Origin: a virus
Lineage: Duplodnaviria > Heunggongvirae > Uroviricota > Caudoviricetes
DNA: 64,000 nt
IMG/VR virus record: IMGVR_UViG_3300021387_000463
Coordinates: 107,001-171,000 of that record
Reading direction: 5' to 3' (one strand)
Positions within the stretch are counted from its first letter, which is position 1, and every line of letters starts with the position of its first letter. The translations under genes were made by a program, and so were the position numbers. The notes beneath the pieces are model-generated. The model worked only from the letters and a program-made list of their open reading frames with translations. It ran no database searches and was not told the origin of the DNA. Positions 1 to 64,000 of the stretch are shown here, piece after piece.

Positions 1-11
1 CTGTAGATAAA

Positions 12-251
12 ATGAAAGACTATAATATTAAGACTCCAAGCTTTCCAAAAATGCCAGACATCAGAATGGATAGTGGCTTAAGCTCTCTTAATCTTTACAT
101 GGATAGCATTGATGTGTATTTCGATACACTCGATTCTTCTCTGAGGTCACTTTCTAAGGACTTGAGTGGCATTTCTAAGATTATAGGTGTTGACCTTAAT
201 AATGCAAATATCAAGTCATCAAGTTCTATATTTGATATACTTAAACTTTAA
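12..251 (+). CDS. hypothetical protein (79 aa)
   Basis: ORF on the coding strand, tightly followed by the next gene. Confidence 0.4.
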   Translation: MKDYNIKTPSFPKMPDIRMDSGLSSLNLYMDSIDVYFDTLDSSLRSLSKDLSGISKIIGVDLNNANIKSSSSIFDILKL

Positions 252-262
252 AGAAATAAAAA

Positions 263-685
263 ATGGCAATTGTAAATTTTCCACAAGAAATTAATGGTAT
301 AAGAGTTGTACAGAGTGATGAAGAGGTTGTAAAAGCCTTGAAGAACGGAGAAACTGTATGCCGTTATGAGTGGGGTGATTCTATGACCCCAGTACTGAAG
401 AATGGTGAGTATGCAAATCTTACACCCATTAAGGATATTAACGAGGTACAGAGAGGTGATGCAGTGTTCTGTAGAATGCCAGAGGGCTATTACATGACCC
501 ATATGGTTTGGGAAATCTCTCGCTGTGGTCACAATGGTAGACCTTGGTTTAAGATTGGTAGCACTGGCACATCAATCTATGGTTGGACACAAGATGTTCT
601 TGCTATCGCAACTGGCACTGACCATTATCAGAAGTTCACAAGAGAATATCGCAAGATGCTGAAGGGAAGTATTTGGAATCATTAA
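263..685 (+). CDS. S24-like peptidase (LexA/UmuD/signal-peptidase fold), paralog of 24726-25052
   Basis: GDSMTP motif (catalytic Ser context of S24 peptidases); 140 aa; paralog shares GNSMTP. Confidence 0.5.
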   Translation: MAIVNFPQEINGIRVVQSDEEVVKALKNGETVCRYEWGDSMTPVLKNGEYANLTPIKDINEVQRGDAVFCRMPEGYYMTHMVWEISRCGHNGRPWFKIGSTGTSIYGWTQDVLAIATGTDHYQKFTREYRKMLKGSIWNH

Positions 686-708
686 AATTCGTTAATTTTT
701 AGCGAAAA

Positions 709-740
709 ATTTGGTTTTCTCAAATATTTTTCATATCTTT
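709..740 (+). promoter_or_regulatory. Bacteroidetes sigma-A type promoter (TTTG -33 / TAtcTTTG -7)
   Basis: aaaaatTTGgttttctcaaatatttttcaTATCTTTGcaa. Confidence 0.55.
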
Positions 741-1027
741 GCAATATAAAACTTGAAATTTTTAAAAAAGACATTATATTTATAATAAACAAATTAAACA
801 ACGAATAGTATTATGATTACATTTAGTCTACATATAGAAGAGCAGCAGCCTAGAGGACTTGGATATGGTTATCCAAGACATGAAGGTGTGTCCGTATTCT
901 AATGTAGATTTACGTCATTTTATTATTATTGTAATCGAGAAAAGTGTGATTATATATAATGTATAGGTGGGTAGTCTACGGATTATCCACCTTAAACCGT
1001 TTAAAGATGTTAAAAATTAGCGAAAAA

Positions 1028-1059
1028 TTTGGTTATCTCAAAAATTTTCCATATCTTTG
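1028..1059 (+). promoter_or_regulatory. Bacteroidetes-type promoter
   Basis: aaaTTTGgttatctcaaaaattttccaTATCTTTGca; near-identical to the module at 709. Confidence 0.55.
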
Positions 1060-1086
1060 CATCGTGAATGAAAAACTAAAGACAAG

Positions 1087-1248
1087 ATGAACTTAAGAGA
1101 AATATTTTCAAAGCTATTCAAAAGACATAAACACAGATATGTTATAAGGTATGATGATAGAGAAGACTTCGATGAAGGAAGACATACCTTTAGAGTGACA
1201 CTCTGTGAAGAATGCGGAAAGATTAAAAGTATAGAACAAATCGCTTAA
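1087..1248 (+). CDS. small Cys-containing protein (~53 aa)
   Basis: ATG 25 nt after the promoter; CEECGK motif; below the ORF-track size cutoff. Confidence 0.3.
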   Translation: MNLREIFSKLFKRHKHRYVIRYDDREDFDEGRHTFRVTLCEECGKIKSIEQIA

Positions 1249-1253
1249 GATAT

Positions 1254-1339
1254 GCTGGGTTCGACTAGTGGTTTAGGTCGCAAGATTTTCAATCTTGTAC
1301 AGTGGTAAACTGTCAGGGGTTCGAATCCCCTACCCAGTA
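1254..1339 (+). tRNA. type-II tRNA-like; anticodon loop uuuucaa (formally UUC; TCA one position out of register)
   Basis: 7-bp acceptor with G1-U72; T arm agggg/ttcgaat/cccct; 3-bp D stem; long variable hairpin acagt/actgt; anticodon identity inconsistent with type II. Confidence 0.4.
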
Positions 1340-1346
1340 CAAAAAT

Positions 1347-1420
1347 GGCGGTATAGGCGAACTGATTAAGCCGTTGCCCTCTCAAGGCAGAGATTGCGAG
1401 TTTGAGCCTCGCTACCGCTA
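1347..1420 (+). tRNA. tRNA-Glu(CTC)-like
   Basis: acceptor ggcggta/taccgct; T arm gcgag/tttgagc/ctcgc; anticodon loop ctctcaa. Confidence 0.4.
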
Positions 1421-1524
1421 CTAGGACACTAAAATTATCGTTAAAAAAGAGTTCGAAAAACATAGTTGATACTATTTATATATAGAAAATAATTCTTATA
1501 TTTTATATGTAAATTAGTGTTATT

Positions 1525-2400
1525 ATGAGAAAAGTTGAATCATATGATAATGTTTTTAGTGCTGAAGAAAAAAAACAAATAATAAAAGACTATGTTGAAA
1601 ATTTTCTTAGTTTAAGAGAAATATATAAAAAATACAATATAAGGTCTAAAATATGGGTAGATAAACTTCTAGATGGTAAAAAAAGAAGCGTTTCTGATGG
1701 GGTGAAAATCGCCCATAAAAAATATCCAAATAGTTTTAAACTTTCAGAGAAAACAAAGGATAAAATAAGAAGAGCACATCTTATATGGATGAAAGAGCAT
1801 CCAGAACAAACTGCTTGGAGGCTGAAAAATATGTCATATCCAGAAAAATGTTTTCAAAAGATACTTGAAGATAATGGTTTGGATAAAAAGTATCTCATCT
1901 ATAGAGAGTATTCAGTATTTCCATATTTTATAGACTTTGCGTTTATAAATGAAAAAGTGGCAGTTGAAATAGATGGGTCTCAACACCTAGAAGAGAATAG
2001 AAAGAAAAGAGACGATGAAAAAGATGCATTGTTATTGTCTAAAGGATGGAAAGTTCTTAGGATAGCTGCAAATGAGGTTACTCACGATGGGACTAAGGCT
2101 TTGGAAGCTGTGTTAGAAATGCTTGGGAAAACGGTTATAAACTATGAGAAAGTAGGGGTACTTAAAGCACCAAAGACACGTGAGAAAGTTGTTCGTGGAG
2201 AAGATGGGTTATCTGATAAGGAGAGACTAAGAGCTTTTAATCAAAGAAGGGTTGAGAGACCAAGTAAAGAAGAACTTGGTAGACTACTCCAAGAGAGTAA
2301 TTTCACTGTAATAGGAAAGACTTATGGTGTATCTGACAATGCAATAAGAAGGTGGTGTAAAACATATGGATTACCATATAGAAAAAAAGATATGAAATAG
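1525..2400 (+). CDS. DUF559/Vsr-like endonuclease domain protein with C-terminal HTH (homing-endonuclease-like)
   Basis: YLIYREYSVFPYFIDFAF..VAVEIDGSQH..LLSKGWKVLRI resembles the Vsr/DUF559 PD-(D/E)xK core; C-terminal YGVSDNAIRRWCKTYGL motif is shared with the HNH protein at 4617. Confidence 0.55.
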   Translation: MRKVESYDNVFSAEEKKQIIKDYVENFLSLREIYKKYNIRSKIWVDKLLDGKKRSVSDGVKIAHKKYPNSFKLSEKTKDKIRRAHLIWMKEHPEQTAWRLKNMSYPEKCFQKILEDNGLDKKYLIYREYSVFPYFIDFAFINEKVAVEIDGSQHLEENRKKRDDEKDALLLSKGWKVLRIAANEVTHDGTKALEAVLEMLGKTVINYEKVGVLKAPKTREKVVRGEDGLSDKERLRAFNQRRVERPSKEELGRLLQESNFTVIGKTYGVSDNAIRRWCKTYGLPYRKKDMK

Positions 2401-2411
2401 AAAAAGATAGT

Positions 2412-2494
2412 GGGAACATACAGCAAGTAATTATTTATAAAATTAGTTACTAGATTTGGGTTTTAGATAAACGATTTTTTATTGTTCCCTTTTC
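2412..2494. repeat. TACAGCAA element copy: 5' GGGAACA-TACAGCAA ... 3' TGTTCCC + T-run
   Basis: gggaacatacagcaa at 2412-2426 and complementary tgttccc at 2483-2489 followed by tttt; ends 3 nt before tRNA-Gln. Confidence 0.45.
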
Positions 2495-2496
2495 AT

Positions 2497-2570
2497 TGGG
2501 CTTTAGTGGAATTGGCTAACACGTCAGATTCTGGCTCTGAAGATTGGGGGTTCGAGTCCCTCAAGCCCAA
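2497..2570 (+). tRNA. tRNA-Gln(CTG)
   Basis: U1-A72 acceptor tgggctt/aagccca; anticodon stem tcaga/tctga with loop ttctggc; T arm ggggg/ttcgagt/ccctc. Confidence 0.55.
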
Positions 2571-2756
2571 CGTTGAGCTTATTAGTCCCTGAAGAAATTC
2601 AAACTATGTAAGCCTTGTCGGAGAGCAAGTCTTTTTGAGACGTACATCTTGATGCCGATTGGTCGGAGGTAAATGAGAGATTGTATTATGTCTTTAACGA
2701 CTCTAAAGATTACTTAATCAGAAACTACTCTCCTTGTTTTAGATAACATATAGAAT

Positions 2757-3194
2757 ATGAGTATAGAGAAAAGTTTCGATGGTGCTTTCAAACGAATGAG
2801 AGACCGCAATTGGGAGAAGATATATGTGTTGGTAGATATACACGACACCATATTAAAAGCTTGCTACAATGACGAGGAAACGCATCAGTGGTTTCCATAT
2901 GCTAAAGAGGCTTTGGACATCATGAGTCATGCGCAGCAAATATCGCTCATTCTCTGGACATCAACCTATGATGACATCATCGCTGACTATCTCAAGCACT
3001 TTAAGGAGAATGGCATCACATTCGACATGGTGAACGTAAACCATGAGACAAAGAACACAGATTTGTCTTGCTTCGATAAAAAGACCTATTTCAATGTGGG
3101 TATCGATGACAAGTTTGGTTTTGATGCTGAAACAGATTGGGAAATATTGTACAACTACCTCGTTGAAGGTATAAGACTTGGCAAATTCAAGTAA
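2757..3194 (+). CDS. hypothetical protein (145 aa), weak HAD-like N-terminus
   Basis: ORF; VLVDIHDTIL only loosely resembles HAD motif I. Confidence 0.45.
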   Translation: MSIEKSFDGAFKRMRDRNWEKIYVLVDIHDTILKACYNDEETHQWFPYAKEALDIMSHAQQISLILWTSTYDDIIADYLKHFKENGITFDMVNVNHETKNTDLSCFDKKTYFNVGIDDKFGFDAETDWEILYNYLVEGIRLGKFK

Positions 3195-3405
3195 AATGAG
3201 TGACAGAGACTTAAAGATACTAAACGACAGAAAGAGCACTCTAGTGAACAAGATTAATTGGCATAAAGATAAGCTTGCAGAACTTGAGGGAGAGTTAAAA
3301 GGAATAAATAGTTTTATAAACAGTTCAAAATAAATAAAAGATATGTATTATTACGATTATTATTATAGTGGATAAAGTTTGATGGAGCAGTCTCGCACTT
3401 TCCAT

Positions 3406-3494
3406 CAATAAGCTTCGGAAGGCAGCAACGATGGTGGTGTTGTGCTAGACTGTAAATCTGGTCCCACAGGGTAAACATTGGGGGTTCGAATCCC
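3406..3494 (+). tRNA. tRNA-Tyr(GTA)-like, type II
   Basis: acceptor cggaagg/ccttccg; anticodon stem ctaga/tctgg with loop ctgtaaa; T arm ggggg/ttcgaat/ccctc; long variable region. Confidence 0.45.
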
Positions 3495-3601
3495 TCCCTT
3501 CCGACAAATGCTAACACAAGTCTTTAGGCAACCTCTCTAAGAGCAGCATAAGACTATAGAGGTAATAATGCAAGAATTCTAGAGTGTTGGTATTTTTAAA
3601 T

Positions 3602-3694
3602 CGGAAGGTAACGGCAGTGGTCTGTAAAACCACCCTGCTTAACAAATTGTCGTAGTGGACTCGCAGTAAGGGGGTTCAAATCCCTCCCTTCCGA
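3602..3694 (+). tRNA. aberrant tRNA-like paralog of 3406 (D region too short, extra 36-nt segment)
   Basis: same acceptor cggaagg/ccttccg and T arm; gtggtctgtaaaaccac hairpin sits too close to the acceptor to be the anticodon arm. Confidence 0.3.
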
Positions 3695-3703
3695 CATACA
3701 GAC

Positions 3704-3784
3704 TGTGGAGTTCCAGAGTGGTCAAATGGGGGGGTCTGTAAAACCTCTGCTTCGGCTTCGTAGGTTCAAATCCTACCTCCACAA
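3704..3784 (+). tRNA. tRNA-Tyr(GTA)-like, 13-nt variable region
   Basis: acceptor tgtggag/ctccaca; anticodon stem ggggt/acctc with loop ctgtaaa at the expected position; T arm gtagg/ttcaaat/cctac. Confidence 0.45.
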
Positions 3785-3794
3785 CAAAATAAAT

Positions 3795-3875
3795 CTAGGT
3801 GTAACTGGTAATAGGTTTCCAACTGCATTTGGAATGCAGGCGTAATGCATGGGGGTTCGAGTCCCTTCGCCTAGA
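3795..3875 (+). tRNA. tRNA-Pro(TGG)-like
   Basis: acceptor ctaggtg/cgcctag (one G-U); anticodon stem ctgca/tgcag with loop tttggaa; T arm ggggg/ttcgagt/ccctt. Confidence 0.45.
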
Positions 3876-3909
3876 CAAAAAGGAATCTTGCAGCAATAGG
3901 TAAGACATC

Positions 3910-3979
3910 AGACATGTAGCTCAATGGTTAGAGCCTTGGATTTTACCAAGAGATTAGGGTTCGACTCCCTACGTATCTT
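3910..3979 (+). tRNA. tRNA-like with 6-nt anticodon loop auuuua (UUU or UUA)
   Basis: canonical D arm ta-gctc-aatggtta-gagc and T arm taggg/ttcgact/cccta; anticodon stem cttgg/ccaag encloses only 6 nt; acceptor has 1 mismatch. Confidence 0.35.
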
Positions 3980-4007
3980 TGTTTAAAAGGATTCCGATTT
4001 TTAACAT

Positions 4008-4081
4008 GGTGGTTGTAGCTCAGTTGGTAGAGTACCAGATTGTGGCTCTGAGGGTCATGGGTTCGAATCCCATCTTCCACC
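4008..4081 (+). tRNA. tRNA-His(GTG)
   Basis: loop ttgtggc; extra 5' G(-1) opposite C73, typical of tRNA-His; T arm atggg/ttcgaat/cccat. Confidence 0.55.
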
Positions 4082-4096
4082 CAAAAAATTGTTACG

Positions 4097-4279
4097 ATGG
4101 TAAAAGTATTAAATAAAAACATAGCTAGATGCTCAAGATGCAATTGCCTTTTGGAATATAATGCATCTGACATTGAAGAGAAAGAATGCGGATATAGTGT
4201 TCAATCATACGCTGGAGAAACATATATTGGAAAGTTTATTACTTGTCCAAACTGTGGAAATAAATTTGAAGTGTCTTGA
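4097..4279 (+). CDS. small zinc-ribbon protein (60 aa)
   Basis: CSRCNC...CPNCGN paired CxxC motifs. Confidence 0.45.
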   Translation: MVKVLNKNIARCSRCNCLLEYNASDIEEKECGYSVQSYAGETYIGKFITCPNCGNKFEVS

Positions 4280-4298
4280 ACACATTTTTCTAAAAAAA

Positions 4299-4330
4299 TT
4301 TGGAATTTAAGATTTTTTTATATATCTTTG
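4299..4330 (+). promoter_or_regulatory. Bacteroidetes-type promoter feeding the tRNA/TACAGCAA unit at 4361
   Basis: aaTTTGgaatttaagatttttttataTATCTTTGca. Confidence 0.5.
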
Positions 4331-4360
4331 CATAGTATTTCATAGGCAACAAATACACAA

Positions 4361-4487
4361 GGAAACATACAGCAACTATTAAAGGTATAGCATTAAACTG
4401 ATAATTTAAGGGTCGTTGGTTCGAGTCCAACTCACGCTACCAAGGTTGGCGTGATAGCTAAGATGGATAGAATGTTTCCGATTTTTT
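4361..4487 (+). ncRNA. permuted/split tRNA-Ile(GAT) unit inside a TACAGCAA element
   Basis: 5' ggaaacatacagcaa (4361-4375); D-stem 3' strand tagc; anticodon arm ttaaa/ctgataa/tttaa; variable gggtc; T arm gttgg/ttcgagt/ccaac; acceptor 3' tcacgct-a-CCA (4431-4441); 5-nt linker aggtt; acceptor 5' ggcgtga (4447-4453) + ta + D-stem 5' gcta; 3' aatgtttcc gattttttt (4468-4487). No matching 5' acceptor upstream in normal order. Confidence 0.4.
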
Positions 4488-4564
4488 TAGGGGAGTGGGC
4501 CAGAGGTCAACGCCGCTTGCTTTGGGAGCAAGTTTTATCGCAGGTTCGAATCCTGTCTCCCCTA
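4488..4564 (+). tRNA. tRNA-Pro(TGG)
   Basis: acceptor aggggag/ctcccct; anticodon stem cttgc/gcaag with loop tttggga; T arm gcagg/ttcgaat/cctgt. Confidence 0.5.
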
Positions 4565-4616
4565 CAACTTGATGTAAATCAATAAATTACATAAACGGTG
4601 TAAATTGTTTTGAATT

Positions 4617-5600
4617 TTGGCTGATTTTTATGCGAGTTCGACTCTATATTATATAGAAATATGTAATTATATGGATGAATTAACAAAAAAAATCAGAGAA
4701 TTAAAATTTGAAAAGGGGTATTCAAATAGTCAAATTTCAAAAGAATTGGGAGTAACAATAGAAAAAGCAAAAAGAGTTACTTGTAAAAGATATGATGAAA
4801 CATTAAAAAAGAAGGAAATTAGAAAAAATGCTGAAAAAGAATTTGTTGATTTAGTAAAACGATATTTACCATTGTCTAATTCTTTAAATCATTTATGTAA
4901 CAATTTAGGGTTGAGAGGTGTAGACGGATATTATAAGAAACTAAAACGAATAATATCAGAATATAATCTATCTACTGAACATTTTGGTACTATTAAAATT
5001 AGCCGATTTGGTGTAGCTAGAAACAAAGTAACCGCAATGACGGACGAAGAATTTTTTGTAAAAGGTTCTAAACGTAGCGGAGACTCAATAATTAAAAGAT
5101 TAATTGAAGGTGAATATAAAGAATATAAATGTGAAAATTGTGGTATAAGTGAGTGGGATGGAAAACCATTGAGGCTGCAAGTCCACCATATAAACGGAGA
5201 CCATAACGACAATAGAGTTGAGAACATTCAGTTATTATGCCCAAATTGTCATGCACAAACTGACACATATGCAAGGCATAACACTACTAAGAATGGTGGG
5301 TTTGTTGTTAAAAACATTGAAGAGCTAAAAGATAGTATTAATTATGTCAAGCCAAAATATTGCAAAAAATGTGGCAAAGAAATAACTAATGGCAGTAATG
5401 AATATTGTTCTCATGAATGTGCTCAAAAAGCCTCTAGAAGATTTGAAGTATCATCAGCACAGTTGATAGAAGACTTCAAAGAACTTAAATCATTCACAGC
5501 AGTAGGTAGAAAATATAATGTTAGCGATAATGCAATAAGAAGAAGAGTTAAAAAACTTGGAGTATATGAAGAAGTAAGACAATTTATCACTCCAAGGTAA
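4617..5600 (+). CDS. HNH homing endonuclease with zinc ribbon and C-terminal HTH
   Basis: HHINGDHNDNRVENIQLLCPNCH HNH motif; CKKCGKEITNGSNEYCSHEC zinc ribbon; C-terminal YNVSDNAIRRRVKKLGV. Confidence 0.7.
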   Translation: MADFYASSTLYYIEICNYMDELTKKIRELKFEKGYSNSQISKELGVTIEKAKRVTCKRYDETLKKKEIRKNAEKEFVDLVKRYLPLSNSLNHLCNNLGLRGVDGYYKKLKRIISEYNLSTEHFGTIKISRFGVARNKVTAMTDEEFFVKGSKRSGDSIIKRLIEGEYKEYKCENCGISEWDGKPLRLQVHHINGDHNDNRVENIQLLCPNCHAQTDTYARHNTTKNGGFVVKNIEELKDSINYVKPKYCKKCGKEITNGSNEYCSHECAQKASRRFEVSSAQLIEDFKELKSFTAVGRKYNVSDNAIRRRVKKLGVYEEVRQFITPR

Positions 5601-5614
5601 AGACATTTGATGTT

Positions 5615-5950
5615 ATGGGTGAATATAAAAAAATCACAAAGGAAGATATTAATTTTCCAAAATATTGCCTCTTCTTTATCAAGAAAATACAAGAGGCAAT
5701 CGACAAGTCAAAGAGTGATTTGAGTTATGTGGAGTTTTTAAAGGTTGAGGTTGAAACAACCTACCCATATTGCTCTGAGGCATTCGATTTGATTGCAAAG
5801 ACATTCACAAGGAAGGGTCTTGAAATGAGGACACCAACCTATAAAATGAACAAAGTGGATGGGATACCACATTATCTATATAATTGGGGTGTGAGGAAGG
5901 AGGTTGACTACGATGACCTCCCTTTTGACGAATACTATGATATTTGGTAA
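5615..5950 (+). CDS. hypothetical protein (111 aa)
   Basis: ORF on the coding strand. Confidence 0.45.
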   Translation: MGEYKKITKEDINFPKYCLFFIKKIQEAIDKSKSDLSYVEFLKVEVETTYPYCSEAFDLIAKTFTRKGLEMRTPTYKMNKVDGIPHYLYNWGVRKEVDYDDLPFDEYYDIW

Positions 5951-5975
5951 ACAAGTTTTATTGTTATCATATCTT

Positions 5976-6069
5976 GGGAACTTACAGCAAGGTTAAGAGG
6001 ATAATTTTTTATTTGTTCAAAATGAAAATAGATAGTTCGAGCCTATCAAATGATAGTTCCCTTTTTTTT
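5976..6069. repeat. TACAGCAA element copy with internal T-arm-like hairpin
   Basis: gggaacttacagcaa (5976-5990); hairpin gatag/ttcgagc/ctatc (6031-6047); complementary agttccc (6055-6061) + ttttttttt. Confidence 0.4.
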
Positions 6070-6115
6070 ACTGACTAATATTTCTAAAAAAAATAATATA
6101 AGTAAGAAAAAAGTT

Positions 6116-7132
6116 ATGAAGAAAATTCTTTTAATGTTGGCACTCTTTAGTGCCGTAGTGAGTGCAAATGCACAGATTGCAACTGAAAACAGCAACGCTC
6201 TCGATAATTTGAGTATTGGTGTAACTGGTGGAGTATCAACTCCGCTTGATTTTAACTCAATCTTCCCACTTAACACAAATGTGGGTTTGAAGATTGCAAA
6301 GGATTTCACTCCAGCATTTGGAGTAGAGGCTGAAGGTATCGCATTCCTTAATGACAATCACTTCAGTGACATCAAAACTGCTGTAAAGGCAACAAACGTT
6401 GGTCTTAGTGGTGTATTTAATCTATCAAATATCTTTGGCGGTTATCAAGGTACTCCACGTGTGTTTGAGGTTAAGACCGTAACAGGTATTGGTTGGCTAC
6501 ATAGTTGGGACACACCAAATAACTTCTTGACATCTAAGACTGGTCTTGATTTCGTATTCAATGTTGGTAAGAAAAAGGCTCACAGCTTTGTATTGACACC
6601 AGCAGTGTATTGGAATCTTAATAAGTTCGGTAATGTTAAGTTTAATAAGCATGACTCACAGTTAGCTATTAACTTATCATACATTTACCACTTTAAGACA
6701 AGCAATGGAACACATCATTTCAAGACATACGATGTTGGCGCAATGATTAGCGAGATTGACCGCTTGAATGGCGCATTATCAGAGTGTGAGAGTCGTGAGC
6801 CACAAGTTAAGGAGGTAGAGAGAGTTGTAGAAAAAACTGTTACAGTAAATGAGCCTAATACAAAGTGGATTGTTCCATTTGAGTTTGGTAAGTCAAGTTT
6901 GACACCAGCTGCTGTATTTATCCTTAATCAGATTGGCGAGGATTCAATAGTAGAGATTACAGCAACGGCATCTCCAGAGGGTAGTAAGGAGTTTAATCAG
7001 AAGCTTTCTGAAATGAGAGCTGCAAAGGTTTCTGACTTTTTGACTAAGCGTGGAGTTAAGGTTGCAAGTGCTGAAGGTAAGGGAGTTGACTCTGAGAAGG
7101 GTAGGACTGCCATTGTGATAACTGTACAGTAG
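6116..7132 (+). CDS. OmpA-family outer-membrane protein (beta-barrel + peptidoglycan-binding domain)
   Basis: signal peptide MKKILLMLALFSAVVSANA; C-terminal SKEFNQKLSEMRAAKVSDFLTKRGV...GKGV resembles the OmpA_C motif; ORF-track start 6050 trimmed to the signal-peptide Met. Confidence 0.6.
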   Translation: MKKILLMLALFSAVVSANAQIATENSNALDNLSIGVTGGVSTPLDFNSIFPLNTNVGLKIAKDFTPAFGVEAEGIAFLNDNHFSDIKTAVKATNVGLSGVFNLSNIFGGYQGTPRVFEVKTVTGIGWLHSWDTPNNFLTSKTGLDFVFNVGKKKAHSFVLTPAVYWNLNKFGNVKFNKHDSQLAINLSYIYHFKTSNGTHHFKTYDVGAMISEIDRLNGALSECESREPQVKEVERVVEKTVTVNEPNTKWIVPFEFGKSSLTPAAVFILNQIGEDSIVEITATASPEGSKEFNQKLSEMRAAKVSDFLTKRGVKVASAEGKGVDSEKGRTAIVITVQ

Positions 7133-7332
7133 TGATTATGGTAGGAGAATAACGACAAACGCTTTGGCGGTGTTAATGCATGAAAACCGCAAGTTTGTCA
7201 GTCATCAAAAACTGTCTACATTCTCCTTTTCTTCAGATGACTAGATAAACGGTTGCTGCGAAAGGTAAACAGCTCACGGACTAATACCAAACCAGATTTG
7301 CTAATGGTAAATCACTAAGTTAGTTCACTTAT

Positions 7333-7403
7333 GCGAGTATCGTTCAATGGTAGGATGGGACGCCTCCAACGTTCAGATGTCGGTTCGATTCCGATTATTC
7401 GCT
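7333..7403 (+). tRNA. tRNA-Gly(TCC)
   Basis: acceptor gcgagta/tattcgc; anticodon stem ggacg/cgttc with loop cctccaa; T arm gtcgg/ttcgatt/ccgat. Confidence 0.55.
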
Positions 7404-7476
7404 CTTTTGAAAATAATTTGTCTTTCGAGACACATTTTTTGCTCTTTTGAAATATTTATATGTAAAGAGCTATATT

Positions 7477-8169
7477 ATGGAAATTGATATAAAAAGTGTT
7501 TTAGATAAATCAAAAACAATAAGTGATATTGCTAGAATAATTTTTGGAAAGCCTAACTATACAAACAGAGAAAAATGCAAAAAAATTCTTTCTGAGTATG
7601 GAATTGATTGGGAAAAATGGTTAGAAGAAAAAAAGATTAAGCCTAAGAAGTTTTGTCTTAATTGTGGGAAGGAAATAATTAATGGCGATTCTAGAAAAAA
7701 ATTTTGCAATTCATCTTGTGCAGCATCTTATAACAATTTAGGTATCGCTAGAAACTATAAAGGTGGTAAGAGAAAGGATGAAAAATCTTATTGCTTAAAC
7801 TGTGGTAAAGAAATAAAACGAGGTAAATTTTGTAATAATACTTGTCGTGCAGAATATAATGCAAAACAATATATTGAACGTTGGAAAAGAGGTGAAGAAA
7901 GTGGGTTAAAGGGTAAGTATGGCATTGCTTCTGCTGTTAGGCATTATATTTTTGAGAAAAACGAAAACAAATGTGAAATTTGTGGAAAAAGTTATGTAAA
8001 TCCGTATACTGGGTTGTCTGTTCTTCAAATTCATCATAAGGATGGCGATTGTACAAATAATAGAGAGGAAAACTTACAGTTATTATGTCCAACACATCAT
8101 GCAATGACCGAGAATTTTGGCAGTAGAAATCCAAATGCCACAAGAAAGGATAATAGAATGAGATATTAA
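7477..8169 (+). CDS. HNH homing endonuclease with two zinc ribbons
   Basis: HHKDGDCTNNREENLQLLCPTHH; CLNCGKEIINGDSRKKFCNSSC and CLNCGKEIKRGKFCNNTC; start moved to the internal Met after the promoter-like region. Confidence 0.65.
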   Translation: MEIDIKSVLDKSKTISDIARIIFGKPNYTNREKCKKILSEYGIDWEKWLEEKKIKPKKFCLNCGKEIINGDSRKKFCNSSCAASYNNLGIARNYKGGKRKDEKSYCLNCGKEIKRGKFCNNTCRAEYNAKQYIERWKRGEESGLKGKYGIASAVRHYIFEKNENKCEICGKSYVNPYTGLSVLQIHHKDGDCTNNREENLQLLCPTHHAMTENFGSRNPNATRKDNRMRY

Positions 8170-8171
8170 AT

Positions 8172-8243
8172 GACGGTGTAGCACAGTGGTTAGTGCGTCT
8201 GCTTGCCATGCAGAGGACGCCAGTTCGATTCTGGTCATCGTCT
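8172..8243 (+). tRNA. tRNA-Gly(GCC)
   Basis: acceptor gacggtg/catcgtc; anticodon stem ctgc/gcag with loop ttgccat; T arm gccag/ttcgatt/ctggt. Confidence 0.6.
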
Positions 8244-8267
8244 CATTAGACTAGAGAGTTGCACCAT

Positions 8268-8383
8268 GCCGTGTTAGTGTAAGATGGACAGCACAGCGCA
8301 AACAAGGCGACCCCAGTTTGGTACCAGCATATGCGTAAAGGGGTGTTTAAGTACTAACGTTGGTTCGAATCCAGCACACGGCT
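8268..8383 (+). tRNA. oversized tRNA-like gene (116 nt), anticodon unresolved
   Basis: perfect 7-bp acceptor gccgtgt/acacggc and T arm gttgg/ttcgaat/ccagc; body of ~95 nt contains acagc and caagg motifs. Confidence 0.35.
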
Positions 8384-8406
8384 CTATGAAACTGAAAACT
8401 GACAAT

Positions 8407-8604
8407 ATGGAAAAATGTATGCGTTGTGGGCATGAACTAATTATCGGAGGTAATTTCATGCTCAGTGACTTCAACGGAGAGGATTTAGCTGAAGATGATG
8501 ACGCAATGGTAACAAATGCTCATTGTCCACACTGCGGAGCTAGTTATGAGATATATGATACTCCTGAATCTGAAAAGAAGAATTATCCATATTGGAGTAA
8601 CTAG
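8407..8604 (+). CDS. small zinc-ribbon protein (65 aa)
   Basis: MEKCMRCGHE...CPHCGAS; the N-terminal part of ORF 8284-8604 overlaps a tRNA-like gene and was trimmed. Confidence 0.45.
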   Translation: MEKCMRCGHELIIGGNFMLSDFNGEDLAEDDDAMVTNAHCPHCGASYEIYDTPESEKKNYPYWSN

Positions 8605-8679
8605 CGGTGTATCCCCTCTGCCTTATACGCTGTTGAAAGGGTAATTGGTCACATGTGGGTTCAAGCCCCACCATCGCCA
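8603..8679 (+). tRNA. tRNA-like (good acceptor/T arm, non-canonical body)
   Basis: acceptor agcggtg/catcgcc (6/7 paired); T arm gtggg/ttcaagc/cccac; no clean D or anticodon arm found. Confidence 0.3.
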
Positions 8680-8722
8680 CGAAAAGAAAGTTCTTTCGTC
8701 TGACGGTTTACGTCAATAACAA

Positions 8723-8869
8723 GGAAACATCCAGCAAATACAGAGTTGTTATTAGAAATTGCTACCGAAACGGTATGTGGGTTCGACTCCCACACGTCTA
8801 TCTTAACGAGGGCGTTGGTGAAATTGGTATACACGGCTATTGTAGAACAAAATGTTTCCGAATTTTTTT
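8723..8869. repeat. TACAGCAA element copy with internal T-arm hairpin
   Basis: ggaaacatccagcaa (8723-8737); internal gtggg/ttcgact/cccac; complementary atgtttcc (8852-8859) + gaatttttttat. Confidence 0.4.
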
Positions 8870-8924
8870 ATATCAAAACGTATACACTTTTTGAAATTCA
8901 TGATATTTATATAAAAAGAATATT

Positions 8925-9377
8925 ATGAATAGCAAATTAGAGTATATAAAGGAAAATTTGGATATTATCAATGAAATGATTAAAGATAATAGACCTAAGT
9001 TTGAGATAGCTAGGATTTTGGGCGTTAAGTATGATACATTAAATAAGAATCTTAAGCTATTAGGAATTGAGTATGCAGGTAATCCAAACAGAAAAGGAAT
9101 GAAACATGAGGATGGTAAAATTTCTGCATATGAATACTTAGGTACTAACAAATTTATAACTGCTCCTAAACTAAGAAATAAATTAATAGAAGAGGGTATC
9201 AAAGGGGAAATATGTGAAAGGTGTGGAAATAGTACCTGGATGGGTGAGAAAATACCATTAGAGTTACATCATATAAATGGAAATCACTATGATAATAGAT
9301 TAGAGAATTTACAAATTCTATGTCCGAATTGTCATATGCAAGTACATGGTTATTCTAACACTAAGCACAAAGAATAG
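8925..9377 (+). CDS. HNH homing endonuclease (150 aa)
   Basis: CERCGNS...HHINGNHYDNRLENLQILCPNCH. Confidence 0.7.
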   Translation: MNSKLEYIKENLDIINEMIKDNRPKFEIARILGVKYDTLNKNLKLLGIEYAGNPNRKGMKHEDGKISAYEYLGTNKFITAPKLRNKLIEEGIKGEICERCGNSTWMGEKIPLELHHINGNHYDNRLENLQILCPNCHMQVHGYSNTKHKE

Positions 9378-9379
9378 AT

Positions 9380-9466
9380 GGGGTTGTGGCGCAACTGGTT
9401 GAGACGCACCACACTTAGGATGTGGAAGTCGAGAGACTTGTGGGGGTTCGAATCCCTTCAACCCTA
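9380..9466 (+). tRNA. tRNA-Leu(TAG), type II
   Basis: anticodon stem ccaca/tgtgg with loop cttagga; variable hairpin aagtc-gaga-gactt; acceptor ggggttg/caaccct. Confidence 0.55.
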
Positions 9467-9492
9467 CAAAATTCTAAATAAATCTTAAAATA

Positions 9493-9524
9493 TTTGGTTA
9501 TATCAGATTTTTTTAGTATCTTTG
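9493..9524 (+). promoter_or_regulatory. Bacteroidetes-type promoter
   Basis: taTTTGgttatatcagatttttttagTATCTTTGca. Confidence 0.55.
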
Positions 9525-9550
9525 CATCACGAAATTGAAAAACAAATGTT

Positions 9551-9730
9551 ATGGGAAGAATACTTTTTATATTGTTTGTGGCTTTTGTAATGGTGGTTGT
9601 AATCATGTTGATTAACAACTATCTCAACAAGAGAAATGGGAATAGAATGTCAAAGGAAGAGAAGAGAAAGTCTTTCAACGATGACATCGAGGCAGTAGCC
9701 AAGGAAATTAAAATGAGAAGAGAAGCATGA
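9551..9730 (+). CDS. small membrane protein (59 aa)
   Basis: ATG 26 nt after the -7 box; hydrophobic N-terminus ILFILFVAFVMVVVIML; overlaps the next ORF by ATGA. Confidence 0.45.
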   Translation: MGRILFILFVAFVMVVVIMLINNYLNKRNGNRMSKEEKRKSFNDDIEAVAKEIKMRREA

Positions 9731-10014
9731 TGTGGTATTTTATAATTGGATTCTTTGTTCTCATTACGATAGTATTCATGATACTGTTGTTACGTGAGAT
9801 TAAGAATGCCCCATTGGTTCCAGATACAATGCCTTTCTTAAGAGGTGATTACGTTCCAACTGGAGAAGAGTATTTCAAATACTTTAATACCTTCTGCAAG
9901 AATTGCAAATTCTTTGATGGAACTGCTACATGTTTGGCAGAACATAGTTTTGGTATCATTAATGAGCATAACACAAACACATGCAAAACAGAAAGTTTGT
10001 TTGAGCCGAAGTAA
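9727..10014 (+). CDS. small membrane protein (95 aa), Cys-rich C-terminus
   Basis: ORF; TM helix FIIGFFVLITIVFMILLL. Confidence 0.5.
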   Translation: MMWYFIIGFFVLITIVFMILLLREIKNAPLVPDTMPFLRGDYVPTGEEYFKYFNTFCKNCKFFDGTATCLAEHSFGIINEHNTNTCKTESLFEPK

Positions 10015-10020
10015 AAGAAT

Positions 10021-10095
10021 GGTGGGGTAGCTCAGTTGGATAGTAGCAACTGCCTTCTAAGCAGTAGGTCGAGGGTTCGAGTCCCTCCCTCATCA
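10021..10095 (+). tRNA. tRNA-Arg(TCT)
   Basis: D arm ta-gctc-agttggata-gtagc; anticodon stem actgc/gcagt with loop cttctaa; T arm gaggg/ttcgagt/ccctc. Confidence 0.6.
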
Positions 10096-10274
10096 CGAAT
10101 GCGGTTCGAGTCCGCTTCAGTGACCGAGATTAGGTAAATTCAACAAAGCAGTGTTCGATTCTTGCTTATCTCCACACTATGAGTTTCCAATGTTAACTCG
10201 TGGGGATTATGGTTAAGTTGAGGTCAAAAAAACGGTGTATCTAGGATGCCCAGTTGCGCCTAGCTGCATCAGTA

Positions 10275-10430
10275 GGAACGTACAGCAACATTTACTTATT
10301 TAAAAGATTTTGTATTAGATTCGTAAATGAGGATAAGAGAAGCACTAAATCATAATTGCGAGGCACTTATCCATGCTCTTCGGAGCAAATGTCTAGTCAT
10401 GACAGTAAATTGACCGTTCCTTTTTCTTTT
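10275..10430. repeat. TACAGCAA element copy (no tRNA body)
   Basis: ggaacgtacagcaa (10275-10288) ... complementary cgttcc (10415-10420) + tttttctttt; interior has the UUCG hairpin gctc-ttcg-gagc. Confidence 0.35.
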
Positions 10431-10750
10431 GTCGCAATTGACACAAAACATAGTGGAAGCGTACAGCATGTACTTAATCATCTTGTTACTAACGATTGCT
10501 GATTTTAGAGGTTTCCAATTAAACACTTGCAAGGGCAACCAGTAAGCGTACCTCTCTAATCTTTAATCACACTAGGCAAAGGGTTGAGGTAACGTATTAC
10601 TCTTGTGAAGATAGTAGCAAAGGCATGTGAGTGTAGGATAGGCGAGAGACGTTGAAGCATCTTCGCAAGGAGTTGTGGAGTCAACCTTGAAATATCGCCC
10701 TCATCGTAATAGCTGAATCTCCAACTAGAATAAACCTACGCTTCCTTCAT

Positions 10751-10824
10751 GCACCCATAGCTCAATGGATTAGAGCTTTTGATTACGAATCAAAGGGTTG
10801 TAGGTTCGAGTCCTACTGGGTGTA
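10751..10824 (+). tRNA. tRNA-Arg(ACG)
   Basis: ta-gctc-aatggatta-gagc D arm; anticodon stem tttga/tcaaa with loop ttacgaa; T arm gtagg/ttcgagt/cctac. Confidence 0.6.
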
Positions 10825-10848
10825 CACACTTTTTTTAAGGAGAATGTT

Positions 10849-11211
10849 ATGGTTATAGAGATAAATAAGAAACTTATTCTCAATGTATTTGAACAATGTT
10901 TAGTTGTTAAAGATGGTAAGTTGTTCAATACAAATACTAACGAGTATGAAGCCATTGAGGGTGATAAAGTTAAGTTTTGTTTCACCAATTATTTCGGAGT
11001 AGATTGTTGGGTTAGTGGAACAGTCGATGGATATACTTGTAATAGAAGAATCAAGTTAAGGGGTGTCCATGATTTATATGCAATTAAACATGGCACTAAG
11101 AAAACCATCAAGCATTTATCTGTAATAACAGACAGCGATTGCGAAGATGATGAAACAAACGCTTATGATGAAATGATGAAAGCTGAGTGGGAAGCTGCCT
11201 TAAGCGAATAA
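10849..11211 (+). CDS. hypothetical protein (120 aa)
   Basis: ORF with ribosome-binding-site-like aggagaa upstream. Confidence 0.5.
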   Translation: MVIEINKKLILNVFEQCLVVKDGKLFNTNTNEYEAIEGDKVKFCFTNYFGVDCWVSGTVDGYTCNRRIKLRGVHDLYAIKHGTKKTIKHLSVITDSDCEDDETNAYDEMMKAEWEAALSE

Positions 11212-11232
11212 ATAAAAAAAGTTCTCAAAAAA

Positions 11233-11264
11233 TTTGGAATTCTCAAATATTATCTATATCTTTG
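11233..11264 (+). promoter_or_regulatory. Bacteroidetes-type promoter
   Basis: aaTTTGgaattctcaaatattatctaTATCTTTGca. Confidence 0.55.
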
Positions 11265-11688
11265 CAATGTCAAAAGGTAATAATGAAGTAAGAATTTAAG
11301 AAAAATACAAAAAAATTCGTCAAAAACGAAACTTTTTGAATTTAAATATATAATTATAGAAAAAAATCAATACATTTTATATTATGATTACAGTAGTTAA
11401 AAATATCGTCAAAGCCAATGCTAGTTCATTTACATCAAGTAAGTGGAATGATGCCATTGTATCTAATTTTGATGCAAAAGGTAAGCAACAGCTATGCGGT
11501 GATATGGAAGTCTGATATAAGATGTAAGAAAATCTAGGCACTTACTTCACTATATATTTCCCAAGCTGTTGATGAACTCCTAAAAAAAGTAATCAGCAGC
11601 TTTTTTTGTTTGCTTAACTTTTCTTAACTCAGAAAATTTGGATAATAAAAAAATTTTTAGTATCTTTGCAAAAAAAATTGTGTTCGGA

Positions 11689-12027
11689 ATGAAAGTAGTA
11701 GTATGTATAGAGAGGCTTGAGGGACACGGAATAACATTTAGAGAGGGAGAGACATACTTTGCTAATATGGTGAATCCGCACTATTGGATAGTTGATTCGG
11801 TAGGTGTTAAGTCAGAGGACTTCTTGCTTCATTTCGAGGTTGTAGAGGAACTTATTGGGGATAAAGTTAGTGGAGGTACAGATGATGTAAATAAGAAGTT
11901 TGTAGAGGAAGAGAATGACTTCAAAGAGTTTCTTAAGAACTTCGGTTTCAATGATGATACAGAAGAGAAAAAAGAAGAAGATAAGGAATCATTACTCAAT
12001 AAAATAAAGGATTACATATTTGCGTAA
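11689..12027 (+). CDS. hypothetical acidic protein
   Basis: start moved to the Met after the -7 box (tatctttgca at 11661-11670). Confidence 0.45.
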   Translation: MKVVVCIERLEGHGITFREGETYFANMVNPHYWIVDSVGVKSEDFLLHFEVVEELIGDKVSGGTDDVNKKFVEEENDFKEFLKNFGFNDDTEEKKEEDKESLLNKIKDYIFA

Positions 12028-12034
12028 TCCATAT

Positions 12035-12107
12035 GGGTCGGTAGCAAAGATGGTCAATGCACCAGACTGAAAATCTGGCAATGGTGGTTCGAGTCCACCC
12101 CTACCCA
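12035..12107 (+). tRNA. tRNA-Phe(GAA)
   Basis: anticodon stem ccaga/tctgg with loop ctgaaaa; T arm ggtgg/ttcgagt/ccacc; acceptor 6/7 paired. Confidence 0.55.
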
Positions 12108-12124
12108 CATAAATAATAAATCAT

Positions 12125-12196
12125 AGTGGCGTAGTTCAGTGGTAGAGCACCTGTCTGTCTAACAGGGTGTCGTGGGTTCGAATCCCATCGTCACTG
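12125..12196 (+). tRNA. tRNA-Asp(GTC)
   Basis: anticodon stem cctgt/acagg with loop ctgtcta; acceptor agtggcg/cgtcact; T arm gtggg/ttcgaat/cccat. Confidence 0.6.
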
Positions 12197-12204
12197 CAAA
12201 ATAT

Positions 12205-12278
12205 GTGGGAGTAGCTGAGATGGTTTAGCGGTGGGTTGAAGCCCCACGTCAACGGTGGTTCGATTCCATCCTCTCACA
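12205..12278 (+). tRNA. tRNA-Phe(GAA)-like second copy (loop uugaagc)
   Basis: anticodon stem gtggg/cccac with loop ttgaagc; acceptor gtgggag/ctctcac. Confidence 0.4.
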
Positions 12279-12414
12279 CAAAGACCAGATTCAGAATGAG
12301 GCATTAGGATGACTACGAGGAGGAGGCTGAGAGACTGAAATCTAGAGCAGTTGAGCCGAATGTCTACTAAGTAAGTCCGCATCTGTGAGTTGCAACATCT
12401 GGTCTTTACTAAAT

Positions 12415-12506
12415 GGATGCACGCTGCGAAGAGAAACATAGCAATATGCCTCTACGGAGAACGACGTGGAAATGCGATTCCGCAGGTTCGAATCCTGCTG
12501 CATCCA
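12415..12506 (+). tRNA. type-II-length tRNA-like (92 nt), anticodon unresolved
   Basis: perfect acceptor ggatgca/tgcatcc and T arm gcagg/ttcgaat/cctgc; body contains gaaacatagcaa, a TACAGCAA-motif variant. Confidence 0.35.
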
Positions 12507-12612
12507 CAAGTTTGTCTAGCTAGATTTGATATCGGTTGAAACTAGATGCCACACTTAAAGGTTTCTCTATAGTCCAAGGTAGAGAGTGAAAATGAATTGC
12601 TTGGGCGCATAT

Positions 12613-12687
12613 AGGAGGTTAGCTCAGTTGGTTTAGAGCGATAGTCTTACAAACTATAGGTCATCGGTTCGACTCCGTTACCTCCTA
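12613..12687 (+). tRNA. tRNA-Val(TAC)
   Basis: acceptor aggaggt/acctcct; anticodon stem atagt/actat with loop cttacaa. Confidence 0.6.
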
Positions 12688-12694
12688 CAAACAT

Positions 12695-12767
12695 TGGGAG
12701 ATAGCACAGCGGTTAGTGCAGCGGACTGTTAATCCGCAGGTCGTGGGTTCGAATCCCACTCTCCCAG
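12695..12767 (+). tRNA. tRNA-Asn(GTT)
   Basis: anticodon stem gcgga/tccgc with loop ctgttaa; acceptor tgggaga/tctccca. Confidence 0.65.
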
Positions 12768-12782
12768 CAAAAAAATATAAAT

Positions 12783-12974
12783 ATGCATAAGATACGTAAT
12801 ACAAAACATCTGGAGCTCCTAGAGAAGTTGAAGGGTATAATCCCTACTGGTTGTAGTGAGCCGTTGTCCAAGAGAGTGTTGAGAGACCTTCTTGTAAGTA
12901 ACAATTGGGACGAACATAAAGTTCTACAATTGATTAAAAACGATGAATGGTGGTATCGTTATGCAAATGATTAA
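12783..12974 (+). CDS. hypothetical protein (63 aa)
   Basis: ORF between tRNAs. Confidence 0.35.
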   Translation: MHKIRNTKHLELLEKLKGIIPTGCSEPLSKRVLRDLLVSNNWDEHKVLQLIKNDEWWYRYAND

Positions 12975-12981
12975 AACATAT

Positions 12982-13069
12982 GTTTGGATGGCCGAGTGGT
13001 TTAAGGCAGCAGGCTGTTAACCTGCCGTGTGGTTTCGCTACACCATAGGTTCGAATCCTACTCCAAACG
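12982..13069 (+). tRNA. type-II tRNA (Ser/Tyr-like D arm, long variable arm) with anticodon GTT
   Basis: D arm tg-gcc-gagtggtttaa-ggc; anticodon stem gcagg/cctgc with loop ctgttaa; variable hairpin gtgt...acac; acceptor gtttgga/tccaaac. Confidence 0.4.
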
Positions 13070-13075
13070 CAATTA

Positions 13076-13158
13076 GGAGGCTGAGAGCACTGGAGAATAG
13101 TGTGCTATGCCATTGTTGAGGTGAGCATAGAAGATGGGTTCGATTCCCATAGCCCCCA
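13076..13158 (+). tRNA. tRNA-like (acceptor and T arm good, anticodon arm replaced by a 6-bp stem with 14-nt loop)
   Basis: T arm atggg/ttcgatt/cccat; acceptor ggaggct/agccccc; ctatgc...gcatag stem. Confidence 0.3.
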
Positions 13159-13339
13159 CTCCCAGACGTGGGTCTCAAACAACACTCAAAGATGTACATA
13201 TGAGTGGCTAGAGTTGTTAGACTGTGAAGTGGGACGAAGTAACCCACAACGTTAGCCATACGTCCGTTCAAGGTAGCAGCCATTTTATCTAGCCGTAAGG
13301 AAGCACTAAGCCAACGATACTGCTGCTGTGCATTGCTTG

Positions 13340-13410
13340 GGTCATGTAGTGTAACGGCTAGCACTTCACATTTGCAATGTGACAGAGGGGTTCAAATCCC
13401 ACATGTATCC
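13340..13410 (+). pseudogene. tRNA-Ala(TGC)-like pseudogene/fragment
   Basis: D arm and anticodon arm tcaca/tttgcaa/tgtga present; T stem weak; acceptor strands do not pair. Confidence 0.25.
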
Positions 13411-13426
13411 ACTTAATGTACACAAT

Positions 13427-13517
13427 GGAGGTGTACTCAAATTGGTGAAGAGGACGGTCTTGAAAACCGTTAGGTCGGTGATGAGTCGGCATGGGGGTTC
13501 GAATCCCTCCACCTCCG
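13427..13517 (+). tRNA. tRNA-Ser(TGA), type II
   Basis: anticodon stem acggt/accgt with loop cttgaaa; acceptor ggaggtg/cacctcc; long variable arm. Confidence 0.6.
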
Positions 13518-13543
13518 CAAGTTTAACTCATAAATTGAGAATA

Positions 13544-13939
13544 ATGGCAAAGAATATACACTTCAATATTAGTGAATATCGTAATATCTTTTGGATTATA
13601 GCTTCTGACAAAGAGAGTGGGTTATGGTATGGCACATTGACAGCAAGCTATGATGTCGAATATAATAGATATAAGCATCTTTGCAATGGCGATAAGATGT
13701 TGAAGATTGTTCGACTAGAAACAAGTCCAAATTATGTTGGAGAAGGTATTGCAAGTTCGTTGATGAATAAGTTCATTGATTATTATAAAGATTACAATAT
13801 GTATCTTCTTGTAAGTCCACAAGCACGAGAAAAGGACACTCTCAGGAGTGTAACGGATTTGAAGAAATTCTATGAGAAGTTTGGATTCCGTAAAACTGGA
13901 GAATTACTTCCAACGATGATTAGAAAGGCAACAATATAA
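13544..13939 (+). CDS. GNAT-family N-acetyltransferase (131 aa)
   Basis: C-terminal ...VTDLKKFYEKFGFRKTG resembles the GNAT acetyl-CoA binding/beta-bulge region; start trimmed to the Met after the tRNAs. Confidence 0.45.
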   Translation: MAKNIHFNISEYRNIFWIIASDKESGLWYGTLTASYDVEYNRYKHLCNGDKMLKIVRLETSPNYVGEGIASSLMNKFIDYYKDYNMYLLVSPQAREKDTLRSVTDLKKFYEKFGFRKTGELLPTMIRKATI

Positions 13940-14072
13940 TCGTTCTAGAAGGACACGCTAGGAACAGCAACCTAGAGAAGTTATCGTAGGCAACGAACAG
14001 ATTAGTATCATACAATCAAGGCTAAAAGGTTATAGTTGTACGAGATAGTGGAATGTAAGGAATCGATTCAAT

Positions 14073-14160
14073 GGAGAGTTACCCAAGTTGGTGAAGGGGG
14101 CACATTGCTAACGTGCTAGGTCTGTAAAAGGGCGCAGGGGTTCGAGTCCCTTACTCTCCG
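14073..14160 (+). tRNA. tRNA-Ser(GCT), type II
   Basis: anticodon stem gcaca/cgtgc with loop ttgctaa; acceptor ggagagt/actctcc; variable arm contains ggtctgtaaaa. Confidence 0.55.
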
Positions 14161-14179
14161 CAAGTTAAAAGGAAATGTT

Positions 14180-14485
14180 ATGGTTAGTTCCACGTTGAAC
14201 ATGGTCTCTTTGGGATTCATAATCATAGGAATGTTTATGTCCATGATAATAATGGAGAACAGAAGGGGACGATATATTGGATGGCTATTACTTTCAATAG
14301 GTATGTTTATCAATGCGTATGCACTGATATTTCTTGAGGGAAGATGGATATTATCTTTGTTCAACATAGGTGCAGGTATACTTGATTTATATCTATTCTT
14401 CTTTTGGAAGAGGAAATACAATGAGAGCAAGTTGTCCAATAGGGAAAAGTTTTTAGAAGAAATAATGAGTTTAAAAAAGAAATAA
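14180..14485 (+). CDS. small membrane protein (101 aa)
   Basis: three predicted TM segments. Confidence 0.5.
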   Translation: MVSSTLNMVSLGFIIIGMFMSMIIMENRRGRYIGWLLLSIGMFINAYALIFLEGRWILSLFNIGAGILDLYLFFFWKRKYNESKLSNREKFLEEIMSLKKK

Positions 14486-14489
14486 ACCA

Positions 14490-14735
14490 ATGGTTGTACA
14501 AGATATAAAGTCAATTGTGAAGGGTATTGCAGAGCTTCAGTATATAATGTCTGGGGGTATTGCAGTATATCATATCACATCAGTTGATAACAAGAAATAT
14601 CAGCTTGAGATTGACCTTAGTGACAAGAAAGATGTTGGGGAAACAGCAGCCTTTAAGCCAACTGAAAAAGCAATCCTTCTTATGAGGTGGATTAGAAAGG
14701 CAAACGAAAATGATACATTAATTGAAATAAAGTAA
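14490..14735 (+). CDS. hypothetical protein (81 aa)
   Basis: ORF. Confidence 0.45.
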   Translation: MVVQDIKSIVKGIAELQYIMSGGIAVYHITSVDNKKYQLEIDLSDKKDVGETAAFKPTEKAILLMRWIRKANENDTLIEIK

Positions 14736-14861
14736 AACGAATTTAAATATTAAATAAGCATATGAGAATGGTTAAAGTCATAAAACGTAAAAAGCGAAAG
14801 TAACGCTCTATAAGTTTCAACCACGTTGAGCTTCGAGCGTTATAGAAAGATACAAACAAAT

Positions 14862-14933
14862 GCGCTTGTAGCTTAGTGGTAGAGCACGTGTCTCTTAAAC
14901 ATGGGGTCAAGGGTTCGAATCCCTTCAGGCGCA
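14862..14933 (+). tRNA. tRNA-Lys(CTT)
   Basis: anticodon stem cgtgt/acatg with loop ctcttaa; acceptor gcgcttg/caggcgc. Confidence 0.55.
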
Positions 14934-14966
14934 CACTAATGTATATATGTATCTTACATGCAATTT

Positions 14967-15039
14967 GCGCCCATAGCTCAGTTGGTAGAGTACATGACTT
15001 TTAATCTTGGGGTCGAGGGTTCGAGTCCCTCTGGGCGTA
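14967..15039 (+). tRNA. tRNA-Lys(TTT)
   Basis: loop cttttaa; ta-gctc-agttggta-gagt D arm; acceptor gcgccca/tgggcgt. Confidence 0.6.
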
Positions 15040-15051
15040 CTGATTTTCTAA

Positions 15052-15141
15052 CCTCCGTTAGTTCATCGGTGAGTGCTCGAAAGAGACGAGAACACTAGTC
15101 TTTTAAACTAGGTGTGGTTGGTTCGACTCCAACACGGAGGA
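15052..15141 (+). tRNA. tRNA-Lys(TTT) variant with 25-nt D-loop containing an extra hairpin
   Basis: perfect acceptor cctccgt/acggagg; D stem gttc/gaac encloses atcggtgagtg-ctcg-aaagaga-cgag; anticodon stem ctagt/actag with loop cttttaa; T arm gttgg/ttcgact/ccaac. Confidence 0.5.
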
Positions 15142-15153
15142 CATTTTTCATAT

Positions 15154-15225
15154 GCTCCTATGGCAGAAGGGATTATGCACCAGACTCTTAATCTGGCTAT
15201 CAAGGTTCGAGTCCTTGTGGGAGTA
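15154..15225 (+). tRNA. tRNA-Lys(CTT)-like second copy
   Basis: anticodon stem ccaga/tctgg with loop ctcttaa; T arm caagg/ttcgagt/ccttg. Confidence 0.45.
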
Positions 15226-15246
15226 CCAATTTTAAAATGTTACGAA

Positions 15247-15735
15247 ATGGCAAATTGTGATAAAAACAATTGTAAGTTAGAAGAAAACTCTAGCTCAAGG
15301 TGGTCAAAGGAAGAGATAGAGAAAACTTTAAAAGAGTATTGGTCACGTGTTGACTATAAGGTTGGTGATTGGGTAGAAACATGTAGTTTCCTTCCAGGAA
15401 TTGTACAGAAGATAAACATTCGTTTCAATGATGACCCAAAGTACGATTGTTTTGAGGATGATGTGTTGATATTCTATCCGCATTATGCTTTCACTGAAAA
15501 GGAAGAATGGAAGGGCAAGTATTGTGGCGGTAGCTGTTGTTCAGCAAAACACTGCGGAGTACACAAGATAACTCCAGAATATGCTTGCAAGCTTATGTCA
15601 CTTGGTCATGACCGTCTTGAGAAGCTTTGGGATAAAGCCATCAAGGAAAAAGAGAAAGACATTAACACTGATAAAAAGTGGTCTGAATACGTAGAAGAAT
15701 TATATGCTAAAGAGTTCCCAAAGGGATTTGAGTAA
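15247..15735 (+). CDS. Cys-rich hypothetical protein (162 aa)
   Basis: MANCDKNNCK...YCGGSCCSAKHCG; start trimmed to avoid the tRNA overlap. Confidence 0.5.
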   Translation: MANCDKNNCKLEENSSSRWSKEEIEKTLKEYWSRVDYKVGDWVETCSFLPGIVQKINIRFNDDPKYDCFEDDVLIFYPHYAFTEKEEWKGKYCGGSCCSAKHCGVHKITPEYACKLMSLGHDRLEKLWDKAIKEKEKDINTDKKWSEYVEELYAKEFPKGFE

Positions 15736-15744
15736 CATACTCAT

Positions 15745-15817
15745 GCCTCGTTAGCTCAGTTGGTAGAGCACCACCCTTGTAATGTGGCTGTCGTGGGTTC
15801 GATTCCCTCACGAGGCT
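15745..15817 (+). tRNA. tRNA-Thr(TGT)
   Basis: loop cttgtaa; perfect acceptor gcctcgt/acgaggc. Confidence 0.6.
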
Positions 15818-15951
15818 CGATGCTAGGAGAAGTCATACAATAGACGTACAGACGTAATTTTGTGTGGTGAGGAATCTAGAACAGAACATACTAGTCTGTA
15901 ATGGTATGCCAAAGGTTCAATATCAGGGAAGGTTACTTTGGATTTAATAGT

Positions 15952-16088
15952 GGGTACACACAGCAAGTATAAATTTACACTTCAAACAGACTGTCAATTT
16001 GTGTAACGTGGGTTCGATTCCCACCCCCTCCGCAAAGAGAATTAAATAAACTGGAGGGGTTGAAATGTTGGTTTTATGTACCCTTTTA
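15952..16088 (+). ncRNA. permuted/split tRNA-Asp(GTC) unit inside a TACAGCAA element
   Basis: 5' gggtacacacagcaa (15952-15966); D-stem 3' strand ttca; anticodon arm acaga/ctgtcaa/tttgt; T arm gtggg/ttcgatt/cccac; acceptor 3' cccctcc-g (16025-16032); 20-nt linker; acceptor 5' ggagggg (16053-16059) + D-stem 5' tgaa; complementary tgtaccc (16076-16082) + ttttat. Confidence 0.4.
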
Positions 16089-16161
16089 TGGCTCGATAGT
16101 TCAGTTGGTAAAATACTCGATTTGTAATCCTGAGTCCTCAGTTCGAATCTGGGTCGAGCCT
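16089..16161 (+). tRNA. tRNA-like, anticodon arm irregular (loop contains uuuguaa; TGT or GTA)
   Basis: perfect acceptor ggctcga/tcgagcc; T arm ctcag/ttcgaat/ctggg; D arm ta-gttc-agttggtaa. Confidence 0.4.
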
Positions 16162-16166
16162 CAAAC

Positions 16167-16293
16167 GGTGACGTAGCTCAGTCGGTAGAGCACTAAAAAA
16201 TCAACGTGTTGCCTCGTGTGCGCAACCCACAGCAAATATTATGATGAATGGCTGTTAACCAAGGGGTCTGTGGTTCGAGTCCACACGTCACCG
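16167..16293 (+). tRNA. oversized tRNA-like gene (127 nt) with ~75-nt insertion after the D arm
   Basis: perfect acceptor ggtgacg/cgtcacc; canonical D arm ta-gctc-agtcggta-gagc and T arm tgtgg/ttcgagt/ccaca; insertion carries gcgcaac-CCACAGCAA and gctgttaacc. Confidence 0.35.
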
Positions 16294-16299
16294 CAACTT

Positions 16300-16372
16300 G
16301 CCTCGTTAGCTCAGTTGGTAGAGCGATTCTGTGGTATGGAATAGGTCGTGGGTTCAAGTCCCTCACGTGGCT
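16300..16372 (+). tRNA. tRNA-Thr(GGT)
   Basis: anticodon stem attct/ggaat with loop gtggtat; same acceptor/D arm family as 15745. Confidence 0.5.
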
Positions 16373-16374
16373 CA

Positions 16375-16572
16375 ATGGAAGAAAGGAAATGTTATTACGT
16401 CTGTTGCTTCATCGAGGGCAGAGAAAAGACGATTGAAATGCCTCCTAGAACTGGCCCTTTGACCTTATCAGAGGCTGAAGATGTGAGAAAGAAGAAGAGT
16501 AGTGGTAGGTATCGTAGGAAACTAAGATATAGGATTCTCGATGCAGAAAAAAACGAAATAGTAAAGTTATGA
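16375..16572 (+). CDS. small basic protein (65 aa)
   Basis: ORF starting right after the tRNA; KKKSSGRYRRKLRYR. Confidence 0.4.
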   Translation: MEERKCYYVCCFIEGREKTIEMPPRTGPLTLSEAEDVRKKKSSGRYRRKLRYRILDAEKNEIVKL

Positions 16573-16769
16573 GTCTTTGGACATTTTACACGATAGGATG
16601 CTTGATTGCGTTTGTATGGGGTACAAATGATTACTACGAGTTCAAGGTTAGAAATCGCATGTACAATGGGCGCATATTTGACGATATGGAAGATGCGTTT
16701 AATATGATGGTGTTTTCCCTAGGTTCATGGATTGCTGTTATCACACTTTTATTCAGTGATGATGATTAA
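16569..16769 (+). CDS. small membrane protein (66 aa)
   Basis: ORF with two hydrophobic helices; ATGA overlap. Confidence 0.45.
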   Translation: MSLWTFYTIGCLIAFVWGTNDYYEFKVRNRMYNGRIFDDMEDAFNMMVFSLGSWIAVITLLFSDDD

Positions 16770-16783
16770 TAAATCTTAAAAAA

Positions 16784-16815
16784 TTTGGTTGTTCCATTTT
16801 TTTTTCGTATCTTTG
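16784..16815 (+). promoter_or_regulatory. Bacteroidetes-type promoter
   Basis: aaaTTTGgttgttccatttttttttcgTATCTTTGca. Confidence 0.55.
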
Positions 16816-16843
16816 CATCATAATAACGTAATCTACGAATAAT

Positions 16844-17125
16844 ATGTTAGAAATAACAGAGAAAATATTGGCTAGCATCCATGCCACACCAATGACATAT
16901 AGCGAAATAAGTGATTTGCCATATCTTAAGACAATATCTCATTATGGTATTGATTTTTCAATTGAGACGTTGATTAAGAGAGACTTTATAATTGAGAAGA
17001 TTGTCGATAGACATCCATACCGTACAAAAGAGTATAGGAGAAAGTATGGCGAAGTTGTGAGAGTAAAATATCGTGCAACGAAGAAAGGTGAGAAGTATCT
17101 TGCTGAACATGGATATTTAGACTAA
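16844..17125 (+). CDS. hypothetical protein (93 aa)
   Basis: ORF 28 nt downstream of the promoter. Confidence 0.55.
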   Translation: MLEITEKILASIHATPMTYSEISDLPYLKTISHYGIDFSIETLIKRDFIIEKIVDRHPYRTKEYRRKYGEVVRVKYRATKKGEKYLAEHGYLD

Positions 17126-17278
17126 TCTATTAAAAAAATTTACTATATGGATAAGATTAAATGTGCGAAATGTGGAAAGGAAACTGAGATTGACATTAGC
17201 AAGGCCATCGATGCCGATGGTGAGGTGTTCAAATGTAATCATTGTGGTTATCCGTTTAGATACGCAAAATAATAATTT

Positions 17279-17668
17279 ATGAGAGAGTTAGACAAGTTTT
17301 CGAGGAATGGTGCAGAGTTATATAGTAACGCTGTAAAGGAGAGAGCAAATATCAACATCGAAAAAGCTGCCAACAGAATTATCAAGTATATCGCCTCAAG
17401 ATATGAGGGAGAAATCAAGGCAGCAATTGACCGTAATTACAATTGTAAGAAAATTGATATATCTTTGCCTAGAGGATGTAACCCTGAAAAGCTTAGCCCA
17501 AATAAGGCTGCATGGGGGAACATCTTGAATGAACTAGACAAGAGAGTGAATAAGCATTTTGGAGAACTTGGTTTCCATATTACCTTGTGTAATGGGAACT
17601 CATGTAACTGTTTGTTTGATTGCATCTGTAACAGAGGTGAGTTCGTTGCTAAAATAGTATGGGAATAG
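17279..17668 (+). CDS. Cys-rich hypothetical protein (129 aa)
   Basis: ORF; CNGNSCNCLFDCICNRG. Confidence 0.5.
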   Translation: MRELDKFSRNGAELYSNAVKERANINIEKAANRIIKYIASRYEGEIKAAIDRNYNCKKIDISLPRGCNPEKLSPNKAAWGNILNELDKRVNKHFGELGFHITLCNGNSCNCLFDCICNRGEFVAKIVWE

Positions 17669-17680
17669 TAACCCATAAAT

Positions 17681-17753
17681 GGGGCCATAGCTCAGTTGGC
17701 TAGAGCGTTACCCTTGCAAGGTAAATGTCGTGGGTTCGAGTCCCACTGGCTCC
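17681..17753 (+). tRNA. tRNA-Ala(TGC)
   Basis: G3-U70 pair present; anticodon stem ttacc/ggtaa with loop cttgcaa; T arm gtggg/ttcgagt/cccac. Confidence 0.65.
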
Positions 17754-17761
17754 ACTTAATT

Positions 17762-17833
17762 GGTAGATAGCACAGTAGGTTAGTGCAGCGGACTGTTAAT
17801 CCGCAGGTCGTGGGTTCGAGTCCCACTCTTCCA
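17762..17833 (+). tRNA. tRNA-Asn(GTT), second copy
   Basis: near-identical body to 12695 (gcgga/ctgttaa/tccgc). Confidence 0.6.
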
Positions 17834-17915
17834 GCAATATTTTTAGGCTTTTATGAAGCATTATGGGTTAATATATCGTTCTGTTCTAGTAATAGAGATA
17901 TGTTACTCGCTTCTG

Positions 17916-17985
17916 ATGCGGATAGTACAATGGTTAGTACAAGTTCTTATATAACTAAATTAGGGTTCGAGTCCCTATTCGCATG
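17916..17985 (+). tRNA. tRNA-Ile(TAT) candidate (AUA decoder)
   Basis: acceptor atgcgga/ttcgcat; D arm ta-gtac-aatggttag-tac; 4-bp anticodon stem agtt/aact with loop cttatat; T arm taggg/ttcgagt/cccta. Confidence 0.35.
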
Positions 17986-18006
17986 CTAATTTAAATAAGA
18001 AAAGGA

Positions 18007-18669
18007 ATGATAGCTGCTTTTGATACATATTATTATAATGGATATTCTTATACTGTAGCTGGAGTATTTAAGTCATGGAATGATAAAGATATTGCTTACT
18101 ATGCTACTAGTAAGAGGATGTGTATTGACGCAGAATACAAACCAGGAGAACTATATAAGCGTGAGCTTCCATGCATTATGCAATGTTTGGCATTATTACC
18201 ACTTAAGGATATTACGCTTATTATGGTAGATGGTTTTGTATGGCTTTCTGAGGATGGTAAAACCTTAACGAAGGGTTTGGGTGCTCACCTTCAAGATGCA
18301 ATCTTTAAGAAATATGGTGAGAAAATTACTGTTGTTGGTGTCGCAAAGAACAGATACCATGTAAATATACCAGATTGCTATGATATAGAGCGTGGTTTGG
18401 AATCAGCAAAGCCATTGTTTGTAACATGTAGTGAACACTGTCTTGCAGAACATTATTCAAACATGGTCAAGATTATGTATGGTGATTATAGAATACCAAA
18501 AATCTTGAAAGATGTAGACACTAGGACAAGAGAACTTGGGCATGAACATTCTGAGGAGATAGAAGCAGAACTTGAAAAAGAATATAACTCCAAACCCATA
18601 GATATATCAATTGGTGATTTTGATGAATTTATGGCAACTTGTGAAAAAAATGGTTTTAAATATAGATAG
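18007..18669 (+). CDS. nfi: endonuclease V (deoxyinosine 3' endonuclease; also cuts inosine-containing RNA)
   Basis: RELP, MVDGFVW, GLGAHL and VVGVAKNR align with E. coli Nfi blocks REYP, FVDGHGI, GVASHFG and IGVAKKR. Confidence 0.6.
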   Translation: MIAAFDTYYYNGYSYTVAGVFKSWNDKDIAYYATSKRMCIDAEYKPGELYKRELPCIMQCLALLPLKDITLIMVDGFVWLSEDGKTLTKGLGAHLQDAIFKKYGEKITVVGVAKNRYHVNIPDCYDIERGLESAKPLFVTCSEHCLAEHYSNMVKIMYGDYRIPKILKDVDTRTRELGHEHSEEIEAELEKEYNSKPIDISIGDFDEFMATCEKNGFKYR

Positions 18670-18782
18670 AAAAAAAATGAAGAAATGTGAAAAAAGAAAT
18701 AAAACTTGTGGACTATGTAAGTCTCTTTTGATAATCGCAGTGGCATATACAATGTCTATTCTTTTGGCTTTATATTTATAAT

Positions 18783-18853
18783 AGGTGGTTATGTTAATGG
18801 TAAACGGCATCTCTCCAAAAGATGAGAAAGGGGTTCGAATCCTCTACCGCCTG
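18783..18853 (+). tRNA. tRNA-Trp(CCA)
   Basis: anticodon stem catct/agatg with loop ctccaaa; acceptor aggtggt/accgcct. Confidence 0.55.
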
Positions 18854-18966
18854 CGATAATCCTTATCGAGTTTACCTCATTTTATGGGGGAGGAAAGCAC
18901 TACTTGCAGAGTCTAGAGATAGACTAAAACTTTAAGTGACGTGGTAGGCCGAGGAAGCTTACCTTT

Positions 18967-19206
18967 ATGAAAAGGAAATTTAATATCACTATGCAAATAC
19001 AGTATATAGCAATTATGGTGTATCTCCTAGTTGGTTTCGTACTATCATATTATTGGTTTATACGTGACTATGAAAAGGAATACAAAAAGAGTATTGAGGA
19101 TGGCGAAGCTGAAGAAAAAGGAATGTTCAGTTTAGTGATGTTACTTATGACAGTTTTATGGCTATTCATTTTGATTAAAAATCTAATAACGCAGAAAACT
19201 TTATGA
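18967..19206 (+). CDS. small membrane protein (79 aa)
   Basis: ORF, two TM helices. Confidence 0.45.
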   Translation: MKRKFNITMQIQYIAIMVYLLVGFVLSYYWFIRDYEKEYKKSIEDGEAEEKGMFSLVMLLMTVLWLFILIKNLITQKTL

Positions 19207-19385
19207 ATTTACCTAAATCATTCATCAAGAACAGAATGTTTGAAATTGGTAGGACTGTTATAACACATCCTAGAAAAAAAATTATTGAATTTTACCACAA
19301 AAAGATATCTTGGTGGATTGAAATTTATGGCATAAGACTTAAGCATAGTGGATATTATCTAATGTTAAAAAAGATTTGTTTCTAA
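19203..19385 (+). CDS. hypothetical protein (60 aa)
   Basis: ORF, ATGA overlap. Confidence 0.35.
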   Translation: MNLPKSFIKNRMFEIGRTVITHPRKKIIEFYHKKISWWIEIYGIRLKHSGYYLMLKKICF

Positions 19386-19972
19386 TGGAAGTTACAGTAT
19401 TTGACAAAAATCATATCAAGGTTGCTTATGGTGGGATTAGCAAAACTGATAGCAAACCAAAGGTTTCTTGGACTACTTTTCGTGAAAGAGTATTCCCAAA
19501 AGGTATGTCCATTACCACGATAAAGGAGAAATCTGAAGATGTGGTCAAAGAATCGCCACTAGGTTTCTATTATGAGTCAATACAAAAGGTAAAATATGAG
19601 GAACAAACTCCAGTTAGTGCAACTATTGAATTTCACAAAATACATATAAATCTATTTACAAAATATTATGTGATTACCTATCCAATATCTTGTAATGATG
19701 TTAAGATAGGATTTGATGCAAGACCTTGGGATATATGTATTGGCGATATGTCAATGAGAGAAAATTTTATAAAAGCTTTGAATAAAATTCTTGACAATAT
19801 ATTTGTATCTGCTGCCCCAATCAAGGGTATCGCTAGAACTAGGGAGAAGGTTTTCAAGGAAGTCTTTGGTAATACAAAGGGTTATAGCACTGTTGATAAC
19901 GAGGTAAAAATTATCTCTCATGGTTTTGACCCAAAGGAATCTTTTAGAAAGGTTAAAAAGAAGAAGAAATGA
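19376..19972 (+). CDS. hypothetical protein (198 aa)
   Basis: ORF. Confidence 0.5.
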   Translation: MFLMEVTVFDKNHIKVAYGGISKTDSKPKVSWTTFRERVFPKGMSITTIKEKSEDVVKESPLGFYYESIQKVKYEEQTPVSATIEFHKIHINLFTKYYVITYPISCNDVKIGFDARPWDICIGDMSMRENFIKALNKILDNIFVSAAPIKGIARTREKVFKEVFGNTKGYSTVDNEVKIISHGFDPKESFRKVKKKKK

Positions 19973-20589
19973 AGCATACAAAGAGATATATGGTGATATT
20001 CCAGAAATGGGGTAGGATAAAGTTTCACGAGGATAAGACTGAATATGACACGATTACTGAAGCAATGGAAGAAGCCAAACTCCTAGAGGAATTCTATGCT
20101 GATACTCCATGTCCAAAAAAACTTACTAATTATAATTGGTCTACTAAGAAGTATACCAACTATTACGAATGGGGTGAGACATATTTGGATGAAGCTCTTT
20201 GGGGGTATGTCATTCTAGACTTTGATGAAGAGAAAGTTGTAAAGTGGGGACATGACCAACTTAAGTATATCACCAAGGATGAAGATATAAGAAAAGTCAA
20301 AGACAGATTCTTCAGAAAAGAGGGTGAAGTACCAGATGACTACAAATGGGATATAGGCGAATATGAAGGTTGGCTTCAGTTCCGTTGGGGCAATGGTAGA
20401 AACTCAGTTGAATTCGGAGAGAATGCTGTTATAGACAGCAAAAATAATACTCAGAAGTGTGTGAGACGTTGCAGCATTAAAAAGAAGAAGTATCGCAATT
20501 TTACATATGATGAGAATGAAGAGTTAGAACTTGACAAACTTAATGAGGAAATATTGGCAGAATCTAAGGTTAGCGTAGATGGAAATTGA
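19969..20589 (+). CDS. hypothetical protein (206 aa)
   Basis: ORF, ATGA overlap. Confidence 0.5.
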   Translation: MKHTKRYMVIFQKWGRIKFHEDKTEYDTITEAMEEAKLLEEFYADTPCPKKLTNYNWSTKKYTNYYEWGETYLDEALWGYVILDFDEEKVVKWGHDQLKYITKDEDIRKVKDRFFRKEGEVPDDYKWDIGEYEGWLQFRWGNGRNSVEFGENAVIDSKNNTQKCVRRCSIKKKKYRNFTYDENEELELDKLNEEILAESKVSVDGN

Positions 20590-21003
20590 TAATGCACAGC
20601 TCAGTGACTTATACAAAATTAAGGGTAATATATTGAATGACATTTTGAATCTTAATGAGCAACTTAGCAAAAAGAAATTAGCCCTTTCAATAGTCAATAG
20701 CAGAATTAAGAAATTAGAAGAGAAATGAAAAATTGTTAAAAGATTTGGAAATCTCAAAAATTATATATATCTTTGCATTGTTAAACAATTTAATATCAAA
20801 TATTATGTTAGAATTTATTATCGGTTTAGTTGGTGGTTGGTTCGCCTACAAGTATAAGGATAAGGTGGGGCTGTAACCAAAAGGTATAGTGGGACAAGAG
20901 AACTGTAATAGTGGAATCTGAAACATAGCGAACAACGTGCCATAAGAAGCCTCAGGTCTTGTTGAAAGGGCGAATCACACTTTAAAAACAAACGCCCCCA
21001 AAT

Positions 21004-21087
21004 GCTTGAAGACATATGAATAGGTAACATCTACGAGACCCACAAGGGTTGACGGAATAGTAGGTTCAAATCCTACCGCAAGCACCA
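21004..21087 (+). pseudogene. tRNA 3' fragment ending in encoded CCA (T arm gtagg/ttcaaat/cctac, acceptor 3' cgcaagc-a-cca); 5' half degenerate
   Basis: no complementary acceptor 5' strand (gcttgaa pairs only 5/7); CCA is directly followed by the TACAGCAA 5' motif. Confidence 0.3.
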
Positions 21088-21088
21088 A

Positions 21089-21230
21089 GGAAACAGACAG
21101 CAATGGTTATTTTTTTAATAAGCCTTGTAAGCAGTGGGTCATGGGTTCGAATCCCATCGAGGGGTGTAAGCTCCTTGTAGCTCAGTCTGGTCTAGAGCAA
21201 CTTAAAATGTTAAAAACGTTTCCGATTTTT
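21089..21230 (+). ncRNA. permuted/split tRNA-like unit inside a TACAGCAA element
   Basis: 5' ggaaacagacagcaa; T arm atggg/ttcgaat/cccat; acceptor 3' cgagggg-t; 5-nt linker gtaag; acceptor 5' ctccttg (all 7 pair, 2 G-U) + complete D arm ta-gctc-agtctggtcta-gagc; 3' acgtttcc gattttt. Confidence 0.35.
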
Positions 21231-21248
21231 AATTAAAACGAAATAACA

Positions 21249-21809
21249 ATGGCAGTAGGTGTAATTATCGCAAGGCTTCAGCCAATACACAAGGGACACC
21301 TTGAGTTGGTCAGACAAGCTCTTAATGAGAATGACGAGGTTCTTATCCTTGTTGGTTCAGCAGACAAACTGAATAAGCGTAACCCAATTCCTATCGCAAT
21401 GCGTTTGGATTTGGCAAAGAGAGCAATAACTGAGGAGTTTGGTGAGGGCGCTGGCAAAGTTAAAGTAATGCCACTCAATGACCTTACAGATGAATCAGAT
21501 AATTCTCATGATTGGGGATTTTATCTCTACAGCCATATAGTTGGAATCACTAAGTCACTTGAATTTACCATTTATTATTCAGATGGATTTGAGATTATCA
21601 TGCAGTGGTTTCCTCCATTCATTACAAGAGACTTCGTTTCTTTTAAATTGAATGCTAGAGGTGCAATCCACAACAACTTGTCTGCAACAAAGGTAAGACA
21701 GATGATTCTCAAGGGTGATGAAAATGCTCTCGCAGAGGCAGTACCAACTTGTGTTGCTGAAAATGCGGTAATATTGAAACATTTCATTGAAGCATTTCAA
21801 GATGTATGA
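21249..21809 (+). CDS. nadM: nicotinamide/nicotinate mononucleotide adenylyltransferase (NadM-type NMNAT)
   Basis: ARLQPIHKGHLELV = (H/T)xGH nucleotidyltransferase motif in the archaeal/phage NMNAT context GRFQPxHKGH. Confidence 0.6.
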   Translation: MAVGVIIARLQPIHKGHLELVRQALNENDEVLILVGSADKLNKRNPIPIAMRLDLAKRAITEEFGEGAGKVKVMPLNDLTDESDNSHDWGFYLYSHIVGITKSLEFTIYYSDGFEIIMQWFPPFITRDFVSFKLNARGAIHNNLSATKVRQMILKGDENALAEAVPTCVAENAVILKHFIEAFQDV

Positions 21810-22024
21810 ATTATCAGTATGGAGAAGCGTTTTTGGAGATAACTTTCAAAGATGGCAATAAGGCACGAATTAAAAGGGATGCAATAACTGATATCTACTC
21901 ATACAAAGAAAATGGTGTTAGCATTGTAAAAGTATCCTTTGATAGAGGAAATAGTTCACATTATTATAGATTCGATGGAACTCTAGAAGAATTTGAACAA
22001 AATTCCAAGATTGTATATTTATAA
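21806..22024 (+). CDS. hypothetical protein (72 aa)
   Basis: ORF, ATGA overlap. Confidence 0.45.
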   Translation: MNYQYGEAFLEITFKDGNKARIKRDAITDIYSYKENGVSIVKVSFDRGNSSHYYRFDGTLEEFEQNSKIVYL

Positions 22025-22163
22025 TAGCTAGTTCCGTAGTACGATATATAAATTGGCAAGCGTATAACGTAGTTGTTCCTATAACGAACTCATAGCATAT
22101 TAGGAGGTTCAGAGAAACTTGTGTGGTGAAGAATCGGAAATCCGCAGACTAGCTTTTTTTCAT

Positions 22164-22237
22164 GTTGATGTAGCTCAGTAGGTTAGAGCACGTGACTGAT
22201 ACTCACGAGGTCAGGGGTTCAACTCCCTTCATCAACA
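22164..22237 (+). tRNA. tRNA-Ile(GAT)
   Basis: perfect acceptor gttgatg/catcaac; anticodon stem cgtga/tcacg with loop ctgatac; canonical D arm. Confidence 0.65.
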
Positions 22238-22780
22238 CAAAACATAATGGGCTTGAATGGTATAGAACGTTATGCGTCTGGTAAAGGACAAGCAGTGGGC
22301 ATACACTTCAAATAGCAAAAAAAACAAACGCAGAGAACGTAGATTCTCCTGCTTATGAGTACGCTATAGCTGCGTAAGCATGAGCCGAGAGGCTAGGCTC
22401 TTAGGAACAGAACATCCTAGCAAACTTTTTTTAGCTTCGTGCTAGATGGTGGAATCGGTGACTCTAGTCATCCCCCAAGTTTTCCTTGTTTTCTCAAAAT
22501 AAGGTGGCGGATTTTCGACAGCAATGTCAACTTTCCAATTTAAGCTTGTATAATCCTTTATGGGATGGTAATTGTGACGAGGGTTCGAATCCCTCCAGGT
22601 CCACTTAATAATCAGTCAGGGTTGGATGATGAAGTAAACTTTTACAGTAAAGTTATGCTATATTAGGATAAAAGTCATGTATTAATCTGTATAACATACA
22701 TGGAAGGGAATCTTTCATAAGTACATTGAAGAGGTTCGTGTAGCTGATTATTTTATAAAAGAAAAAAAGTTCTTTGAAAA

Positions 22781-22812
22781 TTTGGAAATCTCAAAAATTA
22801 TCTATATCTTTG
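22781..22812 (+). promoter_or_regulatory. Bacteroidetes-type promoter
   Basis: aaaTTTGgaaatctcaaaaattatctaTATCTTTGca. Confidence 0.6.
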
Positions 22813-22836
22813 CACTGTTAAACAAAACAATACATT

Positions 22837-23088
22837 ATGAGTAAGATATTAGAGAGCGAATTTAGAAAAGAGTTGTATAAGTCTCTTACTGAGGCTGGCT
22901 ACGAGAAGAAAGAAGCTCAAGCCATTGTAGGCAAGAAGTATTATGAGGCACTTAAAGTTGACCTTGTAGATAGAATGAAGAGACAGATTGCAAACATAGA
23001 AAGTGAGAATTCTGAGTTGGTACTCAGTGCAGAGGAATATAACAATGCTCTTACTGAGTTAGAAAAATTAAAAGAATTTGCAAAATGA
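22837..23088 (+). CDS. hypothetical coiled-coil protein (83 aa)
   Basis: ORF 25 nt after the promoter. Confidence 0.55.
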   Translation: MSKILESEFRKELYKSLTEAGYEKKEAQAIVGKKYYEALKVDLVDRMKRQIANIESENSELVLSAEEYNNALTELEKLKEFAK

Positions 23089-23332
23089 TGAAAAAAAGTT
23101 CCTAAAAAATTTGGAATTCTCGAAAATTATCTATATCTTTGCAAAGTGAAAAGAAATAAATGAGGAAACTAACAGCAAACATTTAAACATCAAACTGTAA
23201 ATTTGAACAACGTTTAAAAAGTTTCCGTTTTATTATATAACATAGCGGCAGAGTGAAACAGATTACACGCTAGGCTCATAACCTAGAAACACCAAGTGCG
23301 ACTCTTGCGTGCCGCCACTTGATTTGGAAGAT

Positions 23333-23443
23333 ACCAGAGGAGAACAGTCGTAAGGCTGATGTAGACAAATGGGCACTAAGTTCGTGCTTAGTGTGCTTCT
23401 TCAGAAGCTTCGTGGTGTGCAAATCCCACTCTTCCAACAAGGG
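23333..23443 (+). ncRNA. structured RNA repeat unit, copy 1
   Basis: direct ~111-nt repeat of 23504-23617; hairpin cactaag-ttcgtg-cttagtg vs catcaag-ttcgtg-cttgatg in copy 2 (compensatory changes). Confidence 0.4.
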
Positions 23444-23503
23444 AAATGCTTAAGGAAGCGAATAATTTGTGGTGTACAAAGTAAAAAAACACCTTTTGGT
23501 AAG

Positions 23504-23617
23504 TACCAGAGGAGAACTGTCAGCAATGGCAGATGTAGACAAATGGGCATCAAGTTCGTGCTTGATGTGGCTCTTCGGAGTCTTCAGCAGTGCAAATCTG
23601 CTCTTACCAACGATTCC
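23504..23617 (+). ncRNA. structured RNA repeat unit, copy 2
   Basis: see copy 1; shared taccagaggagaac...gatgtagacaaatgggca...gtgcaaatc. Confidence 0.4.
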
Positions 23618-24440
23618 AACATTGTAGGCTTCGGCTGAAAATGAGGAGTTTGGCTAGCTTTCGTAGCCAAATGAAGGATAATCCAGTGATGGGACTAAAT
23701 GTGATGTGAAATTGACCATAGTAGCATTGCAGATATGTAGGGGCAACCCTATGTATTTCACTGAAAAGCATATGGCACGGTCTACGCTGGGGGTAACACC
23801 CTAGGCGTAGGTTCTCAAGGGCTGAATGTCTTTGAGTGAGTGGTAACACAATAGATTGCCATATGGAACTCGATGCAATAGTCACCAGTTGGCGTGTTGG
23901 GTTCAGTTATATGCTAGTCTCAAGTTGAAATGCTTGAGAACCGTAAGGCTGATAGTATGTAATAGCAATTGGACTTGTGGTGAGTCTTTGTAGGGAGGCG
24001 ATTTCGTGGGTCGTGCTCAAAAGGCACGAATGCGATGGGTCGCACCTCGTCTTCCAATGGTCGTGCAAATTTCCAAAATTTGATTTGAAATATGGTTCAA
24101 ATGTTTATTTAGCAAAAGTGTGCGACACTAGGCAGCTAAAATGCACTTATCCTTCTGCAATATGAAGGGGTTGGGGACTCGCAAGGAATCCAACAAGAGA
24201 GTAAAAGTACTCGTCTGAGTCAACAGGAGGCATCCTGTGAATCCGCAAGAGCTTGGCGAAGAACTGAAATCTATGATGCTGTACCGAAAGGTTTAAACTA
24301 GTAAGTGTTTGGTTGTTTTCGCAAAACCTCCGTGCATGGTGTCTACGGCTATCGTAAGGTAGCGTGTGAACAGCAACGTCCAACCGTTGTGAAATGACAT
24401 CTACAACAAGACAATGTTCTCAGTCTTTTGTTTTTACATA

Positions 24441-24564
24441 GGGAGTTAGCTTAATGGTCAGAGTAATTTTGTTGCGATTTAAGCTACAACACAGTCTCGA
24501 CTTCGGAACAGATTGATGCTTTAACTGATAATGAAAAAATGGTGGTTCGAGTCCATCACTCCCT
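24441..24564 (+). tRNA. oversized tRNA-like gene (124 nt)
   Basis: acceptor gggagtt/cactccc (6/7); T arm ggtgg/ttcgagt/ccatc; body contains ctgataa (Ile-type loop) and a UUCG hairpin. Confidence 0.3.
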
Positions 24565-24725
24565 GCGTACCGTTTTGGGGCACTTTTTGAGTAAACAAAG
24601 TGTTAAACTTTGGCACTAGATAGCTACTAGGTGTTATGGGTTGGAAAGTTTGAATCCCTTGGGGGTTTGTAGAATGTAATGTTTTTAACCAACTGTTTTT
24701 GATACGGCTTAATATTTAATTATAT

Positions 24726-25052
24726 ATGAGAGACTTTACTTATAGTGGTTTCGAAAACCAAGAGGCATGTAACCATTTAAGAAATGGAGAAACTTGTAAG
24801 GTTACTGGTATTGGAAACTCTATGACTCCCATATTAAAGTCGAGGCAAGCAGTAATATGCGAACCAGTAAAAGATGATACTAAACTTAACAAACGAGACA
24901 TTGTACTTTGTAAAGTAAGGGGTCATCATTATTTGCATTTAATACATGCCATCAAGAATGATAATGAATACCTTATTGGTAATAATCATGGTCATATGAA
25001 TGGTTGGGTATCCAAAAAGCAAATCTATGGTAAAGTCGTAGAAGTTCTCTAA
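24726..25052 (+). CDS. S24-like peptidase paralog (108 aa)
   Basis: GNSMTPILKS...VLCKVRG; homologous to 263-685. Confidence 0.5.
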   Translation: MRDFTYSGFENQEACNHLRNGETCKVTGIGNSMTPILKSRQAVICEPVKDDTKLNKRDIVLCKVRGHHYLHLIHAIKNDNEYLIGNNHGHMNGWVSKKQIYGKVVEVL

Positions 25053-25106
25053 GGTCACAAAAGGCAAATTAGGGTTCGATTCCCTAGTGACTGACAATAT
25101 GTTTAT

Positions 25107-25179
25107 GGGCTGTATGGTGTAGTTGGCTAACACGACTCCCTTGCACGGAGTAATTGCGGTTCGAATCCGATATGGTCCA
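25107..25179 (+). tRNA. tRNA-Ala(TGC)-like second copy
   Basis: anticodon stem actcc/ggagt with loop cttgcac; acceptor gggctgt/atggtcc pairs with 3 G-U; weak T stem. Confidence 0.4.
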
Positions 25180-25616
25180 CTAAGGTTTGGAATAATGCTA
25201 CGATGAGTAGGTAGAGAGTTTCGTAGTGTGGCTCTACCAGTTTCCAAAACCTTAAACAATAAACTTACGATAGAGGCGTAGATATACAAGCGTGGGTACA
25301 TTTGTCGCAAGGGTACACACTAAGAAGAATGTAGATTGAGGTATGTAACAATGTCTATATAGTTCCACTAGCATATGGAATACTATCTCATTCGATGCTA
25401 CCTAATGGTGTGTGAAGCACTCTGTGAAGTTCCTATGAGTGGATGGGTAAAAATAAGTCTTCAGCAGAGAAAGCCAGATTCCTGATAAAGTATATCCGTA
25501 AGTTTTTAAACATTGCGAGTTAGACTGGAGGTAGTCCCAGCACGGTCTCATAAGCCGTTCTACGTGAGTGCAACTCTCACACTCGCTACAACACTAATGT
25601 TTTGTGAACATTATTA

Positions 25617-25677
25617 AGGAAGCTTACAGCAATGTAAAAAGACCGCAACTCTTGGCCTAAGACTAGCTTCCGATTTT
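25617..25677. repeat. TACAGCAA element, minimal copy (no tRNA body)
   Basis: ggaagcttacagcaa ... complementary agcttcc + gattttt. Confidence 0.4.
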
Positions 25678-25789
25678 TAATAACAATTTTAAAGTTTAAT
25701 TAATTATGAAGAAAATTAGTAATTGGTAGGGCTTTGACCAATTTTGGTAGCTGAGCACGATTCGTGGTCCTGATGTATTCTTAATTTGG

Positions 25790-26167
25790 ATGGGAAAAGT
25801 AGTGAATAAGTTAAAATCATTAGTTAATAACAAACAAATTAAAGAATATATTAATATGGAAAAGAAAATTTTTACAGAAAAGGAAACCACTAGAGAACAG
25901 TATCTTAAGTTTAAGGAATTCATTAAGTCAGACGCATATAAAGACCATTCTGACTATGTAGCTTACTACATTTTTAAACATCGTATCGAGGGTGCAGACC
26001 GTGACGCATATCTTGAGGATGAGGTTAGAAACCGTTGTTACAAGATGTTGCACAGTGGTCGTTGGGGTGTAAGCGGTGGTGACATGACCGAGAGTTATGT
26101 CATTCCAGCATTCAAGAACGCAGTAATCAAGGTGTATAACAAGTATGCAGACCCAACAGAAGAATAA
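25790..26167 (+). CDS. hypothetical protein (125 aa; start uncertain, internal Met at 25856)
   Basis: ORF. Confidence 0.45.
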   Translation: MGKVVNKLKSLVNNKQIKEYINMEKKIFTEKETTREQYLKFKEFIKSDAYKDHSDYVAYYIFKHRIEGADRDAYLEDEVRNRCYKMLHSGRWGVSGGDMTESYVIPAFKNAVIKVYNKYADPTEE

Positions 26168-26466
26168 TGGAGAAGAGAAAGTTATACGTTTTGATTGACA
26201 AGTCGCTCAAACCTGTGTACGGTTGCGTACAAGGTGGTCATGCAGTTGCGCAATGGATGCTAGAACATCCTCACAGTAGAGAGTGGCAAAATGATTATTT
26301 GATTTACTTAAGTGCTGATGTACCTAAGTGGAGGAGAAAGCTAGAAAGCTTAGATGTTGAGTACACAGAGTTCAAAGAACCTGACCTCGATTTCAAAGTA
26401 ACAGCTCTAGCAGTCTTCGGACACGAAGAGTTATTCAAAAGGTTGAAGGTTGTTACCGAAGACTAA
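26167..26466 (+). CDS. hypothetical protein (99 aa)
   Basis: ORF, TAATGG overlap. Confidence 0.5.
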   Translation: MEKRKLYVLIDKSLKPVYGCVQGGHAVAQWMLEHPHSREWQNDYLIYLSADVPKWRRKLESLDVEYTEFKEPDLDFKVTALAVFGHEELFKRLKVVTED

Positions 26467-26477
26467 CAACATACAAA

Positions 26478-26515
26478 AACGTCATAGGCTCTTGAGCTTG
26501 TGACGTTTTTTTGTT
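26478..26515 (+). terminator. rho-independent terminator
   Basis: cgtcataggctcttgagcttgtgacg hairpin + tttttttg. Confidence 0.5.
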
Positions 26516-26567
26516 TTTTTAATAATAAAAATTTGGTTATCTCAGATTTTTTTTGTATCTTTGCACT

Positions 26568-26813
26568 ATGAAGAAATTTTGGTTTTTGAACATAGTAATA
26601 ATATTTGTTACAGCATTAAGCTTCGTCAGTTGCGATGAGTGCGTTACTGACGATAAAGGTGTTGTTAGATGTGTCGAAACAACTGAGGGACATAATAACT
26701 ATGGTAAGAAATATAAGGTAGATATACGTATCAAATCTGGATACAACACATTTGATTATACTTTATATACCAATAAATCATATCGTGTAGGAGATTCAGT
26801 TTATATCAAATGA
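26568..26813 (+). CDS. small lipoprotein (81 aa)
   Basis: signal peptide + lipobox FVSC; start right after the -7 box. Confidence 0.5.
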   Translation: MKKFWFLNIVIIFVTALSFVSCDECVTDDKGVVRCVETTEGHNNYGKKYKVDIRIKSGYNTFDYTLYTNKSYRVGDSVYIK

Positions 26814-27130
26814 GAAAAGCAATAGATTTAAAAGTAGGTGAGGAAGTGATTTATCTCTATGCACATCAAGAGATAAAGACATCTACTGTTGTTGAGAAGC
26901 CTATAGATAACAATGAAAGACCAAAGTTTATGGTTGGTAGAATTGACCTTGCTAATGGTGATTATCTCATTCGTGGTGCATCGACAATATATGATTCAGT
27001 TGAAGAGGCAAAAGAAGAGTTGATAAAGAAACTTGAGGAACTAATAGAAACATATGAAGGTAAGAAAGATTTTATTGAGGCATCTATTTGTATCTTTAAG
27101 TCAAAAATTAGAAGTCTAAAGGGAGAATAA
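26810..27130 (+). CDS. hypothetical protein (106 aa)
   Basis: ORF, ATGA overlap. Confidence 0.5.
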   Translation: MRKAIDLKVGEEVIYLYAHQEIKTSTVVEKPIDNNERPKFMVGRIDLANGDYLIRGASTIYDSVEEAKEELIKKLEELIETYEGKKDFIEASICIFKSKIRSLKGE

Positions 27131-27141
27131 TCAATTAATAT

Positions 27142-27226
27142 GGGCATATGGCTGAGTGGTCGATAGCGGCAGTCTCTAAAACTGTTATGGCGAAAGTCAT
27201 CGTGGGTTCGAATCCTACTATGCTCA
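27142..27226 (+). tRNA. amber suppressor tRNA, anticodon CTA, type II (Ser/Leu/Tyr-like body)
   Basis: acceptor gggcata/tatgctc all paired; D arm tg-gctg-agtggtcgata-gcgg; anticodon stem gcagt/actgt with loop ctctaaa at the expected position; long variable arm; T arm gtggg/ttcgaat/cctac. Confidence 0.5.
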
Positions 27227-27454
27227 CTACGGCTGGTGTATCCATAGTGGATGCTGAAATAAGTGAGACAGCGCAAGCCATGTAAGAAGTGGCAGATGAA
27301 GCAGCAATGCGGTGCGAGGATTAGTCCCTTGCCCTAGTTCCTTGATGGTTAAGAGGATACCTTCATGGTTGATACAGGTAAACCTAATTTACTATTATGA
27401 TAGAATATCTCAAAAAATTAGAAGCAACGATGTGCAAGCATAAATGGGAGGATT

Positions 27455-27685
27455 ATGGATATGAAGTTGGTAATCCTTTCGTTAAGATGTATCGTTGTAA
27501 AAAGTGTGGGGAAGTTAAAAGAGTTAATGTTGACCCTTGGTGATATGGCAAGCGAAAATAAAAAGAAAAAAGGAAAGAACTCTTATTTGGCAAAAGCCAA
27601 TAAGACTACTGACAAGTTGAAGAGAATTAACTTCTACAACAAGGTGAATAGAGCCGAGAACAAGTGTAAGGTTAATGAGTGTTAA
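27455..27685 (+). CDS. small Lys-rich protein (76 aa); an alternative 37-aa zinc-ribbon frame starts at 27431
   Basis: ORF; frame choice ambiguous. Confidence 0.35.
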   Translation: MDMKLVILSLRCIVVKSVGKLKELMLTLGDMASENKKKKGKNSYLAKANKTTDKLKRINFYNKVNRAENKCKVNEC

Positions 27686-27720
27686 AGTTGAATTAATCAT
27701 TTGGTTAGTTCAACTTTTTT
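27684..27720 (+). terminator. terminator hairpin + T-run, doubling as the spacer of the next promoter
   Basis: agttgaa-ttaatcatttggttag-ttcaact + tttttttcg, then tatctttaca. Confidence 0.45.
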
Positions 27721-27757
27721 TCGTATCTTTACATCAGAAATTTAAAAACAAGGAAAT

Positions 27758-28243
27758 ATGAAGAAAGGAATTTTATTTGTATTTGTTTCAGTGGTAATGT
27801 GTCTAACATCTTGTAATCATGATGTTATTATGGCTGATTTCATGTATGCATTTTGTGATTATGAGTGTAGGGAGAGCCAAGTCAATTGTGAGTGCATCCA
27901 AAAGGTATATGATACAAAGGGTGGGTATAGACCAAATGCAAAGGAACTGAGTGATTCACTTACCTATGTTTTCGAGAATATTGCAACTGAGTGCTTTGAC
28001 TCGCTGTATATCAAGTATGGTGATGCCATAGTGAAGAAGTTGGTATATAGGCAAAACGGTATTGTTCTTGAGAATAAGGAAATGTTGCATAAGTTCTACG
28101 TCAATAAATCCGTATCAAAGATAATGAACAACGTAGCTTTGCAGATTAAGACACAGACCATCCTTAACCCTTCTGAAGAGGATAAACTAGAGGAAATCAG
28201 AGAGGCTTTCGGAGAAGGTGGGTATAATTATTACAGTGACTAG
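27758..28243 (+). CDS. lipoprotein (161 aa)
   Basis: signal peptide MKKGILFVFVSVVMCLTSC, lipobox LTSC. Confidence 0.55.
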   Translation: MKKGILFVFVSVVMCLTSCNHDVIMADFMYAFCDYECRESQVNCECIQKVYDTKGGYRPNAKELSDSLTYVFENIATECFDSLYIKYGDAIVKKLVYRQNGIVLENKEMLHKFYVNKSVSKIMNNVALQIKTQTILNPSEEDKLEEIREAFGEGGYNYYSD

Positions 28244-28336
28244 ACTGTTAATGTCCTATAATTAATGTTAATATTGAGGAAGGTATTTGCCTTTCTCAAT
28301 TTTTTTTAATATATTTGCCTAAAATATTGTTTAATC

Positions 28337-28726
28337 ATGAAATGCGTAGAATATAAGATTGTAAACAGTTTCGAGGAAGCCATAAGTAAGAGGGGTATTT
28401 TTTTCGAAGTACTCATTCTTAGTAATAATGGATATGGGGTTAGGAGACGTTTGATGACAGCAAAGTATCAAAATCATGACCGTAAGTATCTCACAGTAAC
28501 CATATATGACAAGTGGGGTAGATGGTTGAATGATTTCAGCATTTATGTGAAGCGTGATAATGACCAAGATAATGATGTTAAAAACAATGTATTGCATTAT
28601 TATGGAGGTATGTTAACCACATCTAGGGACTACGCATATACTTATGTAATGGGCGTATTAAAAAACAAGATGGCAGACTTAAGGCGTAAAGCCAATCAAT
28701 TACATGAAACCGTATACTCGATATAA
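28337..28726 (+). CDS. hypothetical protein (129 aa)
   Basis: ORF. Confidence 0.5.
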   Translation: MKCVEYKIVNSFEEAISKRGIFFEVLILSNNGYGVRRRLMTAKYQNHDRKYLTVTIYDKWGRWLNDFSIYVKRDNDQDNDVKNNVLHYYGGMLTTSRDYAYTYVMGVLKNKMADLRRKANQLHETVYSI

Positions 28727-28729
28727 AAG

Positions 28730-29158
28730 ATGGCAAAAGAGAAAGTTACAATAAAGTATAAAACAGCTAATACATTTGCTGACATCTTCAATGATAAGAG
28801 TGGCACCTTCTATGAGGTGTTCTTAAAACCAACAAAGGGAAATACAGTTAAGAGATATTTGGCTATGGGAACAATAAGTTCTTATGGTGATAGAAGATGT
28901 GTATGCCAATGCTACTCAAAGGTTGGACGACCAGTTTTTAGTTGGTACAATGGCATAAAATCTTTTGAAGTCAATAAGGATGCTGAGAAAGGTTTAGAGA
29001 TAACATCTGCAAAGGTTCAGTGCGACTATCACCTTTACACGGCATATGTCTCAAGGGAAGATGCTTTTCATGCAGCCATGCATGGTCTTAAGTTACAGAA
29101 ACTTAAGATTAACAAGCAAATTATCAAGTTACAGAACGATTTATATTCAGAAGAATAA
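28730..29158 (+). CDS. hypothetical protein (142 aa)
   Basis: ORF. Confidence 0.5.
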   Translation: MAKEKVTIKYKTANTFADIFNDKSGTFYEVFLKPTKGNTVKRYLAMGTISSYGDRRCVCQCYSKVGRPVFSWYNGIKSFEVNKDAEKGLEITSAKVQCDYHLYTAYVSREDAFHAAMHGLKLQKLKINKQIIKLQNDLYSEE

Positions 29159-29649
29159 TGGAGATAGAAGAATTAGCAAAGAGAGTGGCAATAGCCTTAA
29201 TGGATAAGAACTATAAGATTGCTACTGCTGAAGAATGTACAGCTGGGTTGATTGGTGCTGCAATTGCAAGCCAAGACTATGCTCAGAGGTGGTACAAGGG
29301 TACAGTTGTGGCATACGATGAAACAATCGCTTGCAAGGTTCTTGATGTCCAAGACTATACCATTAAGAGAAATGACTTTGTTAGTCCTCAAGTGGTTAGT
29401 CAGATGGCTTTGACAACACTGTATAAGTTTGATGTTAACGTAGCCCTTGCTATCACTGGTTATGTAGATGGATATGGAAGCACGGATATTCCAGCTGGTG
29501 ATGTTCAAATATGTGTTGCTAGACTTGTCAACAAATCAGTGTCATTTAGCTATAAGAAGGTAAGAGTTAAGAACAAAGAGAGAGGTAAGAACATTGAGGA
29601 AGCAATCAAGGAGTCTCTTATCCTCATAATGGAAACAATAGTAGGGTAG
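29158..29649 (+). CDS. pncC: CinA C-terminal domain protein / NMN deamidase (PncC-like)
   Basis: KIATAEECTAGLIGAAIAS matches the conserved CinA_C block (..ATAESCTGGL..). Confidence 0.55.
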   Translation: MEIEELAKRVAIALMDKNYKIATAEECTAGLIGAAIASQDYAQRWYKGTVVAYDETIACKVLDVQDYTIKRNDFVSPQVVSQMALTTLYKFDVNVALAITGYVDGYGSTDIPAGDVQICVARLVNKSVSFSYKKVRVKNKERGKNIEEAIKESLILIMETIVG

Positions 29650-29651
29650 AT

Positions 29652-30035
29652 ATGGAAAAATGTCCGTTTTGTGAAATAGAAAAAAGAATTGATGAATCTA
29701 GAATCATTTATCAAGATTCGACTTGGATTGCGATATTAGACAATTATCCAGTGTCAGAAGGTCATACTCTCTTAATACCAAAGAGACACTGTAAAAGCTA
29801 TTTCGATTTAAATTTTATTGAACTTGAGAGTGTCGGTGTTACAATTGGTATTGTTAAGAGAATATTAGACACAAAGTATAAGCCAGATGGTTATAACATT
29901 GGAATAAATTGTGGCGAGGCTGCTGGTCAAACCGTTATGCATTGTCACATCCATATTATACCTCGTTATAATGGGGACTGTGAAAATCCTAGAGGTGGCG
30001 TAAGGAGAGTAATTCCAGAGAAACAGCATTACTAA
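29652..30035 (+). CDS. HIT-family hydrolase
   Basis: histidine triad HCHIHIIPR; SEGHTLLIPKRH. Confidence 0.6.
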   Translation: MEKCPFCEIEKRIDESRIIYQDSTWIAILDNYPVSEGHTLLIPKRHCKSYFDLNFIELESVGVTIGIVKRILDTKYKPDGYNIGINCGEAAGQTVMHCHIHIIPRYNGDCENPRGGVRRVIPEKQHY

Positions 30036-30403
30036 TGAAACGCATATTGATATTATTCTTATTAGCTCTGACTCTTGGGACAGTAAATGCCACTGAAAAT
30101 ACTGTGAAGCCATTTACTGAATCTTGTGTTAAAATCGGATATAAACTTGATGAGTTTAGTCCAACAAAACAAGAAAAGAGGGTGGAAAAAAAGGAGGAAG
30201 CTAAAACTGAAGAAACGGAAGGACTTACTCCAGAGGAAAAGAGAAAAATTAAAGAGGCATTTAAGCATTTTGGGGTATCTTTCTTGGAAGCTTTTGTGTT
30301 TTGTCTCATGTGTGGTATTGCTTGCTTTATAGTAATGGTTGGATATTTCATTATCTTACGTATTATCATAAATTTACAGCACAAATATGCTAAAAAAGGT
30401 TAA
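30035..30403 (+). CDS. secreted/membrane protein with KE-rich linker (122 aa)
   Basis: signal peptide, C-terminal TM. Confidence 0.5.
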   Translation: MKRILILFLLALTLGTVNATENTVKPFTESCVKIGYKLDEFSPTKQEKRVEKKEEAKTEETEGLTPEEKRKIKEAFKHFGVSFLEAFVFCLMCGIACFIVMVGYFIILRIIINLQHKYAKKG

Positions 30404-30449
30404 CAAATTTTGATGTTTCAAGTATTTTTCGTATATTTGCATCGAAATC

Positions 30450-30523
30450 GGACTTGTAGCTCAGTTGGTTAGAGCAACAGACTCATAATCTGGAGGTCGT
30501 GGGTTCAAGCCCCTCCGAGTCCA
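30450..30523 (+). tRNA. tRNA-Met(CAT) (elongator or Ile2-type)
   Basis: loop ctcataa; canonical D arm ta-gctc-agttggtta-gagc; acceptor ggacttg/cgagtcc. Confidence 0.6.
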
Positions 30524-30647
30524 CAACACATAGACATTGTAAACAGAGCAAGATGGTAATAGGCCGTTACTCTCTTGAAGTTCGTTAACTTTGAAGTGTG
30601 TTCTAGGTATACTTAGGCTTCGTTTGTTGGGCGTTATCAGCAAACAT

Positions 30648-30723
30648 TGCGGAGTGGCGCAGTTGGCTAGCGTACTAGGGGTACATGTCCTAGGGGTCAG
30701 TGGTTCGAGTCCACTCTCCGCTA
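30648..30723 (+). tRNA. tRNA-like with unpaired 1-72 (initiator-like); anticodon loop contains acaug (CAT or ACA)
   Basis: T arm agtgg/ttcgagt/ccact perfect; acceptor tgcggag/ctccgct with 1:72 mismatch; tg-gcgc-agttggcta-gcgt D arm; anticodon stem register ambiguous. Confidence 0.35.
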
Positions 30724-30765
30724 CAACTAATATAAAATAAGTAAACTAATATAAAATAAGTAATT

Positions 30766-31149
30766 ATGAATTTTGCAGAAATTGACAGATTAAAGGGTAA
30801 GGATATTACGTTTGAGGAGTTTTACAAAGCACCTTACAAGCAAGATTCATTCTGCCCTATTTACGGATTCAGTTCGAATGGTATGAAGTGCTTCAGTGCT
30901 TTCACTGATAAGGCACAAGATGAACTTGCCAATATAATCAAACTCTTGAATGGTGAGGGTGGCAAAAAATACGACAAGAAAGACGTTGTAGTTGACAAAG
31001 CCGAACTTTATATCAAGGGTAATTTCATCCTTGTTCGTGGATGGGGAGAGTTAACTGGTAATGGAGCTTTGGCTCTACCAATTGACAAGGCATCTAAGAT
31101 ACAGAATGACTTCATTGATTGGATTGTCAAGACAATTACAAAGGATTAA
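30766..31149 (+). CDS. hypothetical protein (127 aa)
   Basis: ORF. Confidence 0.5.
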   Translation: MNFAEIDRLKGKDITFEEFYKAPYKQDSFCPIYGFSSNGMKCFSAFTDKAQDELANIIKLLNGEGGKKYDKKDVVVDKAELYIKGNFILVRGWGELTGNGALALPIDKASKIQNDFIDWIVKTITKD

Positions 31150-31226
31150 CAAGAATTAACGAAAATAATTTGGTTATATCAAATAAATTTCATATCTTTG
31201 CACCGAAATCCAAAAATAAAATAGAT

Positions 31227-31571
31227 ATGAACAACAACAACAATAATAAGATTGATAGAGCTATCGATGTTTTGAGAACTCTTCATAAAGTAGTTTTGGC
31301 TGAAGAAAATGGAAGTGCAGAACACGTTTCTGAATATTTTTCTTCTAAAGAGATTAGTAGAGTAATAAATGAACTTGGAGGGTGTATCGAATCCAATTTG
31401 TCTAATGCTGAAATAGAAGAAGCAGTTAATGACTTTGTTTCAGAGAACAAGGGTAAGACACTTGAAGAACTTCTAAAAATATCTAAGGGTTGGGTTGCTG
31501 ATTCAGACTTAAATAAAGCTGCAAGAAGTGGTTTTTACAATCGTTTGATGAAAAAGTTCCCCAAAAAATAG
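31227..31571 (+). CDS. hypothetical protein (start trimmed to the Met after the promoter)
   Basis: -7 box at ~31190; MNNNNNNKIDRAI. Confidence 0.5.
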   Translation: MNNNNNNKIDRAIDVLRTLHKVVLAEENGSAEHVSEYFSSKEISRVINELGGCIESNLSNAEIEEAVNDFVSENKGKTLEELLKISKGWVADSDLNKAARSGFYNRLMKKFPKK

Positions 31572-31598
31572 AAATTATTAACTTTTAAAATAAAGAAT

Positions 31599-32432
31599 AT
31601 GAAGAAGTTTTTAACAATGTTTTCATTCGTCATTATGTTGACGATGAGTATGACAATGACCTCTTGTATTGGCTGTACCACAGTTAATGCTGACGAGGAG
31701 ACAGTTCTGATTGACAAGCCTTGGTTCTTGGGTCATGGTGGCGTACAGAATGAGCCAGTTGAGACTGGTCTTGAGTGGATTTGGTGGTCTACTGACACAG
31801 AGACTTTCAAGATTGTACCTTTCAAGCATCAAGTAGACATGGATGACTTGTTCAGTGATGACAATACTCCGTTGGACTTCCATACCATTATCATCACACA
31901 GATTCAGAAGGGTAAGTCACCAATTCTCTTGCAGAACTACGGTACTGATTGGTTCAACACAAACCTTTACAACTACTACTGTAATCTTGTGCGAGACCAT
32001 ATCTCACAGCACAGTCCCTTTGACCTCATGTCCAATCGAGCGATTCTGAATGAGATTGATACAAAGGTACTCAAGCAGATGCGGAGCTATGTAGCAGAGT
32101 TGTCCAAGGAGAAGGAGTTCCCTGTAACGATTCGTCAGGTAACGATTGGTAAGGCAATTCCTAATAAGGAGCAGCTTGCGGAAATGAATAAGACAGCGAA
32201 GGCAGTGCAAGCAAAGCAGACTCAAGAGCGACAGGTTGAGGTTGAGTTAGCTCGTGAGAAAGCTGAACGTCAGAGGGCAAAGGCTGATAAGGCTTATCGA
32301 GAGGAACTTGGTCTTAGTACGCAAGACTTCATTAGTCTGAAGTGGATTGAGACTATTGCAGCTAAGAATGGCGCAAATATTGATGTGATGGTTGGTGGTG
32401 GTTCTACCCCAATGTGGAACATCAAGCATTAA
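31599..32432 (+). CDS. lipoprotein (277 aa) with C-terminal coiled/charged region
   Basis: signal peptide + lipobox MTSC; ...QVEVELAREKAERQRAKADKAYREE. Confidence 0.5.
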   Translation: MKKFLTMFSFVIMLTMSMTMTSCIGCTTVNADEETVLIDKPWFLGHGGVQNEPVETGLEWIWWSTDTETFKIVPFKHQVDMDDLFSDDNTPLDFHTIIITQIQKGKSPILLQNYGTDWFNTNLYNYYCNLVRDHISQHSPFDLMSNRAILNEIDTKVLKQMRSYVAELSKEKEFPVTIRQVTIGKAIPNKEQLAEMNKTAKAVQAKQTQERQVEVELAREKAERQRAKADKAYREELGLSTQDFISLKWIETIAAKNGANIDVMVGGGSTPMWNIKH

Positions 32433-32640
32433 CGATACAAGGATGGGCGAGTTTTCCTTTTTTTAAACAGATATTGAGGGTATGGTGTCTGTTAAACTCG
32501 CAGATTGGCTTGTCTTAAGAAGCTGAGTGGGTTGTCGGAATTCGGCTCTGTGGGGTAAATTAAACCGTCTCGTTGGCTGAGTACAGCCGTTGCTTTTAGG
32601 GGAAGTGAGCAACGCTAGCAAAATCATTTCCCCTTTTTAT

Positions 32641-32712
32641 ATCTCCTTCGTCTATCGGTTAGGACACGTGGCATCGCAAGTCGGAAGAGAGGTTCGATTC
32701 CTCTAGGAGATT
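32641..32712 (+). tRNA. tRNA-like (72 nt), anticodon arm irregular (loop caucgca)
   Basis: perfect acceptor atctcct/aggagat; T arm agagg/ttcgatt/cctct; D arm tc-gtc-tatcggttag-gac. Confidence 0.35.
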
Positions 32713-33069
32713 CAATAAAGTGATTTGGCATAATTTAAGGTAAATACTGCATGTGAAGTAAGCCATGTGGGATAGTGGTTTCAAATCCACTTGCACCATT
32801 GGAGACGATGGGTTCACAAACAATATAATTAGCTGTTGCGGACGTAATTTGATAAAGGTCTACCACAGGGCAGAGAAAGCAATAGGAGATAATTACGTAA
32901 TAAGACCTATGGGCGTACTCAGTTAAGAGGGGATAATGGTTAAAACTAGCCTGCCCCTAGCAGCTAATTTACCAAAAGTCATGGTGGTGTAGCACGTGAT
33001 ACTCAATAAGACTTCGGTTAACCATCATAGTTCGTGAGACATACGTATATCGTTTATAGCGAACAAACT

Positions 33070-33208
33070 GTGCGGTTCGTCTAGTGGTTTAGGACAACGT
33101 TTAAAAAAGTTTTTTAACGTTTCCGTTAGGAAATAGACAGCAGATGTATTATTGAAAAATTATGCATTCCAAGCCGTAAACAGAGGTTCGAATCCTTTAC
33201 CGCACTCT
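33070..33208 (+). tRNA. oversized tRNA-like gene (139 nt), paralog of 32641 with ~85-nt insertion
   Basis: perfect acceptor gtgcggt/accgcac; same D arm tc-gtc-tagtggtttag-gac; insertion has the palindrome aacgtttaaaaaagttttttaacgtt and hairpin tttcc-gtta-ggaaa followed by TAGACAGCAG. Confidence 0.3.
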
Positions 33209-33228
33209 AATCATTTATTTTATTAATA

Positions 33229-34200
33229 ATGGCAGAATTAACAGACATCTTTAGTGCAATGACAGCCAACGAGACCATCGAAGTTGCCAAAGAGCAAAAG
33301 AATCCGAAGAAACTCTACAAGGAGTTTTGGTTTGAGAACGAGGTGTGCTGCTTATTTGCAGATGCTAATGTCGGTAAGAGTATCCTTGCCGTACAGATTA
33401 GCAATGCCATTGCTGAAAAACTACCAAAGGATGAATACATATTATATTATGACTTTGAGTTAAGTAAGAAGCAGTTTGAGCTTCGTTACACTGACGAGAA
33501 GAATAAGAGTACTTTCAAGTTCAATGATAGGTTCATCCGAGTGGAGCTTAACGCTGATAAGGTGAAAGAATATTGTGAGACCACAAAGGCTAGTTTTGAT
33601 GACATCATCATGGATGCAATCGAAGCCAACATCAAGAAATACAACTCGAAGATTCTGATTGTTGATAACCTCAGTTGGTTGGTCAATATGAAAGATACCG
33701 CCACTACTGCTGGTAAACTCATGCAGAAACTTTGTACAATTAAGAAGAAATATGGTGCTAGCATCTTAGTTCTTTCTCATACACCGAAGAGAAACTTGGG
33801 TTCTCCGTTGACTCAGAACAGTTTGAGTGGTAGCAAGAAATTGACTAATTTCTTTGATGCGATGTTCGCAGTTGGAATGAGTATCAAAGACCCTTCAGTT
33901 AGATACATCAAGCAGATTAAGGTGCGTACTGGTGAGTTCAAGTATGGTGCTAACCATGTTTACCTCTGCAAGATTGAGAAGAGTGGTAGTTTCTTAGGAT
34001 TTACTCATATTGGTTTCTCTAGTGAGGATGAACAACTCAAGAAAGAGACTGTTTCTAGAGCTACAAAGGCTGTAAAGGCTCATAAGGTAAAGAGAGGTCG
34101 TAAATCTAGAAGAATGTATCGCAGTGAGTTAGCAGCAGCACAGATAGACTTGGTAAGTCAGATGGCAGATGAAGCTTTTGATATTTTTTACAAAAGTTAA
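33229..34200 (+). CDS. RecA-like P-loop ATPase (AAA_25/DnaB-like fold)
   Basis: Walker A ADANVGKS; Walker B ILIVDNLSWL; LVLSHTPK. Confidence 0.5.
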   Translation: MAELTDIFSAMTANETIEVAKEQKNPKKLYKEFWFENEVCCLFADANVGKSILAVQISNAIAEKLPKDEYILYYDFELSKKQFELRYTDEKNKSTFKFNDRFIRVELNADKVKEYCETTKASFDDIIMDAIEANIKKYNSKILIVDNLSWLVNMKDTATTAGKLMQKLCTIKKKYGASILVLSHTPKRNLGSPLTQNSLSGSKKLTNFFDAMFAVGMSIKDPSVRYIKQIKVRTGEFKYGANHVYLCKIEKSGSFLGFTHIGFSSEDEQLKKETVSRATKAVKAHKVKRGRKSRRMYRSELAAAQIDLVSQMADEAFDIFYKS

Positions 34201-34467
34201 CATTTAAAATTTGGAAATTACAAAAATTACCTATATCTTTGCACTGTCAATAAGACAATAAAACAGTATTATTAATAACACATTATCTAATACTATGATA
34301 AACACACAAAGAAAAATCCTTAAGAGATTTTAACAAAAAAAACTTCTCAAAAATTTGGAAATCACAAAAAAAGGATATATCTTTGCAATGTCAAACAGAG
34401 ACAACAAACAAACAACAAACAAATAACATTTATAGTTCACATTATTAACTTTTAAAACTTAAACAAA

Positions 34468-34821
34468 ATGGGAAAGTTTTTGCAGATGATGAGTCAGAAT
34501 GACTCAAAGGCTCTTGTAGCACGTGCGTCACAGATTAATGTGCAGGCTCAGATTGCACAGGACAATATCGTTCAGAAGCTGAAGAACGACATTGCCGAGG
34601 TAGAGATTGAGATTCAGAATCTCACCGACTTCGCACCAGACACAACTCAGTCACTCCGTCCAGGCGTGAAGGGTTGGAATCCAACCAAGTGGGCATCTGA
34701 CCTTCAGGATGCTAAGACTCGTCTTTACGAGTTGAACATCGAGCTGAAGATTGCCGAGGCTACCAAGAAGGAGTTCTTCGGTGATGACGAGGATGCAGCA
34801 CTCGCACCTGCTGAGGATTAA
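34468..34821 (+). CDS. hypothetical coiled-coil protein (117 aa)
   Basis: ORF preceded by two tandem promoter modules (34205-34250, 34345-34390). Confidence 0.55.
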   Translation: MGKFLQMMSQNDSKALVARASQINVQAQIAQDNIVQKLKNDIAEVEIEIQNLTDFAPDTTQSLRPGVKGWNPTKWASDLQDAKTRLYELNIELKIAEATKKEFFGDDEDAALAPAED

Positions 34822-34857
34822 GAACTAGCAATAGCTCTTATTACTGAGTGAAAACAA

Positions 34858-34889
34858 GGTGGGCATTCAGCCTTGAATGTCCACCTTTA
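34858..34889 (+). terminator. rho-independent terminator
   Basis: ggtgggcattca-gcct-tgaatgtccacc hairpin + tttag. Confidence 0.5.
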
Positions 34890-34969
34890 GTCTAAAAATT
34901 AGTTATTAACAAACAAACACGAAGAGACTTATGTGGAATTACAGACAACTTAGTCGCAGAGAGAGTCCA

Positions 34970-35461
34970 ATGGCTGAAATTCTTAGCCGTTGCTCTAGCA
35001 AAGCTAACATCAATCTAGTGATTTACCACCTCTCTGAGAATCATGTGGAGTGTGCGACAGTACCTGATGTGGACAAGTTCCGTCTTGGTGAGACTGCACG
35101 TACAATTAAGGCTGATTCACAGCACAATCACGCAATTCTTGCATACGACCTTGGTACTAACGAGGTTTACAAGATTGAGGATGTTCCAGAGTTGCCAGTA
35201 GCATCTGCGGTACTGCTTTGCGTAGTTACCGAGTTGATGAACGGTGCAGTTCTGCCTCGTGAGAATCAGTATGGTACTCCAGTTGCTCGTAGAACAGCAG
35301 CTCCTACAAACAACGTTGCTCGTGGAGCTAACGGACGTTTCGTAAGACAAGAGCCTCAGTTCGAGGAGACAGATGAGGAGCAAGCTCCTAGACCTACTAG
35401 AGTCGTTGACGAGGGCGCACCTGTTATTAGGGGACACCGCTTCCGTCTTGGTAAGCACTAA
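34970..35461 (+). CDS. hypothetical protein (163 aa)
   Basis: ORF; GC-richer than its neighbours. Confidence 0.5.
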   Translation: MAEILSRCSSKANINLVIYHLSENHVECATVPDVDKFRLGETARTIKADSQHNHAILAYDLGTNEVYKIEDVPELPVASAVLLCVVTELMNGAVLPRENQYGTPVARRTAAPTNNVARGANGRFVRQEPQFEETDEEQAPRPTRVVDEGAPVIRGHRFRLGKH

Positions 35462-35520
35462 AAACCAAACAAAGGTTTATCATTTCGGAGAATGGATGGT
35501 AAACCTTTTATTTTTTAAAT

Positions 35521-35593
35521 GCCCCATTAGTTCAGATGGATAGAGCATTTGTTTCCTAAACAAACTGTCACTGGTTCGAGCCCAGTATGGGGT
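35521..35593 (+). tRNA. tRNA-Arg(CCT)
   Basis: anticodon stem tttgt/acaaa with loop ttcctaa; ta-gttc-agatggata-gagc; acceptor gccccat/atggggt. Confidence 0.6.
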
Positions 35594-35610
35594 ACATAAA
35601 CTTAAGAAAT

Positions 35611-35796
35611 ATGAATAGACCGCATGAAGAAGAATTTCAGAAATACTTATGGAATATGCACTGCAATGGTGATATATTTGCTGAGTATTGGAGGCCATTT
35701 ACATACGATGAATGGTTGAGAAACGGAAAACCTATTGAAGATGGTGGAGTTAAACTAAGTGATGGTACAGAGCACTTAACCACATTCCGTTATTAA
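35611..35796 (+). CDS. hypothetical protein (61 aa)
   Basis: ORF trimmed to avoid the tRNA. Confidence 0.35.
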   Translation: MNRPHEEEFQKYLWNMHCNGDIFAEYWRPFTYDEWLRNGKPIEDGGVKLSDGTEHLTTFRY

Positions 35797-35821
35797 TACT
35801 TTTCAAAATCTATTTATATTT

Positions 35822-36124
35822 ATGAGCAAGAAACGAGGTAGAGCTTACAGAAGGTGGAAGACCTTCATAAAATATGTAGCCAAGCTTAAGGAACGCATGG
35901 GATGGTATGTAGATGACCCAAATGCACCAAGAGGACATAGGCATCCAAGCAGTTGGAAGGAACTAGATAAGGATGAAAATAACAGCTATGTTAAAATGCT
36001 CAAGAAAACATCTACAAAGTGGTCTTCTAAATGGGAAGATGCATATGACAATTTACGCATCAAAAAGCTCCGTAGAGAGGATAAAACCCTAATAGACGAA
36101 GAGTTGAGGGGAAAAGAAGAATAA
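35822..36124 (+). CDS. basic hypothetical protein (100 aa)
   Basis: ORF. Confidence 0.45.
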   Translation: MSKKRGRAYRRWKTFIKYVAKLKERMGWYVDDPNAPRGHRHPSSWKELDKDENNSYVKMLKKTSTKWSSKWEDAYDNLRIKKLRREDKTLIDEELRGKEE

Positions 36125-36475
36125 TCGTCTTAAAATTGAATTCTCATGATTATTTGCAACGAAACTTGCCAACTATACTACAAATGTGATTGTAGGAACT
36201 TACGCCAAAGATGTGTCTTTGATATGGGTATTCCTTTTGACAAGGAAGAGGATGATGATGAATTCATTGATAGGCTTACTTATTGAAAGTAACGATAAAA
36301 GTCTTAGGATTGAGATATAAACAAATATAATGATTAAAATTAATGAATGATAGAATAATAAAATTAATGTAGAGGTTTATATCGATTTCCGTTTGTTTCA
36401 CCTACTTACACGTGGAGAGATTGGGAAGCATGGACTTCGTGGCTAATGTGGCAGCATTAGCCATTTAAAGAGAAA

Positions 36476-36754
36476 ATGTTGTGTAAACTAAATATAAACG
36501 TTATGTTAAAACTTATTTCAAAAGCACTATTGCCCATTGCAATGATATTTGCGGCTTTATTTGGAGCTTCATGGGCTGAAGGATGCCCTCAGTATTGGTA
36601 CATCGTTGGTATTGTGATTCTCTTCTTAATGAGTTGTGCAATAGACTATGTTATAGATAAGTTAGGTAGTGTAGAGTTCTACAAGAACTGTGGATTATCT
36701 ATGTGGGAAATGACTAAGAAAATAAATAATAAAAAGAAAGGAAAAGTAAAATGA
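36476..36754 (+). CDS. small membrane protein (92 aa)
   Basis: 2-3 TM helices; ATGA overlap with the next gene. Confidence 0.5.
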   Translation: MLCKLNINVMLKLISKALLPIAMIFAALFGASWAEGCPQYWYIVGIVILFLMSCAIDYVIDKLGSVEFYKNCGLSMWEMTKKINNKKKGKVK

Positions 36755-38058
36755 AGAAAATTGTTTTATTTATGCTTGCAATGATTGCTTTTGGTTCTTG
36801 TTCAAAGCATGATTTTGCAGAGTATTCTTACGCTGAACAGCAGAAGGATAAGTTCGAGTCTGCATTTGTTGAGGAGTTCGGAACACCAGCTTCTGACCAA
36901 GATTGGGGTTTTGACAACGTAACATTGTTTGACTACACGCAAGCAAGTACACGTGGCCATGATGTGAATCGTAATCAGTGGCAAGGAAAATACATTATTC
37001 CTGCAAATGTAACTGCTGAAGAAGAGCAAGCTGTTCTTGACAAACTTGCAGAAGGTTCTGGTGACAGAGATTCTAAGATGATTGAGGATTGGCCTAATTT
37101 CTTTGTTTACCATGTTCATAAGGGAACAGATGTTTATTACGACCATGCTGGACAAAGCATTGGCGTTGCATCAGACCATATGAATCACTTACAAGCAGTG
37201 TTCCCAGATGGTACAATGGACCATATCAACGACTTCAACAGTGGTCAGCAGAATGCTAATTGGTGGACGATTGAGGGTGCAACTCTTATGTTGAATTCGT
37301 CAACATCAGATTTCGCTTACCACAATTCAACCGACAGCAAATATCATAACAACTATGTTGTGATTGATGGTGCTACTATTGGTTATCCTGGTTTCTATTA
37401 CATTTGTTTCGATTTTTTGGCAAATGGTGACATTGAGCAGCCTAGCAACAAGAATATGGGTGTTGATAGAAACTACAACTACACTGATTGGATTATTCGT
37501 ATTAGTCCAGCTGTTTTTGATATGACTGGTGCTGTTCGTATTATTGCTGAAGACTTGGGTGCTGACCAAGGAAGTGACTTTGACTACAATGATGTTGTAT
37601 TCGATGTAAAGCTTGCTAATGATTGGGATGCATCTTGGGGTTCAAATGGAGATAACAGACTTAAGGCTTATATAACACTACGTGCAGCAGGTGGTACTCT
37701 TCCTCTTACAGTGGCTGGGGTTGAGGTACACAGCAAGTTTGGCGTTGCCGCAAACCATATGCACAATACAAATGCTTATGGCGAAGGAATCAATTATAAC
37801 AGTGGCGTTAGTTTCGTAGCAGACCTCGGTCCTGCTGAATGGAACTTACAAGGAAGTGACATTGCTAAGAATCTTATTCCTATTGTCGTAACATACAAGA
37901 ATGGAGAGACAGCAACTCTTAGCTGCGAGACTGGTAAAGCTCCAGAAAAGATTTGTGTTAAGCCTGATTTCAAATGGCAAGAGGAATACATCAACATTAG
38001 AAAGAAGTATCCTTTGTTCTCTGCTTGGGTTCTCGACAAAACTGTTAATTGGCAGTAA
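36751..38058 (+). CDS. lipoprotein, paralog A (435 aa)
   Basis: signal peptide + lipobox FGSC; shared motifs DFDYNDVVFDV and KICVKPDFKWQ with 38111-39355. Confidence 0.6.
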   Translation: MKKIVLFMLAMIAFGSCSKHDFAEYSYAEQQKDKFESAFVEEFGTPASDQDWGFDNVTLFDYTQASTRGHDVNRNQWQGKYIIPANVTAEEEQAVLDKLAEGSGDRDSKMIEDWPNFFVYHVHKGTDVYYDHAGQSIGVASDHMNHLQAVFPDGTMDHINDFNSGQQNANWWTIEGATLMLNSSTSDFAYHNSTDSKYHNNYVVIDGATIGYPGFYYICFDFLANGDIEQPSNKNMGVDRNYNYTDWIIRISPAVFDMTGAVRIIAEDLGADQGSDFDYNDVVFDVKLANDWDASWGSNGDNRLKAYITLRAAGGTLPLTVAGVEVHSKFGVAANHMHNTNAYGEGINYNSGVSFVADLGPAEWNLQGSDIAKNLIPIVVTYKNGETATLSCETGKAPEKICVKPDFKWQEEYINIRKKYPLFSAWVLDKTVNWQ

Positions 38059-38110
38059 ACTATCAACAGCCACACTGTACCCCCACAAGGGGACAATGTG
38101 GCTTTAATAT

Positions 38111-39355
38111 TTGTTTAATATGCATAGAATCTTATATTATATCATATTATTGGCTGTATTTATCTCTTGTGAAAAGCAAATGACTATATCACAAGAGTCT
38201 CAAAACATATCTAGTTATAACGAAGACTTTAGGAATAAAGTTGGAAATCCTAGTGGTTCACAAGAATGGGGAGATTGGTGTCTTCACATTCCGTCATTCA
38301 CTAGGTCTGTTAATAGCGATACTACAACATGGGATAGATACAGAGAAGTCACATATCCATCTGATGAAGATATAAACGATATTATATCTACGTTTAATGA
38401 ATACTATGATGGTATTAATATGGTAACATTACCAGAAGGGGATTATTGGGTTAAAACAATATATAAGGATACTTTACACCTTTATATATCTCCAGATTGG
38501 CATGGTGCTTGGTTTTATGCATATGAGAAAATGCCTACTATAAGCGTATATAGTCAATCTGAGAAAAGATATGAACCAATAGAAGGTATTGATTCATTAG
38601 TTCTCATTGAAAACCTTGATGAATATGATAGTATAATGCCTCAATTCGCATATTTCAATGAGTTATACAGTGAAAATCATTTTGAACAAAGAACTATTGA
38701 ATACAATGGTATATACTATGTTGGATTTGATTTTTACGCTGATGGCTTTATAGAGGGTGGTGGAGACGATTACTTTATCATGAATGTTGTAGAAAGAGAC
38801 TACATATATCGTGATATGATAATCATGTTAATACCAGCATATAAATTAGGACAAGAAGAGGTGTATGATGAAAAAAGGGTAATGTGCGAAGATTTGTCAA
38901 ACAATCATGATTTTGATTTCAATGACCTTGTATATGATGTTGCTATCGTCAAATTAGATGACGTTCTAAAGACTAAAATCACAGTGCAAGCAGTTGGTAC
39001 AAATCAATCGATAATAATAGCCACTAAGGAGGCACATGAATTATTCGGTACACAAGAGGCAATTATTAACACTAACCCAAGTATGCCTAGAAGAGAACCA
39101 CAGTCTTTCTATATTGATGAAGTTATAGAGGATATAAGGGATATTGAAGTCTCTACATTTTACAATAACAAAATCTACTTTCTTGGAAATGAAAAGGGAG
39201 AACCAACACAGAGAATATGTGTAGATACTAACACAAAATGGGGAAATGAAGGATATGTTTTCTGGATAACTTATCCTAGATTTAAGGAATGGGTCAGCGA
39301 CCCTTCAGTTACTGATTGGGAAAAATATTGCAATACCGAGCTTGTTTTTAAATGA
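38111..39355 (+). CDS. lipoprotein, paralog B (414 aa)
   Basis: signal peptide + FISC; DFDFNDLVYDV and RICVDTNTKWG. Confidence 0.6.
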   Translation: MFNMHRILYYIILLAVFISCEKQMTISQESQNISSYNEDFRNKVGNPSGSQEWGDWCLHIPSFTRSVNSDTTTWDRYREVTYPSDEDINDIISTFNEYYDGINMVTLPEGDYWVKTIYKDTLHLYISPDWHGAWFYAYEKMPTISVYSQSEKRYEPIEGIDSLVLIENLDEYDSIMPQFAYFNELYSENHFEQRTIEYNGIYYVGFDFYADGFIEGGGDDYFIMNVVERDYIYRDMIIMLIPAYKLGQEEVYDEKRVMCEDLSNNHDFDFNDLVYDVAIVKLDDVLKTKITVQAVGTNQSIIIATKEAHELFGTQEAIINTNPSMPRREPQSFYIDEVIEDIRDIEVSTFYNNKIYFLGNEKGEPTQRICVDTNTKWGNEGYVFWITYPRFKEWVSDPSVTDWEKYCNTELVFK

Positions 39356-39413
39356 AAGCAACATTATATTTATTATATACATGGGTAAATAATAAGTATA
39401 AAGGTAAGACAAA

Positions 39414-40010
39414 ATGATAATCGGTTCAACTAACTCCTTAACATATAGCCGCCCAAGCAGTTGGTGGCACAATATGCTATGGTGGCGTACTAGACACCAA
39501 GAAGTAGACTATGAGCTACAATATAGGTTCTATGGTGTAAGATTATTCGAATTCAAATTATACGTAAACAAGAATAAACGAATAGTAGTTAGAAGTGAGA
39601 ATGCGATATACTCTATATTCTCATTCTATGAGATATTGGATTTCTTCAATAAGATGGGTGATGTAACTCTTTTAATTACTCTCAATGAAACACTTGATGA
39701 ATACATGTTGGATTATAATCATGCGATTGAGAAGAAGTTTATAGAATCTTGTCGTATTATGGAAACCATCTACAAAGATATAATGTTTTGTGGAGGCTAT
39801 AGAGAATATGATGAAAAGCAGTTATATGAATTTGAATGGGAAAAGAAGAATGGCATGCCTAACATACTAGCTCCAGATGACTGGTCAGTAGCATATAGAT
39901 TTGTTCAGAAATGGTGTCCATTCCTACTCAAGAAGCTCAATAGGTACTACATTAAGAAATATGAGTATTTCAAAGGATTCTTAATGCTCAGTTACGTAAA
40001 CAGACGTTAG
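39414..40010 (+). CDS. hypothetical protein (198 aa)
   Basis: ORF. Confidence 0.5.
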   Translation: MIIGSTNSLTYSRPSSWWHNMLWWRTRHQEVDYELQYRFYGVRLFEFKLYVNKNKRIVVRSENAIYSIFSFYEILDFFNKMGDVTLLITLNETLDEYMLDYNHAIEKKFIESCRIMETIYKDIMFCGGYREYDEKQLYEFEWEKKNGMPNILAPDDWSVAYRFVQKWCPFLLKKLNRYYIKKYEYFKGFLMLSYVNRR

Positions 40011-40021
40011 GAATATTTATA

Positions 40022-40141
40022 TTAGGGGATAGTGTAATGGTAACACGCTGTAATTTCCGTTACCTTTGAGGTAACATTACAGCAATCATTAGGAAAATAG
40101 CTTTTGGTGCCAGTATTGGAGGTTCGAATCCTTCTCCCCTA
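40022..40141 (+). tRNA. oversized tRNA-Gln(TTG)-like gene (120 nt) with insertions flanking the anticodon arm
   Basis: perfect acceptor tagggga/tccccta; D arm ta-gtg-taatggtaa-cac; anticodon arm gttac/ctttgag/gtaac; preceded by gtaatttccg and followed by ATTACAGCAA; T arm ggagg/ttcgaat/ccttc. Confidence 0.35.
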
Positions 40142-40148
40142 GCAAACA

Positions 40149-40234
40149 TGGCGAGGTGCCAGAGTGGACAATTGGGGCACTCTCATAAGGTGTTAGTTTC
40201 GGCTACCGTTGGTTCGAATCCAACCCTCGCTACC
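40149..40234 (+). tRNA. type-II tRNA with anticodon CAT and encoded CCA
   Basis: acceptor ggcgagg/cctcgct; D arm tg-cca-gagtggacaat-tgg; anticodon stem gcact/ggtgt with loop ctcataa; variable arm; T arm gttgg/ttcgaat/ccaac; a-cca. Confidence 0.4.
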
Positions 40235-40235
40235 A

Positions 40236-40344
40236 AGGGAACTTACAGCAAGTATAACTCGTGAAGGAATGGTCTACTTGAAAGTCTAAAAAACTTTTGC
40301 GCAGTTTGCGCTTGTGGGTTCGAATCCCACCGAAAATCAGTTCC
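40236..40344. repeat. TACAGCAA element copy abutting the CCA end; internal T-arm hairpin
   Basis: gggaacttacagcaa (40236-40250); gtggg/ttcgaat/cccac; complementary agttccc (40338-40344). Confidence 0.35.
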
Positions 40345-40859
40345 CTAACTTATACTTAACCATAAGGTTTTAAGTTTTTGTATTATTTTATTTTTATCGA
40401 AAGGAGCATCCAGCAATGGGTGCTCTGATTTTTTATGCAACTTGATGTAAATCAAAGGTCTGATATAAATCAAGATTGAGCGTGATTTTTATGTTTTTTC
40501 TTGGAATATTTTGGGTATTTGAGTTTTTTTTAATATCTTTGCATCGTTAATCAAAAACAGTGTGTTCGCACACAACTTAAATTGACATAGGTCAAATAGT
40601 GGTTAGTTTTTCATAAAAAATGCATTTTGAATGATTGACATTGTGGCGTTTGGTTATATATATTAAATGAAGTGCAAGACCAAATGTATGAGCAACGGCT
40701 TGGGAAATCAATAGTCTAGGCTAATTTGTAAGTAAGTGCATTGTGGTTGGGTATCGGTTAAAATTGGAGGAAGTAAGTGTACCGATTTCGGCCACAATTA
40801 ATTAAAAGTGAGAAGTAAGTAAAATAAGTAAGTGTAAAATTAAAGAAAGGGAAATTATT

Positions 40860-41234
40860 ATGAAGAAGTATTTTTTAATGTTGGTGATGTTGTTCACCAT
40901 GAGCGTATATTCATTCGCAGAGGATAATAACGCAACAGAGATTGAGCGTATCGAGAGATACAATGTTAAGGTTAATACCAAGAAATTGGCTAACTACCTT
41001 CAGTTGTCAAGTGACCAAATGGATGCTGTAGAGACAGTGGCAGACGAGTTTAGTAATGACTTGATGTTTGCAGCAGTACAAGATGGTGAGACAAGTCGTA
41101 AGGCAGTAACCAAGAACTTGATTGAGAAGAATGTTAAGTACATGTCTTACATTCTTAACAAGGTTCAGATGCATAAGTATCTTACAGTGCTTAATGCAAC
41201 TATGAACAATAGGAATATAACAGTAAACGAGTAA
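40860..41234 (+). CDS. secreted protein (124 aa)
   Basis: signal peptide MKKYFLMLVMLFTMSVYSFA. Confidence 0.5.
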   Translation: MKKYFLMLVMLFTMSVYSFAEDNNATEIERIERYNVKVNTKKLANYLQLSSDQMDAVETVADEFSNDLMFAAVQDGETSRKAVTKNLIEKNVKYMSYILNKVQMHKYLTVLNATMNNRNITVNE

Positions 41235-41513
41235 GAATTTTAAAGTGAAGTAATTTTATGAAGACAATAAAGAAGTGTTTAAGATGGTACATAAATGCGT
41301 TTGGTAACGCATACAATACAGAAAAATGCTATAGGTACTATAGATTATATTAAAATTTCTTTTCAATGGTCGGTGTTGTGAAACACTGACCATTTTATAA
41401 GTTAAACTGTGTTAATTAATTTGTTTATCTAGATTTTTTTATGTATCTTTGCATAAAGTACTAAATATATAAGATTTAATAGACAAAATATTTTTTATTA
41501 AGAGAAAATAAGA

Positions 41514-42077
41514 ATGGATAAGAAATTGGTTAACCAGCCTTGTTATGACAAAGAAGGCAATTTTATCGGATGGTTTAGCCGTTCAATGGCAGCAGCAATC
41601 TTCATCTATTGTAGAGACAAAGATGGCGATTGGTGCGTTCTTGCGTCAGAGCGAGGCGAGGAAGCTGCTGACTTTAGAGGTTTTTGGAATTGCACATGCG
41701 GTTACTTGGATTTTGGGGAAACCACCAAGGATTGCGCAATGAGGGAGCTGTATGAGGAAACTGGACTACTCATAGATGAAAAGCTAGTCAAGTTTGTGGC
41801 TTATGAGGATAGTCCAGAGGCGAATAAGCAGAATGTTACATTCCGTTTTGCAGCATTCATCGATGACGCAATTACAGACGAATTTACCTTCTCTAAAAAG
41901 CACAATGAGGGTAAGGAAGTAGGAGAAATCAAATGGATTAAGATATCAGACGTGGACAAATACATGTGGGCATTTAACCATGACAAAAGAATAAAAGAGA
42001 TTTTTGCAACTAGGGAAAAGAAACTTTCTTGGGTTGACAAAGTAAAACGTTTCATTGGCAAATTTCTTAAAAAATGA
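41514..42077 (+). CDS. Nudix hydrolase (ADP-ribose pyrophosphatase-like)
   Basis: Nudix box GYLDFGETTKDCAMRELYEETGL. Confidence 0.65.
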   Translation: MDKKLVNQPCYDKEGNFIGWFSRSMAAAIFIYCRDKDGDWCVLASERGEEAADFRGFWNCTCGYLDFGETTKDCAMRELYEETGLLIDEKLVKFVAYEDSPEANKQNVTFRFAAFIDDAITDEFTFSKKHNEGKEVGEIKWIKISDVDKYMWAFNHDKRIKEIFATREKKLSWVDKVKRFIGKFLKK

Positions 42078-42436
42078 AGTTCGAAAACATATTACCAACA
42101 ATCAGCATTGTTGAACAAGCAAGAAAGAACTCCAAATATAACACTAGGAAGAGTGCGCTTAACAAGAAATGGACTAGGTATCTCAAGAACAGAAAGCTGT
42201 TTGATGAATACATGGTGTATCTTGCAGGACACGATGCCATAGGAGTTGAACCTAAGACATATAAGCAGATTTCAAACATTTGCTATAATATGAATGGAAA
42301 ATCATTCAACGTTCCTTCAAGTTTCGGTAAACTCATCAGTGTTGATTGGGTTAATGAGTTTAAGAATTTTTTCGAGGAGAACGTTAAGTGGTACGAGTTC
42401 AAACACAAACTCTGGTTTGCAGCAAATTTTGGATAA
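42074..42436 (+). CDS. hypothetical protein (120 aa)
   Basis: ORF, ATGA overlap. Confidence 0.5.
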   Translation: MKFENILPTISIVEQARKNSKYNTRKSALNKKWTRYLKNRKLFDEYMVYLAGHDAIGVEPKTYKQISNICYNMNGKSFNVPSSFGKLISVDWVNEFKNFFEENVKWYEFKHKLWFAANFG

Positions 42437-42541
42437 TAAGCAAATTTTTATTAAAACATTTGGAATTCTCAAATATTTTGTATATCTTTGCATACTGAAA
42501 ATATAAACTAATTAAATAATAAATTAAAAAAGGATAAGAAA

Positions 42542-42715
42542 ATGAAGAAATTACTTTTTGCGTTCATTGCAACTGTAGCAATGACATTTGCAGCTTGCGG
42601 TGGTCAGACTGCATCAAATCAGACTGCAACAGATTCTGATAGTATTGCAGTAGTTGACTCTATCGACTCAATCGCAGTTGATTCTGCTGTTGTTGATAGT
42701 GTAGTTGCAGAGTAA
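42542..42715 (+). CDS. small lipoprotein (57 aa)
   Basis: promoter at ~42455-42490; lipobox FAACGG; below the ORF-track cutoff. Confidence 0.4.
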   Translation: MKKLLFAFIATVAMTFAACGGQTASNQTATDSDSIAVVDSIDSIAVDSAVVDSVVAE

Positions 42716-42800
42716 TCTAATTTAGACTACAAACACAACTTAAATAACGCTAGCTGATGGTATGGGACATATTATCAACTAGCGTTTATCTGTTTAATAT

Positions 42801-43553
42801 ATGGCAAAGAAAAATATAGCAAAATCCCAAAGGATTGGGGTTACGGAAAACGGTGAGGTTGCTTTCCACTTGGAGGCATTTGATAACCTCTATGAAGGTA
42901 ATATAATCATTACCAAAAGATTAAGCAATGGCTTGATTGATAAACTTATAGAACATCAAGACAAGATAATACTCCATCTTTCCATAACTGGTATGGGTCA
43001 AAGTCGTATTGAGCCATTTGTACCAAAGGCAGAGGAAACATATAAGAAACTCATAGAATTGCTTGAGAAGGGTTTTCCAATTACTCACGTTGTTCTTAGA
43101 GTTGACCCAATAGTCCCCACCAATAAAGGATTAGAGACTGCCCTAGGTGTTATAACAGCCTTTAGTGGACTTGGCATCAAGAGACTTAGATTCTCCTTCC
43201 TAGACAACTATAAACACGTTAAGAAGCGTTTTAAGGAGGAAGGTATAGCAGAGCTTTATGGTGGAGAATTTCACGCTCCATTGGAATTAAGACAAGAATA
43301 TGCAAAAAAGATTGAAGAAGTTGCTCACGATGGTGGTTTTGAAACAGTAGAGGCTTGTGGAGAACCTGGAATTGAAAGTGTTTCTTGTCTTTCGCAGAGA
43401 GACGTAGATATATTGGGTTTAACGGATAAGATAACTCTTGAGGGTTCAGCAGAACAAAGAGAGGGTTGTGGATGTCCAGCCAATAAATCAGAATTGTTAA
43501 GAATTAGACCACACCAATGTGAGAACAAATGTCTATATTGTTATTGGAGGTAA
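42801..43553 (+). CDS. hypothetical protein with C-terminal Cys cluster (250 aa)
   Basis: EGCGCPANKSEL...CENKCLYCYW. Confidence 0.5.
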   Translation: MAKKNIAKSQRIGVTENGEVAFHLEAFDNLYEGNIIITKRLSNGLIDKLIEHQDKIILHLSITGMGQSRIEPFVPKAEETYKKLIELLEKGFPITHVVLRVDPIVPTNKGLETALGVITAFSGLGIKRLRFSFLDNYKHVKKRFKEEGIAELYGGEFHAPLELRQEYAKKIEEVAHDGGFETVEACGEPGIESVSCLSQRDVDILGLTDKITLEGSAEQREGCGCPANKSELLRIRPHQCENKCLYCYWR

Positions 43554-43556
43554 CTT

Positions 43557-44351
43557 ATGAAAATTATAACACGAGGAAAAATCAAGGATTTTTATGACTA
43601 TCTAATGGGTGTCTTGGGGCAAGACGAATTGGTTGTATATGACCGTAGAGAATGTTTTCCAATTGACCCAACAAAGAAATGGGATAATTGCTACGACAGT
43701 AAGCACTGTTATCCTTGCTCTTGTTCTGATTATCAAAACAGCAACATAGAGAAATGGTTCAGTAAAAACCGTGTCTATGGTGATAAGAAAAGAGAAACCA
43801 TTCACAGATGGTCAACAAAGAAAGTTCTTGAGTATAAGGAACAGAAAGAGGCAACTGAAGGACTAAGCTGGCGTAAGAAAGACAGCGTTAGGAATTCTTG
43901 GCAAGACATCAAGGAAGGAGAAGTGTTTCATTTTGTTCTTGAGGTAGGCTACCACCATTATTATTTCGAGGTTGAAAGATACATCGATGATGAGGATGAA
44001 AACAGAATACACCTCAATTATGGACTTATAGAGAAGAAAGACATCAGCAAAGATGAAAAGATTTCTTATGCTCCAATATGTCTTTGTCCTATTTCACACC
44101 ACAAGTATTGGTATGCTGGTAGCAATGACCGTTTTGAGGTTAGTGAAAGGGATAGAGAACAAGCAATTGATAACCCTATCCTTTATTCTACATACATCCC
44201 CAAGTTCATTGATGCATATGAAATGTGGAATAACCTATATGAGTATATTTCATCATTGAGGGATAAGGATTTTGAAGATACAAGAACAAACGAACAACAC
44301 ATAGAATCACATGGATTTGACAAAAAAATCAGCTTCCGTCACAGAAAATGA
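43557..44351 (+). CDS. hypothetical protein (264 aa)
   Basis: ORF. Confidence 0.5.
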   Translation: MKIITRGKIKDFYDYLMGVLGQDELVVYDRRECFPIDPTKKWDNCYDSKHCYPCSCSDYQNSNIEKWFSKNRVYGDKKRETIHRWSTKKVLEYKEQKEATEGLSWRKKDSVRNSWQDIKEGEVFHFVLEVGYHHYYFEVERYIDDEDENRIHLNYGLIEKKDISKDEKISYAPICLCPISHHKYWYAGSNDRFEVSERDREQAIDNPILYSTYIPKFIDAYEMWNNLYEYISSLRDKDFEDTRTNEQHIESHGFDKKISFRHRK

Positions 44352-44406
44352 CTATAAACTTTTCATAAAACGTGTTGTGATACTGTTTTTGAAAGAGACT
44401 AAACTA

Positions 44407-44745
44407 ATGCATTATTGGTATGACTACACATTGTCAGCAGAATATTCTAATTTTCTTGATAATTATAGTCATACTCCAATTTGGTATGATAGGGAGGATT
44501 GTATGGAAGTCTTTGGTATGTGTGATTTCACTGGTTTTATAAATAAAAACTATAAAAAAATAGATTTTAATGTGTATTATCTCTTCGCTGTTTTTTTGGC
44601 GATATTTAATAAGGAAGAATACCAAAAATGGAACATTCGTCTTGGCAACGGTATAGATACTGAAGAATTCATTCTTAATATGAAGGGTGACTACTATTCT
44701 AAATTCATTGACAATTGGGTTAAACTTAAAAACGCCTTAGAATGA
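44407..44745 (+). CDS. hypothetical protein (start uncertain; ORF opens at 44311)
   Basis: ORF. Confidence 0.4.
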   Translation: MHYWYDYTLSAEYSNFLDNYSHTPIWYDREDCMEVFGMCDFTGFINKNYKKIDFNVYYLFAVFLAIFNKEEYQKWNIRLGNGIDTEEFILNMKGDYYSKFIDNWVKLKNALE

Positions 44746-45026
44746 AAATTAATATTGAACTTAGTGATGAAGATGTAGCAAACGTACTTGCAATATCCAA
44801 TTTCGTGACTGAGAAAGTGCTTGTTTGGTACAATAAACTAGATGATGATTGCTATCATCTTGAGGAACTAGGCAGTTATCAGATGGTGGTAGCTTATCCG
44901 AAGTATCATAGACCAGAAATTCTTGAGAAGGAAAAAATCATGGTCGATGATGTTAAGCACATGGGAGTAACAGAAGTTGTCAATGAGCTTTTCAATGAGT
45001 TGCTTATCAATAAACTTTGGAAATAA
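44742..45026 (+). CDS. hypothetical protein (94 aa)
   Basis: ORF, ATGA overlap. Confidence 0.45.
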   Translation: MKINIELSDEDVANVLAISNFVTEKVLVWYNKLDDDCYHLEELGSYQMVVAYPKYHRPEILEKEKIMVDDVKHMGVTEVVNELFNELLINKLWK

Positions 45027-45063
45027 CATCGCAGTTGACCCAAATAAATTTAAAATATAAGAA

Positions 45064-45399
45064 ATGAAAACGTTTTTAGATTATTACAAGACTTATCAAA
45101 AAGATAAAAGTTTTAGGTTTTCACTTTACTACATTGTAAAGGGTAAATCACCAAGAGTTGAAGAAAGTGATGGTTGCACATTTCGCACTGATAACGATGG
45201 GTGGATAAGTATCTGTAGACCACCACAAAAAGGATGGGGTTGGATGAGGCGTGTAATGCATAATGCGTGTCCAATGTATTTTGGATTGTTTAAAAAGGAA
45301 GAAGACCTTAATACTTCCATACTCAAAGACAATTGGAATCACACAGCAAAAACAGCATATCTAAACAAGGAGGATGCAGAAAAAGAATTAATAAAATAG
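45064..45399 (+). CDS. hypothetical protein (111 aa)
   Basis: ORF. Confidence 0.5.
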   Translation: MKTFLDYYKTYQKDKSFRFSLYYIVKGKSPRVEESDGCTFRTDNDGWISICRPPQKGWGWMRRVMHNACPMYFGLFKKEEDLNTSILKDNWNHTAKTAYLNKEDAEKELIK

Positions 45400-45446
45400 G
45401 TCAACACCTATATTATTACCTAAACTTTTTAGTTAACATAAATTAA

Positions 45447-45478
45447 CGTGGGATTTTTGGAAATCTCACGTTTTTTTT
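45447..45478 (+). terminator. terminator hairpin whose loop carries the -33 TTTG of the next promoter
   Basis: cgtgggatttttggaaatctcacg + tttttttt, then tatacctttgca. Confidence 0.5.
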
Positions 45479-45514
45479 ATACCTTTGCACAAAGTTTAAT
45501 CAAAAACATTTTTT

Positions 45515-46048
45515 ATGACCAATTTTAAGATTATTGCTTGCATTAACCAAAAGAGGGTTTTAGGTAACGATGGTAAGCTATTGTATCACATTGGTAACGA
45601 CTTAGCCAATTTCAAACGTATGACAGTTGGCAATGTTGTAATCATGGGTAGAAAGACCTTCGAATCACTGCCAAATGGTGCGCCATTGAAGGACAGAATT
45701 AACATTATTATTACTAGTAATGAGGAGTATGGTGTTGACGCAAATTTTGAAAATGTGTACATCGTACACTCAGTGGAAGATGCAATTGAGTTATGCGATG
45801 CTTTCTTCTCAGATAAGGAAGTATTCGTTATTGGAGGTGAGAGCATTTATCGTCAGTTCATGGAGAAAGACCTTGTTAATGAAATGAGGTTGACTATCGT
45901 AAACGATGATGCTGATGGTAATGCTGTGTTTCCAGAGTATAATGAAGAGGATTGGTATGTGTACTACAAATCAATGGCTCAAGTTAGCTCATGGGAGGGT
46001 GTTGATAAATCATTCTATTTTGAAGTTCTATTGAAAAAGAAAGAATAA
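45515..46048 (+). CDS. folA: dihydrofolate reductase
   Basis: IIACINQKRVLGNDGKLLYHIGNDLANFKRMTVGNVVIMGRKTFESLP...VFVIGGESIY matches DHFR signature blocks. Confidence 0.75.
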   Translation: MTNFKIIACINQKRVLGNDGKLLYHIGNDLANFKRMTVGNVVIMGRKTFESLPNGAPLKDRINIIITSNEEYGVDANFENVYIVHSVEDAIELCDAFFSDKEVFVIGGESIYRQFMEKDLVNEMRLTIVNDDADGNAVFPEYNEEDWYVYYKSMAQVSSWEGVDKSFYFEVLLKKKE

Positions 46049-46407
46049 TGGTTGAAAACAATGAAATCGCAGAAACATTATTGTCACGTGAGTCCATTGT
46101 AAGTAGGGCAAAGGAAAAATGGGATGCTAAACCTAGTGCTGAAAAAGTTCGTTCAAGTCACAAGTACAAGCATATCTTCGAGAAGCTTCAGTTACCATCT
46201 GTTGATTGGGACAATGAATTTTCCAAACTCTCTAAAAGTCAGACTAACATTCTGATAAAAGGTGAATTGATTCGTACATATGATTCAATGCCGAATAGGG
46301 TAAAAACAAAAATCAAAAACCAATTTGGATTATCATCTTTCTCAAGCAAGTGGTTCAGACTATCCCCTAGTGACAAAAAGATTTTGCTTAATTCTATACT
46401 AAGATGA
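46048..46407 (+). CDS. hypothetical protein (119 aa)
   Basis: ORF, TAATGG overlap. Confidence 0.45.
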   Translation: MVENNEIAETLLSRESIVSRAKEKWDAKPSAEKVRSSHKYKHIFEKLQLPSVDWDNEFSKLSKSQTNILIKGELIRTYDSMPNRVKTKIKNQFGLSSFSSKWFRLSPSDKKILLNSILR

Positions 46408-46655
46408 AGGAAAGCAAAAACGAAAAGTTTAAGAGAGATTATAGGGATATATGTTATTTCGTTGACCACGTTAAAAATGTAGATTTTAGGATTAGTCTTA
46501 TCAAGAGCCTTGGTTACAAAATCGGTGTTAACATCGTTAAGGAAGGATTCGATAAGGAGAAGACAATCACATTAGGTAAGCGAAAAGAGTACAGAATACA
46601 GATTGCTCCAGTTTTACCACATTCGCCATTAGTGCAGTGTGCAATAGTGGAATAA
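46404..46655 (+). CDS. hypothetical protein (83 aa)
   Basis: ORF. Confidence 0.45.
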   Translation: MKESKNEKFKRDYRDICYFVDHVKNVDFRISLIKSLGYKIGVNIVKEGFDKEKTITLGKRKEYRIQIAPVLPHSPLVQCAIVE

Positions 46656-46688
46656 CTTGTATTAATAAAAGTTAAAGTTTTGTCAATA

Positions 46689-46721
46689 TTTTGGTTTAAT
46701 TAAAAAAATACTATATCTTTG
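46689..46721 (+). promoter_or_regulatory. Bacteroidetes-type promoter
   Basis: aTTTGgtttaattaaaaaaatacTATATCTTTGca. Confidence 0.55.
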
Positions 46722-46748
46722 CAAAAAATAATCAAACGTATATTAGAA

Positions 46749-48299
46749 ATGAATGACTCTAAAGAATTAAATGAGAAGAAAGAGGGTATCGTTGATACCA
46801 CTCCAAAGGGAGAAGAGCAGACAACTACTCCTAAAGTAGATAATAACTCTGAGGGTACTAAGGAAGTATCTGGTGAGATTGTCTCAGTTATTCTCGACAA
46901 GGAAGTTTCCGTCCGTTTCGATGACAAGGAAGGGGCTGTATTACCTTATGACAAATTTAAGGAGAAGCCTATGGTTGGTGACACCGTAACGGTACGTCTT
47001 GAAAAGAAGAACAATGATATGGTGGTAACTGACATCGTATCACATGAGAGACCCAATAAGGAGTCTGAAACATCTAATGAGGAAGATGATGTGGAAGAGG
47101 TTGAAGTAGAGACCGACCCCATCGATGATGAAATGGACTTAGCCTATCTGGACAAGGACTTTGTTCTTGAAACTATGTCCGTTCCTAGTGATACCCACAA
47201 CGAGTTTCGTTTGGTAGTTTACGTCATTCAGTTTGCAAGACGTAACGGCATCAAGTATGAATTTGACGATTACGGTAACGTATATCTTACAAAGGGTGAG
47301 CTTGCCGAAGGTGAGTATTATCCTTGTGTAACCTCTCACCTTGATAGTGTTCAGCATAAGCAGCAGCCTTACATCTTTGCTGGTGTTCCTCTTGACCTTA
47401 AGTGTGAACGCACTAAGGACAATGAGCATAAGGTCTTTGTAGATACCAAGGGACAAGACCGAATTGGTATCGGTGCTGACGATAAGGGCGGTGTATGTAT
47501 CTGTCTTTCAATGTTTGAACACCTTGAGAAGCTTAAGGCTTGTTTCTTCCTTTGTGAAGAGATAGGTTGCCTTGGTTCTAAGGAGCTTAACAAGGAGTGG
47601 TTCAAAGACGTTGGTTACTGTATCGGTTATGACTCTCCAGATTTGATTCGTGCTGCATGGTCATGCGCAGGTGTCAAGCTCTTCTCCTACGAGTTCTATG
47701 AGAAGTGGATGAAGCCAGTGTGTGATGAGTGGGGTCTTAAGGACTGTTTCTACTCAGAGCCTATCACTGACGTGATGGAGATTCGTAAGCAAGTTGGTGT
47801 TATGTGTATGAACTTTGGTAATGGTGGTTACAACGCTCACTCAGAGAGCGAGTACATCATTCTAGAGCACATGGACCACGCTTGTGGTATGGGTCTTGCT
47901 CTTATTGACCATATCGGTTGTACACGTCACTACTTGAAGCACACATCTTCAACTTATGGTACATCTAAGGGTACATACAAGAAAGAGGGTGGCTTCTATA
48001 TCCGCACTGATGTGGATGATACCAAGCAGTTAGAGAGTCTTGGTGACAACAAGCGTAGAGGTACAACCACATATTACGGTGGTAGCGGTTATAACTCTAA
48101 TCGTAGCACTGTTACCAAGGATGAACAGCTCAACTTTGAGATTGTTAAGTATATTGTCAATCGTTACGATGGACATATCTTGGCAATCAAGGACGAGGTG
48201 CTTGAGGCAATCAAGGGCATCTGTGAGAAGTCAGGTGTTGACTACTCATTGTTCGAGACAGAGGTGAGTGAGAAATTCAGTAATGATATTAAATTTTAA
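46749..48299 (+). CDS. M20/M28/M42-like metallopeptidase with acidic N-terminal domain
   Basis: IGIGADDKGGVCI, HSESEYIILEHMDHACGMGL; start placed after the -7 box. Confidence 0.45.
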   Translation: MNDSKELNEKKEGIVDTTPKGEEQTTTPKVDNNSEGTKEVSGEIVSVILDKEVSVRFDDKEGAVLPYDKFKEKPMVGDTVTVRLEKKNNDMVVTDIVSHERPNKESETSNEEDDVEEVEVETDPIDDEMDLAYLDKDFVLETMSVPSDTHNEFRLVVYVIQFARRNGIKYEFDDYGNVYLTKGELAEGEYYPCVTSHLDSVQHKQQPYIFAGVPLDLKCERTKDNEHKVFVDTKGQDRIGIGADDKGGVCICLSMFEHLEKLKACFFLCEEIGCLGSKELNKEWFKDVGYCIGYDSPDLIRAAWSCAGVKLFSYEFYEKWMKPVCDEWGLKDCFYSEPITDVMEIRKQVGVMCMNFGNGGYNAHSESEYIILEHMDHACGMGLALIDHIGCTRHYLKHTSSTYGTSKGTYKKEGGFYIRTDVDDTKQLESLGDNKRRGTTTYYGGSGYNSNRSTVTKDEQLNFEIVKYIVNRYDGHILAIKDEVLEAIKGICEKSGVDYSLFETEVSEKFSNDIKF

Positions 48300-48308
48300 T
48301 CTAATATT

Positions 48309-50837
48309 ATGATAGGTACAAGCATTAGAAGCGTCAGACACTTATTCAGAGTGTCTGATGCCTCTTTGAAAACAGTTCTTATTAAGTTCAAGGAAAACGC
48401 ATGGGATATTTGTAAGGTAGTTAAATTCCCTAAAGGTAGTGCATTTGGAGAAACTATGTTTATCTTCAATAACTACATTCGTCAAAGCCATTGGAGTTTT
48501 GACTCAATTCTTGTGTCAAATGAATTCAGAAAACTTTTCAAAATAGAAGACGTAACTGCTTATGCTTGTCGTGCCATATCTGTTAACAGCAGTGAATTTT
48601 CCTCTTTGGCTGGATATTTCCAAGAGATTACCTTACTTCCAGATTCTTTCGAAAGTGATTACGAAAAGTTCTTGAAAGACAATAACAAGATGGTGACAAA
48701 CTTGTGCAGCAAGTATGGCATTGCCACAAGGGACATTAAGATGAAAAGACTATACATCTATTCTGATGGTTCTAAGAACTTCTTCCAGTGGGCAGTAAAC
48801 TCTTACTATCAGAATGGAACATCTATGTCTGTGCTCAAGAATATTCTCCTTTGGAACGAATCTTATAAACAGCTTTCAAAGAACTTAGAGAAGGGTACAA
48901 TTACGGCATATACGTCAAAGGATTCAATCGTTAAGCTCTTAAAGGAGTTGGTAGAGTTGAGAAAAGAGAAGAGAATTAACGACTCAATCAACTCATTCAA
49001 CACAGCGCAGAAGAAACTCTTCAAGAGCAATAAATTGGCTGATGCGGATAAGCAAGCCCTCTGGCGTCTTTCACGTCTTTCAGAGACAAAGAGAATTAAT
49101 TTCATCAAAAAAGTATCATCAATTACCGATTTCAATGAGTTATTGAGACAGCTTCGTTTTGCGACTAGCGTACATTTCTCATGGAATAAGGAATCATTCA
49201 TGGACTTTCTTGAGAATGTTGAGGGTATCAAATACGAGAAGATATACGACAACGAAAAAGTTGTTCTTGTTAAGGTTATCGATTACGAAACCATTAAGCA
49301 GCTTGGTAAGACCACTAACTGGTGTATCTCCAAGAACAAGTCATACTGGAACAACTATATCGAAAACTATCATGGTGTAACCACACAGTATATGATTTTC
49401 GACTTCTCTAAGTTAGAGGATGACAAATTATCTATTGTTGGATTCACCACAACTCGCAACAAGGGTATCACTTCAGCTCATAACTTTGTTAATGAGAATC
49501 TTATGGGTGGCGAAGAGGGAGAGCAAGTATTCCTTAACTCATTTATATCTAGGTTCAAGGAATCCAAGAACATCTATTCTGTGCTTGCAGATGATGGTAT
49601 CGATATTACCCTTGTTGTTCAGTATGACATGCCACCTTATAAGTGGGATGAAAACAGCCTCATGGACTACTTGTATGAGTGTGTAAATCCAGAGAATGTT
49701 GATGTCATTAAGAAGAGTGAAGGTAAAGTTGTTCTTTCCATCACGGATGAAAATATCCGTTACTTCCTTGGTGATGCATACCATGACAATATCCCAAGCG
49801 ATTATTGGAATTATCAGCACATCTTGTTCATTGATTTCAACAAGAGCGTATATGATGTTAACAAACTTCAGTTCGCAATTATTGAGGAAGGTGGCGGTGA
49901 TGAGGACTATTGCATGGGTCTGTACAATGAGAGGGCACTTGGTGCTAATCAGAACTTTGACACAAAACTTATTGAGTTCGGTTTGCCGTACAATACAATA
50001 AGACGTACAAATGACCCTTACGTAAGACTGAGAAATGGTTTGTTCTCATACAACACACCAATGATTAAGGCTTGTGTGGCTGAGTGTGGTAAGGATGTTA
50101 TCAAGAAGATGATTACTAAGGATGTTGGTACTGATACATTCTATGACATGATTCTCAGAACAGTAAGAAACCACATGTCATTTGACTATCTCAACCTTAT
50201 CTATGACAATGGTCTTAAGTTGACAGATATATTCTCAGCAAGTTATGTTGGTGATATACTCAAACAGTTTGTCCATGACATGAGGAACTTGAGTAGAGCA
50301 ACTACCATGTTCAAGAATATCAAGGCTGTAAGCGAAGAGAACATCAAGAACTTCTATGATGGGAATTATGGAAGGGATGATACCAAGTATATCGGTTTCT
50401 TTGTTGCAATCAAGATGATTATTGACAAGGAGAAAGGTCTATCGAGCCGAGACTATAATTCAATGTTCAAGAGGACTTTGAACTTTATAGCAAACGATAG
50501 CAAGAATTCCCAGCTCTATGACGAGTTGTTTAACATGTTCAAGGACAAGATGGATTATTCATTAGCAGATGACGCAACATATTGTATTATCAAGTATGCG
50601 ATTTACCGCGGTGGTGAAGAGACAAAGAAATTCATCGAAAACAAGACCAAGGAATCTTCGAATGTAAAGAAATACTATGAGACCATCAAGAGGGACTTTG
50701 AGAAATTAACTACCTCTTCAAAGGTGAATAGTGCTAGCGCAAGAAATAATGGAGTATATACAGTTCGTCTTGAGAATCCTATAGACCATCTTGAGTTTGA
50801 ATATGCAGTAGCTCCAAACGGTGATATTGGATTCTAA
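48309..50837 (+). CDS. large hypothetical protein, paralog A (842 aa)
   Basis: shares the central block TNWCISKNKSYWNNY...FDFSK...GFTTTRNKG with 51127-53187 (TKWCITREESYFRQY...FDFGR...GFTMENGRG). Confidence 0.65.
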   Translation: MIGTSIRSVRHLFRVSDASLKTVLIKFKENAWDICKVVKFPKGSAFGETMFIFNNYIRQSHWSFDSILVSNEFRKLFKIEDVTAYACRAISVNSSEFSSLAGYFQEITLLPDSFESDYEKFLKDNNKMVTNLCSKYGIATRDIKMKRLYIYSDGSKNFFQWAVNSYYQNGTSMSVLKNILLWNESYKQLSKNLEKGTITAYTSKDSIVKLLKELVELRKEKRINDSINSFNTAQKKLFKSNKLADADKQALWRLSRLSETKRINFIKKVSSITDFNELLRQLRFATSVHFSWNKESFMDFLENVEGIKYEKIYDNEKVVLVKVIDYETIKQLGKTTNWCISKNKSYWNNYIENYHGVTTQYMIFDFSKLEDDKLSIVGFTTTRNKGITSAHNFVNENLMGGEEGEQVFLNSFISRFKESKNIYSVLADDGIDITLVVQYDMPPYKWDENSLMDYLYECVNPENVDVIKKSEGKVVLSITDENIRYFLGDAYHDNIPSDYWNYQHILFIDFNKSVYDVNKLQFAIIEEGGGDEDYCMGLYNERALGANQNFDTKLIEFGLPYNTIRRTNDPYVRLRNGLFSYNTPMIKACVAECGKDVIKKMITKDVGTDTFYDMILRTVRNHMSFDYLNLIYDNGLKLTDIFSASYVGDILKQFVHDMRNLSRATTMFKNIKAVSEENIKNFYDGNYGRDDTKYIGFFVAIKMIIDKEKGLSSRDYNSMFKRTLNFIANDSKNSQLYDELFNMFKDKMDYSLADDATYCIIKYAIYRGGEETKKFIENKTKESSNVKKYYETIKRDFEKLTTSSKVNSASARNNGVYTVRLENPIDHLEFEYAVAPNGDIGF

Positions 50838-50842
50838 ACGCT

Positions 50843-51028
50843 ATGTTTAAAATAATTCTACTTTTTATAGCAATAGGCTTTACTGTTTTTTCAGTGAATT
50901 ATAAGTTTAGCAAAGCAGTAAGGTTTATTGCTTACAACGAAGAAGAAACCCAAGCTGGGGCTTATGCGGACATCTTTCTTTGTATAGGTATCACAGTTCT
51001 GTGGACAATATATTTTTCACTATTTTAA
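50843..51028 (+). CDS. small membrane protein (61 aa)
   Basis: two TM helices. Confidence 0.45.
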   Translation: MFKIILLFIAIGFTVFSVNYKFSKAVRFIAYNEEETQAGAYADIFLCIGITVLWTIYFSLF

Positions 51029-51126
51029 GGTTTGTTAACTTGAAAAATTTGTTATTCAATATTTTTTTGTATAACTTTGCATCGACAAACAATTTTTGAA
51101 ACAAAACATACTTAATAGAATAAAAC

Positions 51127-53187
51127 ATGACTTACAACAAGAAACAAATGCAGCCTTTGATTGATAAGTATGCTATCAATCCTGAGACTAACAAGCTGTT
51201 TGCTAGTGTTTGTGAAATGTTTGACGGACAGCCAAACTATCAGATTTGGGCAGTAAAGATGGTTTTCTCCAAATCATTAAACATGGACCAGCTTGAAGCA
51301 ATTCACGAATGGGTCACTAAGAACCAAACCCTAGTGAAATCACTTGAGAAACAGAACATTGTATCTTATTCAACAAAGAATGCTATTTCTCAGTTATTCA
51401 ACGAAATGAATGGTCTTGATAACCTTTCAGTTATTAAAGATACAATCAGTCGCTTCAATACTGACCAGAGAAAGATGCTTACTAGCAGCTTGCTTCCAAG
51501 AGAGTATACTGCATTAGAGGGATATTCTAACCCTAACATTAAAAAGTGGGCTGACATCTTTAGAAAGTTCAACCGTCTTCCATTTGACCGTAAGAACAAG
51601 TTCTTCAGTAACTGTTCTAAGTTGAGAGACCTTAACAATTTGCAGAGTGCCATCGTTACTTGTCTTGAGACATCATACGAATGGAACAAGGAAGACCTTT
51701 TGGCATACGTAGCAAACGTGACAACTGACTGTGAGGTTGTGCTCGACAATGGTAACTTCGTTATCGTTCATGTTCCTTCATTCAAGTCAAGTAAACTTCT
51801 TTGTGGTAATGGACGTACCAAATGGTGTATCACTCGTGAAGAGAGCTACTTCCGTCAGTACGTGACTGACCAGAGCAATAGAGACCAGTACTTCTTGTTC
51901 GACTTTGGCCGTAAGGAAAGTGATGCATTCGCACACATCGGTTTCACAATGGAGAATGGACGTGGCTTCTACTGCGCTCAGACTTGTAACAACTCTAGTA
52001 TGGTAGGTGGTTACACACAGAATGGTGAGACCCTTAACATCAGCCAAGCACTTGAGAGAGCTGGTTGTAAGATGTCTCTCTTCTTACGTCTTAACGCTCT
52101 TGTGAACTACAAGTGGGAACTTGATTCTATTGTGAATCTCATTAAGAGCAAACCAAACGATTTCGCCATTGCTTATGAGAAAGATGGACGTTTGATTATC
52201 AACGTTCTTAACACTCAAGCAGTTAAGACCCTTATCGGTCACTCACTCATTAACAATAGCAATTTCATAGTTGACAACAATAACAAGGTGTACGTATTCA
52301 TTGACACCAATGTTAAGTATAACGATGATAGGGCACTTATCGCAATGCACTATCAGAAAGACCAATACGGTACTCTCTCATTGAAGAGAATGTGTGACCC
52401 ATTCAACACCGATATTACCAAGGCTGGTTATTTGTCAAAGGTTGGTATTACCACTGACAACTATCTCAACCGTGAGGCTATCGACCCACAAGTATTGCTT
52501 CACAAGCTTATCGATGAGAACGATGAGATTGGCGCATTGAAACTTCTTGAGAAAGAGGGTAAGGACTTTAACGTCAACTACGAGTTCAATCAGAGAATTC
52601 CTATTATCTCTGCTGTGAACAACAAGATGTACAACTTGTTCGAGAAGATTGTAAGCCATCCTAAGTTTGATTCTTCAATCGAGGACGGTTTCGGTGAGAC
52701 CCTTCTTGAGTCACTTATTTATCTCTATGGTAGTGACGAGATTTCAGCCTCTAAAGAGGAAGAGAAGTCTCTTAAGAGAATGATTACCGCAATCTTGAAG
52801 TCTGATACATACGACTTCAACGCGAAAGACCTTAACTCTGACACTGCAATCAACATTGCATGTGAATATCCAAAGATGCTGTGGATTGTTGAGGCTCTTG
52901 CATCTAAGAAGAGTGTTGACATCAACATTGTTAATGATTTTGAGTGTGCAGCCCTTGGTGACTGTATCCGTAATAAGAACCTTGAAGCATTGAAGATTAT
53001 CGGTAAGAGACCTGATGTTAAGGTTAGGGAAGAGGATAAGAAACTCGCTAAGACCTATGGCATCAACTTGGGTGACTACATCAAGCCTGATGAGAAGATT
53101 TTCGGTAGTTTCAAGTTCGAGGAAACTGAGGACGATGGTAAGACCACATCTAAGTCAGAAATGGAAATGGCTATGGCTGCTTCATAA
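51127..53187 (+). CDS. large hypothetical protein, paralog B (686 aa), C-terminal ankyrin-like repeats
   Basis: paralog of 48309-50837; own promoter at ~51040-51090. Confidence 0.65.
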   Translation: MTYNKKQMQPLIDKYAINPETNKLFASVCEMFDGQPNYQIWAVKMVFSKSLNMDQLEAIHEWVTKNQTLVKSLEKQNIVSYSTKNAISQLFNEMNGLDNLSVIKDTISRFNTDQRKMLTSSLLPREYTALEGYSNPNIKKWADIFRKFNRLPFDRKNKFFSNCSKLRDLNNLQSAIVTCLETSYEWNKEDLLAYVANVTTDCEVVLDNGNFVIVHVPSFKSSKLLCGNGRTKWCITREESYFRQYVTDQSNRDQYFLFDFGRKESDAFAHIGFTMENGRGFYCAQTCNNSSMVGGYTQNGETLNISQALERAGCKMSLFLRLNALVNYKWELDSIVNLIKSKPNDFAIAYEKDGRLIINVLNTQAVKTLIGHSLINNSNFIVDNNNKVYVFIDTNVKYNDDRALIAMHYQKDQYGTLSLKRMCDPFNTDITKAGYLSKVGITTDNYLNREAIDPQVLLHKLIDENDEIGALKLLEKEGKDFNVNYEFNQRIPIISAVNNKMYNLFEKIVSHPKFDSSIEDGFGETLLESLIYLYGSDEISASKEEEKSLKRMITAILKSDTYDFNAKDLNSDTAINIACEYPKMLWIVEALASKKSVDINIVNDFECAALGDCIRNKNLEALKIIGKRPDVKVREEDKKLAKTYGINLGDYIKPDEKIFGSFKFEETEDDGKTTSKSEMEMAMAAS

Positions 53188-53212
53188 CCAACTCCATGAA
53201 AAACATAGAAAA

Positions 53213-53246
53213 AGTGATATGCAATGGACACATATCACTTTTTTTA
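53213..53246 (+). terminator. rho-independent terminator
   Basis: agtgatatg-caatggaca-catatcact + ttttttt. Confidence 0.55.
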
Positions 53247-53256
53247 TTCCCAAAAA

Positions 53257-53288
53257 TTTGGAAATTAACAAAAATATACATATCTTTG
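53257..53288 (+). promoter_or_regulatory. Bacteroidetes-type promoter
   Basis: aaaTTTGgaaattaacaaaaatatacaTATCTTTGca. Confidence 0.55.
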
Positions 53289-53327
53289 CATATATAAGCA
53301 ATATGTTGAACTTAAACCTAACAAAAA

Positions 53328-54803
53328 ATGAATGTTTATAATTTTAAGAAAATTGAGAAATGTTATGTGTTTGGAAACATAGACAGAAACATGGATAGGT
53401 TTATCAAAACCATAACATCTAATATTTCAAAATTTAAAAAAGAAGAGCATCCAAAGGAAATCGAAAGACAAGAGAGACTAAAAAAGCGTGAAGCAGATAG
53501 GCTAGCTAATGATGGGCTTGGTGGAGGTCTTGGTTTACATAATCCATATGACGCTCATTTACAACAGCGTAGAGTTAATAGACGTGACGCTGGTATGGAC
53601 CTAGACCCTTCACCATTTGCATGGAATATTGGGGATAGTGATAAGAAAATGTTTACTAGAAAGGTAGATTCAAGTTACAATGACAGTGTAATCATCGTTA
53701 GTGGTAACTGTGGTATTGGAAATAAGAGCAAGAAGTATTACGAGGAAACATTTAGTAAACTAGATAAGATTCTTGGTGATAACAATTGCTTTGTCTTATT
53801 CGTAAGAGGTAACAACGATAACCCTTCTATCTTCAACAACATGGAAATTGACTTTGAACATATTAAGGCAATTCCAGATTATTCAGTGGTTGCAATGAAG
53901 ACATTCAACTGTCTCTGTATCGGTGGTAGTGTCTCAATGGATAAGGAGTGGAAACTAGCTCAAGAAGAACTTTATGGAAAGAAACTCTATTGGGAGGATG
54001 AAGCCCCTAAATATCATGAAAAGCAACTGAAGGAAATACTTGATGCCTATAACATCAATTGTATTATTACAAGCACTTGTCCGAGCTTTGCATATCCTGG
54101 AACTAATGCTTTTAAGAAAAGCAAGTGGTTCTATCGTGATAAGAAAATTGTTTCTGAATTTTCAAAGGAGAGAAAAATCATGGACAAAATATATGAGCAG
54201 ATTATGGACTCTGAATCAAAACCATATATGTGGATTTATGGCAGATTTAAGATGTATCACACAGACAAGATTAACGATATTGTTTTCTGTTCATTGGCTT
54301 CTTATGGAATGATACAAGTTAACTCTCAACTGAGTGCTTTCTTCGGTGTTGATACATCCAAGACACTTGAGACCAATGCGCACACATTCGACCATATTCT
54401 CAATGAAGAACTAAACGGTGCTGCAAGACTAAGACCACATGAAATCGAAGATGAGGCGATGGAAATTGGTGATGAAGACATTGCAGAAGGTGATGATGAG
54501 GAAATGGCAAACGATGTAGCTGAAGAGGTTGAGGCTGCTCCAAGAGAGAATGTAGCTGCTACTGCAAATACAGTTGAAGAAGCAAGAGAAACACTTGACC
54601 GAATGATTCAAGAAATAAGAGCTGCTGACAACTACACATATGCCGATTATGCTACAATATTTAACCAAGCAAGGAATATGACAGTGGGGGGCAATGACAT
54701 ATACACAATAAGGGCACAAGCTCCTCAAGAACTAAGAGCTGTTACACTCGAAGATATAGACCGAGTTGCACCAGTCATGGGAAACGGAACTAGAAATGGC
54801 TAA
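53328..54803 (+). CDS. hypothetical protein (491 aa), weak phosphoesterase-like features, acidic C-terminus
   Basis: SGNCGIGNKS and VRGNNDNP only loosely resemble P-loop / GNHD motifs. Confidence 0.45.
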   Translation: MNVYNFKKIEKCYVFGNIDRNMDRFIKTITSNISKFKKEEHPKEIERQERLKKREADRLANDGLGGGLGLHNPYDAHLQQRRVNRRDAGMDLDPSPFAWNIGDSDKKMFTRKVDSSYNDSVIIVSGNCGIGNKSKKYYEETFSKLDKILGDNNCFVLFVRGNNDNPSIFNNMEIDFEHIKAIPDYSVVAMKTFNCLCIGGSVSMDKEWKLAQEELYGKKLYWEDEAPKYHEKQLKEILDAYNINCIITSTCPSFAYPGTNAFKKSKWFYRDKKIVSEFSKERKIMDKIYEQIMDSESKPYMWIYGRFKMYHTDKINDIVFCSLASYGMIQVNSQLSAFFGVDTSKTLETNAHTFDHILNEELNGAARLRPHEIEDEAMEIGDEDIAEGDDEEMANDVAEEVEAAPRENVAATANTVEEARETLDRMIQEIRAADNYTYADYATIFNQARNMTVGGNDIYTIRAQAPQELRAVTLEDIDRVAPVMGNGTRNG

Positions 54804-55563
54804 TACAAATAGTAAATTCTTCTCTGTGATGGTGATTGGAGAAAATCACAGAGATTTAATGTCAAAGTATTCACTTGACTTAGAGGTTGACTCTTATGTT
54901 AAGTATGAATATCTTAAAGCTGATAAATACCTAAACAGTTCAATCAAGGCTCTAGACAATATCTTATCCAATGCTGATAAGATAGGTCTAGAACCTTCAG
55001 TGAAGGAAAGTCTATCGAATAGGATTAAAATCCTTAATCAGATGACACCATTTGAATACTACAGAGAGTTGACAGATGGTATGTACTATGACGAGAATGG
55101 CAATGCCCTTTCAACAGAAAACCAAGAGGGACATTGGAAGACTGCTAGAATAGGTAGGAATTTCTCACTACCACTTAAACTAAAGGATGGCAGTGAGGTA
55201 TATTCAGCAAAAGTTGGCGATGTGGATTGGGAAATCATGAACGAGCCACCAAAACTATATGAGGCTGCATGGGAAATGGTAATGGAAGGACGAGAACCTA
55301 CTGATGAAGAGGAAGAACAAGTCTATAAGTCCATGAAGGATAAGACTGTATATTTCTCTAAGTTCAAAAGCAAGGAGGATTACGTCACATACAGCACCTC
55401 TTACTGGAATTATGCCTTTGTAGACGAAAACGGATGGGTAGATGTAGATAGTGATAAGGAAGGGGAACAACATTGGATTGCAACGTTTTATGACAGATTC
55501 ATAAAAAATTTAGACCCTAACCAATTGGTCACAATCTATGAATGTAGTGTTAATAATGGTTAA
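54796..55563 (+). CDS. hypothetical protein (256 aa)
   Basis: ATG overlapping the upstream stop; MANTNSKFF. Confidence 0.5.
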   Translation: MANTNSKFFSVMVIGENHRDLMSKYSLDLEVDSYVKYEYLKADKYLNSSIKALDNILSNADKIGLEPSVKESLSNRIKILNQMTPFEYYRELTDGMYYDENGNALSTENQEGHWKTARIGRNFSLPLKLKDGSEVYSAKVGDVDWEIMNEPPKLYEAAWEMVMEGREPTDEEEEQVYKSMKDKTVYFSKFKSKEDYVTYSTSYWNYAFVDENGWVDVDSDKEGEQHWIATFYDRFIKNLDPNQLVTIYECSVNNG

Positions 55564-55642
55564 GATTATTTAAAGGAATGGGATAACGTTTTGTTATCTC
55601 ATTTTTTTTTCATATATTTGCATAGAGAAATACTGTAGTGAA

Positions 55643-56026
55643 ATGGATAGTTTGTCTGAATATGGAGAAAAATATAGGAGAATCCTAACATATTTCCTTA
55701 AGAAAAAGGGAATATACGAGGATTTTGTTGCTAACGCCAAACACTTTAGTACTAAGATGATTAGTAAAAACAATCATCTTCGTGGGAGACAATACTATAA
55801 TGACATATTCAATCATACTGCTTGGGATAATGAGGGACTTGTTGGACTTTTCGAAAAGTTTTTCTCTTTCACAAGTGCTAAATATCCAAAAAACATTAAG
55901 GAACATGATGGTACATGTAAAGAATTAAATATATTCGCTAGATATAACTATTGGATTAGTCTGTTAAAAGAATGGCAAAACTTCATATATAGAAGAGAAT
56001 ACGAAGAAATAACAACATTAATATAA
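55643..56026 (+). CDS. hypothetical protein (127 aa)
   Basis: ORF after a promoter-like tcatatatttgca. Confidence 0.5.
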   Translation: MDSLSEYGEKYRRILTYFLKKKGIYEDFVANAKHFSTKMISKNNHLRGRQYYNDIFNHTAWDNEGLVGLFEKFFSFTSAKYPKNIKEHDGTCKELNIFARYNYWISLLKEWQNFIYRREYEEITTLI

Positions 56027-56977
56027 ATGGATTTATTACTTAAACAATTTAGAGGACGATTCATTGAAGATAATCAGCTACCAATTACAACAGTTGAAAA
56101 TCCCTACTTCGATGAAAGAATCAAGATGCTTGAGGGTGAATTCCATGCACAACTCAAATATCTCTTACTTATGGAAACAGTAAGGGATAACTTTGGCAGT
56201 AACATGCAGAAATTCCTTGAGCATAGACATAGCGTTAAAGACCAGATTTTGAGTCACATACTCAATTCTGAAGGCTACAAGACAATGTTGGCTGACAAGT
56301 CCCCATTGGAGGATTGTAAGCTTATTGTAGGCGCAAATGAGATTTACACAGAGCAGCAAGATGGTGGTTTGTTCTTGTCATTTGATATGATTAAGGCAAA
56401 CTTCCAAGCACTTCGCTATGTTGACCCAAGCATTGTGCGTGATTGTGATACTTGGGAAGAGTTCGTAGCTTGCTTCACTGATGTGAAATACCTCGCCTCC
56501 GCAAAGCAAGTAAGACAAGAGGTATTGGGTAAACTCAATGGTAAAAGATTGGCAGCTATTGAGAAATACCACTCTAACGAGTTTGCAAAAGAGTTCAAGT
56601 ATAGATTGGGAATATATGGTTTCTCACCATTCTCAATCAAGACTGACGAGATTATCTTCAAGTTTAATGGCACTGAGAAGGAATTTGAGTCATTCAACGC
56701 TGGAGACCAAGAGTATAAGGGTTTCAAGTTCCGTGTGAACAAATTCAAGCTCCATATGAGAACCTTCAAGAGAGCATTCTCTGATAAACTCATAAATGTA
56801 TTCGAAAAGGAAGACTTCTTAGATGGTCATAGACGCAATTTAAAGTGCGTTCCTGCCACTTATTACCCACAAGTGTATAAACTACTCAATGGGATGGAGA
56901 TAAGCGATTCTGACCTAGTTTTCACTAGCGACCATGAATTGTGTAAGTATATGAAGCCTATTGAGTTGGAGAAATGA
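56027..56977 (+). CDS. hypothetical protein (316 aa)
   Basis: ORF. Confidence 0.5.
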   Translation: MDLLLKQFRGRFIEDNQLPITTVENPYFDERIKMLEGEFHAQLKYLLLMETVRDNFGSNMQKFLEHRHSVKDQILSHILNSEGYKTMLADKSPLEDCKLIVGANEIYTEQQDGGLFLSFDMIKANFQALRYVDPSIVRDCDTWEEFVACFTDVKYLASAKQVRQEVLGKLNGKRLAAIEKYHSNEFAKEFKYRLGIYGFSPFSIKTDEIIFKFNGTEKEFESFNAGDQEYKGFKFRVNKFKLHMRTFKRAFSDKLINVFEKEDFLDGHRRNLKCVPATYYPQVYKLLNGMEISDSDLVFTSDHELCKYMKPIELEK

Positions 56978-57180
56978 CGAACATAAGTAAAGATTTTGCA
57001 TATTATCTTAAGCAAAGACGTGCATTCTCCAACTTCGTAAGATATACTAAAAGGGATGAGGGACACGTTACTTGGTGTTATTTCAATTGGGATGATACCA
57101 AAGAGGGAGTGGCTTATTGGCAAGACATATTCAATGGCTTTATACCTTTTATAGAAAAGAAATACGATTATATAAATTAG
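56974..57180 (+). CDS. hypothetical protein (68 aa)
   Basis: ORF, ATGA overlap. Confidence 0.4.
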   Translation: MTNISKDFAYYLKQRRAFSNFVRYTKRDEGHVTWCYFNWDDTKEGVAYWQDIFNGFIPFIEKKYDYIN

Positions 57181-57186
57181 AAATAG

Positions 57187-58581
57187 ATGGAAATATTCAA
57201 AGACGAAAGAATAAAGAAAGTCTTAGCGAAGATTCAGAATGCCATTAAACTGACTGCCTTTGAGGGGCATGTTTATGTGGTTGGTGGTGCGGTGAGAGAC
57301 GCACTGTTGAACCTTCCAGTCAAGGACTTGGATTTCGTGGTAGAGATACCTAATGGTGGAGTAATGCTTGCCCATCTTCTTGCTTCAAAGGAGAAGTGTT
57401 ATGTGATGGGTAAGAATCCAGTAATATTCGAGACCTATGGTACTGCAAAGCTGAATCTCTTTAAGGATGAAGACCTCAAAGACTTTGACCTTGAATTCGT
57501 TCAGACTAGAAAGGAGCAGTATCACAAGGAGAGCAGAAACCCAGATACAGTGTTTGGTTCAATCGAGGAAGATGCAGCACGTAGGGACTTAACCATTAAC
57601 TCATTGTACTACAATGTTACTGATGGTAAGTTGTACGATTTCAACCAAGGTGTTGATGACTTGGTTAACCAAGTGATTAAGACCCCAACTGACCCAGATG
57701 TTATCTTTGACGATGACCCACTACGTATCTTGAGAGTTATCAGATTCTCTTGCAGATATGGCTGGGGTATCGAGAAGAACACTTGGTTGGGCATGGTTAA
57801 GAATGCACATCGTATCAAGATTATCTCACAAGAGAGAATCACTGATGAGATTTCCAAGATTATAACTGGTCCAAACGCTTCTGTTGGTATCCGCAAGATG
57901 TTGTTCTGTGGCATCTTGAATAGGGTAATGCCAGACATCTACGACTTAACCAACGCATATGAATCAAAGAATCCAATGCTTACCTCATTTGACCACACAA
58001 TGTTAGTTCTTGATAAGGTACAGCCTTATATTGAGAATAGACTTGCTGCATTGTTTCATGATGTAGGTAGAATCGCAACTGAGGGAAATAGGGGTATCTC
58101 TCAAGATTCATTCAGTGCTGATGTTGCTAGCTGTGACTTGAAAGCGATGAAATTCCCAAAGAATATTATCAATTCTGTTGAGAACGCAATCAAATATCAC
58201 AGATTCTTCAGAAACTACGCTGATGGCACTGTTCCACCAGACAAGAAGATAAGAAAGTTTATCAACGAGTGTGGTGACAACATTGGAAACGTGGTTGACT
58301 TGATGAATGCTAACAACTTGTATCAGACCTACGATAAGAAGAAGAGACAAGTATTGGATATTCTGAATAGAATTGAAGAGCTAGATGAGCTTGAAGAGGC
58401 TAAGAACGTTAAGCTGCCTATCGATGGAAAAGATTTAATGGCAGAATTTAATCTTAAAAGTGGCCCTCAGATTGGTATACTCATGGAACACTTGAAAGAG
58501 GCTTATTTCGAGAATCCGAAGATTACCAAGGAAGAGTGCTTCAAGTTGGTTGAGGATAAGATTAAAGTCTTGGCAGTCTAA
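57187..58581 (+). CDS. cca: CCA-adding enzyme (tRNA nucleotidyltransferase, class II) with HD domain
   Basis: VVGGAVRDALLNLPVKDLDFVV head-domain motif; RDLTINSLYY; HD motif LFHDVGR. Confidence 0.7.
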   Translation: MEIFKDERIKKVLAKIQNAIKLTAFEGHVYVVGGAVRDALLNLPVKDLDFVVEIPNGGVMLAHLLASKEKCYVMGKNPVIFETYGTAKLNLFKDEDLKDFDLEFVQTRKEQYHKESRNPDTVFGSIEEDAARRDLTINSLYYNVTDGKLYDFNQGVDDLVNQVIKTPTDPDVIFDDDPLRILRVIRFSCRYGWGIEKNTWLGMVKNAHRIKIISQERITDEISKIITGPNASVGIRKMLFCGILNRVMPDIYDLTNAYESKNPMLTSFDHTMLVLDKVQPYIENRLAALFHDVGRIATEGNRGISQDSFSADVASCDLKAMKFPKNIINSVENAIKYHRFFRNYADGTVPPDKKIRKFINECGDNIGNVVDLMNANNLYQTYDKKKRQVLDILNRIEELDELEEAKNVKLPIDGKDLMAEFNLKSGPQIGILMEHLKEAYFENPKITKEECFKLVEDKIKVLAV

Positions 58582-58733
58582 CTCTGCCAAGTCTTTTTTC
58601 TTTATATATTATATTATTTAATATATTAATTAAAATATATAATAATATATTAAAATATAATAAATATTATATTAGTTATTTTTTTATTTAAAATATTTTT
58701 AGTATCTTTGCAAAAAGTATAAAGTATATCAAT

Positions 58734-58988
58734 ATGGGAACATTATGTAAAAATTGTCCTGTAAGGAATTCACATAAGGAAAATGGTCAACCGTGTACCG
58801 TTGCTTTTGCAATGAGGTACGGCAATAGTTGTGTCAATCTTGACATAACAGAACAGCTATTCAACAAAGAATTAGAAGAACTGTCCAAGAAAAAGGAAGA
58901 GGACAAAAAGAAAAAGACTGAGACCAAGAAGCCTAGAACAACAAAGAAGAAAGAAACGGAAAAAGTAGAAATTTTAAAAACAGAATAA
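58734..58988 (+). CDS. small Cys/Lys-rich protein (84 aa)
   Basis: ORF after the promoter at ~58690-58725. Confidence 0.45.
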   Translation: MGTLCKNCPVRNSHKENGQPCTVAFAMRYGNSCVNLDITEQLFNKELEELSKKKEEDKKKKTETKKPRTTKKKETEKVEILKTE

Positions 58989-58992
58989 ACAT

Positions 58993-59568
58993 ATGGGAAG
59001 AAAAATTTTAATTATCGTTGATGGTCAGTATGACTTTCTTGAGGGTGGTGCTCTTGCAGTAGAAGGTGGTAAAGATGCTATGACCAATCTCACCGAGTTC
59101 ATTGAGAAGCATTACAAGGAGTATGATGGCATATTCTTAACTGCTGATTGGCATCCAATCACTCACTGTTCATTCAAGGATAATGGTGGTATCTGGCCAA
59201 CTCACTGCGTACAGTTCTCACATGGTGCTGCAATATATCAGCCAATTCTTGATGTGTTAGACGATTTAAAGGTTGACTACGATGTTCTTACGAAGGGCTG
59301 TGACGAAGACCATGAGGAGTATTCTATCTTCAAGAATGTTACCTCAGAGGCATATCTCAAAGCCATGAACAAACACAACGAGATTGGTGTTGTTGACATT
59401 TGTGGTATCGCTGGAGACTACTGTGTGCTTGATACCATCAAGGATGGGCTTATGGAATTTCCGAATGCCGAGTTCCATGTTATCAAGGAGTGTGTTGCAT
59501 CAATCGATGGTGGCGCAACATTGAACAAGTTTATTGACGATAACGAAAGGGTTTTATGTCACGAATAG
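58993..59568 (+). CDS. pncA: isochorismatase-family hydrolase, nicotinamidase (PncA)-like
   Basis: ILIIVDGQYDF, catalytic Cys context DICGIAGDYCVLDT. Confidence 0.55.
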   Translation: MGRKILIIVDGQYDFLEGGALAVEGGKDAMTNLTEFIEKHYKEYDGIFLTADWHPITHCSFKDNGGIWPTHCVQFSHGAAIYQPILDVLDDLKVDYDVLTKGCDEDHEEYSIFKNVTSEAYLKAMNKHNEIGVVDICGIAGDYCVLDTIKDGLMEFPNAEFHVIKECVASIDGGATLNKFIDDNERVLCHE

Positions 59569-59804
59569 ATATGGACATTAAGGAATATCAAGGCATGAGG
59601 AACAAGATTAAAAACTTGGAATCTGCCTTGAATTCCGTTTCTATGGAGGCTGCTACCAACAAAGAGATTATCGAGAAAGTTAAGGCTCTAGTAGTAGACC
59701 TTGAGGGGGAAGGATTTTTTAACCGCTTGTTTAGATGGAAAAGTGTGATTGAACCTTTTAAGGAGTTGTTAGAGACACATGGGCAGATTCAAGAGGAAAA
59801 GTAA
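59556..59804 (+). CDS. hypothetical protein (82 aa)
   Basis: ORF. Confidence 0.4.
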   Translation: MSRIDMDIKEYQGMRNKIKNLESALNSVSMEAATNKEIIEKVKALVVDLEGEGFFNRLFRWKSVIEPFKELLETHGQIQEEK

Positions 59805-60459
59805 AAAGCGATACCATATACCCAAAAACGCAGTAGAGCAATATATTGAAAAGGTTAGAAAGCCAAAAAGCAAGATTGTAGTTTGGACTTCACCTATAAA
59901 AGACAATAGGAGATTGGTTGGCTTATTCAGAAAACTATTTTTGGTACTTAAGAAAAACAAGAAATTCGGAAACTTCATAGAATGTTTTAAGCCAATTGAG
60001 AAAAAAACGCAATACGGTACTGCTGATAGTGTACGAACATGCTTGGGTGGCAACTTTAATTATAGCCAAGCACGTATTCTGATTGGAAGCAACTTTTTTG
60101 TACCAATTGAAAGAAATATGTTGACACCAAATGGTATCGCAAATACACCAATTGGAAATGTGATATGGCTTGACTACTTGCTTGAAAAGAATTGGCATCA
60201 TAAAAGAGATACTGATTTAGGTAAACGAGACATAGCTGAAATGTATCTGAGGGATGCGTATGAGGAAAAAGGCATCACAAAGTCTAAAGTTCCAAACGAA
60301 ATGGCGTTTTCAATGCGAATGGGGACAATACTAGCCTCAATATTCTATTTGATAATTACCTTTATGCTCTATTGGTTTATATCGCCATTGGCTGCTTTGA
60401 TATACAGCTTGATTACGGCTTTTATAATTGTTTACTTCCTCTTCAGTTTCCCAAATTAA
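59779..60459 (+). CDS. basic protein with C-terminal TM helices (226 aa)
   Basis: ORF. Confidence 0.45.
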   Translation: MGRFKRKSKKRYHIPKNAVEQYIEKVRKPKSKIVVWTSPIKDNRRLVGLFRKLFLVLKKNKKFGNFIECFKPIEKKTQYGTADSVRTCLGGNFNYSQARILIGSNFFVPIERNMLTPNGIANTPIGNVIWLDYLLEKNWHHKRDTDLGKRDIAEMYLRDAYEEKGITKSKVPNEMAFSMRMGTILASIFYLIITFMLYWFISPLAALIYSLITAFIIVYFLFSFPN

Positions 60460-60515
60460 TTAACAACATTTAACACCATCCATTTGGTGAGTTCAAAAAT
60501 ATTTCGTATCTTTAC

Positions 60516-60992
60516 ATGGAGAAATTGACGATAGATGTATTCAGACATTTTAGGTTTTTCTTGAAAAAGAATAAACAGTATGACTTGTTCATGCGAAATT
60601 TCAGAAGACAGCCATTTCAGATTTATCACGTATTTGATTCGAAGATTCCGAATTACATACAGATAATGATGAAAGATTCTGTAGATGGGATTGGAAATCG
60701 ATACTTCAAGGAATTCGGTGCAATGCATCTTATCTTTAGGTCATTTAATTGGTCTGGAGATTGTTGCACAACCAAAACAAATTCGAAGCATTGGGCTACG
60801 GTTGGTCTTAAATGGGCGTTATATTGCATAAGGCATAACATCGACATATGCACAGATGAACGGCTTGGGAGACTTATAGAGTATTGGAATTCTAATGGAT
60901 GGATTAATATTAGCAAGCTATCCTTTGAAGATAAAATAATAGTAAATCAGTTAAAACGAAAATATAATAATTATGGGGTTACAAGTGTATGA
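60516..60992 (+). CDS. hypothetical protein (158 aa)
   Basis: promoter-like tcgtatctttaca upstream. Confidence 0.5.
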   Translation: MEKLTIDVFRHFRFFLKKNKQYDLFMRNFRRQPFQIYHVFDSKIPNYIQIMMKDSVDGIGNRYFKEFGAMHLIFRSFNWSGDCCTTKTNSKHWATVGLKWALYCIRHNIDICTDERLGRLIEYWNSNGWINISKLSFEDKIIVNQLKRKYNNYGVTSV

Positions 60993-61908
60993 TAAGATTG
61001 ATACAATCTATAAAAGATACCAGTTTGATGGTAAGGATTGTCCAAATAAGGATTGGTTAAAGTTCAAGAATAAGATTATTCTTGGTGAGTTCTCAAACAA
61101 GGAGGCTGAGTATCTGTTCAACTGTCTTTGGGAAGCATATAGTAAGTTAGACGGAACAAACTCTAAAATTGCATTCTTCCCCTCAACTAGTGAGATTCGT
61201 GTTGAGGGTAAGACCGAGAAAGCTCAGTCACAGCATGGACAGTTCGAAATGCTTGAGAAGATTGGTGAGCGTATCAAGCCACAGCTTTGCGCAATGTTCC
61301 CAAAGGAGTCAGCAAGGTTTGCTCCAGTTAAAGAGGGAAATAAGGTTCAGTATTATGCAACTAGGGTTGAGTATGCAACGGCATTTAATCCTATAGTTGA
61401 TTTTAAAAAGGCAGAACCTACTGCCAATGGATTGTATGGTGTTCAGCTAGAGGAAGTTCCTATATACATCTACGGTGAGTATTTCGGTACTGGTATTCAG
61501 AAGTATGGTTCTCGCTACATTCAGAATGGTAACGGTTTCCGTGTATTCGACATTAAACAGCAAGGTTGGTGGTTGCCAAAGGAGAATCGTGATGCAATGT
61601 GCAAAGGTCTTGGTCTTGAGACTGTGCCTTTCTTGGGTGTTATGACCTTGCGTGACATTGAGGATATGGTACGTAAGGGCTTCACTACCAAGTTTGAGGG
61701 AGCTGCTGACCCAACAATGCTTGAGGAGGGTATTGTAGCACGTCCCATCATTCCTCTTTACAGTGGCAATGGTAGTTCCACTCGTGTCATCGTTAAGGTG
61801 AAGTACTGTGATTACGTTGAGTATGATGCTGTACGCAAACAATTCTCTGATAAGGAGTTCACTGAGTTCGACACTTGGTATCATGAGAATATCGAAAGTA
61901 AAAAATAA
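60973..61908 (+). CDS. RNA ligase (Rnl2-like ATP-dependent nucleotidyltransferase)
   Basis: motif I KLDGTN (adenylylation lysine, cf. T4 Rnl2 KIHGTN); motif IV-like EEGIVARP; motif V-like RVIVKVKY. Confidence 0.55.
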   Translation: MGLQVYDKIDTIYKRYQFDGKDCPNKDWLKFKNKIILGEFSNKEAEYLFNCLWEAYSKLDGTNSKIAFFPSTSEIRVEGKTEKAQSQHGQFEMLEKIGERIKPQLCAMFPKESARFAPVKEGNKVQYYATRVEYATAFNPIVDFKKAEPTANGLYGVQLEEVPIYIYGEYFGTGIQKYGSRYIQNGNGFRVFDIKQQGWWLPKENRDAMCKGLGLETVPFLGVMTLRDIEDMVRKGFTTKFEGAADPTMLEEGIVARPIIPLYSGNGSSTRVIVKVKYCDYVEYDAVRKQFSDKEFTEFDTWYHENIESKK

Positions 61909-61911
61909 GAT

Positions 61912-62181
61912 ATGAGAGAGTTTACAAGAATTACATTGAGGTTGTTGATGTGTCTTTTCCTACTTGTAGGATGTGGTGCTAACATCTACTATTTGTCTGA
62001 AGTTACTGATGACAATGATTACGCTAGTTATCGGAGAAAAGCTAAGACACGTCACAGTGTTACCTATGATAGTAATGGCTACAATGAATATCAGCAGCCA
62101 CAATCTATCATAGAGTATGATACCCTCAAGGTAGACTTAACTGAGGATTATCCAATACAACTTAGAGAATTTCATTACTAA
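61912..62181 (+). CDS. small secreted/lipoprotein (89 aa)
   Basis: signal peptide LLMCLFLLVGCG. Confidence 0.45.
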   Translation: MREFTRITLRLLMCLFLLVGCGANIYYLSEVTDDNDYASYRRKAKTRHSVTYDSNGYNEYQQPQSIIEYDTLKVDLTEDYPIQLREFHY

Positions 62182-62639
62182 TGGGCGAAGTTATTGCAAA
62201 ATTGCGTGATAAGGAAGTAACTATGTACTCCAAATTTAACATTGGAGATTATGTGAAAGTGGTGAATACTGGACATCAGTATTCATCATATAACACAGCC
62301 TTCGAGTTCTTTTGGGGTAACACAGAAAGATTCTATCTTCCTTATAGTGTTGGTGAATATGAGAATGAAAGCGACTTTCAAGCAGCAATGGCAAGAATAC
62401 CGCAACGTTGGAAAGTCATTAACATGGCTGTTCATGACTTCTCACCAGACGTTATACTCTATCATATAAGAAGTGAAGAAGGTAAAAACTGTGTTGTGAA
62501 TGATGGGGCTATTGAGCTTATAGATTTCCACCATAGAAACAGAGAACATGTTAGCAAAATCATGATTTATCAATTACCTGCCAATGGTAGGGTCATGAAA
62601 CATAAATGGACAGAAAAATTATATAAAATAATAAAATAA
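62181..62639 (+). CDS. hypothetical protein (152 aa)
   Basis: ORF, TAATGG overlap. Confidence 0.5.
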   Translation: MGEVIAKLRDKEVTMYSKFNIGDYVKVVNTGHQYSSYNTAFEFFWGNTERFYLPYSVGEYENESDFQAAMARIPQRWKVINMAVHDFSPDVILYHIRSEEGKNCVVNDGAIELIDFHHRNREHVSKIMIYQLPANGRVMKHKWTEKLYKIIK

Positions 62640-62646
62640 CAGAATT

Positions 62647-63840
62647 ATGATTTATAGTATACTCGATTCAGACCTCTATAAATTTACGATGTCTAATGCT
62701 TATTTTCAGTTGTATCCTGATGCTGAAGGTACGTTTGCTTTTAATGACCGTAACAATGAGGTTTATGACAAGAAGTTCTTGGAAATGCTTCAATTAGAGT
62801 TCGCTCGTCTTTGTGAACTTAAGTTGACAACGGAAGAGTACATGTATGTGTCTCAGATTCGTTTTTTAGCAACCAACTACACTGAGTGGTTGAAGAACTT
62901 TAAGTTTGAGTTTGACAAGATTAAGTTCTGGCTCGATGACGAGGGACATCTTCACATTGAGGTAACTGACAAGATGTATAAGGTAACTCTTTACGAAGTA
63001 CCTATCCTTGCCACAGTTGCCGAGTGTCGTAACAAGTGGCTTGGTGTACACATTGATAATGCAAGGGTGATTGAAATCCTCGATAAGAAGATTGACTTTG
63101 CCAATGAGCATCAGTTGTATTTCTCTGAATTCGGTACAAGACGTAGAGCTTCTGCTGCAAGTCATGACCTCATTGTAAGACGTTTGAAGGAGCGTTGCCC
63201 AATCTATTGCGTTGGTACATCCAATGTGTATTTGGCAATGAAGTATAACATGATGCCTAGTGGAACTTGCGCACATGAGTGGATTATGTTCCACGCTGGT
63301 ATTGGCGGTTTTAAGACTGCTAACCTCACAGCCCTTAACGATTGGATTAAGGTGTATCAAGGTGACTTGGGTATTTCGTTGATTGATACCTATACCACAG
63401 CTTCATATCTCCACACACTTACGCTTAAGCAAGCTAAGTTGCTTGATGGCTTCCGTCAAGACAGTGGTGATGAATACCGCATCGGTAACATGATTATCGA
63501 TAAGCTGCATGAAATGCGCATCGACCCAACAAGCAAGACCATTGTCTTCAGCAATGCGCTTAACTTTGAGAAGTATGCTGAGATTGCTCGTTACTTTAAG
63601 GGACGCATCAAGGTATCCGCTGGTATTGGTACAAACCTTACTTGTGACCTTGGTATTGATGGCTACAAGCCAGCCAATATCGTGATGAAACTCGCTAAAT
63701 GCCGTTACAGTCCTCGTGATTTCTGGGAGTATGTCATCAAGATTTCCGATGACCTTGGAAAGCACATGGGTCGTAAAGACCTATTCGACATTGCTGCCAA
63801 GGAGTTGCACTTTGAAGAGCTTGGTGTTAAAGTAAATTAA
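62647..63840 (+). CDS. pncB: nicotinate phosphoribosyltransferase (NAPRTase, PncB-like)
   Basis: N-terminal ILDSDLYKFTM and C-terminal SAGIGTNLTCD are NAPRTase family hallmarks. Confidence 0.6.
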   Translation: MIYSILDSDLYKFTMSNAYFQLYPDAEGTFAFNDRNNEVYDKKFLEMLQLEFARLCELKLTTEEYMYVSQIRFLATNYTEWLKNFKFEFDKIKFWLDDEGHLHIEVTDKMYKVTLYEVPILATVAECRNKWLGVHIDNARVIEILDKKIDFANEHQLYFSEFGTRRRASAASHDLIVRRLKERCPIYCVGTSNVYLAMKYNMMPSGTCAHEWIMFHAGIGGFKTANLTALNDWIKVYQGDLGISLIDTYTTASYLHTLTLKQAKLLDGFRQDSGDEYRIGNMIIDKLHEMRIDPTSKTIVFSNALNFEKYAEIARYFKGRIKVSAGIGTNLTCDLGIDGYKPANIVMKLAKCRYSPRDFWEYVIKISDDLGKHMGRKDLFDIAAKELHFEELGVKVN

Positions 63841-63850
63841 ATAAAATTAA

Positions 63851-63882
63851 CGTGAGATATTTGGTTATCTCACGTTTTTTTT
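63851..63882 (+). terminator. terminator hairpin overlapping the next promoter's -33 element
   Basis: cgtgagatatttggttatctcacg + tttttttt. Confidence 0.5.
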
Positions 63883-63891
63883 ATATCTTTG
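63860..63891 (+). promoter_or_regulatory. Bacteroidetes-type promoter
   Basis: TTTGgttatctcacgttttttttaTATCTTTGca. Confidence 0.5.
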
Positions 63892-64000
63892 CAACTAAGA
63901 AACTGAATATTATTGTCGGCAAAGATGATATTGGAAAAAGATAAAGTATACAAAATAAGGCATAAAGGTGAACATTCATTAACCTATTTGAGAGATTACA

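Follow-up and report, generated by a model that had tools for sequence, protein, structure and literature searches.

Throughout, the window denotes the whole 64,000-nt stretch of viral DNA that we analyzed. It contains 44 tRNA or tmRNA genes, and inside this tRNA island lies a 1.6-kb gene-free RNA block on the + strand (positions 23100-24720). The original prediction held that the block has no credible ORF on either strand, and this was borne out: within 23089-24725, the longest stop-free stretch was 92 codons on the + strand and 100 codons on the − strand, and no + strand stretch exceeded 117 codons even when TAG, TGA, or TAA was read as sense. At the 3′ side, a noncoding trailer (24566..24725, + strand) runs to the next ORF, which is Peptidase_S24-like (24726-25052). 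The trailer is partly conserved, only in two related loci (L012 and L009), and no terminator was called on its + strand. Scans for sigma-70-type promoters and for terminators returned counts at chance level and were uninformative. The related loci used here are IMG/VR viral contigs of up to 412 kb, and 13 collinear phage loci among them show RNA-type covariation. No near match to the coding DNA of the window was found. A GenBank blastn search with the whole block returned only Lak (through the 3′ domain described below) and Lactobacillus phages (through tRNA-Met), and by this search the repeat units of the block were found in no GenBank phage.

Near the 5′ end of the block, at 23134..23143 (+ strand), stands a promoter-like TATCTTTGCA box. 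The window holds 22 exact copies, all on the + strand, and 35 copies against 9 expected when one mismatch is allowed. These copies tend to stand ahead of genes, and the same box precedes stand-alone repeat units in other phages. We take the box to be the TAnnTTTG −7 element of the Bacteroidota type, relying on published knowledge of Bacteroidota promoters, and the copy at 23134 is likely the start of an RNA operon. The acgtttaaaaagtttccg motif, which had been placed at 23212-23231 and linked to a TACAGCAA element, lies at 23210-23227 and has one relative in the window, with three mismatches; its kinship with the TACAGCAA element found no support. Next comes a tRNA-Met(CAU)-like gene (23244..23317, + strand), which scores 37.7 bits with the Rfam tRNA model (gathering score 29). 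Its T loop is atypical (UGCGACU, G at position 55), and GG is missing from its D loop. ARAGORN missed this gene in the window; in relatives, it calls a tRNA-Met(cat) at the equivalent place, directly 5′ of the unit array. The gene is a second tRNA-like gene of the block, absent from the original prediction.

Two repeat units follow on the + strand, at 23324..23438 (136.3 bits with R1, the covariance model built for the units) and at 23496..23611 (125.5 bits). They are about 115 nt long and 83% identical to each other, and the 3′ end of the second abuts the 5′ domain of the large RNA described below. The pair of direct repeats reported earlier is thus real, with edges that were a few bases off (23333-23443 and 23504-23617). 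An 18-mer shared by the units, GATGTAGACAAATGGGCA, occurs twice in the window, where 0.07 occurrences are expected. The paired substitutions noted in the central hairpins (cactaag/cttagtg versus catcaag/cttgatg) were confirmed, and the other four helices of the unit differ by compensatory changes as well.

The fold of copy 1 begins with a U at −1, a 7-bp acceptor stem, U8 A9, and a 3-bp D stem. Its D loop contains an insert of about 30 nt bearing a GUAA-capped hairpin, a closed 9-bp arm stands in place of the anticodon arm, and a variable-arm hairpin and a T arm with the loop UGCAAAU lead to A73 and C74. The cloverleaf features present in the units (7-bp acceptor stem, discriminator base, D stem, and T arm) include covarying helices, and most D-loop hairpins are capped by GNRA loops. 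In both window copies the place of the anticodon arm is taken by a closed helix of 7-9 bp tipped by UUCGUG; neither has a 7-nt U33 anticodon loop on a 5-bp stem, so we file them as tRNA-like and not as tRNAs. Full-length units with the D-loop insert received no tRNA call from ARAGORN or from the Rfam tRNA model, even at E up to 10 in the window. A leader pseudoknot made of stem 1 (UUUG/CAAA) and stem 2 (GGUGU/ACACC) sits immediately upstream of unit 2, at 23466..23493 (+ strand). This leader, with the consensus YUUG-YGGUGGA-CAAR-N-A5-CCACC-UU, precedes 57 of 182 units, and both stems covary (GUUG/CAAC and AGUG/CACU for stem 1; GGUGA/UCACC and GGUGG/CCACC for stem 2).

The two copies belong to a previously undescribed and widespread family, with more than 160 distinct unit copies in phage metagenomes of herbivore guts. 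Pairing is kept in 99.4% of cells in a set of 43 sequences and in 99.0% in a set of 123, with double changes at 20 and 24 of the 33 pairs, respectively. Over these two sets of distinct sequences, the covariation score was 0.59-0.60, compared with 0.17 for shuffled and 0.08 for slid controls. The best non-self match of the unit model in 336 kb was the phage's own tRNA-Tyr (40 bits, E 2e-7), in an alignment that spans the acceptor stem, D stem, variable arm, and T arm. The units resemble bacterial class II tRNA-Tyr in the 7-bp acceptor stem, A73, U8, and the purine at 9, in the 3-bp D stem with its GAG..GG..CAAA loop flanks, and in the long variable-arm hairpin followed by CUUC and the T arm. 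They differ from it in the gain of the D-loop hairpin of about 30 nt, in a T loop that is usually UGCAAAU (G at position 55), in the closed 7-9-bp helix that most have for the anticodon loop, and in being missed by tRNA finders. The units derive from class II tRNA-Tyr, and most members are without the anticodon loop.

The closed arm is found in both window copies and in about 80% of the family; compensatory changes (CAUCAAG/CUUGAUG, CACUAAG/CUUAGUG, and CAUUACU/AGUAAUG) keep it in over 100 distinct sequences, and it is also maintained in a divergent horse-gut variant. The exact CUGUAAA anticodon stem-loop of tRNA-Tyr is retained in only three distinct relatives, others having G33 (UGGUAAA, CGGUAAG). 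The gene flanks, too, are those of the phage's own tRNAs: of 43 real tRNAs in the window, 36 have U at −1, as do 181 of 182 aligned unit copies, and C follows the discriminator in 39 of the 43 tRNAs and in all unit copies that reach their own 3′ end.

The units occur in several settings. Some lie in tRNA arrays with 3-nt spacers, for example between tRNA-Ile and tmRNA; others stand alone with their own promoter box and terminator. The number of tandem units per locus varies from 1 to 5. At 8 of 12 related loci, no more than a few bases separate a unit from the GOLLD 5′ domain. Because the loci were first retrieved by the unit's own 18-mer, the co-occurrence of units with GOLLD is partly biased; a search by a GOLLD-only pattern gave back the same loci.

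GOLLD is among the largest noncoding RNAs of bacteria and phages and builds RNA-only cages. In the window, 23993..24426 (+ strand) matched the GOLLD 3′ domain (Rfam RF02032) over model positions 1-416 of 416, with 73.6 bits and E 1.5e-18. This score is about half of the curated gathering score of 150 bits, and a scan at the gathering threshold gave no GOLLD match. Since that cutoff is a limit of annotation and not a biological feature, the low score marks a divergent lineage outside the diversity of the Rfam seed. The original prediction had proposed a GOLLD- or ROOL-class RNA beside a tRNA array, or else a cluster of small RNAs, and a negative Rfam scan had been named as evidence against it; run here, such a scan depends on its threshold, as GOLLD is present by E-value and absent at the default gathering score. 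The GOLLD half of the proposal is supported by the match at 23993-24426 and by helices that covary within the lineage, and the cluster of small RNAs is real as well, since tRNA-like units and tRNA genes stand beside GOLLD. ROOL, HEARO, OLE, and the other large RNAs of Rfam gave zero matches at E up to 10 in a scan of 22600-25200, and the ribozyme and riboswitch models tried for the block gave nothing at E up to 10.

The match is common to thirteen related phage loci, and all seven relatives scanned with the GOLLD model gave it (45.5-98.7 bits, E 9e-9 to 6e-25). When the Rfam GOLLD structure was projected on 12 lineage members, mapped through one of those sequences, 91.2% of cells were paired and 27 of 85 pairs were compensatory; covariation was 0.32, compared with 0.16 for shuffled and at most 0.10 for slid controls. 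Thirteen of 14 helices of the 3′ domain had at least 74% of cells paired, Rfam helix 6 was poorly kept in the lineage (52%), and the long-range helix aligned in a shifted register. RNAalifold, run independently, recovered the same 3′-domain helices. The domain consists of a first hairpin (23993-24055), a variable linker (about 24056-24110, roughly 55 nt in the window), and a multi-helix core that ends in ...GUUCUCAGUCU. In relatives the linker holds embedded tRNAs (Ser in L005, Leu in L011 and L025, Asn in L027), and L029 has a partial tRNA match there. Linker tRNAs of this kind have been published as a trait of GOLLD (PMC12286853, PMC12990946). We conclude that 23993-24426 is a divergent yet genuine relative of the GOLLD 3′ domain. 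The unit T loop, GUGCAAAU, recurs as an identical string in the GOLLD linker of the window; a kissing interaction of the two was considered and dropped, as relatives do not conserve the linker string. The 3′ domain was also found by nhmmer (E about 1e-20) at Lak-B1 and Lak-A1 loci, which gave zero Rfam matches at E up to 0.01; in Lak-A and Lak-B, no units lie within 3 kb of it.

Between unit 2 and the 3′ domain lies a structured 380-nt domain (23612..23992, + strand), conserved in 12 loci; its RNAalifold prediction has 96 pairs, and compensatory changes affect 52 of these. It is taken to be a lineage-specific 5′ domain of GOLLD; GOLLD proper would then span about 23612-24426 (about 815 nt) as 5′ domain, linker, and 3′ domain. 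Variation in the 5′ region of GOLLD is documented (PMC12286853). Comparison of the env-38 GOLLD 5′ domain with 23612-23992 by profile search and by local alignment gave nothing above chance, although the local alignment has little power, being nonsignificant for the homologous 3′ domain as well. A shared GUGAG-GGUAACAC string was rejected as chance, as 97 of 300 shuffles scored as well.

The tRNA-like gene reported at 24441-24564 was confirmed by an Rfam tRNA match at 24440..24565 (+ strand, 40.8 bits) that leaves 65 nt of the anticodon region unaligned. It has canonical acceptor, D, and T arms and the anticodon loop GU-UGC-GA (Ala), followed by a structured insert of about 55 nt. This insert-bearing tRNA stands directly 3′ of GOLLD in 12 of 12 loci. 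Six of these have the anticodon UGC and the other six UAC, with covariation in the helix that closes the insert.

We are highly confident of the identity of the block's parts. Together, they probably form a single RNA operon in the tRNA island of an uncultivated giant phage with a Bacteroidota host, distantly related to Lak; the host group is suggested by the promoter type and the Lak relationship. The order of elements would be the promoter box (23134), tRNA-Met-like gene, unit 1, leader pseudoknot, unit 2, GOLLD, and insert-bearing tRNA.

Much of this agrees with GOLLD as described: the end-to-end match of the 3′ domain, covarying helices, a total of about 800 nt, the conserved ...UCUCAGNCU 3′ end, and a variable linker, with a tRNA inside it in some relatives. 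The tRNA-island setting downstream of tRNA-Met is that of env-38 GOLLD (PMC12286853). It differs in its scores of 45-99 bits against the 150-bit cutoff, in a 5′ domain without detectable similarity, and in the tRNA-like units that precede it. GOLLD cages have been seen by cryo-EM (9MEE, env-38, a 14-mer; 9L0R, S. agalactiae, a 12-mer). The literature that we searched makes no mention of GOLLD together with giant Bacteroidota phages, and the locus extends GOLLD to giant Bacteroidota gut phages at scores below database annotation.

We hypothesize that the tRNA 5′- and 3′-end enzymes (RNase P, RNase Z, or equivalent) cut the primary transcript at each tRNA-shaped element. The tRNA-type elements on either side of GOLLD would then define its ends, the upstream unit setting the 5′ end and the downstream tRNA the 3′ end. 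Release of GOLLD and the units by tRNA-type processing is the reading that we favor. The leader pseudoknot directly 5′ of unit 2 could hinder rather than allow 5′ processing, and the T-loop G55 may change how tRNA enzymes recognize the units. Once freed, GOLLD would self-assemble into a multimeric shell by analogy with its solved relatives. The freed units (about 113 nt), unable to decode, would mimic tRNA-Tyr and occupy a factor that binds it, with a host defence nuclease of the type that attacks tRNA-Tyr as the leading candidate, and the tandem copy number of 1-5 would act as dosage. We propose this mimic or decoy role tentatively. Septu and retron-Eco7 PtuAB destroy tRNA-Tyr, and phages escape through overexpressed or tandemly amplified tRNA-Tyr genes (PMC11555353, PMC13096335). 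The likeness to this counter-defence (T5 against retron-Eco7 PtuAB; T6 amplification against Septu) lies in tRNA-Tyr-type molecules in the phage tRNA region and in their tandem expansion. The T5 and T6 molecules, however, are functional tRNAs that refill the pool, whereas units that cannot decode would need to act as mimics or sponges. Given that anti-phage nucleases are known to attack tRNA-Tyr and that phages amplify its genes, this widespread, strongly constrained, and often tandem family of anticodon-less tRNA-Tyr derivatives offers testable RNA-decoy candidates. That the units are dedicated nondecoding tRNA mimics working with GOLLD, either as cargo or adaptor of an RNA cage or in a joint system neutralizing host factors that attack tRNA-Tyr, is a more doubtful extension. 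If true, such a partnership would offer a first concrete lead on the function of GOLLD, obscure since 2009, and the pairing of units with GOLLD is an experimental route into that role.

The units might instead stay uncut, so that the tRNA-Met-like gene, units, and GOLLD form one giant GOLLD variant of about 1.3 kb, with tRNA-shaped modules that remain attached at the particle's 5′ cap and serve as cargo, adaptors, or docking arms, for instance by way of the GNRA-capped D-loop hairpin; the prevalence of GNRA caps suits such docking. All IMG/VR GOLLDs of the lineage have 1-5 units directly upstream, the last unit abuts the 5′ domain in those 8 of 12 loci, and published GOLLDs can bear covalently linked tRNAs, proposed as cargo (PMC12286853). 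We nevertheless consider this arrangement unlikely, because units with a promoter and terminator of their own exist far from GOLLD, others lie between tRNA-Ile and tmRNA, freely varying copy number fits a symmetric shell poorly, unit flanks carry the signature of cleaved tRNAs, and the GOLLD-like domains of Lak have no units. For the same reason, with the Rfam model not covering the units, we rejected the units as a known GOLLD substructure, and the original large-RNA reading is corrected here: the repeats are not part of GOLLD but separate tRNA-Tyr-derived genes, also found alone elsewhere. The flank signature and the bracketing of GOLLD by a unit (5′) and a tRNA (3′) would equally suit mere tRNA-shaped punctuation with no function of its own, recruiting RNase P and RNase Z to trim neighbors as do mascRNA/MALAT1 or the tRNAs of mitochondrial transcripts. 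An acceptor stem and T arm would suffice for that, however, and an ordinary tRNA could do the same job; punctuation leaves unexplained why the 18-mer is nearly invariant, why the D-loop arm is conserved and the closed anticodon arm covaries, and why there are arrays of up to five and stand-alone genes with nothing to release. We regard punctuation as less probable still.

Working or decaying tRNA-Tyr genes, with odd-D-loop decoders and closed-anticodon copies as pseudogenes, would account for the perfect CUGUAAA loop on a 5-bp stem in a few relatives (L052, L096) and for the cloverleaf overall and A73. This is very improbable given that the closed arm of most of the family is itself maintained by compensatory changes, that 99% pairing is not expected from decay, that the phage has ordinary tRNA-Tyr genes elsewhere, and that ARAGORN and the Rfam tRNA model reject full-length insert-bearing units. 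An artefact, be it a chance repeat or an unrecognized protein-coding region, could call on short ORFs of up to 93 aa and nothing more; with no long coding-strand frame under any stop reassignment, and with the distinct homologous units and collinear loci showing RNA-type covariation, the covariation counts refute it, and we give it practically no weight.

The reading of the units as released tRNA-Tyr derivatives has partial parallels. As in mascRNA/MALAT1 and other tRNA-like processing signals, a tRNA shape without a normal anticodon loop lies beside a long noncoding RNA whose end cleavage would make; mascRNA, however, is eukaryotic, single-copy, and on the 3′ side, whereas the units are multi-copy, 5′ of the long RNA, and also stand-alone. 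The stable RNAs species 1 and 2 of phage T4 (rnaC and rnaD) are small non-tRNA RNAs that lie within, and are processed from, a tRNA operon; they are like the units in being small RNAs of a phage tRNA operon, and no match between the two in size or fold is known. In bacterial genomes, four of five pattern matches were spurious, and real units were present only on one horse-faeces contig. One short, insert-less unit variant, in locus L032, is called a tRNA-Thr by ARAGORN.

The block at positions 23100-24720 lies between an 83-aa ORF ending at 23088 and a 108-aa ORF starting at 24726. As the original prediction held, there is no credible ORF within it, and its stop-free stretches on the + strand reach at most 117 codons, even with any single stop codon reassigned to sense. 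The two direct repeats reported in the block are real (23324-23438 and 23496-23611, hereafter units; 83% identity), and each of them, when folded singly, adopts the same closed five-helix shape. The hairpin difference between the repeats was indeed compensatory, and so were those in the outer stem (UUGGAAGA/UCUUCCAA versus UUGGUAAG/CUUACCAA) and in the GNRA-capped, fourth, and last hairpins, while the proposed tie of the motif at 23210-23227 to the TACAGCAA element could not be reproduced. The analysis described below reveals that the block contains a known RNA class in a new, divergent lineage and an undescribed, abundant tRNA-like family that is physically coupled to it.

The window is a + strand tRNA island in which ARAGORN called a tmRNA and 43 tRNAs, one of which is a suppressor tRNA(CUA), and its GC content is 33-43%. 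The box TATCTTTGCA was found in 22 exact copies, all on the + strand, and in 35 copies when up to one mismatch was allowed, compared to nine expected; it is consistent with the Bacteroidota TAnnTTTG promoter element. Apart from the tRNA-Met-like gene, the only GenBank phages that matched the block were the Prevotella Lak megaphages, in one sub-region only, and a search of GenBank phages for a near match to the coding DNA of the window returned none. Related IMG/VR contigs are up to 295-412 kb long. The suppressor tRNA (27142-27227, anticodon CUA, tRNA-Pyl according to ARAGORN) is conserved across related phages and hints at reassignment of TAG, as in Lak phages; with TAG as a sense codon, the number of window ORFs of at least 100 aa increased from 65 to 76. 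The tmRNA (22249-22604) carries the tag AENVDSPAYEYAIAA, and a small Peptidase_S24-like ORF (24726-25052; 24.2 bits with Pfam, marginally over the cutoff) directly follows the RNA block.

The 3' half of the block is GOLLD, a large phage ncRNA (RF02032) that had been suggested as a candidate together with an Rfam scan. At gathering thresholds, the scan returned only tRNAs and the tmRNA and no GOLLD, while at an E-value threshold a full-length match was obtained at 23993-24426 (73.6 bits, E = 1.5e-18, 416 of 416 model positions), in support of the suggestion. The alignment takes in the UCAAAAG-capped first hairpin, the A/U-rich linker, AGCAAAAGU, and the terminal ...GUUCUCAGUCU. In an nhmmer search, 12 IMG/VR loci matched this domain with E-values of 1e-67 to 2e-98, Lak-B1 and Lak-A1 gave weak matches (E about 1e-20), and the seven relatives tested had Rfam GOLLD scores of 45.5-98.7 bits. 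When the Rfam consensus pairs were projected onto the 12-sequence alignment via the window sequence, 91.2% of cells were paired, compensatory changes were present in 27 of 85 pairs, 13 of 14 helices were well kept, and the covariation score was 0.32, whereas shuffles gave 0.16 and slid partners no more than 0.10. An independent RNAalifold run found the same helices, with the long-range helix present in a shifted register (ACUAG/CUAGU and GCAGC/GCUGY) that showed covariation. A tRNA within the linker is a described GOLLD trait (PMC12286853, PMC12990946), and four related loci carry one (Ser in L005, Leu in L011 and L025, Asn in L027), while a partial tRNA match was observed in the linker of a fifth, L029. 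The published Lak genomes hold an unannotated GOLLD-like 3' domain (Lak-B1, L001 3001-3398; Lak-A1, L002 3001-3400), for which Rfam gave no match at E up to 0.01.

The same 12 loci also conserve the 380 nt upstream of the 3' domain (23612-23992), which are heavily structured: of 96 pairs predicted by RNAalifold, 52 show compensatory changes. Both domains sum to about 815 nt, as is usual for GOLLD. Homology to the 5' domain of env-38 GOLLD, a solved relative (sequence from the supplement of PMC12286853), was detected neither by profile search nor by a local alignment that had little power, since it also fails on the 3' domain; the GOLLD 5' domain is known to be variable (PMC12286853). Three related loci have ~250 extra nt between the last unit and the 5' domain (L007 ~11320-11568, L019 ~4668-4920, and L025 ~8741-8989), which may be another RNA element.

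For the units, an invariant 18-mer (GATGTAGACAAATGGGCA) was found in 27 IMG/VR stretches at up to four copies each; two of these stretches were chance matches in coding sequence. A covariance model built on 28 distinct units (R1) identified 54 units in loci having the 18-mer and at least 137 further units in at least 80 metagenome loci. In the 43 distinct sequences from the 18-mer loci, 99.4% of cells were paired and 20 of 33 pairs had double changes; in the at least 123 distinct metagenome sequences, among the matches listed, the values were 99.0% and 24 of 33. Covariation was 0.59-0.60, compared to 0.17 for shuffled and about 0.08 for slid partners, and none of 500 shuffles reached the observed values. 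Outside the units themselves, R1 scored highest on a tRNA-Tyr gene of the phage itself (3703-3785; E = 2e-7 in 336 kb, 40 bits), followed by tRNA-Met genes with a long variable arm. Full-length units were called by neither ARAGORN nor the Rfam tRNA model, the units matched no Rfam family, and no copy detectable by blastn was found among GenBank phages. The literature searched contained no link of GOLLD with tRNA-like elements or megaphages.

The repeats are a new family derived from tRNA-Tyr. They share with tRNA-Tyr the acceptor stem, U8, a 3-bp D stem with CCAGAG...CAAAUGG, a variable-arm hairpin followed by CUUCG, the T arm, and A73 with a C after it. In contrast to tRNA-Tyr, they have a ~30-nt insert in the D loop (AGAAC-hairpin-GAUGUAGA) and a T loop of UGCAAAU instead of UUCAAAU, and the anticodon arm is replaced by a closed, covarying helix (CAUCAAG-UUCGUG-CUUGAUG). 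Among the matches listed, the closed form is present in about 80% of units, many have G33 forms (UGGUAAA, CGGUAAG), and three distinct units keep the exact tRNA-Tyr stem-loop (5 bp and CUGUAAA). A horse-faeces contig encodes 100-nt units with the same closed arm, a normal T loop, and no D-loop hairpin; one short insert-less variant on it was called tRNA-Thr by ARAGORN. The flanks resemble those of the phage's real tRNA genes, which have U at -1 in 36 of 43 cases and C after the discriminator in 39 of 43: among the matches listed, all but one aligned unit copy has the U, and every copy reaching its 3' end has the C. Two more odd tRNA-Tyr-like genes (3416-3505 and 3601-3695; anticodon loop CUGUAAA), in which the D region is aberrant and long additional segments are present, adjoin the normal tRNA-Tyr (3704-3785).

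Each collinear locus has a tRNA-Met(CAU) directly 5' of an array of one to five units, often with 3-nt spacers, and GOLLD follows. A GOLLD-only sequence pattern returned the same set of loci, and the pairing of unit and GOLLD is therefore constant in the lineage; Lak-A and Lak-B have the GOLLD-like domain without units nearby. An insert-bearing tRNA (24440-24565 in the window) is kept 13 nt past the GOLLD 3' end in 12 of 12 loci, six of which have the anticodon UGC and the other six UAC; the window's copy has normal acceptor, D, and T arms, an anticodon loop of GU-UGC-GA, and a structured ~55-nt insert after that loop. Two bases 5' of the window's second unit, there is an H-type pseudoknot (23466-23493; YUUG-YGGUGGA-CAAR...AAAAACCACC-UU), conserved 5' of 57 of 182 units among the matches listed, including this copy, and both its stems covary; it may prevent 5' processing or represent a separate module. 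Units also occur between tRNA-Ile and tmRNA in three relatives (L011 3538-3651, L029 8207-8320, and L005 7842-7954), while these genes are adjacent in the window with no unit between them. Other units are stand-alone genes, which have a TAnnTTTG box and an intrinsic terminator of their own. On the - strand of L003 (~5440-5520) and L022 (~6070-6150), the stand-alone unit precedes another tRNA-like element of a different kind (GATAGGTAATCGCAG...GGTTCGATTCC...CCTATCAAC), after which comes the terminator.

With the identity, order, and constraint of these parts observed, we propose that a single transcript would begin just after the box at 23134, and that tRNA 5'- and 3'-end processing at every tRNA-shaped element would free a ~815-nt GOLLD, with unit 2 defining its 5' end and the tRNA downstream defining its 3' end. 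By analogy with solved relatives, GOLLD would assemble into a multimeric shell, while the units would be freed as stable mimics of tRNA-Tyr that do not decode. That they act as mimics or decoys is suggested because the tRNA-Tyr body and variable arm are kept while decoding is abolished, because tandem duplication varies the copy number, and because Septu and retron-Eco7 PtuAB target tRNA-Tyr and phages escape them by overexpressing or amplifying tRNA-Tyr genes (PMC11555353, PMC13096335). Alternatively, the units might be tethered modules of a giant GOLLD or act purely as processing punctuation. They might also be decaying tRNA genes, a reading that is contradicted by the covariation inside their closed arm.

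The window's tRNA-Met-like gene (23244-23317; 37.7 bits with Rfam tRNA) has the G55 T loop of the units, an unusual loop often shared by array-heading tRNA-Met genes (GUGCGACUC, GUGCAAAUC), as in L008, L011, and L027. It shares 83% identity with the tRNA-Met of L. brevis phages, and in Lactobacillus phage 3-521 (L030 4003-4601) a 520-nt unannotated gap that could hold a large RNA separates that tRNA-Met from the next tRNA. Other insert-bearing tRNA genes, 120-127 nt long with inserts of 50-60 nt and scores of 39-47 bits against the Rfam tRNA model, are found at 16167-16293 in the window, where the insert separates the D arm from the Asn (GUU) anticodon arm, and in the related loci L009 (10109-10232), L096 (2883-3007 and 10163-10289), and L052 (906-1031); these inserts are too short to be group I introns. 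In the tRNA island of the related phage L009, there is also a weak Rfam match to YrlA (Y RNA-like) at 5320-5427 on the - strand (36.2 bits versus a gathering score of 69, E = 3e-4).

What the first reader, a model, noticed from the sequence alone, without database searches (positions are those of the whole stretch)
27142..27226. Type-II amber suppressor tRNA (anticodon CUA)
This is a well-formed 85-nt tRNA. The acceptor is fully paired, it has a Ser/Leu/Tyr-like D arm and a long variable arm. The anticodon loop cuCUAaa sits at the correct position.

Phage-encoded CUA suppressors are typical of phages that recode UAG (for example in late genes), or that counter hosts and competitors. Several genes in this window end in a conventional TAG (1525-2400, 7132, 9377, 18669). 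Recoding, if any, must therefore be regional or late, or the tRNA is a weapon or escape device rather than part of a new code.
Basis: seen in the sequence. Interest (0 to 1): 0.75.

Follow-up and report, generated by a model that had tools for sequence, protein, structure and literature searches.

The report
Conserved amber-suppressor tRNA, huge rumen phage
A roughly 412-kb phage of rumen Bacteroidota carries a real, evolutionarily conserved tRNA that reads the UAG stop codon, yet every gene sampled in about half of the genome uses the ordinary genetic code, so the tRNA does not serve a genome-wide rewritten code and its purpose is unknown.

Summary
ARAGORN and Rfam (57.8 bits) both call an 85/86-nt tRNA with anticodon CUA at 27142-27226/7 (+).

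The tRNA is under selection:
- 11 distinct orthologues sit at the same position in at least 12 related ~0.1-0.43 Mb phage contigs.
- The anticodon, A73 and the acceptor stem are fixed, while the D, anticodon and acceptor stems show compensatory changes.

The body is of the class-II Ser/Tyr type. Its D-arm motif matched only tRNA-Ser in bacterial genomes. The acceptor end is not Ser-like, and 4 of the 11 orthologue sequences have lost the long variable arm. The inserted amino acid is therefore unresolved.

No recoding was found:
- TAG ends about 13% of genes and alternates with TAA/TGA in orthologues.
- About half of the composite genome is 84-100% covered by standard-code ORFs in gene-dense stretches. 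This includes gp25-like baseplate, tail-fibre (Peptidase_S74) and 2,300-aa genes.

Capsid and lysis genes were not sampled.

The host is probably Bacteroidota, judging from the promoter motif and BACON domains.

Verdict: a new variant of a known kind, a natural suppressor tRNA in a standard-code huge phage. Its role is open. Interest is moderate.

The parts
27142..27227 (+). tRNA with anticodon CUA (C34 U35 A36 at 27175-27177). It has a class-II body and discriminator A73 at 27226. No CCA is encoded.
   Evidence: ARAGORN; Rfam RF00005 at 57.8 bits; cloverleaf minimum-free-energy fold. There are 11 distinct orthologues with invariant CUA and A73, and 7 of 21 pairs carry compensatory double changes.
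26532..26565 (+). Bacteroidota-type promoter (TTTGG, 19 nt, TATCTTTGCA; -33 TTTG / -7 TAnnTTTG). It heads the transcription unit that contains the tRNA.
   Evidence: The motif occurs 26 times on the + strand and twice on the - strand of the window. About 21 of the + copies have the full bipartite form in front of genes. Assigning it to the Bacteroidota promoter consensus rests on established knowledge, not on a test here.
26475..26520 (+). Terminator-like hairpin with a T run, closing the upstream unit.
26553..27130 (+). Two small ORFs of unknown function (26553-26813 and 26810-27130), transcribed ahead of the tRNA.
   Evidence: ORF lists; genes called on the source contig; no Pfam match.
27684..27727 (+). 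Terminator-like hairpin with a T run, the probable end of the unit.
57187..58581 (+). Phage-encoded CCA-adding enzyme (tRNA nucleotidyltransferase). The tRNA gene lacks CCA, so the mature tRNA needs such an activity.
   Evidence: Pfam PolyA_pol 2.5e-25, PolyA_pol_RNAbd and tRNA_NucTran2_2. The functional link to this tRNA is inferred.

Best explanation
This is a genuine UAG-decoding (amber-suppressor type) tRNA kept by selection in a clade of ~0.4-Mb phages of rumen and gut Bacteroidota.

Shown here:
- The gene folds as a canonical 7/5 cloverleaf on a class-II Ser/Tyr-type body.
- The anticodon CUA, the discriminator A73 and the acceptor stem G(G/A)GC(A/G)UA are fixed across 11 diverged orthologues, while other stems change by compensation.
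- The gene sits in the phage's tRNA island, behind a host-type promoter and between two terminator-like hairpins.
- The phage encodes a CCA-adding enzyme.
- The sampled half of the genome uses the standard code, with TAG as a real stop.

Inferred:
- The transcript is processed, receives CCA, and is charged by a host synthetase. The charging enzyme would recognise the conserved acceptor end plus U35/A36 rather than the dispensable long arm. Candidates are Tyr, Lys/Gln or Leu, with Ser possible only for the long-arm forms.
- The charged tRNA competes with RF1 at UAG and gives partial read-through in the infected cell.
- Since the phage's own sampled genes need no UAG decoding, the selected effect probably falls on something else. 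That could be host or competitor messages, or a few genes not sampled here.
- The phage tolerates the cost because the next in-frame TAA or TGA lies a median of 10 codons downstream of its TAG stops.
For: - Identification.
- Orthologues at the syntenic position in every close relative examined.
- Covariation: 98.4% of cells are paired, against 36-58% in slid controls. Seven pairs carry double changes, and 0 of 500 shuffles reach the observed covariation score.
- The anticodon is invariant although neighbouring loop positions 32, 33, 37 and 38 vary.
- All tRNAs with this acceptor stem are CUA. No UUA or UCA suppressor occurs among 348 tRNA calls.
- Transcription unit. CCA-adding enzyme.
- Standard code: TAG ends 33 of 246 selected ORFs. 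A CinA-like gene ends in TAG in the window and in TAA/TGA at the same codon in relatives.
- ORF coverage under code 11 is 0.84-1.00 in gene-dense loci, and treating TAG as sense adds no more than treating TGA as sense.
- Baseplate gp25, Peptidase_S74 tail-fibre, BACON-domain and 2,312-aa genes are intact.
- Only about 8 unique same-frame ORF pairs split by one TAG occur in 1.53 Mb. Those examined are separate genes with their own start codons.
Against: - Neither expression nor aminoacylation was tested.
- About half of the genome, including capsid, portal, terminase and lysis genes, was not sampled.
- No signature shows that the phage adapts to its own suppressor. The distance to the next TAA/TGA is the same after TAG stops as after TAA or TGA stops (median 10 versus 10 and 9.5 codons; Mann-Whitney p = 0.49). 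This could mean that suppression is weak or absent.
- Some orthologues have unusual anticodon loops: C33 in L012 and L014; G37 G38 with a C31/A39 mismatch in L007 and L008.
- No target of read-through was identified.
Confidence: 0.55

Rival explanations
1. Regional recoding. A limited set of genes in the unsampled half of the genome (for example capsid, packaging or the lysis cassette) contains in-frame TAG, and the tRNA is the adaptor that switches them on, as in TAG-recoded Lak, crAss-like and other gut phages.
For: - The preprint 10.1101/2021.08.26.457843 reports recoding concentrated in structural and lysis genes. It also reports suppressor tRNAs encoded in standard-code parts of the genome and Bacteroidota hosts.
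- The tRNA is strongly conserved.
- About half of the genome was not seen.
Against: - Structural genes that were sampled are intact in code 11 across 40 or more clade members: the gp25-like baseplate gene, Peptidase_S74 tail fibres, and ORFs of 700 aa, 1,000-1,270 aa and 2,312 aa.
- TAG ends about 13% of genes and interchanges with TAA/TGA. Heavily recoded phages instead deplete TAG stops.
- The tRNA is not Gln-like.
- The related-looking Jug phages are reported to show no alternative code (PMC12880540). Kinship with them was not tested.
Confidence: 0.15
2. Conflict device. The suppressor is aimed at other genomes. It would extend host proteins that end in UAG. Alternatively, it would insert a 'wrong' residue at the sense-UAG codons of TAG-recoded competitor phages or prophages that share the same Bacteroidota hosts.
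For: - The phage itself has no detectable need for UAG decoding.
- TAG-recoded phages are common in the same hosts and habitats.
- The phage also carries its own tmRNA, which could rescue ribosomes stalled after read-through.
- The body is not of the Gln type used by recoded phages.
Against: - This is purely inferential; no target was identified.
- The phage's own TAG-ended genes would be hit too, and they show no compensating back-up stops.
Confidence: 0.15
3. The RNA does not act as an adaptor on the ribosome. Examples would be a decoy for a tRNA-targeting nuclease or a processing signal for the neighbouring RNA. In that case the CUA triplet is conserved for protein or RNA recognition.
For: - The window encodes an RNA ligase, a metallophosphoesterase and a CCA-adding enzyme, which suggests pressure from tRNA-cleaving defences.
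- A conserved 165-nt structured RNA starts right after the tRNA.
- Odd loop variants (C33, G37 G38) occur in some orthologues.
Against: - All elements of a translating tRNA are conserved: A14, G18 G19, the T loop, a 7/5 acceptor/T helix, A37 A38 in most orthologues, and a conserved discriminator.
- The 165-nt element also follows tRNA-Ile or tRNA-Ala in other genomes, so it does not depend on this tRNA.
Confidence: 0.08
4. A decaying duplicate of a tRNA-Ser or tRNA-Tyr gene that reached CUA by mutation and has no function.
For: - The body is like tRNA-Ser(UGA/CGA), and a single G35U change in a CGA anticodon would give CUA.
- The variable arm is unstable among orthologues.
Against: - 11 diverged orthologues keep CUA, A73 and the acceptor stem, with compensatory stem changes.
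- The position is syntenic in relatives down to 66% protein identity in the neighbouring AAA_25 ATPase gene.
Confidence: 0.04

Closest known systems
supD-type amber suppressor (E. coli serU: tRNA-Ser CGA changed to CUA)
   Same: It shares a class-II body whose D arm (UGGCWGAGUGGUCGAUWGC) is found only in tRNA-Ser among the bacterial hits (77 of 77). It also shares the long variable arm in most copies and the anticodon CUA, one change away from CGA.
   Different: - It is a natural, conserved phage gene, not a laboratory mutant.
- The discriminator is A73, not G73. The acceptor stem is GGGCRUA with G2.U71 and G3-C70, not the GGAGAG type.
- Four of the 11 orthologue sequences lack the long arm, which SerRS needs according to established knowledge.
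- Serine identity is therefore doubtful.
supF-type amber suppressor (tRNA-Tyr GUA changed to CUA)
   Same: It shares A73, G1-C72, U35 A36, the anticodon loop CU-NUA-AA and a class-II body. A phage tRNA-Tyr (Burkholderia phage BcepNY3) is among the nearest GenBank phage tRNAs.
   Different: The exact D-arm motif matched tRNA-Ser and no tRNA-Tyr in the bacterial genome scan. The acceptor stem resembles neither of the phage's own tRNA-Tyr genes. Tyrosine identity was not tested.
Suppressor tRNA(CUA) of TAG-recoded gut phages (Lak, crAss-like, Garnet, Topaz and others; code 15, TAG to Gln)
   Same: Both are phage-encoded, located among standard-coded genes and associated with Bacteroidota hosts in gut or rumen, and both have anticodon CUA.
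   Different: - No in-frame TAG was found in about half of the genome, including baseplate and tail-fibre genes.
- TAG is a working stop (13% of genes).
- The tRNA is not Gln-like: it has G1-C72, A73 and a class-II body.
Suppressor tRNAs carried by standard-code relatives of recoded phages (the Agate example in Borges et al.)
   Same: A suppressor tRNA sits in a genome that still reads as code 11.
   Different: - The published case is a TGA suppressor in one genome, read as a step towards recoding after loss of that stop codon.
- Here the CUA tRNA is old: it is conserved across a diverged clade.
- TAG stops are only mildly under-used (33 TAG against 65 TGA).
allo-tRNAs (Mukai et al. 2017, PMC5389517)
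   Same: Both are Ser-like long-arm tRNAs with non-serine or nonsense anticodons found in metagenomes, bacteria and phages (abstract).
   Different: allo-tRNAs have 8/4 or 9/3 acceptor/T helices. This tRNA is a canonical 7/5.

Membership tests
tRNA (Rfam RF00005), elongator type | A cloverleaf with 7-bp acceptor and 5-bp T stems, the conserved U8, A14, G18 G19 and GUUCRANYC T loop, and a score above the gathering threshold. | tested here: met
   57.8 bits against a gathering score of 29; ARAGORN structure.
Amber suppressor tRNA (functional definition) | Anticodon CUA at positions 34-36 of a 7-nt loop. | tested here: met
   invariant in 11 orthologues.
Amber suppressor tRNA (functional definition) | The tRNA is aminoacylated and inserts an amino acid at UAG in vivo. 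| not testable with these tools
   This needs a reporter assay, mass spectrometry or acylation assays.
tRNA-Ser-derived suppressor (supD-like) | A Ser-type D arm and anticodon stem. | tested here: met
   The D-arm motif hit tRNA-Ser in 77 of 77 bacterial tRNAs. Positions 8-44 are near-identical to Bacteroidota tRNA-Ser(UGA).
tRNA-Ser-derived suppressor (supD-like) | A long variable arm, the main SerRS determinant according to established knowledge. | tested here: inconclusive
   It is present in the window copy and 6 other sequences. It is absent in 4 of 11 orthologue sequences: L007/L008 (one shared sequence), L018 and L270.
tRNA-Ser-derived suppressor (supD-like) | G73 and a Ser-type acceptor stem (G2-C71, A3-U70 in E. 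coli). | tested here: not met
   A73, G2.U71 (A2-U71 in two sequences) and G3-C70 in all orthologues.
tRNA-Tyr-derived suppressor (supF-like) | A73, G1-C72 and U35 in a class-II body. | tested here: met
   These features are necessary but not specific.
tRNA-Tyr-derived suppressor (supF-like) | Descent from, or closest similarity to, tRNA-Tyr genes. | tested here: not met
   The bacterial scan returned no tRNA-Tyr. The phage's own tRNA-Tyr genes differ in their acceptor and anticodon stems.
Adaptor of a TAG-recoded phage genome (code 15-like) | In-frame TAG codons in conserved genes, and low coding density under code 11 that is restored when TAG is read as sense. | tested here: not met
   Not met in the ~50% of the composite genome that was sampled. 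The remainder was not sampled.
Adaptor of a TAG-recoded phage genome (code 15-like) | TAG is not used as a terminator. | tested here: not met
   33 of 246 ORFs end in TAG. Orthologues swap TAG with TAA or TGA at the same codon.
tRNA-Pyl (ARAGORN's label) | The atypical pyrrolysine tRNA structure (short D loop without G18 G19, 3-nt variable loop, no canonical T loop) with pylS/pylBCD genes nearby. This definition comes from established knowledge. | tested here: not met
   G18 G19 are canonical, the T loop is GGUUCGAAUCC and the variable arm is long. No pyl-like Pfam hit appeared among the window proteins scanned. The label only reflects the anticodon.
allo-tRNA | An 8/4 or 9/3 acceptor/T-stem arrangement. 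| tested here: not met
   The arrangement is 7/5.

The most novel reading that the evidence does not exclude
The CUA tRNA may be one product of a lineage-wide radiation in which these phages re-used a class-II (Ser/Tyr-like, long-arm) scaffold for more than ten anticodons: CAU, CUA, UUC, GUU, CUU, UUU, CCA, CUG, UGU, CCU and UCU. Identity would have been re-wired at the acceptor end. In this reading, the CUA member inserts a defined amino acid at UAG for a purpose other than reading the phage's bulk genes. It might act as a mistranslation or read-through weapon against hosts or TAG-recoded competitor phages. It might instead switch on a handful of unsampled late or lysis genes.
Probability: 0.2. 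Interest if true: 0.8.

Novelty: new variant of a known kind. Interest (0 to 1): 0.5.

Why it matters
Phage suppressor tRNAs are currently read as markers or precursors of stop-codon recoding, and only TAG-to-Gln and TGA-to-Trp reassignments have been reported. Here a class-II, non-Gln CUA tRNA is kept by selection across a whole clade of ~0.4-Mb Bacteroidota phages whose sampled genes, structural ones included, use the standard code and still terminate on TAG.

If the tRNA is active, two things follow:
- A suppressor can be maintained long-term without recoding. That calls for another selective reason, such as conflict with hosts or with recoded phages, regulated read-through, or robustness to nonsense mutations.
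- Annotation pipelines should not infer code 15 from such a tRNA alone.

The conserved acceptor end together with a dispensable long arm also offers a natural case of identity re-wiring. That could interest genetic-code engineering in Bacteroidota.

Tried and rejected
- **Tyr-derived (supF-like).** I first judged the tRNA Tyr-derived from its similarity to one phage tRNA-Tyr and from A73. A scan of bacterial genomes with the D-arm motif returned only tRNA-Ser. Descent is therefore better described as a Ser/Tyr-type class-II body, closest to Ser.
- **In-frame TAG candidates from the cross-genome BLAST.** All of them were alternative reading frames of real genes, or the stretch upstream of a start codon.
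- **The ORF pair 31119-31571 (TAG) and 31599-32432.** The two are in frame, but the second ORF has its own start and a lipoprotein signal peptide (Band_7). They are separate genes.
- **Back-up stops after TAG.** The window alone hinted at tandem stops in 2 of 12 cases. The larger sample showed no difference from TAA- or TGA-ended genes.
- **GenBank phage relatives for a whole-genome test.** There is no close relative. Only distant hits of 26-60% amino-acid identity were found, to 0.63-0.74-Mb uncultured phages and to DnaK genes.
- **A late-promoter motif to sample late genes.** None was evident upstream of the large ORFs.
- **Neighbouring small ORFs.** No informative Pfam hit was found.
- **The 165-nt RNA after the tRNA as a partner of the suppressor.** Rejected, because in other genomes it follows tRNA-Ile or tRNA-Ala.
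- **Ala identity through G2.U71.** Considered and set aside, because two orthologues have A2-U71 and bacterial AlaRS needs G3.U70 (established knowledge).

Full report
**1. The observation**

The sequence at 27142-27227 (+) reads GGGCAUAUGGCUGAGUGGUCGAUAGCGGCAGUCUCUAAAACUGUUAUGGCGAAAGUCAUCGUGGGUUCGAAUCCUACUAUGCUCA(C). Three tools agree on what it is.
- ARAGORN calls a tRNA with anticodon CUA. Its 'tRNA-Pyl' label is only the program's name for that anticodon.
- Rfam's tRNA model scores 57.8 bits against a threshold of 29.
- The minimum-free-energy fold is the cloverleaf.

The anatomy is as follows:
- a 7-bp acceptor stem with a G2.U71 wobble;
- a D arm with A14 and G18 G19;
- the anticodon loop CU-CUA-AA;
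- a 5-bp variable stem capped by GAAA;
- a canonical T loop;
- discriminator A73, with no encoded CCA.

**2. Context: a huge phage of Bacteroidota**

- The window has 37% G+C, and nearly all genes are on the + strand.
- In its first 40 kb, ARAGORN tRNAs, some of them doubtful, plus a tmRNA.
- It also encodes a CCA-adding enzyme, an RNA ligase, a metallophosphoesterase and a nicotinate phosphoribosyltransferase.
- A protein next to the tRNA is encoded on a 412,362-bp ENA contig and in sheep-rumen assemblies.
- IMG/VR and ENA hold relatives of 0.1-0.43 Mb.
- A bipartite motif, TTTGG-N19-TATCTTTGCA, precedes about 21 genes on the + strand. It matches the Bacteroidota -33/-7 promoter consensus (established knowledge).
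- BACON domains occur in the putative tail proteins.

Both the motif and the BACON domains point to a Bacteroidota host.

One such promoter (26532-26565) follows a terminator-like hairpin. It heads a short unit made of two small ORFs, the CUA tRNA, a conserved non-coding stretch and two small ORFs, closed by another terminator-like hairpin.

**3. The tRNA is under selection**

Every close relative whose syntenic region I fetched carries a CUA tRNA there. One more distant contig, L272 at 66% identity in the neighbouring AAA_25 ATPase gene, has none within 10 kb. There are 11 distinct sequences in at least 12 contigs, from relatives down to 66% identity in that neighbouring gene.

Invariant or nearly invariant features:
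- the anticodon CUA and A73;
- G1-C72, G3-C70 and C4-G69;
- the T arm.

Variable features:
- The D stem, the anticodon stem and pair 5-68 change by compensation. Seven of 21 pairs carry double changes.
- 98.4% of cells are paired, against 36-58% when partners are slid. None of 500 shuffles reaches the observed covariation score.
- Loop positions 32, 33, 37 and 38 vary, while positions 34-36 never do.

All tRNAs with this acceptor stem are CUA. No UUA or UCA suppressor was found among 348 tRNA calls in the clade. A decaying pseudogene is therefore very unlikely.

**4. Descent and identity**

The nearest GenBank phage tRNAs are tRNA-Ser(UGA) and tRNA-Tyr(GUA). The hits were mostly Bacteroidota and Proteobacteria. 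Of the 80 hit loci examined, 77 gave a tRNA call at the match, and all 77 are tRNA-Ser: UGA 72, CGA 3, GGA 1, GCU 1. Positions 8-44 of the orthologue in L014 differ from Bacteroidota tRNA-Ser(UGA) almost only in the anticodon loop. The body is thus of the class-II Ser/Tyr type and closest to Ser.

The acceptor end, however, is not Ser-like. It has A73 instead of G73, and GGGCRUA instead of GGAGAG. In addition, 4 of the 11 orthologue sequences have a short variable loop. According to established knowledge the long arm is the main SerRS determinant.

In this clade, long-arm tRNAs with Ser-like D arms also carry CAU, UUC, GUU, CUU, UUU, CCA, CUG, UGU, CCU and UCU anticodons. Their discriminators tend to fit the anticodon's own class. 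The long arm is therefore a habit of the lineage and does not mark amino-acid identity.

The conserved parts are the acceptor end and the anticodon, so they probably carry identity. The candidates below are inferred from E. coli identity rules:
- Tyr (A73, G1-C72, U35 A36);
- Lys or Gln (anticodon-driven charging of amber suppressors);
- Leu (A73);
- Ser, for the long-arm forms only.

The amino acid cannot be read from alignments, because no sense UAG was found.

**5. Is TAG recoded?**

*Within the window.* TAG ends 12-15 of about 88 ORFs. Most read-through extensions are short. The one long in-frame case is a separate lipoprotein gene.

*Sampling more of the genome.* I used three routes:
- a scan of IMG/VR with the clade's promoter motif, which gave 71 loci, about 35 of them in the clade;
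- a walk leftwards with successive proteins;
- a look-up of a conserved 700-aa protein.

In window-relative coordinates, the composite covers roughly -95 to +72, +81 to +95, +130 to +140 and +186 to +198 kb. That is about half of a 412-kb genome, assuming the relatives are syntenic.

*Results.*
- Standard-code ORFs of at least 100 aa cover 0.84-1.00 of gene-dense loci. Reading TAG as sense adds no more than reading TGA as sense.
- The leftward region is a structural module: a gp25-like baseplate gene, a 700-aa protein, ORFs of 2,312 aa and 1,026 aa, Peptidase_S74 tail-fibre proteins of 625 and 1,266 aa, and BACON-domain proteins. All are intact.
- The same holds in 40 diverse clade members.
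- In 1.53 Mb of clade sequence, only about 8 unique same-frame ORF pairs are separated by one TAG. Those examined are independent genes with their own starts.
- TAG ends 33 of 246 selected ORFs, or 13%.
- A CinA-like gene ends with TAG in the window and with TAA or TGA at the same codon in five relatives.

TAG is therefore a real terminator, and wholesale or tail-module recoding is excluded. I did not sample capsid, portal, terminase or lysis genes, so a small recoded island remains possible (about 0.15).

*Back-up stops.* The distance to the next TAA/TGA is the same after TAG stops as after other stops (median 10 codons; p = 0.49). Either read-through is weak, or a 10-codon extension is harmless.

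**6. Most likely mechanism**

*Shown:* a conserved CUA tRNA gene in a promoter-to-terminator unit, inside a phage that supplies its own tRNA set, CCA-adding enzyme and tmRNA, and that uses the standard code wherever it was examined.

*Inferred:* the tRNA is matured, charged by a host synthetase through its conserved acceptor end and U35/A36, and competes with RF1 at UAG. This would give partial read-through in the infected cell.

The benefit is unknown. The options I rank are:
- general or targeted read-through acting on host or competitor messages;
- decoding of a few unsampled recoded genes;
- a non-adaptor role.

I give 0.55 to the core statement, that this is a functional suppressor in a standard-code phage and not a genome-wide code adaptor.

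**7. Comparison with what is known**

Published surveys of gut phages report only TAG-to-Gln and TGA-to-Trp reassignments. In them, suppressor tRNAs are linked to recoding of structural and lysis genes, and one standard-code relative carrying a TGA suppressor was read as a precursor state (10.1101/2021.08.26.457843).

Jug phages (360-402 kb, hosts Bacteroides and Phocaeicola) are reported to lack alternative codes and to have ruminant relatives (PMC12880540). The 700-aa baseplate-adjacent protein of this clade has homologues of 66% identity or more on contigs of about 400 kb. This hints at kinship with such phages, but I did not test it.

The present tRNA works like supD or supF in form. It is a member of neither family by the acceptor-end and descent criteria. 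It is not an allo-tRNA (it is 7/5) and not tRNA-Pyl.

**8. Verdict**

This is a real, conserved, natural amber-suppressor-type tRNA on a class-II body with a re-modelled acceptor end, in a standard-code huge phage. It is a new variant of a known kind.

It is moderately surprising for two reasons: it persists without detectable recoding, and the amino acid it would insert is unclear. Interest is 0.5.

Noticed in passing
window 27228-27392 (+): A non-coding element of about 165 nt starts 1-2 nt after the CUA tRNA. It is highly conserved in 7 relatives: 31 predicted pairs, 10 of them with compensatory changes, and 1-nt indels that rule out coding. There is one copy per genome and no Rfam match at E <= 1. 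In other genomes the same element directly follows tRNA-Ile(GAU) (L017, L269) or tRNA-Ala(UGC) (L272). It was not found next to the CUA tRNA in L018, L023, L270 or L271. It is a candidate new structured RNA released by tRNA 3' processing.
   Followed up: partly
window 1254-1340, 12982-13070, 40150-40235; also L054, L062, L083, L102, L008, L032 and other loci: Long-variable-arm (class-II shaped) tRNAs with Ser-like D arms carry anticodons that normally belong to class-I tRNAs. In the window these are UUC, GUU and CAU. In relatives they are CAU (20 calls), CCU, UCU, UGU, CUU, UUU, CCA and CUG. All three window copies pass the Rfam tRNA threshold. This looks like a lineage-wide habit of these phages.
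   Followed up: partly
window 22249-22606 (+): A phage-encoded tmRNA (tag peptide AENVDSPAYEYAIAA; Rfam 64.3 bits) lies directly after tRNA-Ile(GAU). Relatives carry it too, with slightly different tags.
   Followed up: no
window, about 21 sites on the + strand (for example 734, 1052, 4323, 11257, 20768, 22805, 26556, 34234, 42483, 63884): A repeated promoter-like motif, AAATTTGG-N19-TATCTTTGCA, lies in front of genes and fits the Bacteroidota -33/-7 consensus. In relatives the motif is concentrated around the tRNA island and early genes. No copy was recovered from the ~190 kb of the genome that includes the tail module, apart from its edge.
   Followed up: partly
window 16167-16293 and 24440-24565 (+); weaker hits at 23244-23317 and 4378-4431: Rfam tRNA matches of 126-127 nt that ARAGORN did not call. 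They may be tRNAs with ~50-nt insertions or introns, or degenerate copies.
   Followed up: no
window 3910-3979, 30648-30724, 32326-32421: Odd ARAGORN calls: a tRNA with a 6-nt anticodon loop ('tt'), a 'tRNA-Cys' with anticodon ACA, and a 'tRNA-Leu(AAG)' that lies inside the Band_7 ORF and has no Rfam support, so it is probably false.
   Followed up: no
window 53328-54803, 57187-58581, 60973-61908, 62647-63840: A set of tRNA maturation and repair genes (metallophosphoesterase, CCA-adding enzyme, RNA ligase) sits next to a nicotinate phosphoribosyltransferase. This fits pressure from tRNA-cleaving host defences and phage NAD+ salvage.
   Followed up: no
L012:4834-4925, L014:3427-3518, L007:8525-8601, L008:8598-8674: Some orthologues of the CUA tRNA have unusual anticodon loops. 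L012 and L014 have C33 instead of the near-universal U33. L007 and L008 have G37 G38 with a C31/A39 mismatch, and they also lack the long arm.
   Followed up: no
L240:702-2804 (= P0001), next to a gp25-like baseplate gene in L267: A 700-aa protein of unknown fold is extremely conserved. More than 3,200 database proteins match it at E <= 1e-20, and the 120 listed share 66-100% identity with it. Many lie on contigs of 0.23-0.41 Mb from gut and rumen samples. It may link this clade to the published 'Jug' gut phages.
   Followed up: partly
L271:4742-5899: An IS605-type TnpB gene (OrfB_IS605, Cas12f1-like) is inserted in the tRNA island of one relative, about 2 kb upstream of its CUA tRNA.
   Followed up: no

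Follow-up and report, generated by a model that had tools for sequence, protein, structure and literature searches.

A minimal T4 Rnl2-type RNA ligase and a CCA-adding enzyme in a conserved accessory block of a gut megaphage with disrupted tRNA genes

Jumbo phages commonly combine tRNAs, several paralogues of RNA ligase 2 (Rnl2), a CCA-adding enzyme, NAD+ synthesis and Macro or NADAR proteins as counter-defence (Iyer et al., 2021, Viruses 13:63, PMC7824862). [quoted passage not shown] Other systems that invite comparison are T4 Rnl1 and Pnkp, which counter PrrC, the Pnkp of Clostridium thermocellum with its kinase, metallophosphoesterase and ligase, lambda phosphatase, and the permuted tRNA genes and tRNA genes with non-canonical introns of Cyanidioschyzon merolae and Archaea (PMC3978253, PMC3218864).

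The window analysed here, a stretch of 64,000 nucleotides in which all features discussed lie on the + strand, covers about 15% of a gut megaphage genome of ~410-430 kb, whose host probably belongs to the Bacteroidota, and the locus belongs to a conserved accessory block in that genome. It shows the same mix as the jumbo-phage sets, namely many tRNAs, at least one Rnl2-family ligase, a CCA-adding enzyme, NAD+ synthesis and NADAR/Macro proteins. Since jumbo phages have been described that unite tRNAs, NAD+ salvage, Rnl2 paralogues and a CCA-adding enzyme in one set, the combination is already known, and the presence of a CCA-adding enzyme and a minimal T4-Rnl2-type ligase in one genome is ordinary for giant phages. 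Our preferred reading, to which we assign a probability of roughly 45%, is that the two are tRNA-support enzymes acting separately, with counter-defence repair of nicked structured RNA, above all tRNA, as the likeliest role of the ligase.

The ligase gene (60973-61908) encodes a minimal, ATP-dependent enzyme of 311 residues that matches Pfam RNA_ligase (PF09414, 1.7e-15). The first-pass annotation had called it similar to T4 Rnl2 on account of its adenylylation motif and motif IV/V-like blocks, and T4 Rnl2 indeed heads both the profile search against the PDB (E 3e-17) and the Foldseek search with the AF2 model (pLDDT 91; E 2.5e-9), placing the protein in the nucleotidyltransferase superfamily with its lysine-AMP motif; none of the NCBIfam Rnl2 models searched matched it. 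All catalytic motifs are retained (I, III, IIIa, IV and V, with K58, E169, D193, E252 and K275/K277), and in a 50-sequence alignment the columns of KLDGTN (K58), EGIVAR (E252-G253) and VKVK (K275, K277) are invariant or nearly so. The two ligases have the adenylyltransferase fold, motifs I (KxDGxN), III, IIIa, IV (EGxVxR/K) and V (KxK) and, in the profile-search alignment, a similar N-terminal Y-x-K/S-I/L motif in common, at 14-16% identity in structural alignments. The phage protein differs by an insert (residues ~112-160) that is specific to its clade and of low pLDDT in the model, and by its tail, which consists of just two helices (residues 278-306) in place of the all-helical C-terminal domain of ~90 residues. 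Motifs and fold were identified directly, and the chemistry would follow T4 Rnl2 by analogy: K58 would become adenylylated and pass AMP to a 5'-phosphate, whereupon attack by the 3'-OH would seal a nick in base-paired RNA. Lack of the domain that T4 Rnl2 needs for step 2 and nick binding speaks against the repair of nicks by this ligase, unless the insert or the two terminal helices take over its function.

The second enzyme, encoded at 57187-58581, is a class II tRNA nucleotidyltransferase of 464 residues, as had been proposed from its sequence. It matches the Pfam families PolyA_pol (head, 2.5e-25), PolyA_pol_RNAbd (1.1e-14) and tRNA_NucTran2_2 (7.7e-7) as well as PHROG 2244 (tRNA nucleotidyltransferase, 1.3e-62), and in the PDB it best matches the tRNA nucleotidyltransferases cca1/cca2 (9ns2, 9ns4); the NCBIfam CCA model TIGR02692 reaches 230 bits, below its cutoff of 438.8 bits. 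Homologues occur in 392 phage records. Of the HD domain assigned to this protein the motifs (DHTMLVL...LFHDVGR) are present in a weak C-terminal HD-like region, but the Pfam score of 17.8 bits stays below the gathering threshold of 22. What would such an enzyme act upon? ARAGORN found 43 tRNA genes and a tmRNA gene (22249-22604) between 1254 and 40235, and the earlier statement that none of the phage tRNAs encodes CCA is nearly right, as only Lys-CTT (15154-15228) and Met-CAT (40150-40235) carry it in full. N73-C74 is encoded by 41 of the 43 tRNA genes and by the tmRNA gene, and the base after C74 is not C except in the two CCA-encoding genes. That the tRNA genes stop at C74 supports the proposed fit between enzyme and CCA-less tRNAs; the enzyme would finish the 3' termini of the tRNAs and tmRNA that the phage itself encodes, and could also rebuild damaged CCA ends.

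Does the locus encode a complete heal-and-seal system of the T4 Rnl1/Pnkp type, in which endonuclease V would also take part and which would reverse anticodon-nuclease cuts that end in a 2',3'-cyclic phosphate and a 5'-OH? A ligase is present, encoded, as in T4, by a phage that has an interest in keeping tRNAs intact, and a relative of this ligase adjoins a canonical metallophosphoesterase; moreover, cyclic phosphates could in principle be opened through the HD-like motif of the CCA-adding enzyme, by analogy with the E. coli enzyme, albeit with the HD match below threshold. However, neither a polynucleotide kinase or other P-loop kinase nor an active phosphoesterase was found in the 64-kb window, which differs from the jumbo-phage sets (PMC7824862) also in having no HAD phosphatase, 2H enzyme, RlaP or RtcB. 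Both neighbours considered as kinase or phosphatase partner failed in that role. The gene at 53328-54803 encodes, by homology and motif reading, a metallophosphoesterase homologue with 35% identity (E 3e-41) to the canonical Pfam Metallophos protein that in relative L006 is encoded two genes upstream of the ligase orthologue. In place of the canonical motifs GDIHG/GD/GNHD/SHT/GHFH, the window and relatives L008-L011 and L014 have GNIDRN/GN/GNND/TST/GRFK, and the L013 homologue, in which motifs I and V were not read, carries the substitutions GN/GNSD/SST. Judged by these residues, all catalytic and metal-binding positions are replaced and the metal ligands appear lost in every clade member examined, so that this calcineurin-like protein, unlike those of the jumbo-phage sets, is predicted to be a catalytically dead, conserved pseudo-enzyme. 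The 316-residue product of 56027-56977 was rejected as kinase or phosphatase, since it has a DNA-polymerase-like fold of palm and fingers. L006 resembles C. thermocellum Pnkp and lambda phosphatase in pairing the ligase orthologue with a canonical dinuclear metallophosphoesterase. In the clade of the window the phosphoesterase has its metal ligands replaced; the window contains no kinase, and the proteins are separate and unfused. The paradigm of T4 Rnl1/Pnkp versus PrrC, which the first-pass annotation had invoked, is a misfit also because the ligase belongs to the Rnl2 type and not to the anticodon-loop-specific Rnl1 family.

Endonuclease V fares no better as a component of such a set. The gene at 18007-18669, inside the tRNA region, does encode a divergent endonuclease V-like protein, as had been suggested, scoring 29.2 bits with Pfam Endonuclease_5 (gathering threshold 23.4) and aligning weakly to 3goc, with equivalents of the catalytic residues visible by eye. 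It lies 39 kb from the ligase gene among unrelated genes, however, and position is its sole link to the ligase. A complete heal-and-seal system with endonuclease V at this locus is very improbable.

Since neither a kinase nor an active phosphoesterase comes with the ligase in the window, we infer that this enzyme acts on breaks that already present 3'-OH and 5'-phosphate, ready-to-join ends such as metal-dependent nucleases produce. Another possibility is that end healing is left to host enzymes or to products of other parts of the phage genome. Counter-defence repair fits the other genes nearby, which serve NAD+ salvage or encode NADAR and a second Rnl2-like paralogue. A nicotinamidase of the PncA type (58993-59568; Pfam Isochorismatase; NCBIfam nicotinamidase model, 5.5e-22) is encoded between CCA-adding enzyme and ligase, and a nicotinate phosphoribosyltransferase, PncB (62647-63840; NCBIfam 404.6 bits, above cutoff; Pfam NAPRTase), downstream of the ligase, so that NAD+ salvage, in distinction from the described jumbo-phage sets, takes the PncA/PncB (Preiss-Handler) route. 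Directly 5' of the CCA-adding enzyme gene lies a tight run (55643-57180) of a 127-residue ORF, the polymerase-like ORF, apparently co-operonic with the CCA-adding enzyme, and a 68-residue ORF; stop and start codons abut or overlap, and the order is the same in L008-L014. Across contigs of 129-430 kb, and down to 55-74% protein identity, the order ankyrin protein, dead metallophosphoesterase homologue, polymerase-like protein, CCA-adding enzyme, PncA, ligase is kept; 3' of it, L001 and L008 have PncB, NADAR and the second ligase, and L009 has PncB and NADAR. Distant orthologues within the ligase subclade adjoin a Macro domain, an NAD-dependent ligase with Tad3, or a canonical metallophosphoesterase, which are counter-defence or RNA end-healing contexts.

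The same neighbourhood can be read as an accessory island whose members share no pathway, the ligase acting on a non-tRNA substrate, such as nicks in RNA-DNA hybrids formed while DNA is replicated or transcribed, cut mRNA, or RNA cleaved under the direction of a guide, and the CCA-adding enzyme merely boosting host activity. The intervening and flanking genes are indeed those of NAD+ salvage (PncA, PncB, NADAR) and not of RNA repair, Lak phages keep their homologues of ligase and CCA-adding enzyme about 150 kb apart, and T4 Rnl2, whose natural substrate is not known, seals RNA:DNA hybrid nicks too (PMC3884662). We consider this rather unlikely in view of the clade-wide order of CCA-adding enzyme, PncA and ligase, the heavy investment of the phage in tRNAs and the linkage of one ligase orthologue to a canonical phosphoesterase.

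The disrupted tRNA genes of the window offer an in-house substrate that competes with counter-defence repair. In four of them an insert of 49-64 nt splits the 5' strand of the anticodon stem at position 29|30 or close to it. These are tRNA-Asn(GUU) (16167-16294; 54-nt insert 16195-16248, junction 28|29; Rfam tRNA model 45 bits, the anticodon arm containing a stretch of 67 nt), a tRNA-Ile(GAU)-like gene directly 3' of a GOLLD-like RNA (24440-24566; 54-nt insert 24466-24519; 40.8 bits), tRNA-Gly(UCC) (33070-33207; 64-nt insert 33100-33163, junction 29|30; conserved in L028 and L082) and tRNA-Gln(UUG) (40023-40143; 49-nt insert 40051-40099, junction 29|30). A fifth gene, tRNA-Thr(UGU) (21122-21202), is circularly permuted and opens at 29|30, the 3' half (G30-T73, 21122-21165) preceding a GTAAG linker (21166-21170) and the 5' half (C1-T29, 21171-21202), so that at least one of the permuted units previously reported is real.

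Could the ligase or its 228-residue paralogue be a maturation enzyme that joins the halves of these tRNAs? Removal of the insert, or of leader and trailer, by a nuclease that produces 3'-OH and 5'-phosphate ends would leave a nick within a 5-bp duplex, which an Rnl2-type ligase could seal without end healing; since a break at 29|30 is a nick in a duplex, the kind of substrate that Rnl2 prefers, the first-pass idea of a ligase that joins split tRNAs is testable. The missing kinase and active phosphatase fit such directly ligatable ends, and so does the preference of Rnl2 for correctly paired duplex nicks (PMC3884662). In silico excision or rotation restores canonical cloverleaves of 72-76 nt for all five genes (74 nt for Asn; 73 nt for Ile, with four of five anticodon-stem pairs), four of them with a perfect 5-bp anticodon stem, for which the chance is 0.035 per gene. 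In addition, the Asn gene differs from that of L017 by exactly two bases, which together form one compensatory pair (29-41), and L018 has other bases at that pair with pairing kept; the permuted Thr gene is conserved in L020 and L021, the linker alone varying; and Gln-UUG is found in the window only as an interrupted gene. On the other side, no splicing nuclease was identified, the interrupted RNAs could work uncut as tRNA-like molecules with a three-way junction, RNA catalysis could instead remove the inserts, and the ligase gene lies 20-45 kb from the disrupted genes. Moreover, minimal ligases resembling Rnl2 form 1634 representative clusters and are widespread, occurring also in crAss-like and Streptomyces phages, in which such disrupted tRNA genes are not known. 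Maturation by the ligase is thus a possible but still unlikely alternative to counter-defence repair.

The permuted gene resembles those of C. merolae and Archaea (PMC3978253, PMC3218864) in having the 3' half upstream and a short linker between the acceptor ends, and the interrupted genes resemble theirs in the non-canonical position of the insert; in both cases a ligase would be needed for maturation. The genes described here differ in belonging to a bacteriophage, in a junction within the anticodon stem (28-30), at which no bulge-helix-bulge (BHB) motif is evident, in the lack of an EndA homologue and in a candidate ligase of the Rnl2 type instead of RtcB. Furthermore, the phage inserts have a conserved architecture of their own: read by eye, a hairpin followed by an ACAGCA bulge is common to four of the five, in the insert of the Ile gene an ACAG variant follows the hairpin, and leader and trailer of the permuted Thr gene are able to form the same helices.

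The 311-residue product of 60973-61908 matches the Pfam family RNA_ligase (PF09414, 1.7e-15). In alignments with 36–49 relatives retrieved by searching 1.84 billion representative proteins, with 50 sequences scored, K58, D60, G61, E169 and D193 are invariant and N63, E252, G253, K275 and K277 show a conservation of 90% or more, and the nucleotidyltransferase motifs I (KxDGxN), III, IIIa, IV and V can all be assigned. A profile search of the PDB (hmmsearch) returned T4 Rnl2 (1s68) first, with an E-value of 3e-17 and coverage of the whole adenylyltransferase domain, and Foldseek comparison of an AF2 model (pLDDT 91.3) with the PDB also placed T4 Rnl2 at the top (2hvr and 1s68), followed by Naegleria gruberi NgrRnl (Rnl5), REL1 and then the archaeal Rnl3 ligases (5d1o, 8uce, 2vug). 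The first-pass annotation had proposed a lysine-AMP ligase here, and motifs, profile match and fold agree on it; since the lysine-AMP motifs and the T4 Rnl2 fold are both present, the objection that the protein might lie outside the nucleotidyltransferase superfamily does not hold. Single-sequence PDB searches were uninformative for this protein, for the products of 56027-56977 and 53328-54803 and for a second ligase, and no curated NCBIfam RNA ligase equivalog was matched, the sole match being TIGR01209 with 16.9 bits against a cutoff of 136.9.

Most relatives of the ligase are minimal proteins of about 210–230 residues. The 300–317-residue form constitutes a small subclade with an insert at about residues 112–160, modelled with low confidence, and a short two-helix tail. 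The window protein ends about 30 residues past motif V, with the two helices at 278-306, and the Rnl2-type C-terminal helical domain is absent from its sequence and its AF2 model. In T4 Rnl2 this domain is needed for step 2 and for nick binding, and the adenylyltransferase domain alone carries out steps 1 and 3 and not overall nick sealing (PMC3884662). Sequence and model together suggest an enzyme that is Rnl2-like in its working, yet not a full architectural member of the Rnl2 clade. Its chemistry, going by motifs and fold, would begin with adenylylation of the lysine, after which a nick with 3'-OH and 5'-PO4 ends in paired RNA would be sealed. Downstream of the NADAR gene, and about 9 kb outside the window, another PF09414 ligase is encoded, with 228 residues and the motif KLDGQN (19865-20551 of the related contig L001; also 20388-20936 of L008). 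It is 18% identical to the first and is preceded by a 441-residue PHROG 2087 protein of unknown function and a 201-residue ORF. On another related contig, L009, an IS605 OrfB/TnpB gene (Cas12f-like, 18438-19580, opposite strand) stands where other genomes hold the genes preceding the second ligase.

Does the locus also provide an enzyme that heals RNA ends before they are sealed? A heal-and-seal system of the T4 Rnl1/Pnkp type had been envisaged, with 53328-54803 and 56027-56977 as the places to look for a kinase or phosphatase partner. A Walker A regex detected no P-loop polynucleotide kinase in the window, where the only such motif belongs to an AAA_25 RecA-like protein (33229-34200). The product of 53328-54803, which carries an acidic C-terminal extension, by itself gives only a weak PHROG metallophosphoesterase match. 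On the related contig L006, however, a canonical Pfam Metallophos protein, to which the 53328-54803 product is 35% identical (E 3e-41), is encoded two genes upstream of a 48%-identical ligase orthologue. At the places where the L006 protein has GDIHG, GDCGIG, GNHD, SHT and GHFH, the window protein has GNIDRN, GNCGIG, GNND, TST and GRFK. These substitutions are identical in five further clade members (L008-L011 and L014), and the homologue on L013 has GN, GNSD and SST, its motifs I and V being unread. With all five motifs degenerate in the clade, 53328-54803 encodes no active 3'-phosphatase or 2',3'-cyclic phosphodiesterase; since all metal ligands are replaced and the protein is nevertheless conserved, its sequence marks it as a predicted conserved pseudo-enzyme, not an active healing phosphatase. 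The product of 56027-56977 has a DNA-polymerase-like palm and fingers fold instead. A heal-and-seal system at this locus, with the kinase absent from the window and the phosphoesterase homologue dead, is thus highly improbable. The sole phosphoesterase-like gene in the block is a fossil kept by the clade, some 6 kb upstream of the ligase, and a ligase without a working healing partner nearby informs about the type of RNA break that it meets.

The neighbourhood of the ligase suggests a different role. The order ankyrin protein, dead phosphoesterase, 255-residue ORF, polymerase-like protein, CCA-adding enzyme, nicotinamidase PncA (58993-59568) and ligase is kept on contigs of 129–430 kb, at protein identities down to 55–74%. 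Downstream of the ligase follow the NAPRTase PncB (62647-63840), NADAR (L001 13294-13806, just beyond the window) and the second ligase in L001 and L008, and PncB and NADAR in L009. Further members of an NAD+ salvage and ADP-ribose set are an NMNAT-like protein (21249-21809), CinA/PncC (29158-29649), a HIT protein (29652-30035) and a NUDIX protein (41514-42077). This scattered set looks like a Preiss-Handler-type route that rebuilds NAD+ from nicotinamide, presumably directed against NAD+-depleting defences. More distant ligase orthologues adjoin a Macro domain, or an NAD-dependent DNA ligase and Tad3. Since minimal Rnl2-like ligases occur widely in phages and this subclade has counter-defence genes as its neighbours, we rank first, with a probability of roughly 0.45, that the ligase serves as a generic counter-defence enzyme repairing nicked structured RNA. 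That the ligase, the CCA-adding enzyme and the others are merely coincidental neighbours we consider improbable. Jumbo phages carry a counter-defence and translation-support repertoire that includes several Rnl2 paralogues per genome and CCA-adding enzymes (Iyer et al. 2021, PMC7824862), and the enzyme set of the window matches this repertoire; taken alone, the combination of tRNAs, CCA-adding enzyme, Rnl2 and NAD+ salvage is ordinary and already catalogued in jumbo phages. The small ORFs preceding the polymerase-like, CCA-adding enzyme and ligase genes were considered as a paralogous family, which regex and all-against-all BLASTP refuted.

A concrete candidate for a natural substrate of an Rnl2-type ligase is found among the tRNA genes, several of which are disrupted. 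Two Rfam tRNA matches of 126–127 nt have intact acceptor, D and T arms and 65–67 nt replacing the anticodon arm, and a search for acceptor strands that fit the orphan T-arms added two more, so that four interrupted genes (16167-16294, 24440-24566, 33070-33207 and 40023-40143) carry inserts of 49–64 nt in the anticodon stem. Deletion of the inserts yields canonical cloverleafs for Asn-GUU, Ile-GAU, Gly-UCC and Gln-UUG, respectively. In a fifth gene (21122-21202) the 3' half lies upstream of the 5' half, in the order T-arm, 7-bp acceptor stem with a 6-nt loop (T73 plus the linker GTAAG) and D-arm. Rotation gives a 76-nt tRNA-Thr(UGU), and all five disrupted genes give tRNAs of 72–76 nt. The anticodon stem is broken at 28|29 or 29|30, except in the Ile gene, in which the position is ambiguous, and four of the five rejoined tRNAs have a perfect anticodon stem (chance 0.035 per gene). 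Conservation adds to this. The Asn gene differs from its nearer relative at two bases only, which form a compensatory pair, and in a more distant relative stem and insert hairpin are both preserved, though built from other bases. The interrupted Gly gene is conserved in two relatives (L028 and L082), and the permuted Thr arrangement in two others (L020 and L021), in which the linker alone varies. Of the permuted units already claimed from the sequence, at least this one is borne out by its conservation and by the canonical tRNA obtained on rotation; ARAGORN run on arbitrary rotations proved too permissive as a test. Exact-match scans returned no relatives of the Ile, Gly and Gln genes, and a degenerate scan for the insert motif gave 75 loci, a number estimated at about chance level, among which only L028 and L082 are true relatives.

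By eye, a hairpin and, after it, a bulge with ACAGCA are common to four of the five inserts, the Ile insert having a hairpin followed by ACAG, and the permuted gene has a leader and a trailer able to form these helices. The junctions, also judged by eye, are more like a three-way junction within the anticodon stem than like a bulge-helix-bulge, and a Pfam scan of 53 ORFs showed no EndA domain. Since shuffled sequence folds as stably as the inserts (z about 0), for which Rfam has no matching family, we refrain from calling the inserts ribozymes or group I introns. Two weak matches in the region were rejected: a YrlA (Y RNA-like) match at 21111-21220, with 31.9 bits against a gathering score of 69, reflects the permuted tRNA layout and not a Ro-binding stem, and a "permuted tmRNA" overlaps with the regular tmRNA gene. 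Reports of interrupted and permuted tRNA genes exist for archaea and algae (PMC3978253, PMC3218864), whose permuted genes share the 3'-before-5' layout of the Thr gene; for phages we found no report of permuted or split tRNA genes in the literature. The ligase might seal the nick at 29|30 in the disrupted tRNAs that the phage itself encodes, an idea that is specific and attractive. Rnl2 acts preferentially on a nick in a duplex, and ends that can be ligated directly would account for the absence of a healing enzyme. However, a nuclease for such a maturation step was not found and the ligase is not linked in the genome to these tRNA genes; we rank this reading second and regard it as doubtful. 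Similarly tentative is the wider proposal that the four interrupted genes and the permuted one, with their shared hairpin element, constitute an undescribed class of disrupted tRNAs whose duplex nick is sealed by one of two minimal Rnl2-type ligases without end healing. If true, a bacterial virus would possess a protein-dependent pathway of tRNA splicing or permutation, and a first natural substrate could be assigned to an Rnl2-type phage ligase.

Endonuclease V is a metal-dependent nuclease that leaves 3'-OH/5'-P ends. The first-pass annotation had included such an enzyme in one RNA repair system with the ligase. The identification stands, as 18007-18669 matches Endonuclease_5 (PF04493) with 29.2 bits, above the gathering score of 23.4, over profile positions 20-128, and D6, E52, D74 and K114 can be read by eye as the catalytic equivalents; a part of this protein in a ligase system is unsupported.

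The array contains further irregular elements. Additional disrupted or permuted tRNA genes may be present at 8268-8384 and 8777-8830, in which no anticodon arm could be made out, and orphan T-arms or tRNA fragments occur at 8655, 10100, 12482, 13134, 16008, 21004-21085, 25070 and 40314, with an encoded ACCA directly after the fragment 21060-21085. Directly upstream of the interrupted Ile gene lies a GOLLD-like RNA (23993-24426) that matches the full model length with 73.6 bits (E 4e-17; gathering score 150).

For the product of 57187-58581, claimed as a class II CCA-adding enzyme, the Pfam, PHROG and PDB matches agree. It has a PolyA_pol head (PF01743, 2.5e-25), an RNA-binding domain (PF12627, 1.1e-14) and tRNA_NucTran2_2, readable GGAVRD and DLD motifs, a match to the PHROG tRNA nucleotidyltransferase family (1e-62), the tRNA nucleotidyltransferases cca1/cca2 as top PDB relatives and homologues in 392 GenBank phage records. 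The best NCBIfam match is the CCA model TIGR02692 with 230 bits, under its cutoff of 438.8, the pcnB model scoring 126 bits; no curated equivalog cutoff that separates CCA-adding from CC-adding, A-adding or poly(A) polymerase activity is reached, and we infer CCA-adding specificity from the sequence. As to the HD domain also ascribed to this protein, the H...HD motif is readable by eye, yet the PF01966 score of 17.8 bits stays below the gathering score of 22. The 43 tRNA genes and the tmRNA gene (22249-22604) lie within 1254-40235 (ARAGORN; Rfam concordant). Their description as CCA-less is nearly correct: the full CCA is encoded by only two of the 43, and N73-C74 by 41 of the 43 and by the tmRNA gene, the following base being, outside the two CCA-encoding genes, mostly A and never C. 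As C makes up about 15% of the bases, this C74 pattern cannot be due to chance. That the CCA-adding enzyme would complete the tRNAs and the tmRNA ending at C74 is the best-grounded inference from these sequences. Retention of C74 might reflect an RNase P or RNase Z determinant, or an enzyme that needs to add only C75-A76.

The CCA-adding enzyme operon goes beyond an ordinary enzyme set in that it holds a small polymerase-like protein that giant eukaryotic viruses also have. This 316-residue product of 56027-56977, with the conserved residues D120, K169/N171 and D207-E208, has its closest structural relatives in uncharacterised proteins of Klosneuvirus, Tupanvirus, Pandoravirus and medusavirus, some of which are fused to R3H or DEDDy exonuclease domains. 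Homologues are also present in Salicola phage SCTP-2 and Mollyvirus.

The window makes up about 15% of the genome, has a GC content of about 37% and carries all its long ORFs on the + strand; functional statements about it draw on sequence and predicted structure. Near-identical DNA is absent among GenBank phages, and the clade is known only from metagenomes, where over 600 proteins closely related to the ligase (73–100% identity) are encoded on contigs of up to 409–430 kb; the exact protein is also encoded on an 83-kb ENA scaffold. In GenBank, the ligase and the CCA-adding enzyme have some of their nearest homologues in the Prevotella Lak megaphages, at about 30% identity. A promoter-like motif, TTTTAGTATCTTTGCAAAAA, is repeated within the window and recurs as TTTTAGTATCTTTGCAA at 11654-11680, 58696-58722 and 63877-63900. 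We take it to be similar to the Bacteroidota -7 promoter element TAnnTTTG, a likeness consistent with a Bacteroidota host, and the window is, in our reading, a piece of a gut megaphage of such a host. The tRNA at 27142-27227 has the anticodon CUA, that of an amber suppressor (labelled "Pyl" by ARAGORN), a hint that TAG may be recoded in some part of the phage genome. Four tRNAs, Glu (1254-1340), Pro (3795-3876), Asn (12982-13070) and Met (40150-40235), are 82–89 nt in length with long class-II-like variable arms, which are unusual for these identities. Among the tRNA genes lie four mutually paralogous DUF559/HNH endonuclease genes (1525-2400, 4671-5600, 7477-8169 and 8925-9377) that look like homing endonucleases. 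Furthermore, two pairs of large paralogous ORFs match no family (36751-39355, 435 and 411 residues; 48309-53187, 842 and 686 residues), the 686-residue member ending in ankyrin repeats, and 46749-48299 matches weakly the S1/CSD domain of "TOTE conflict systems".
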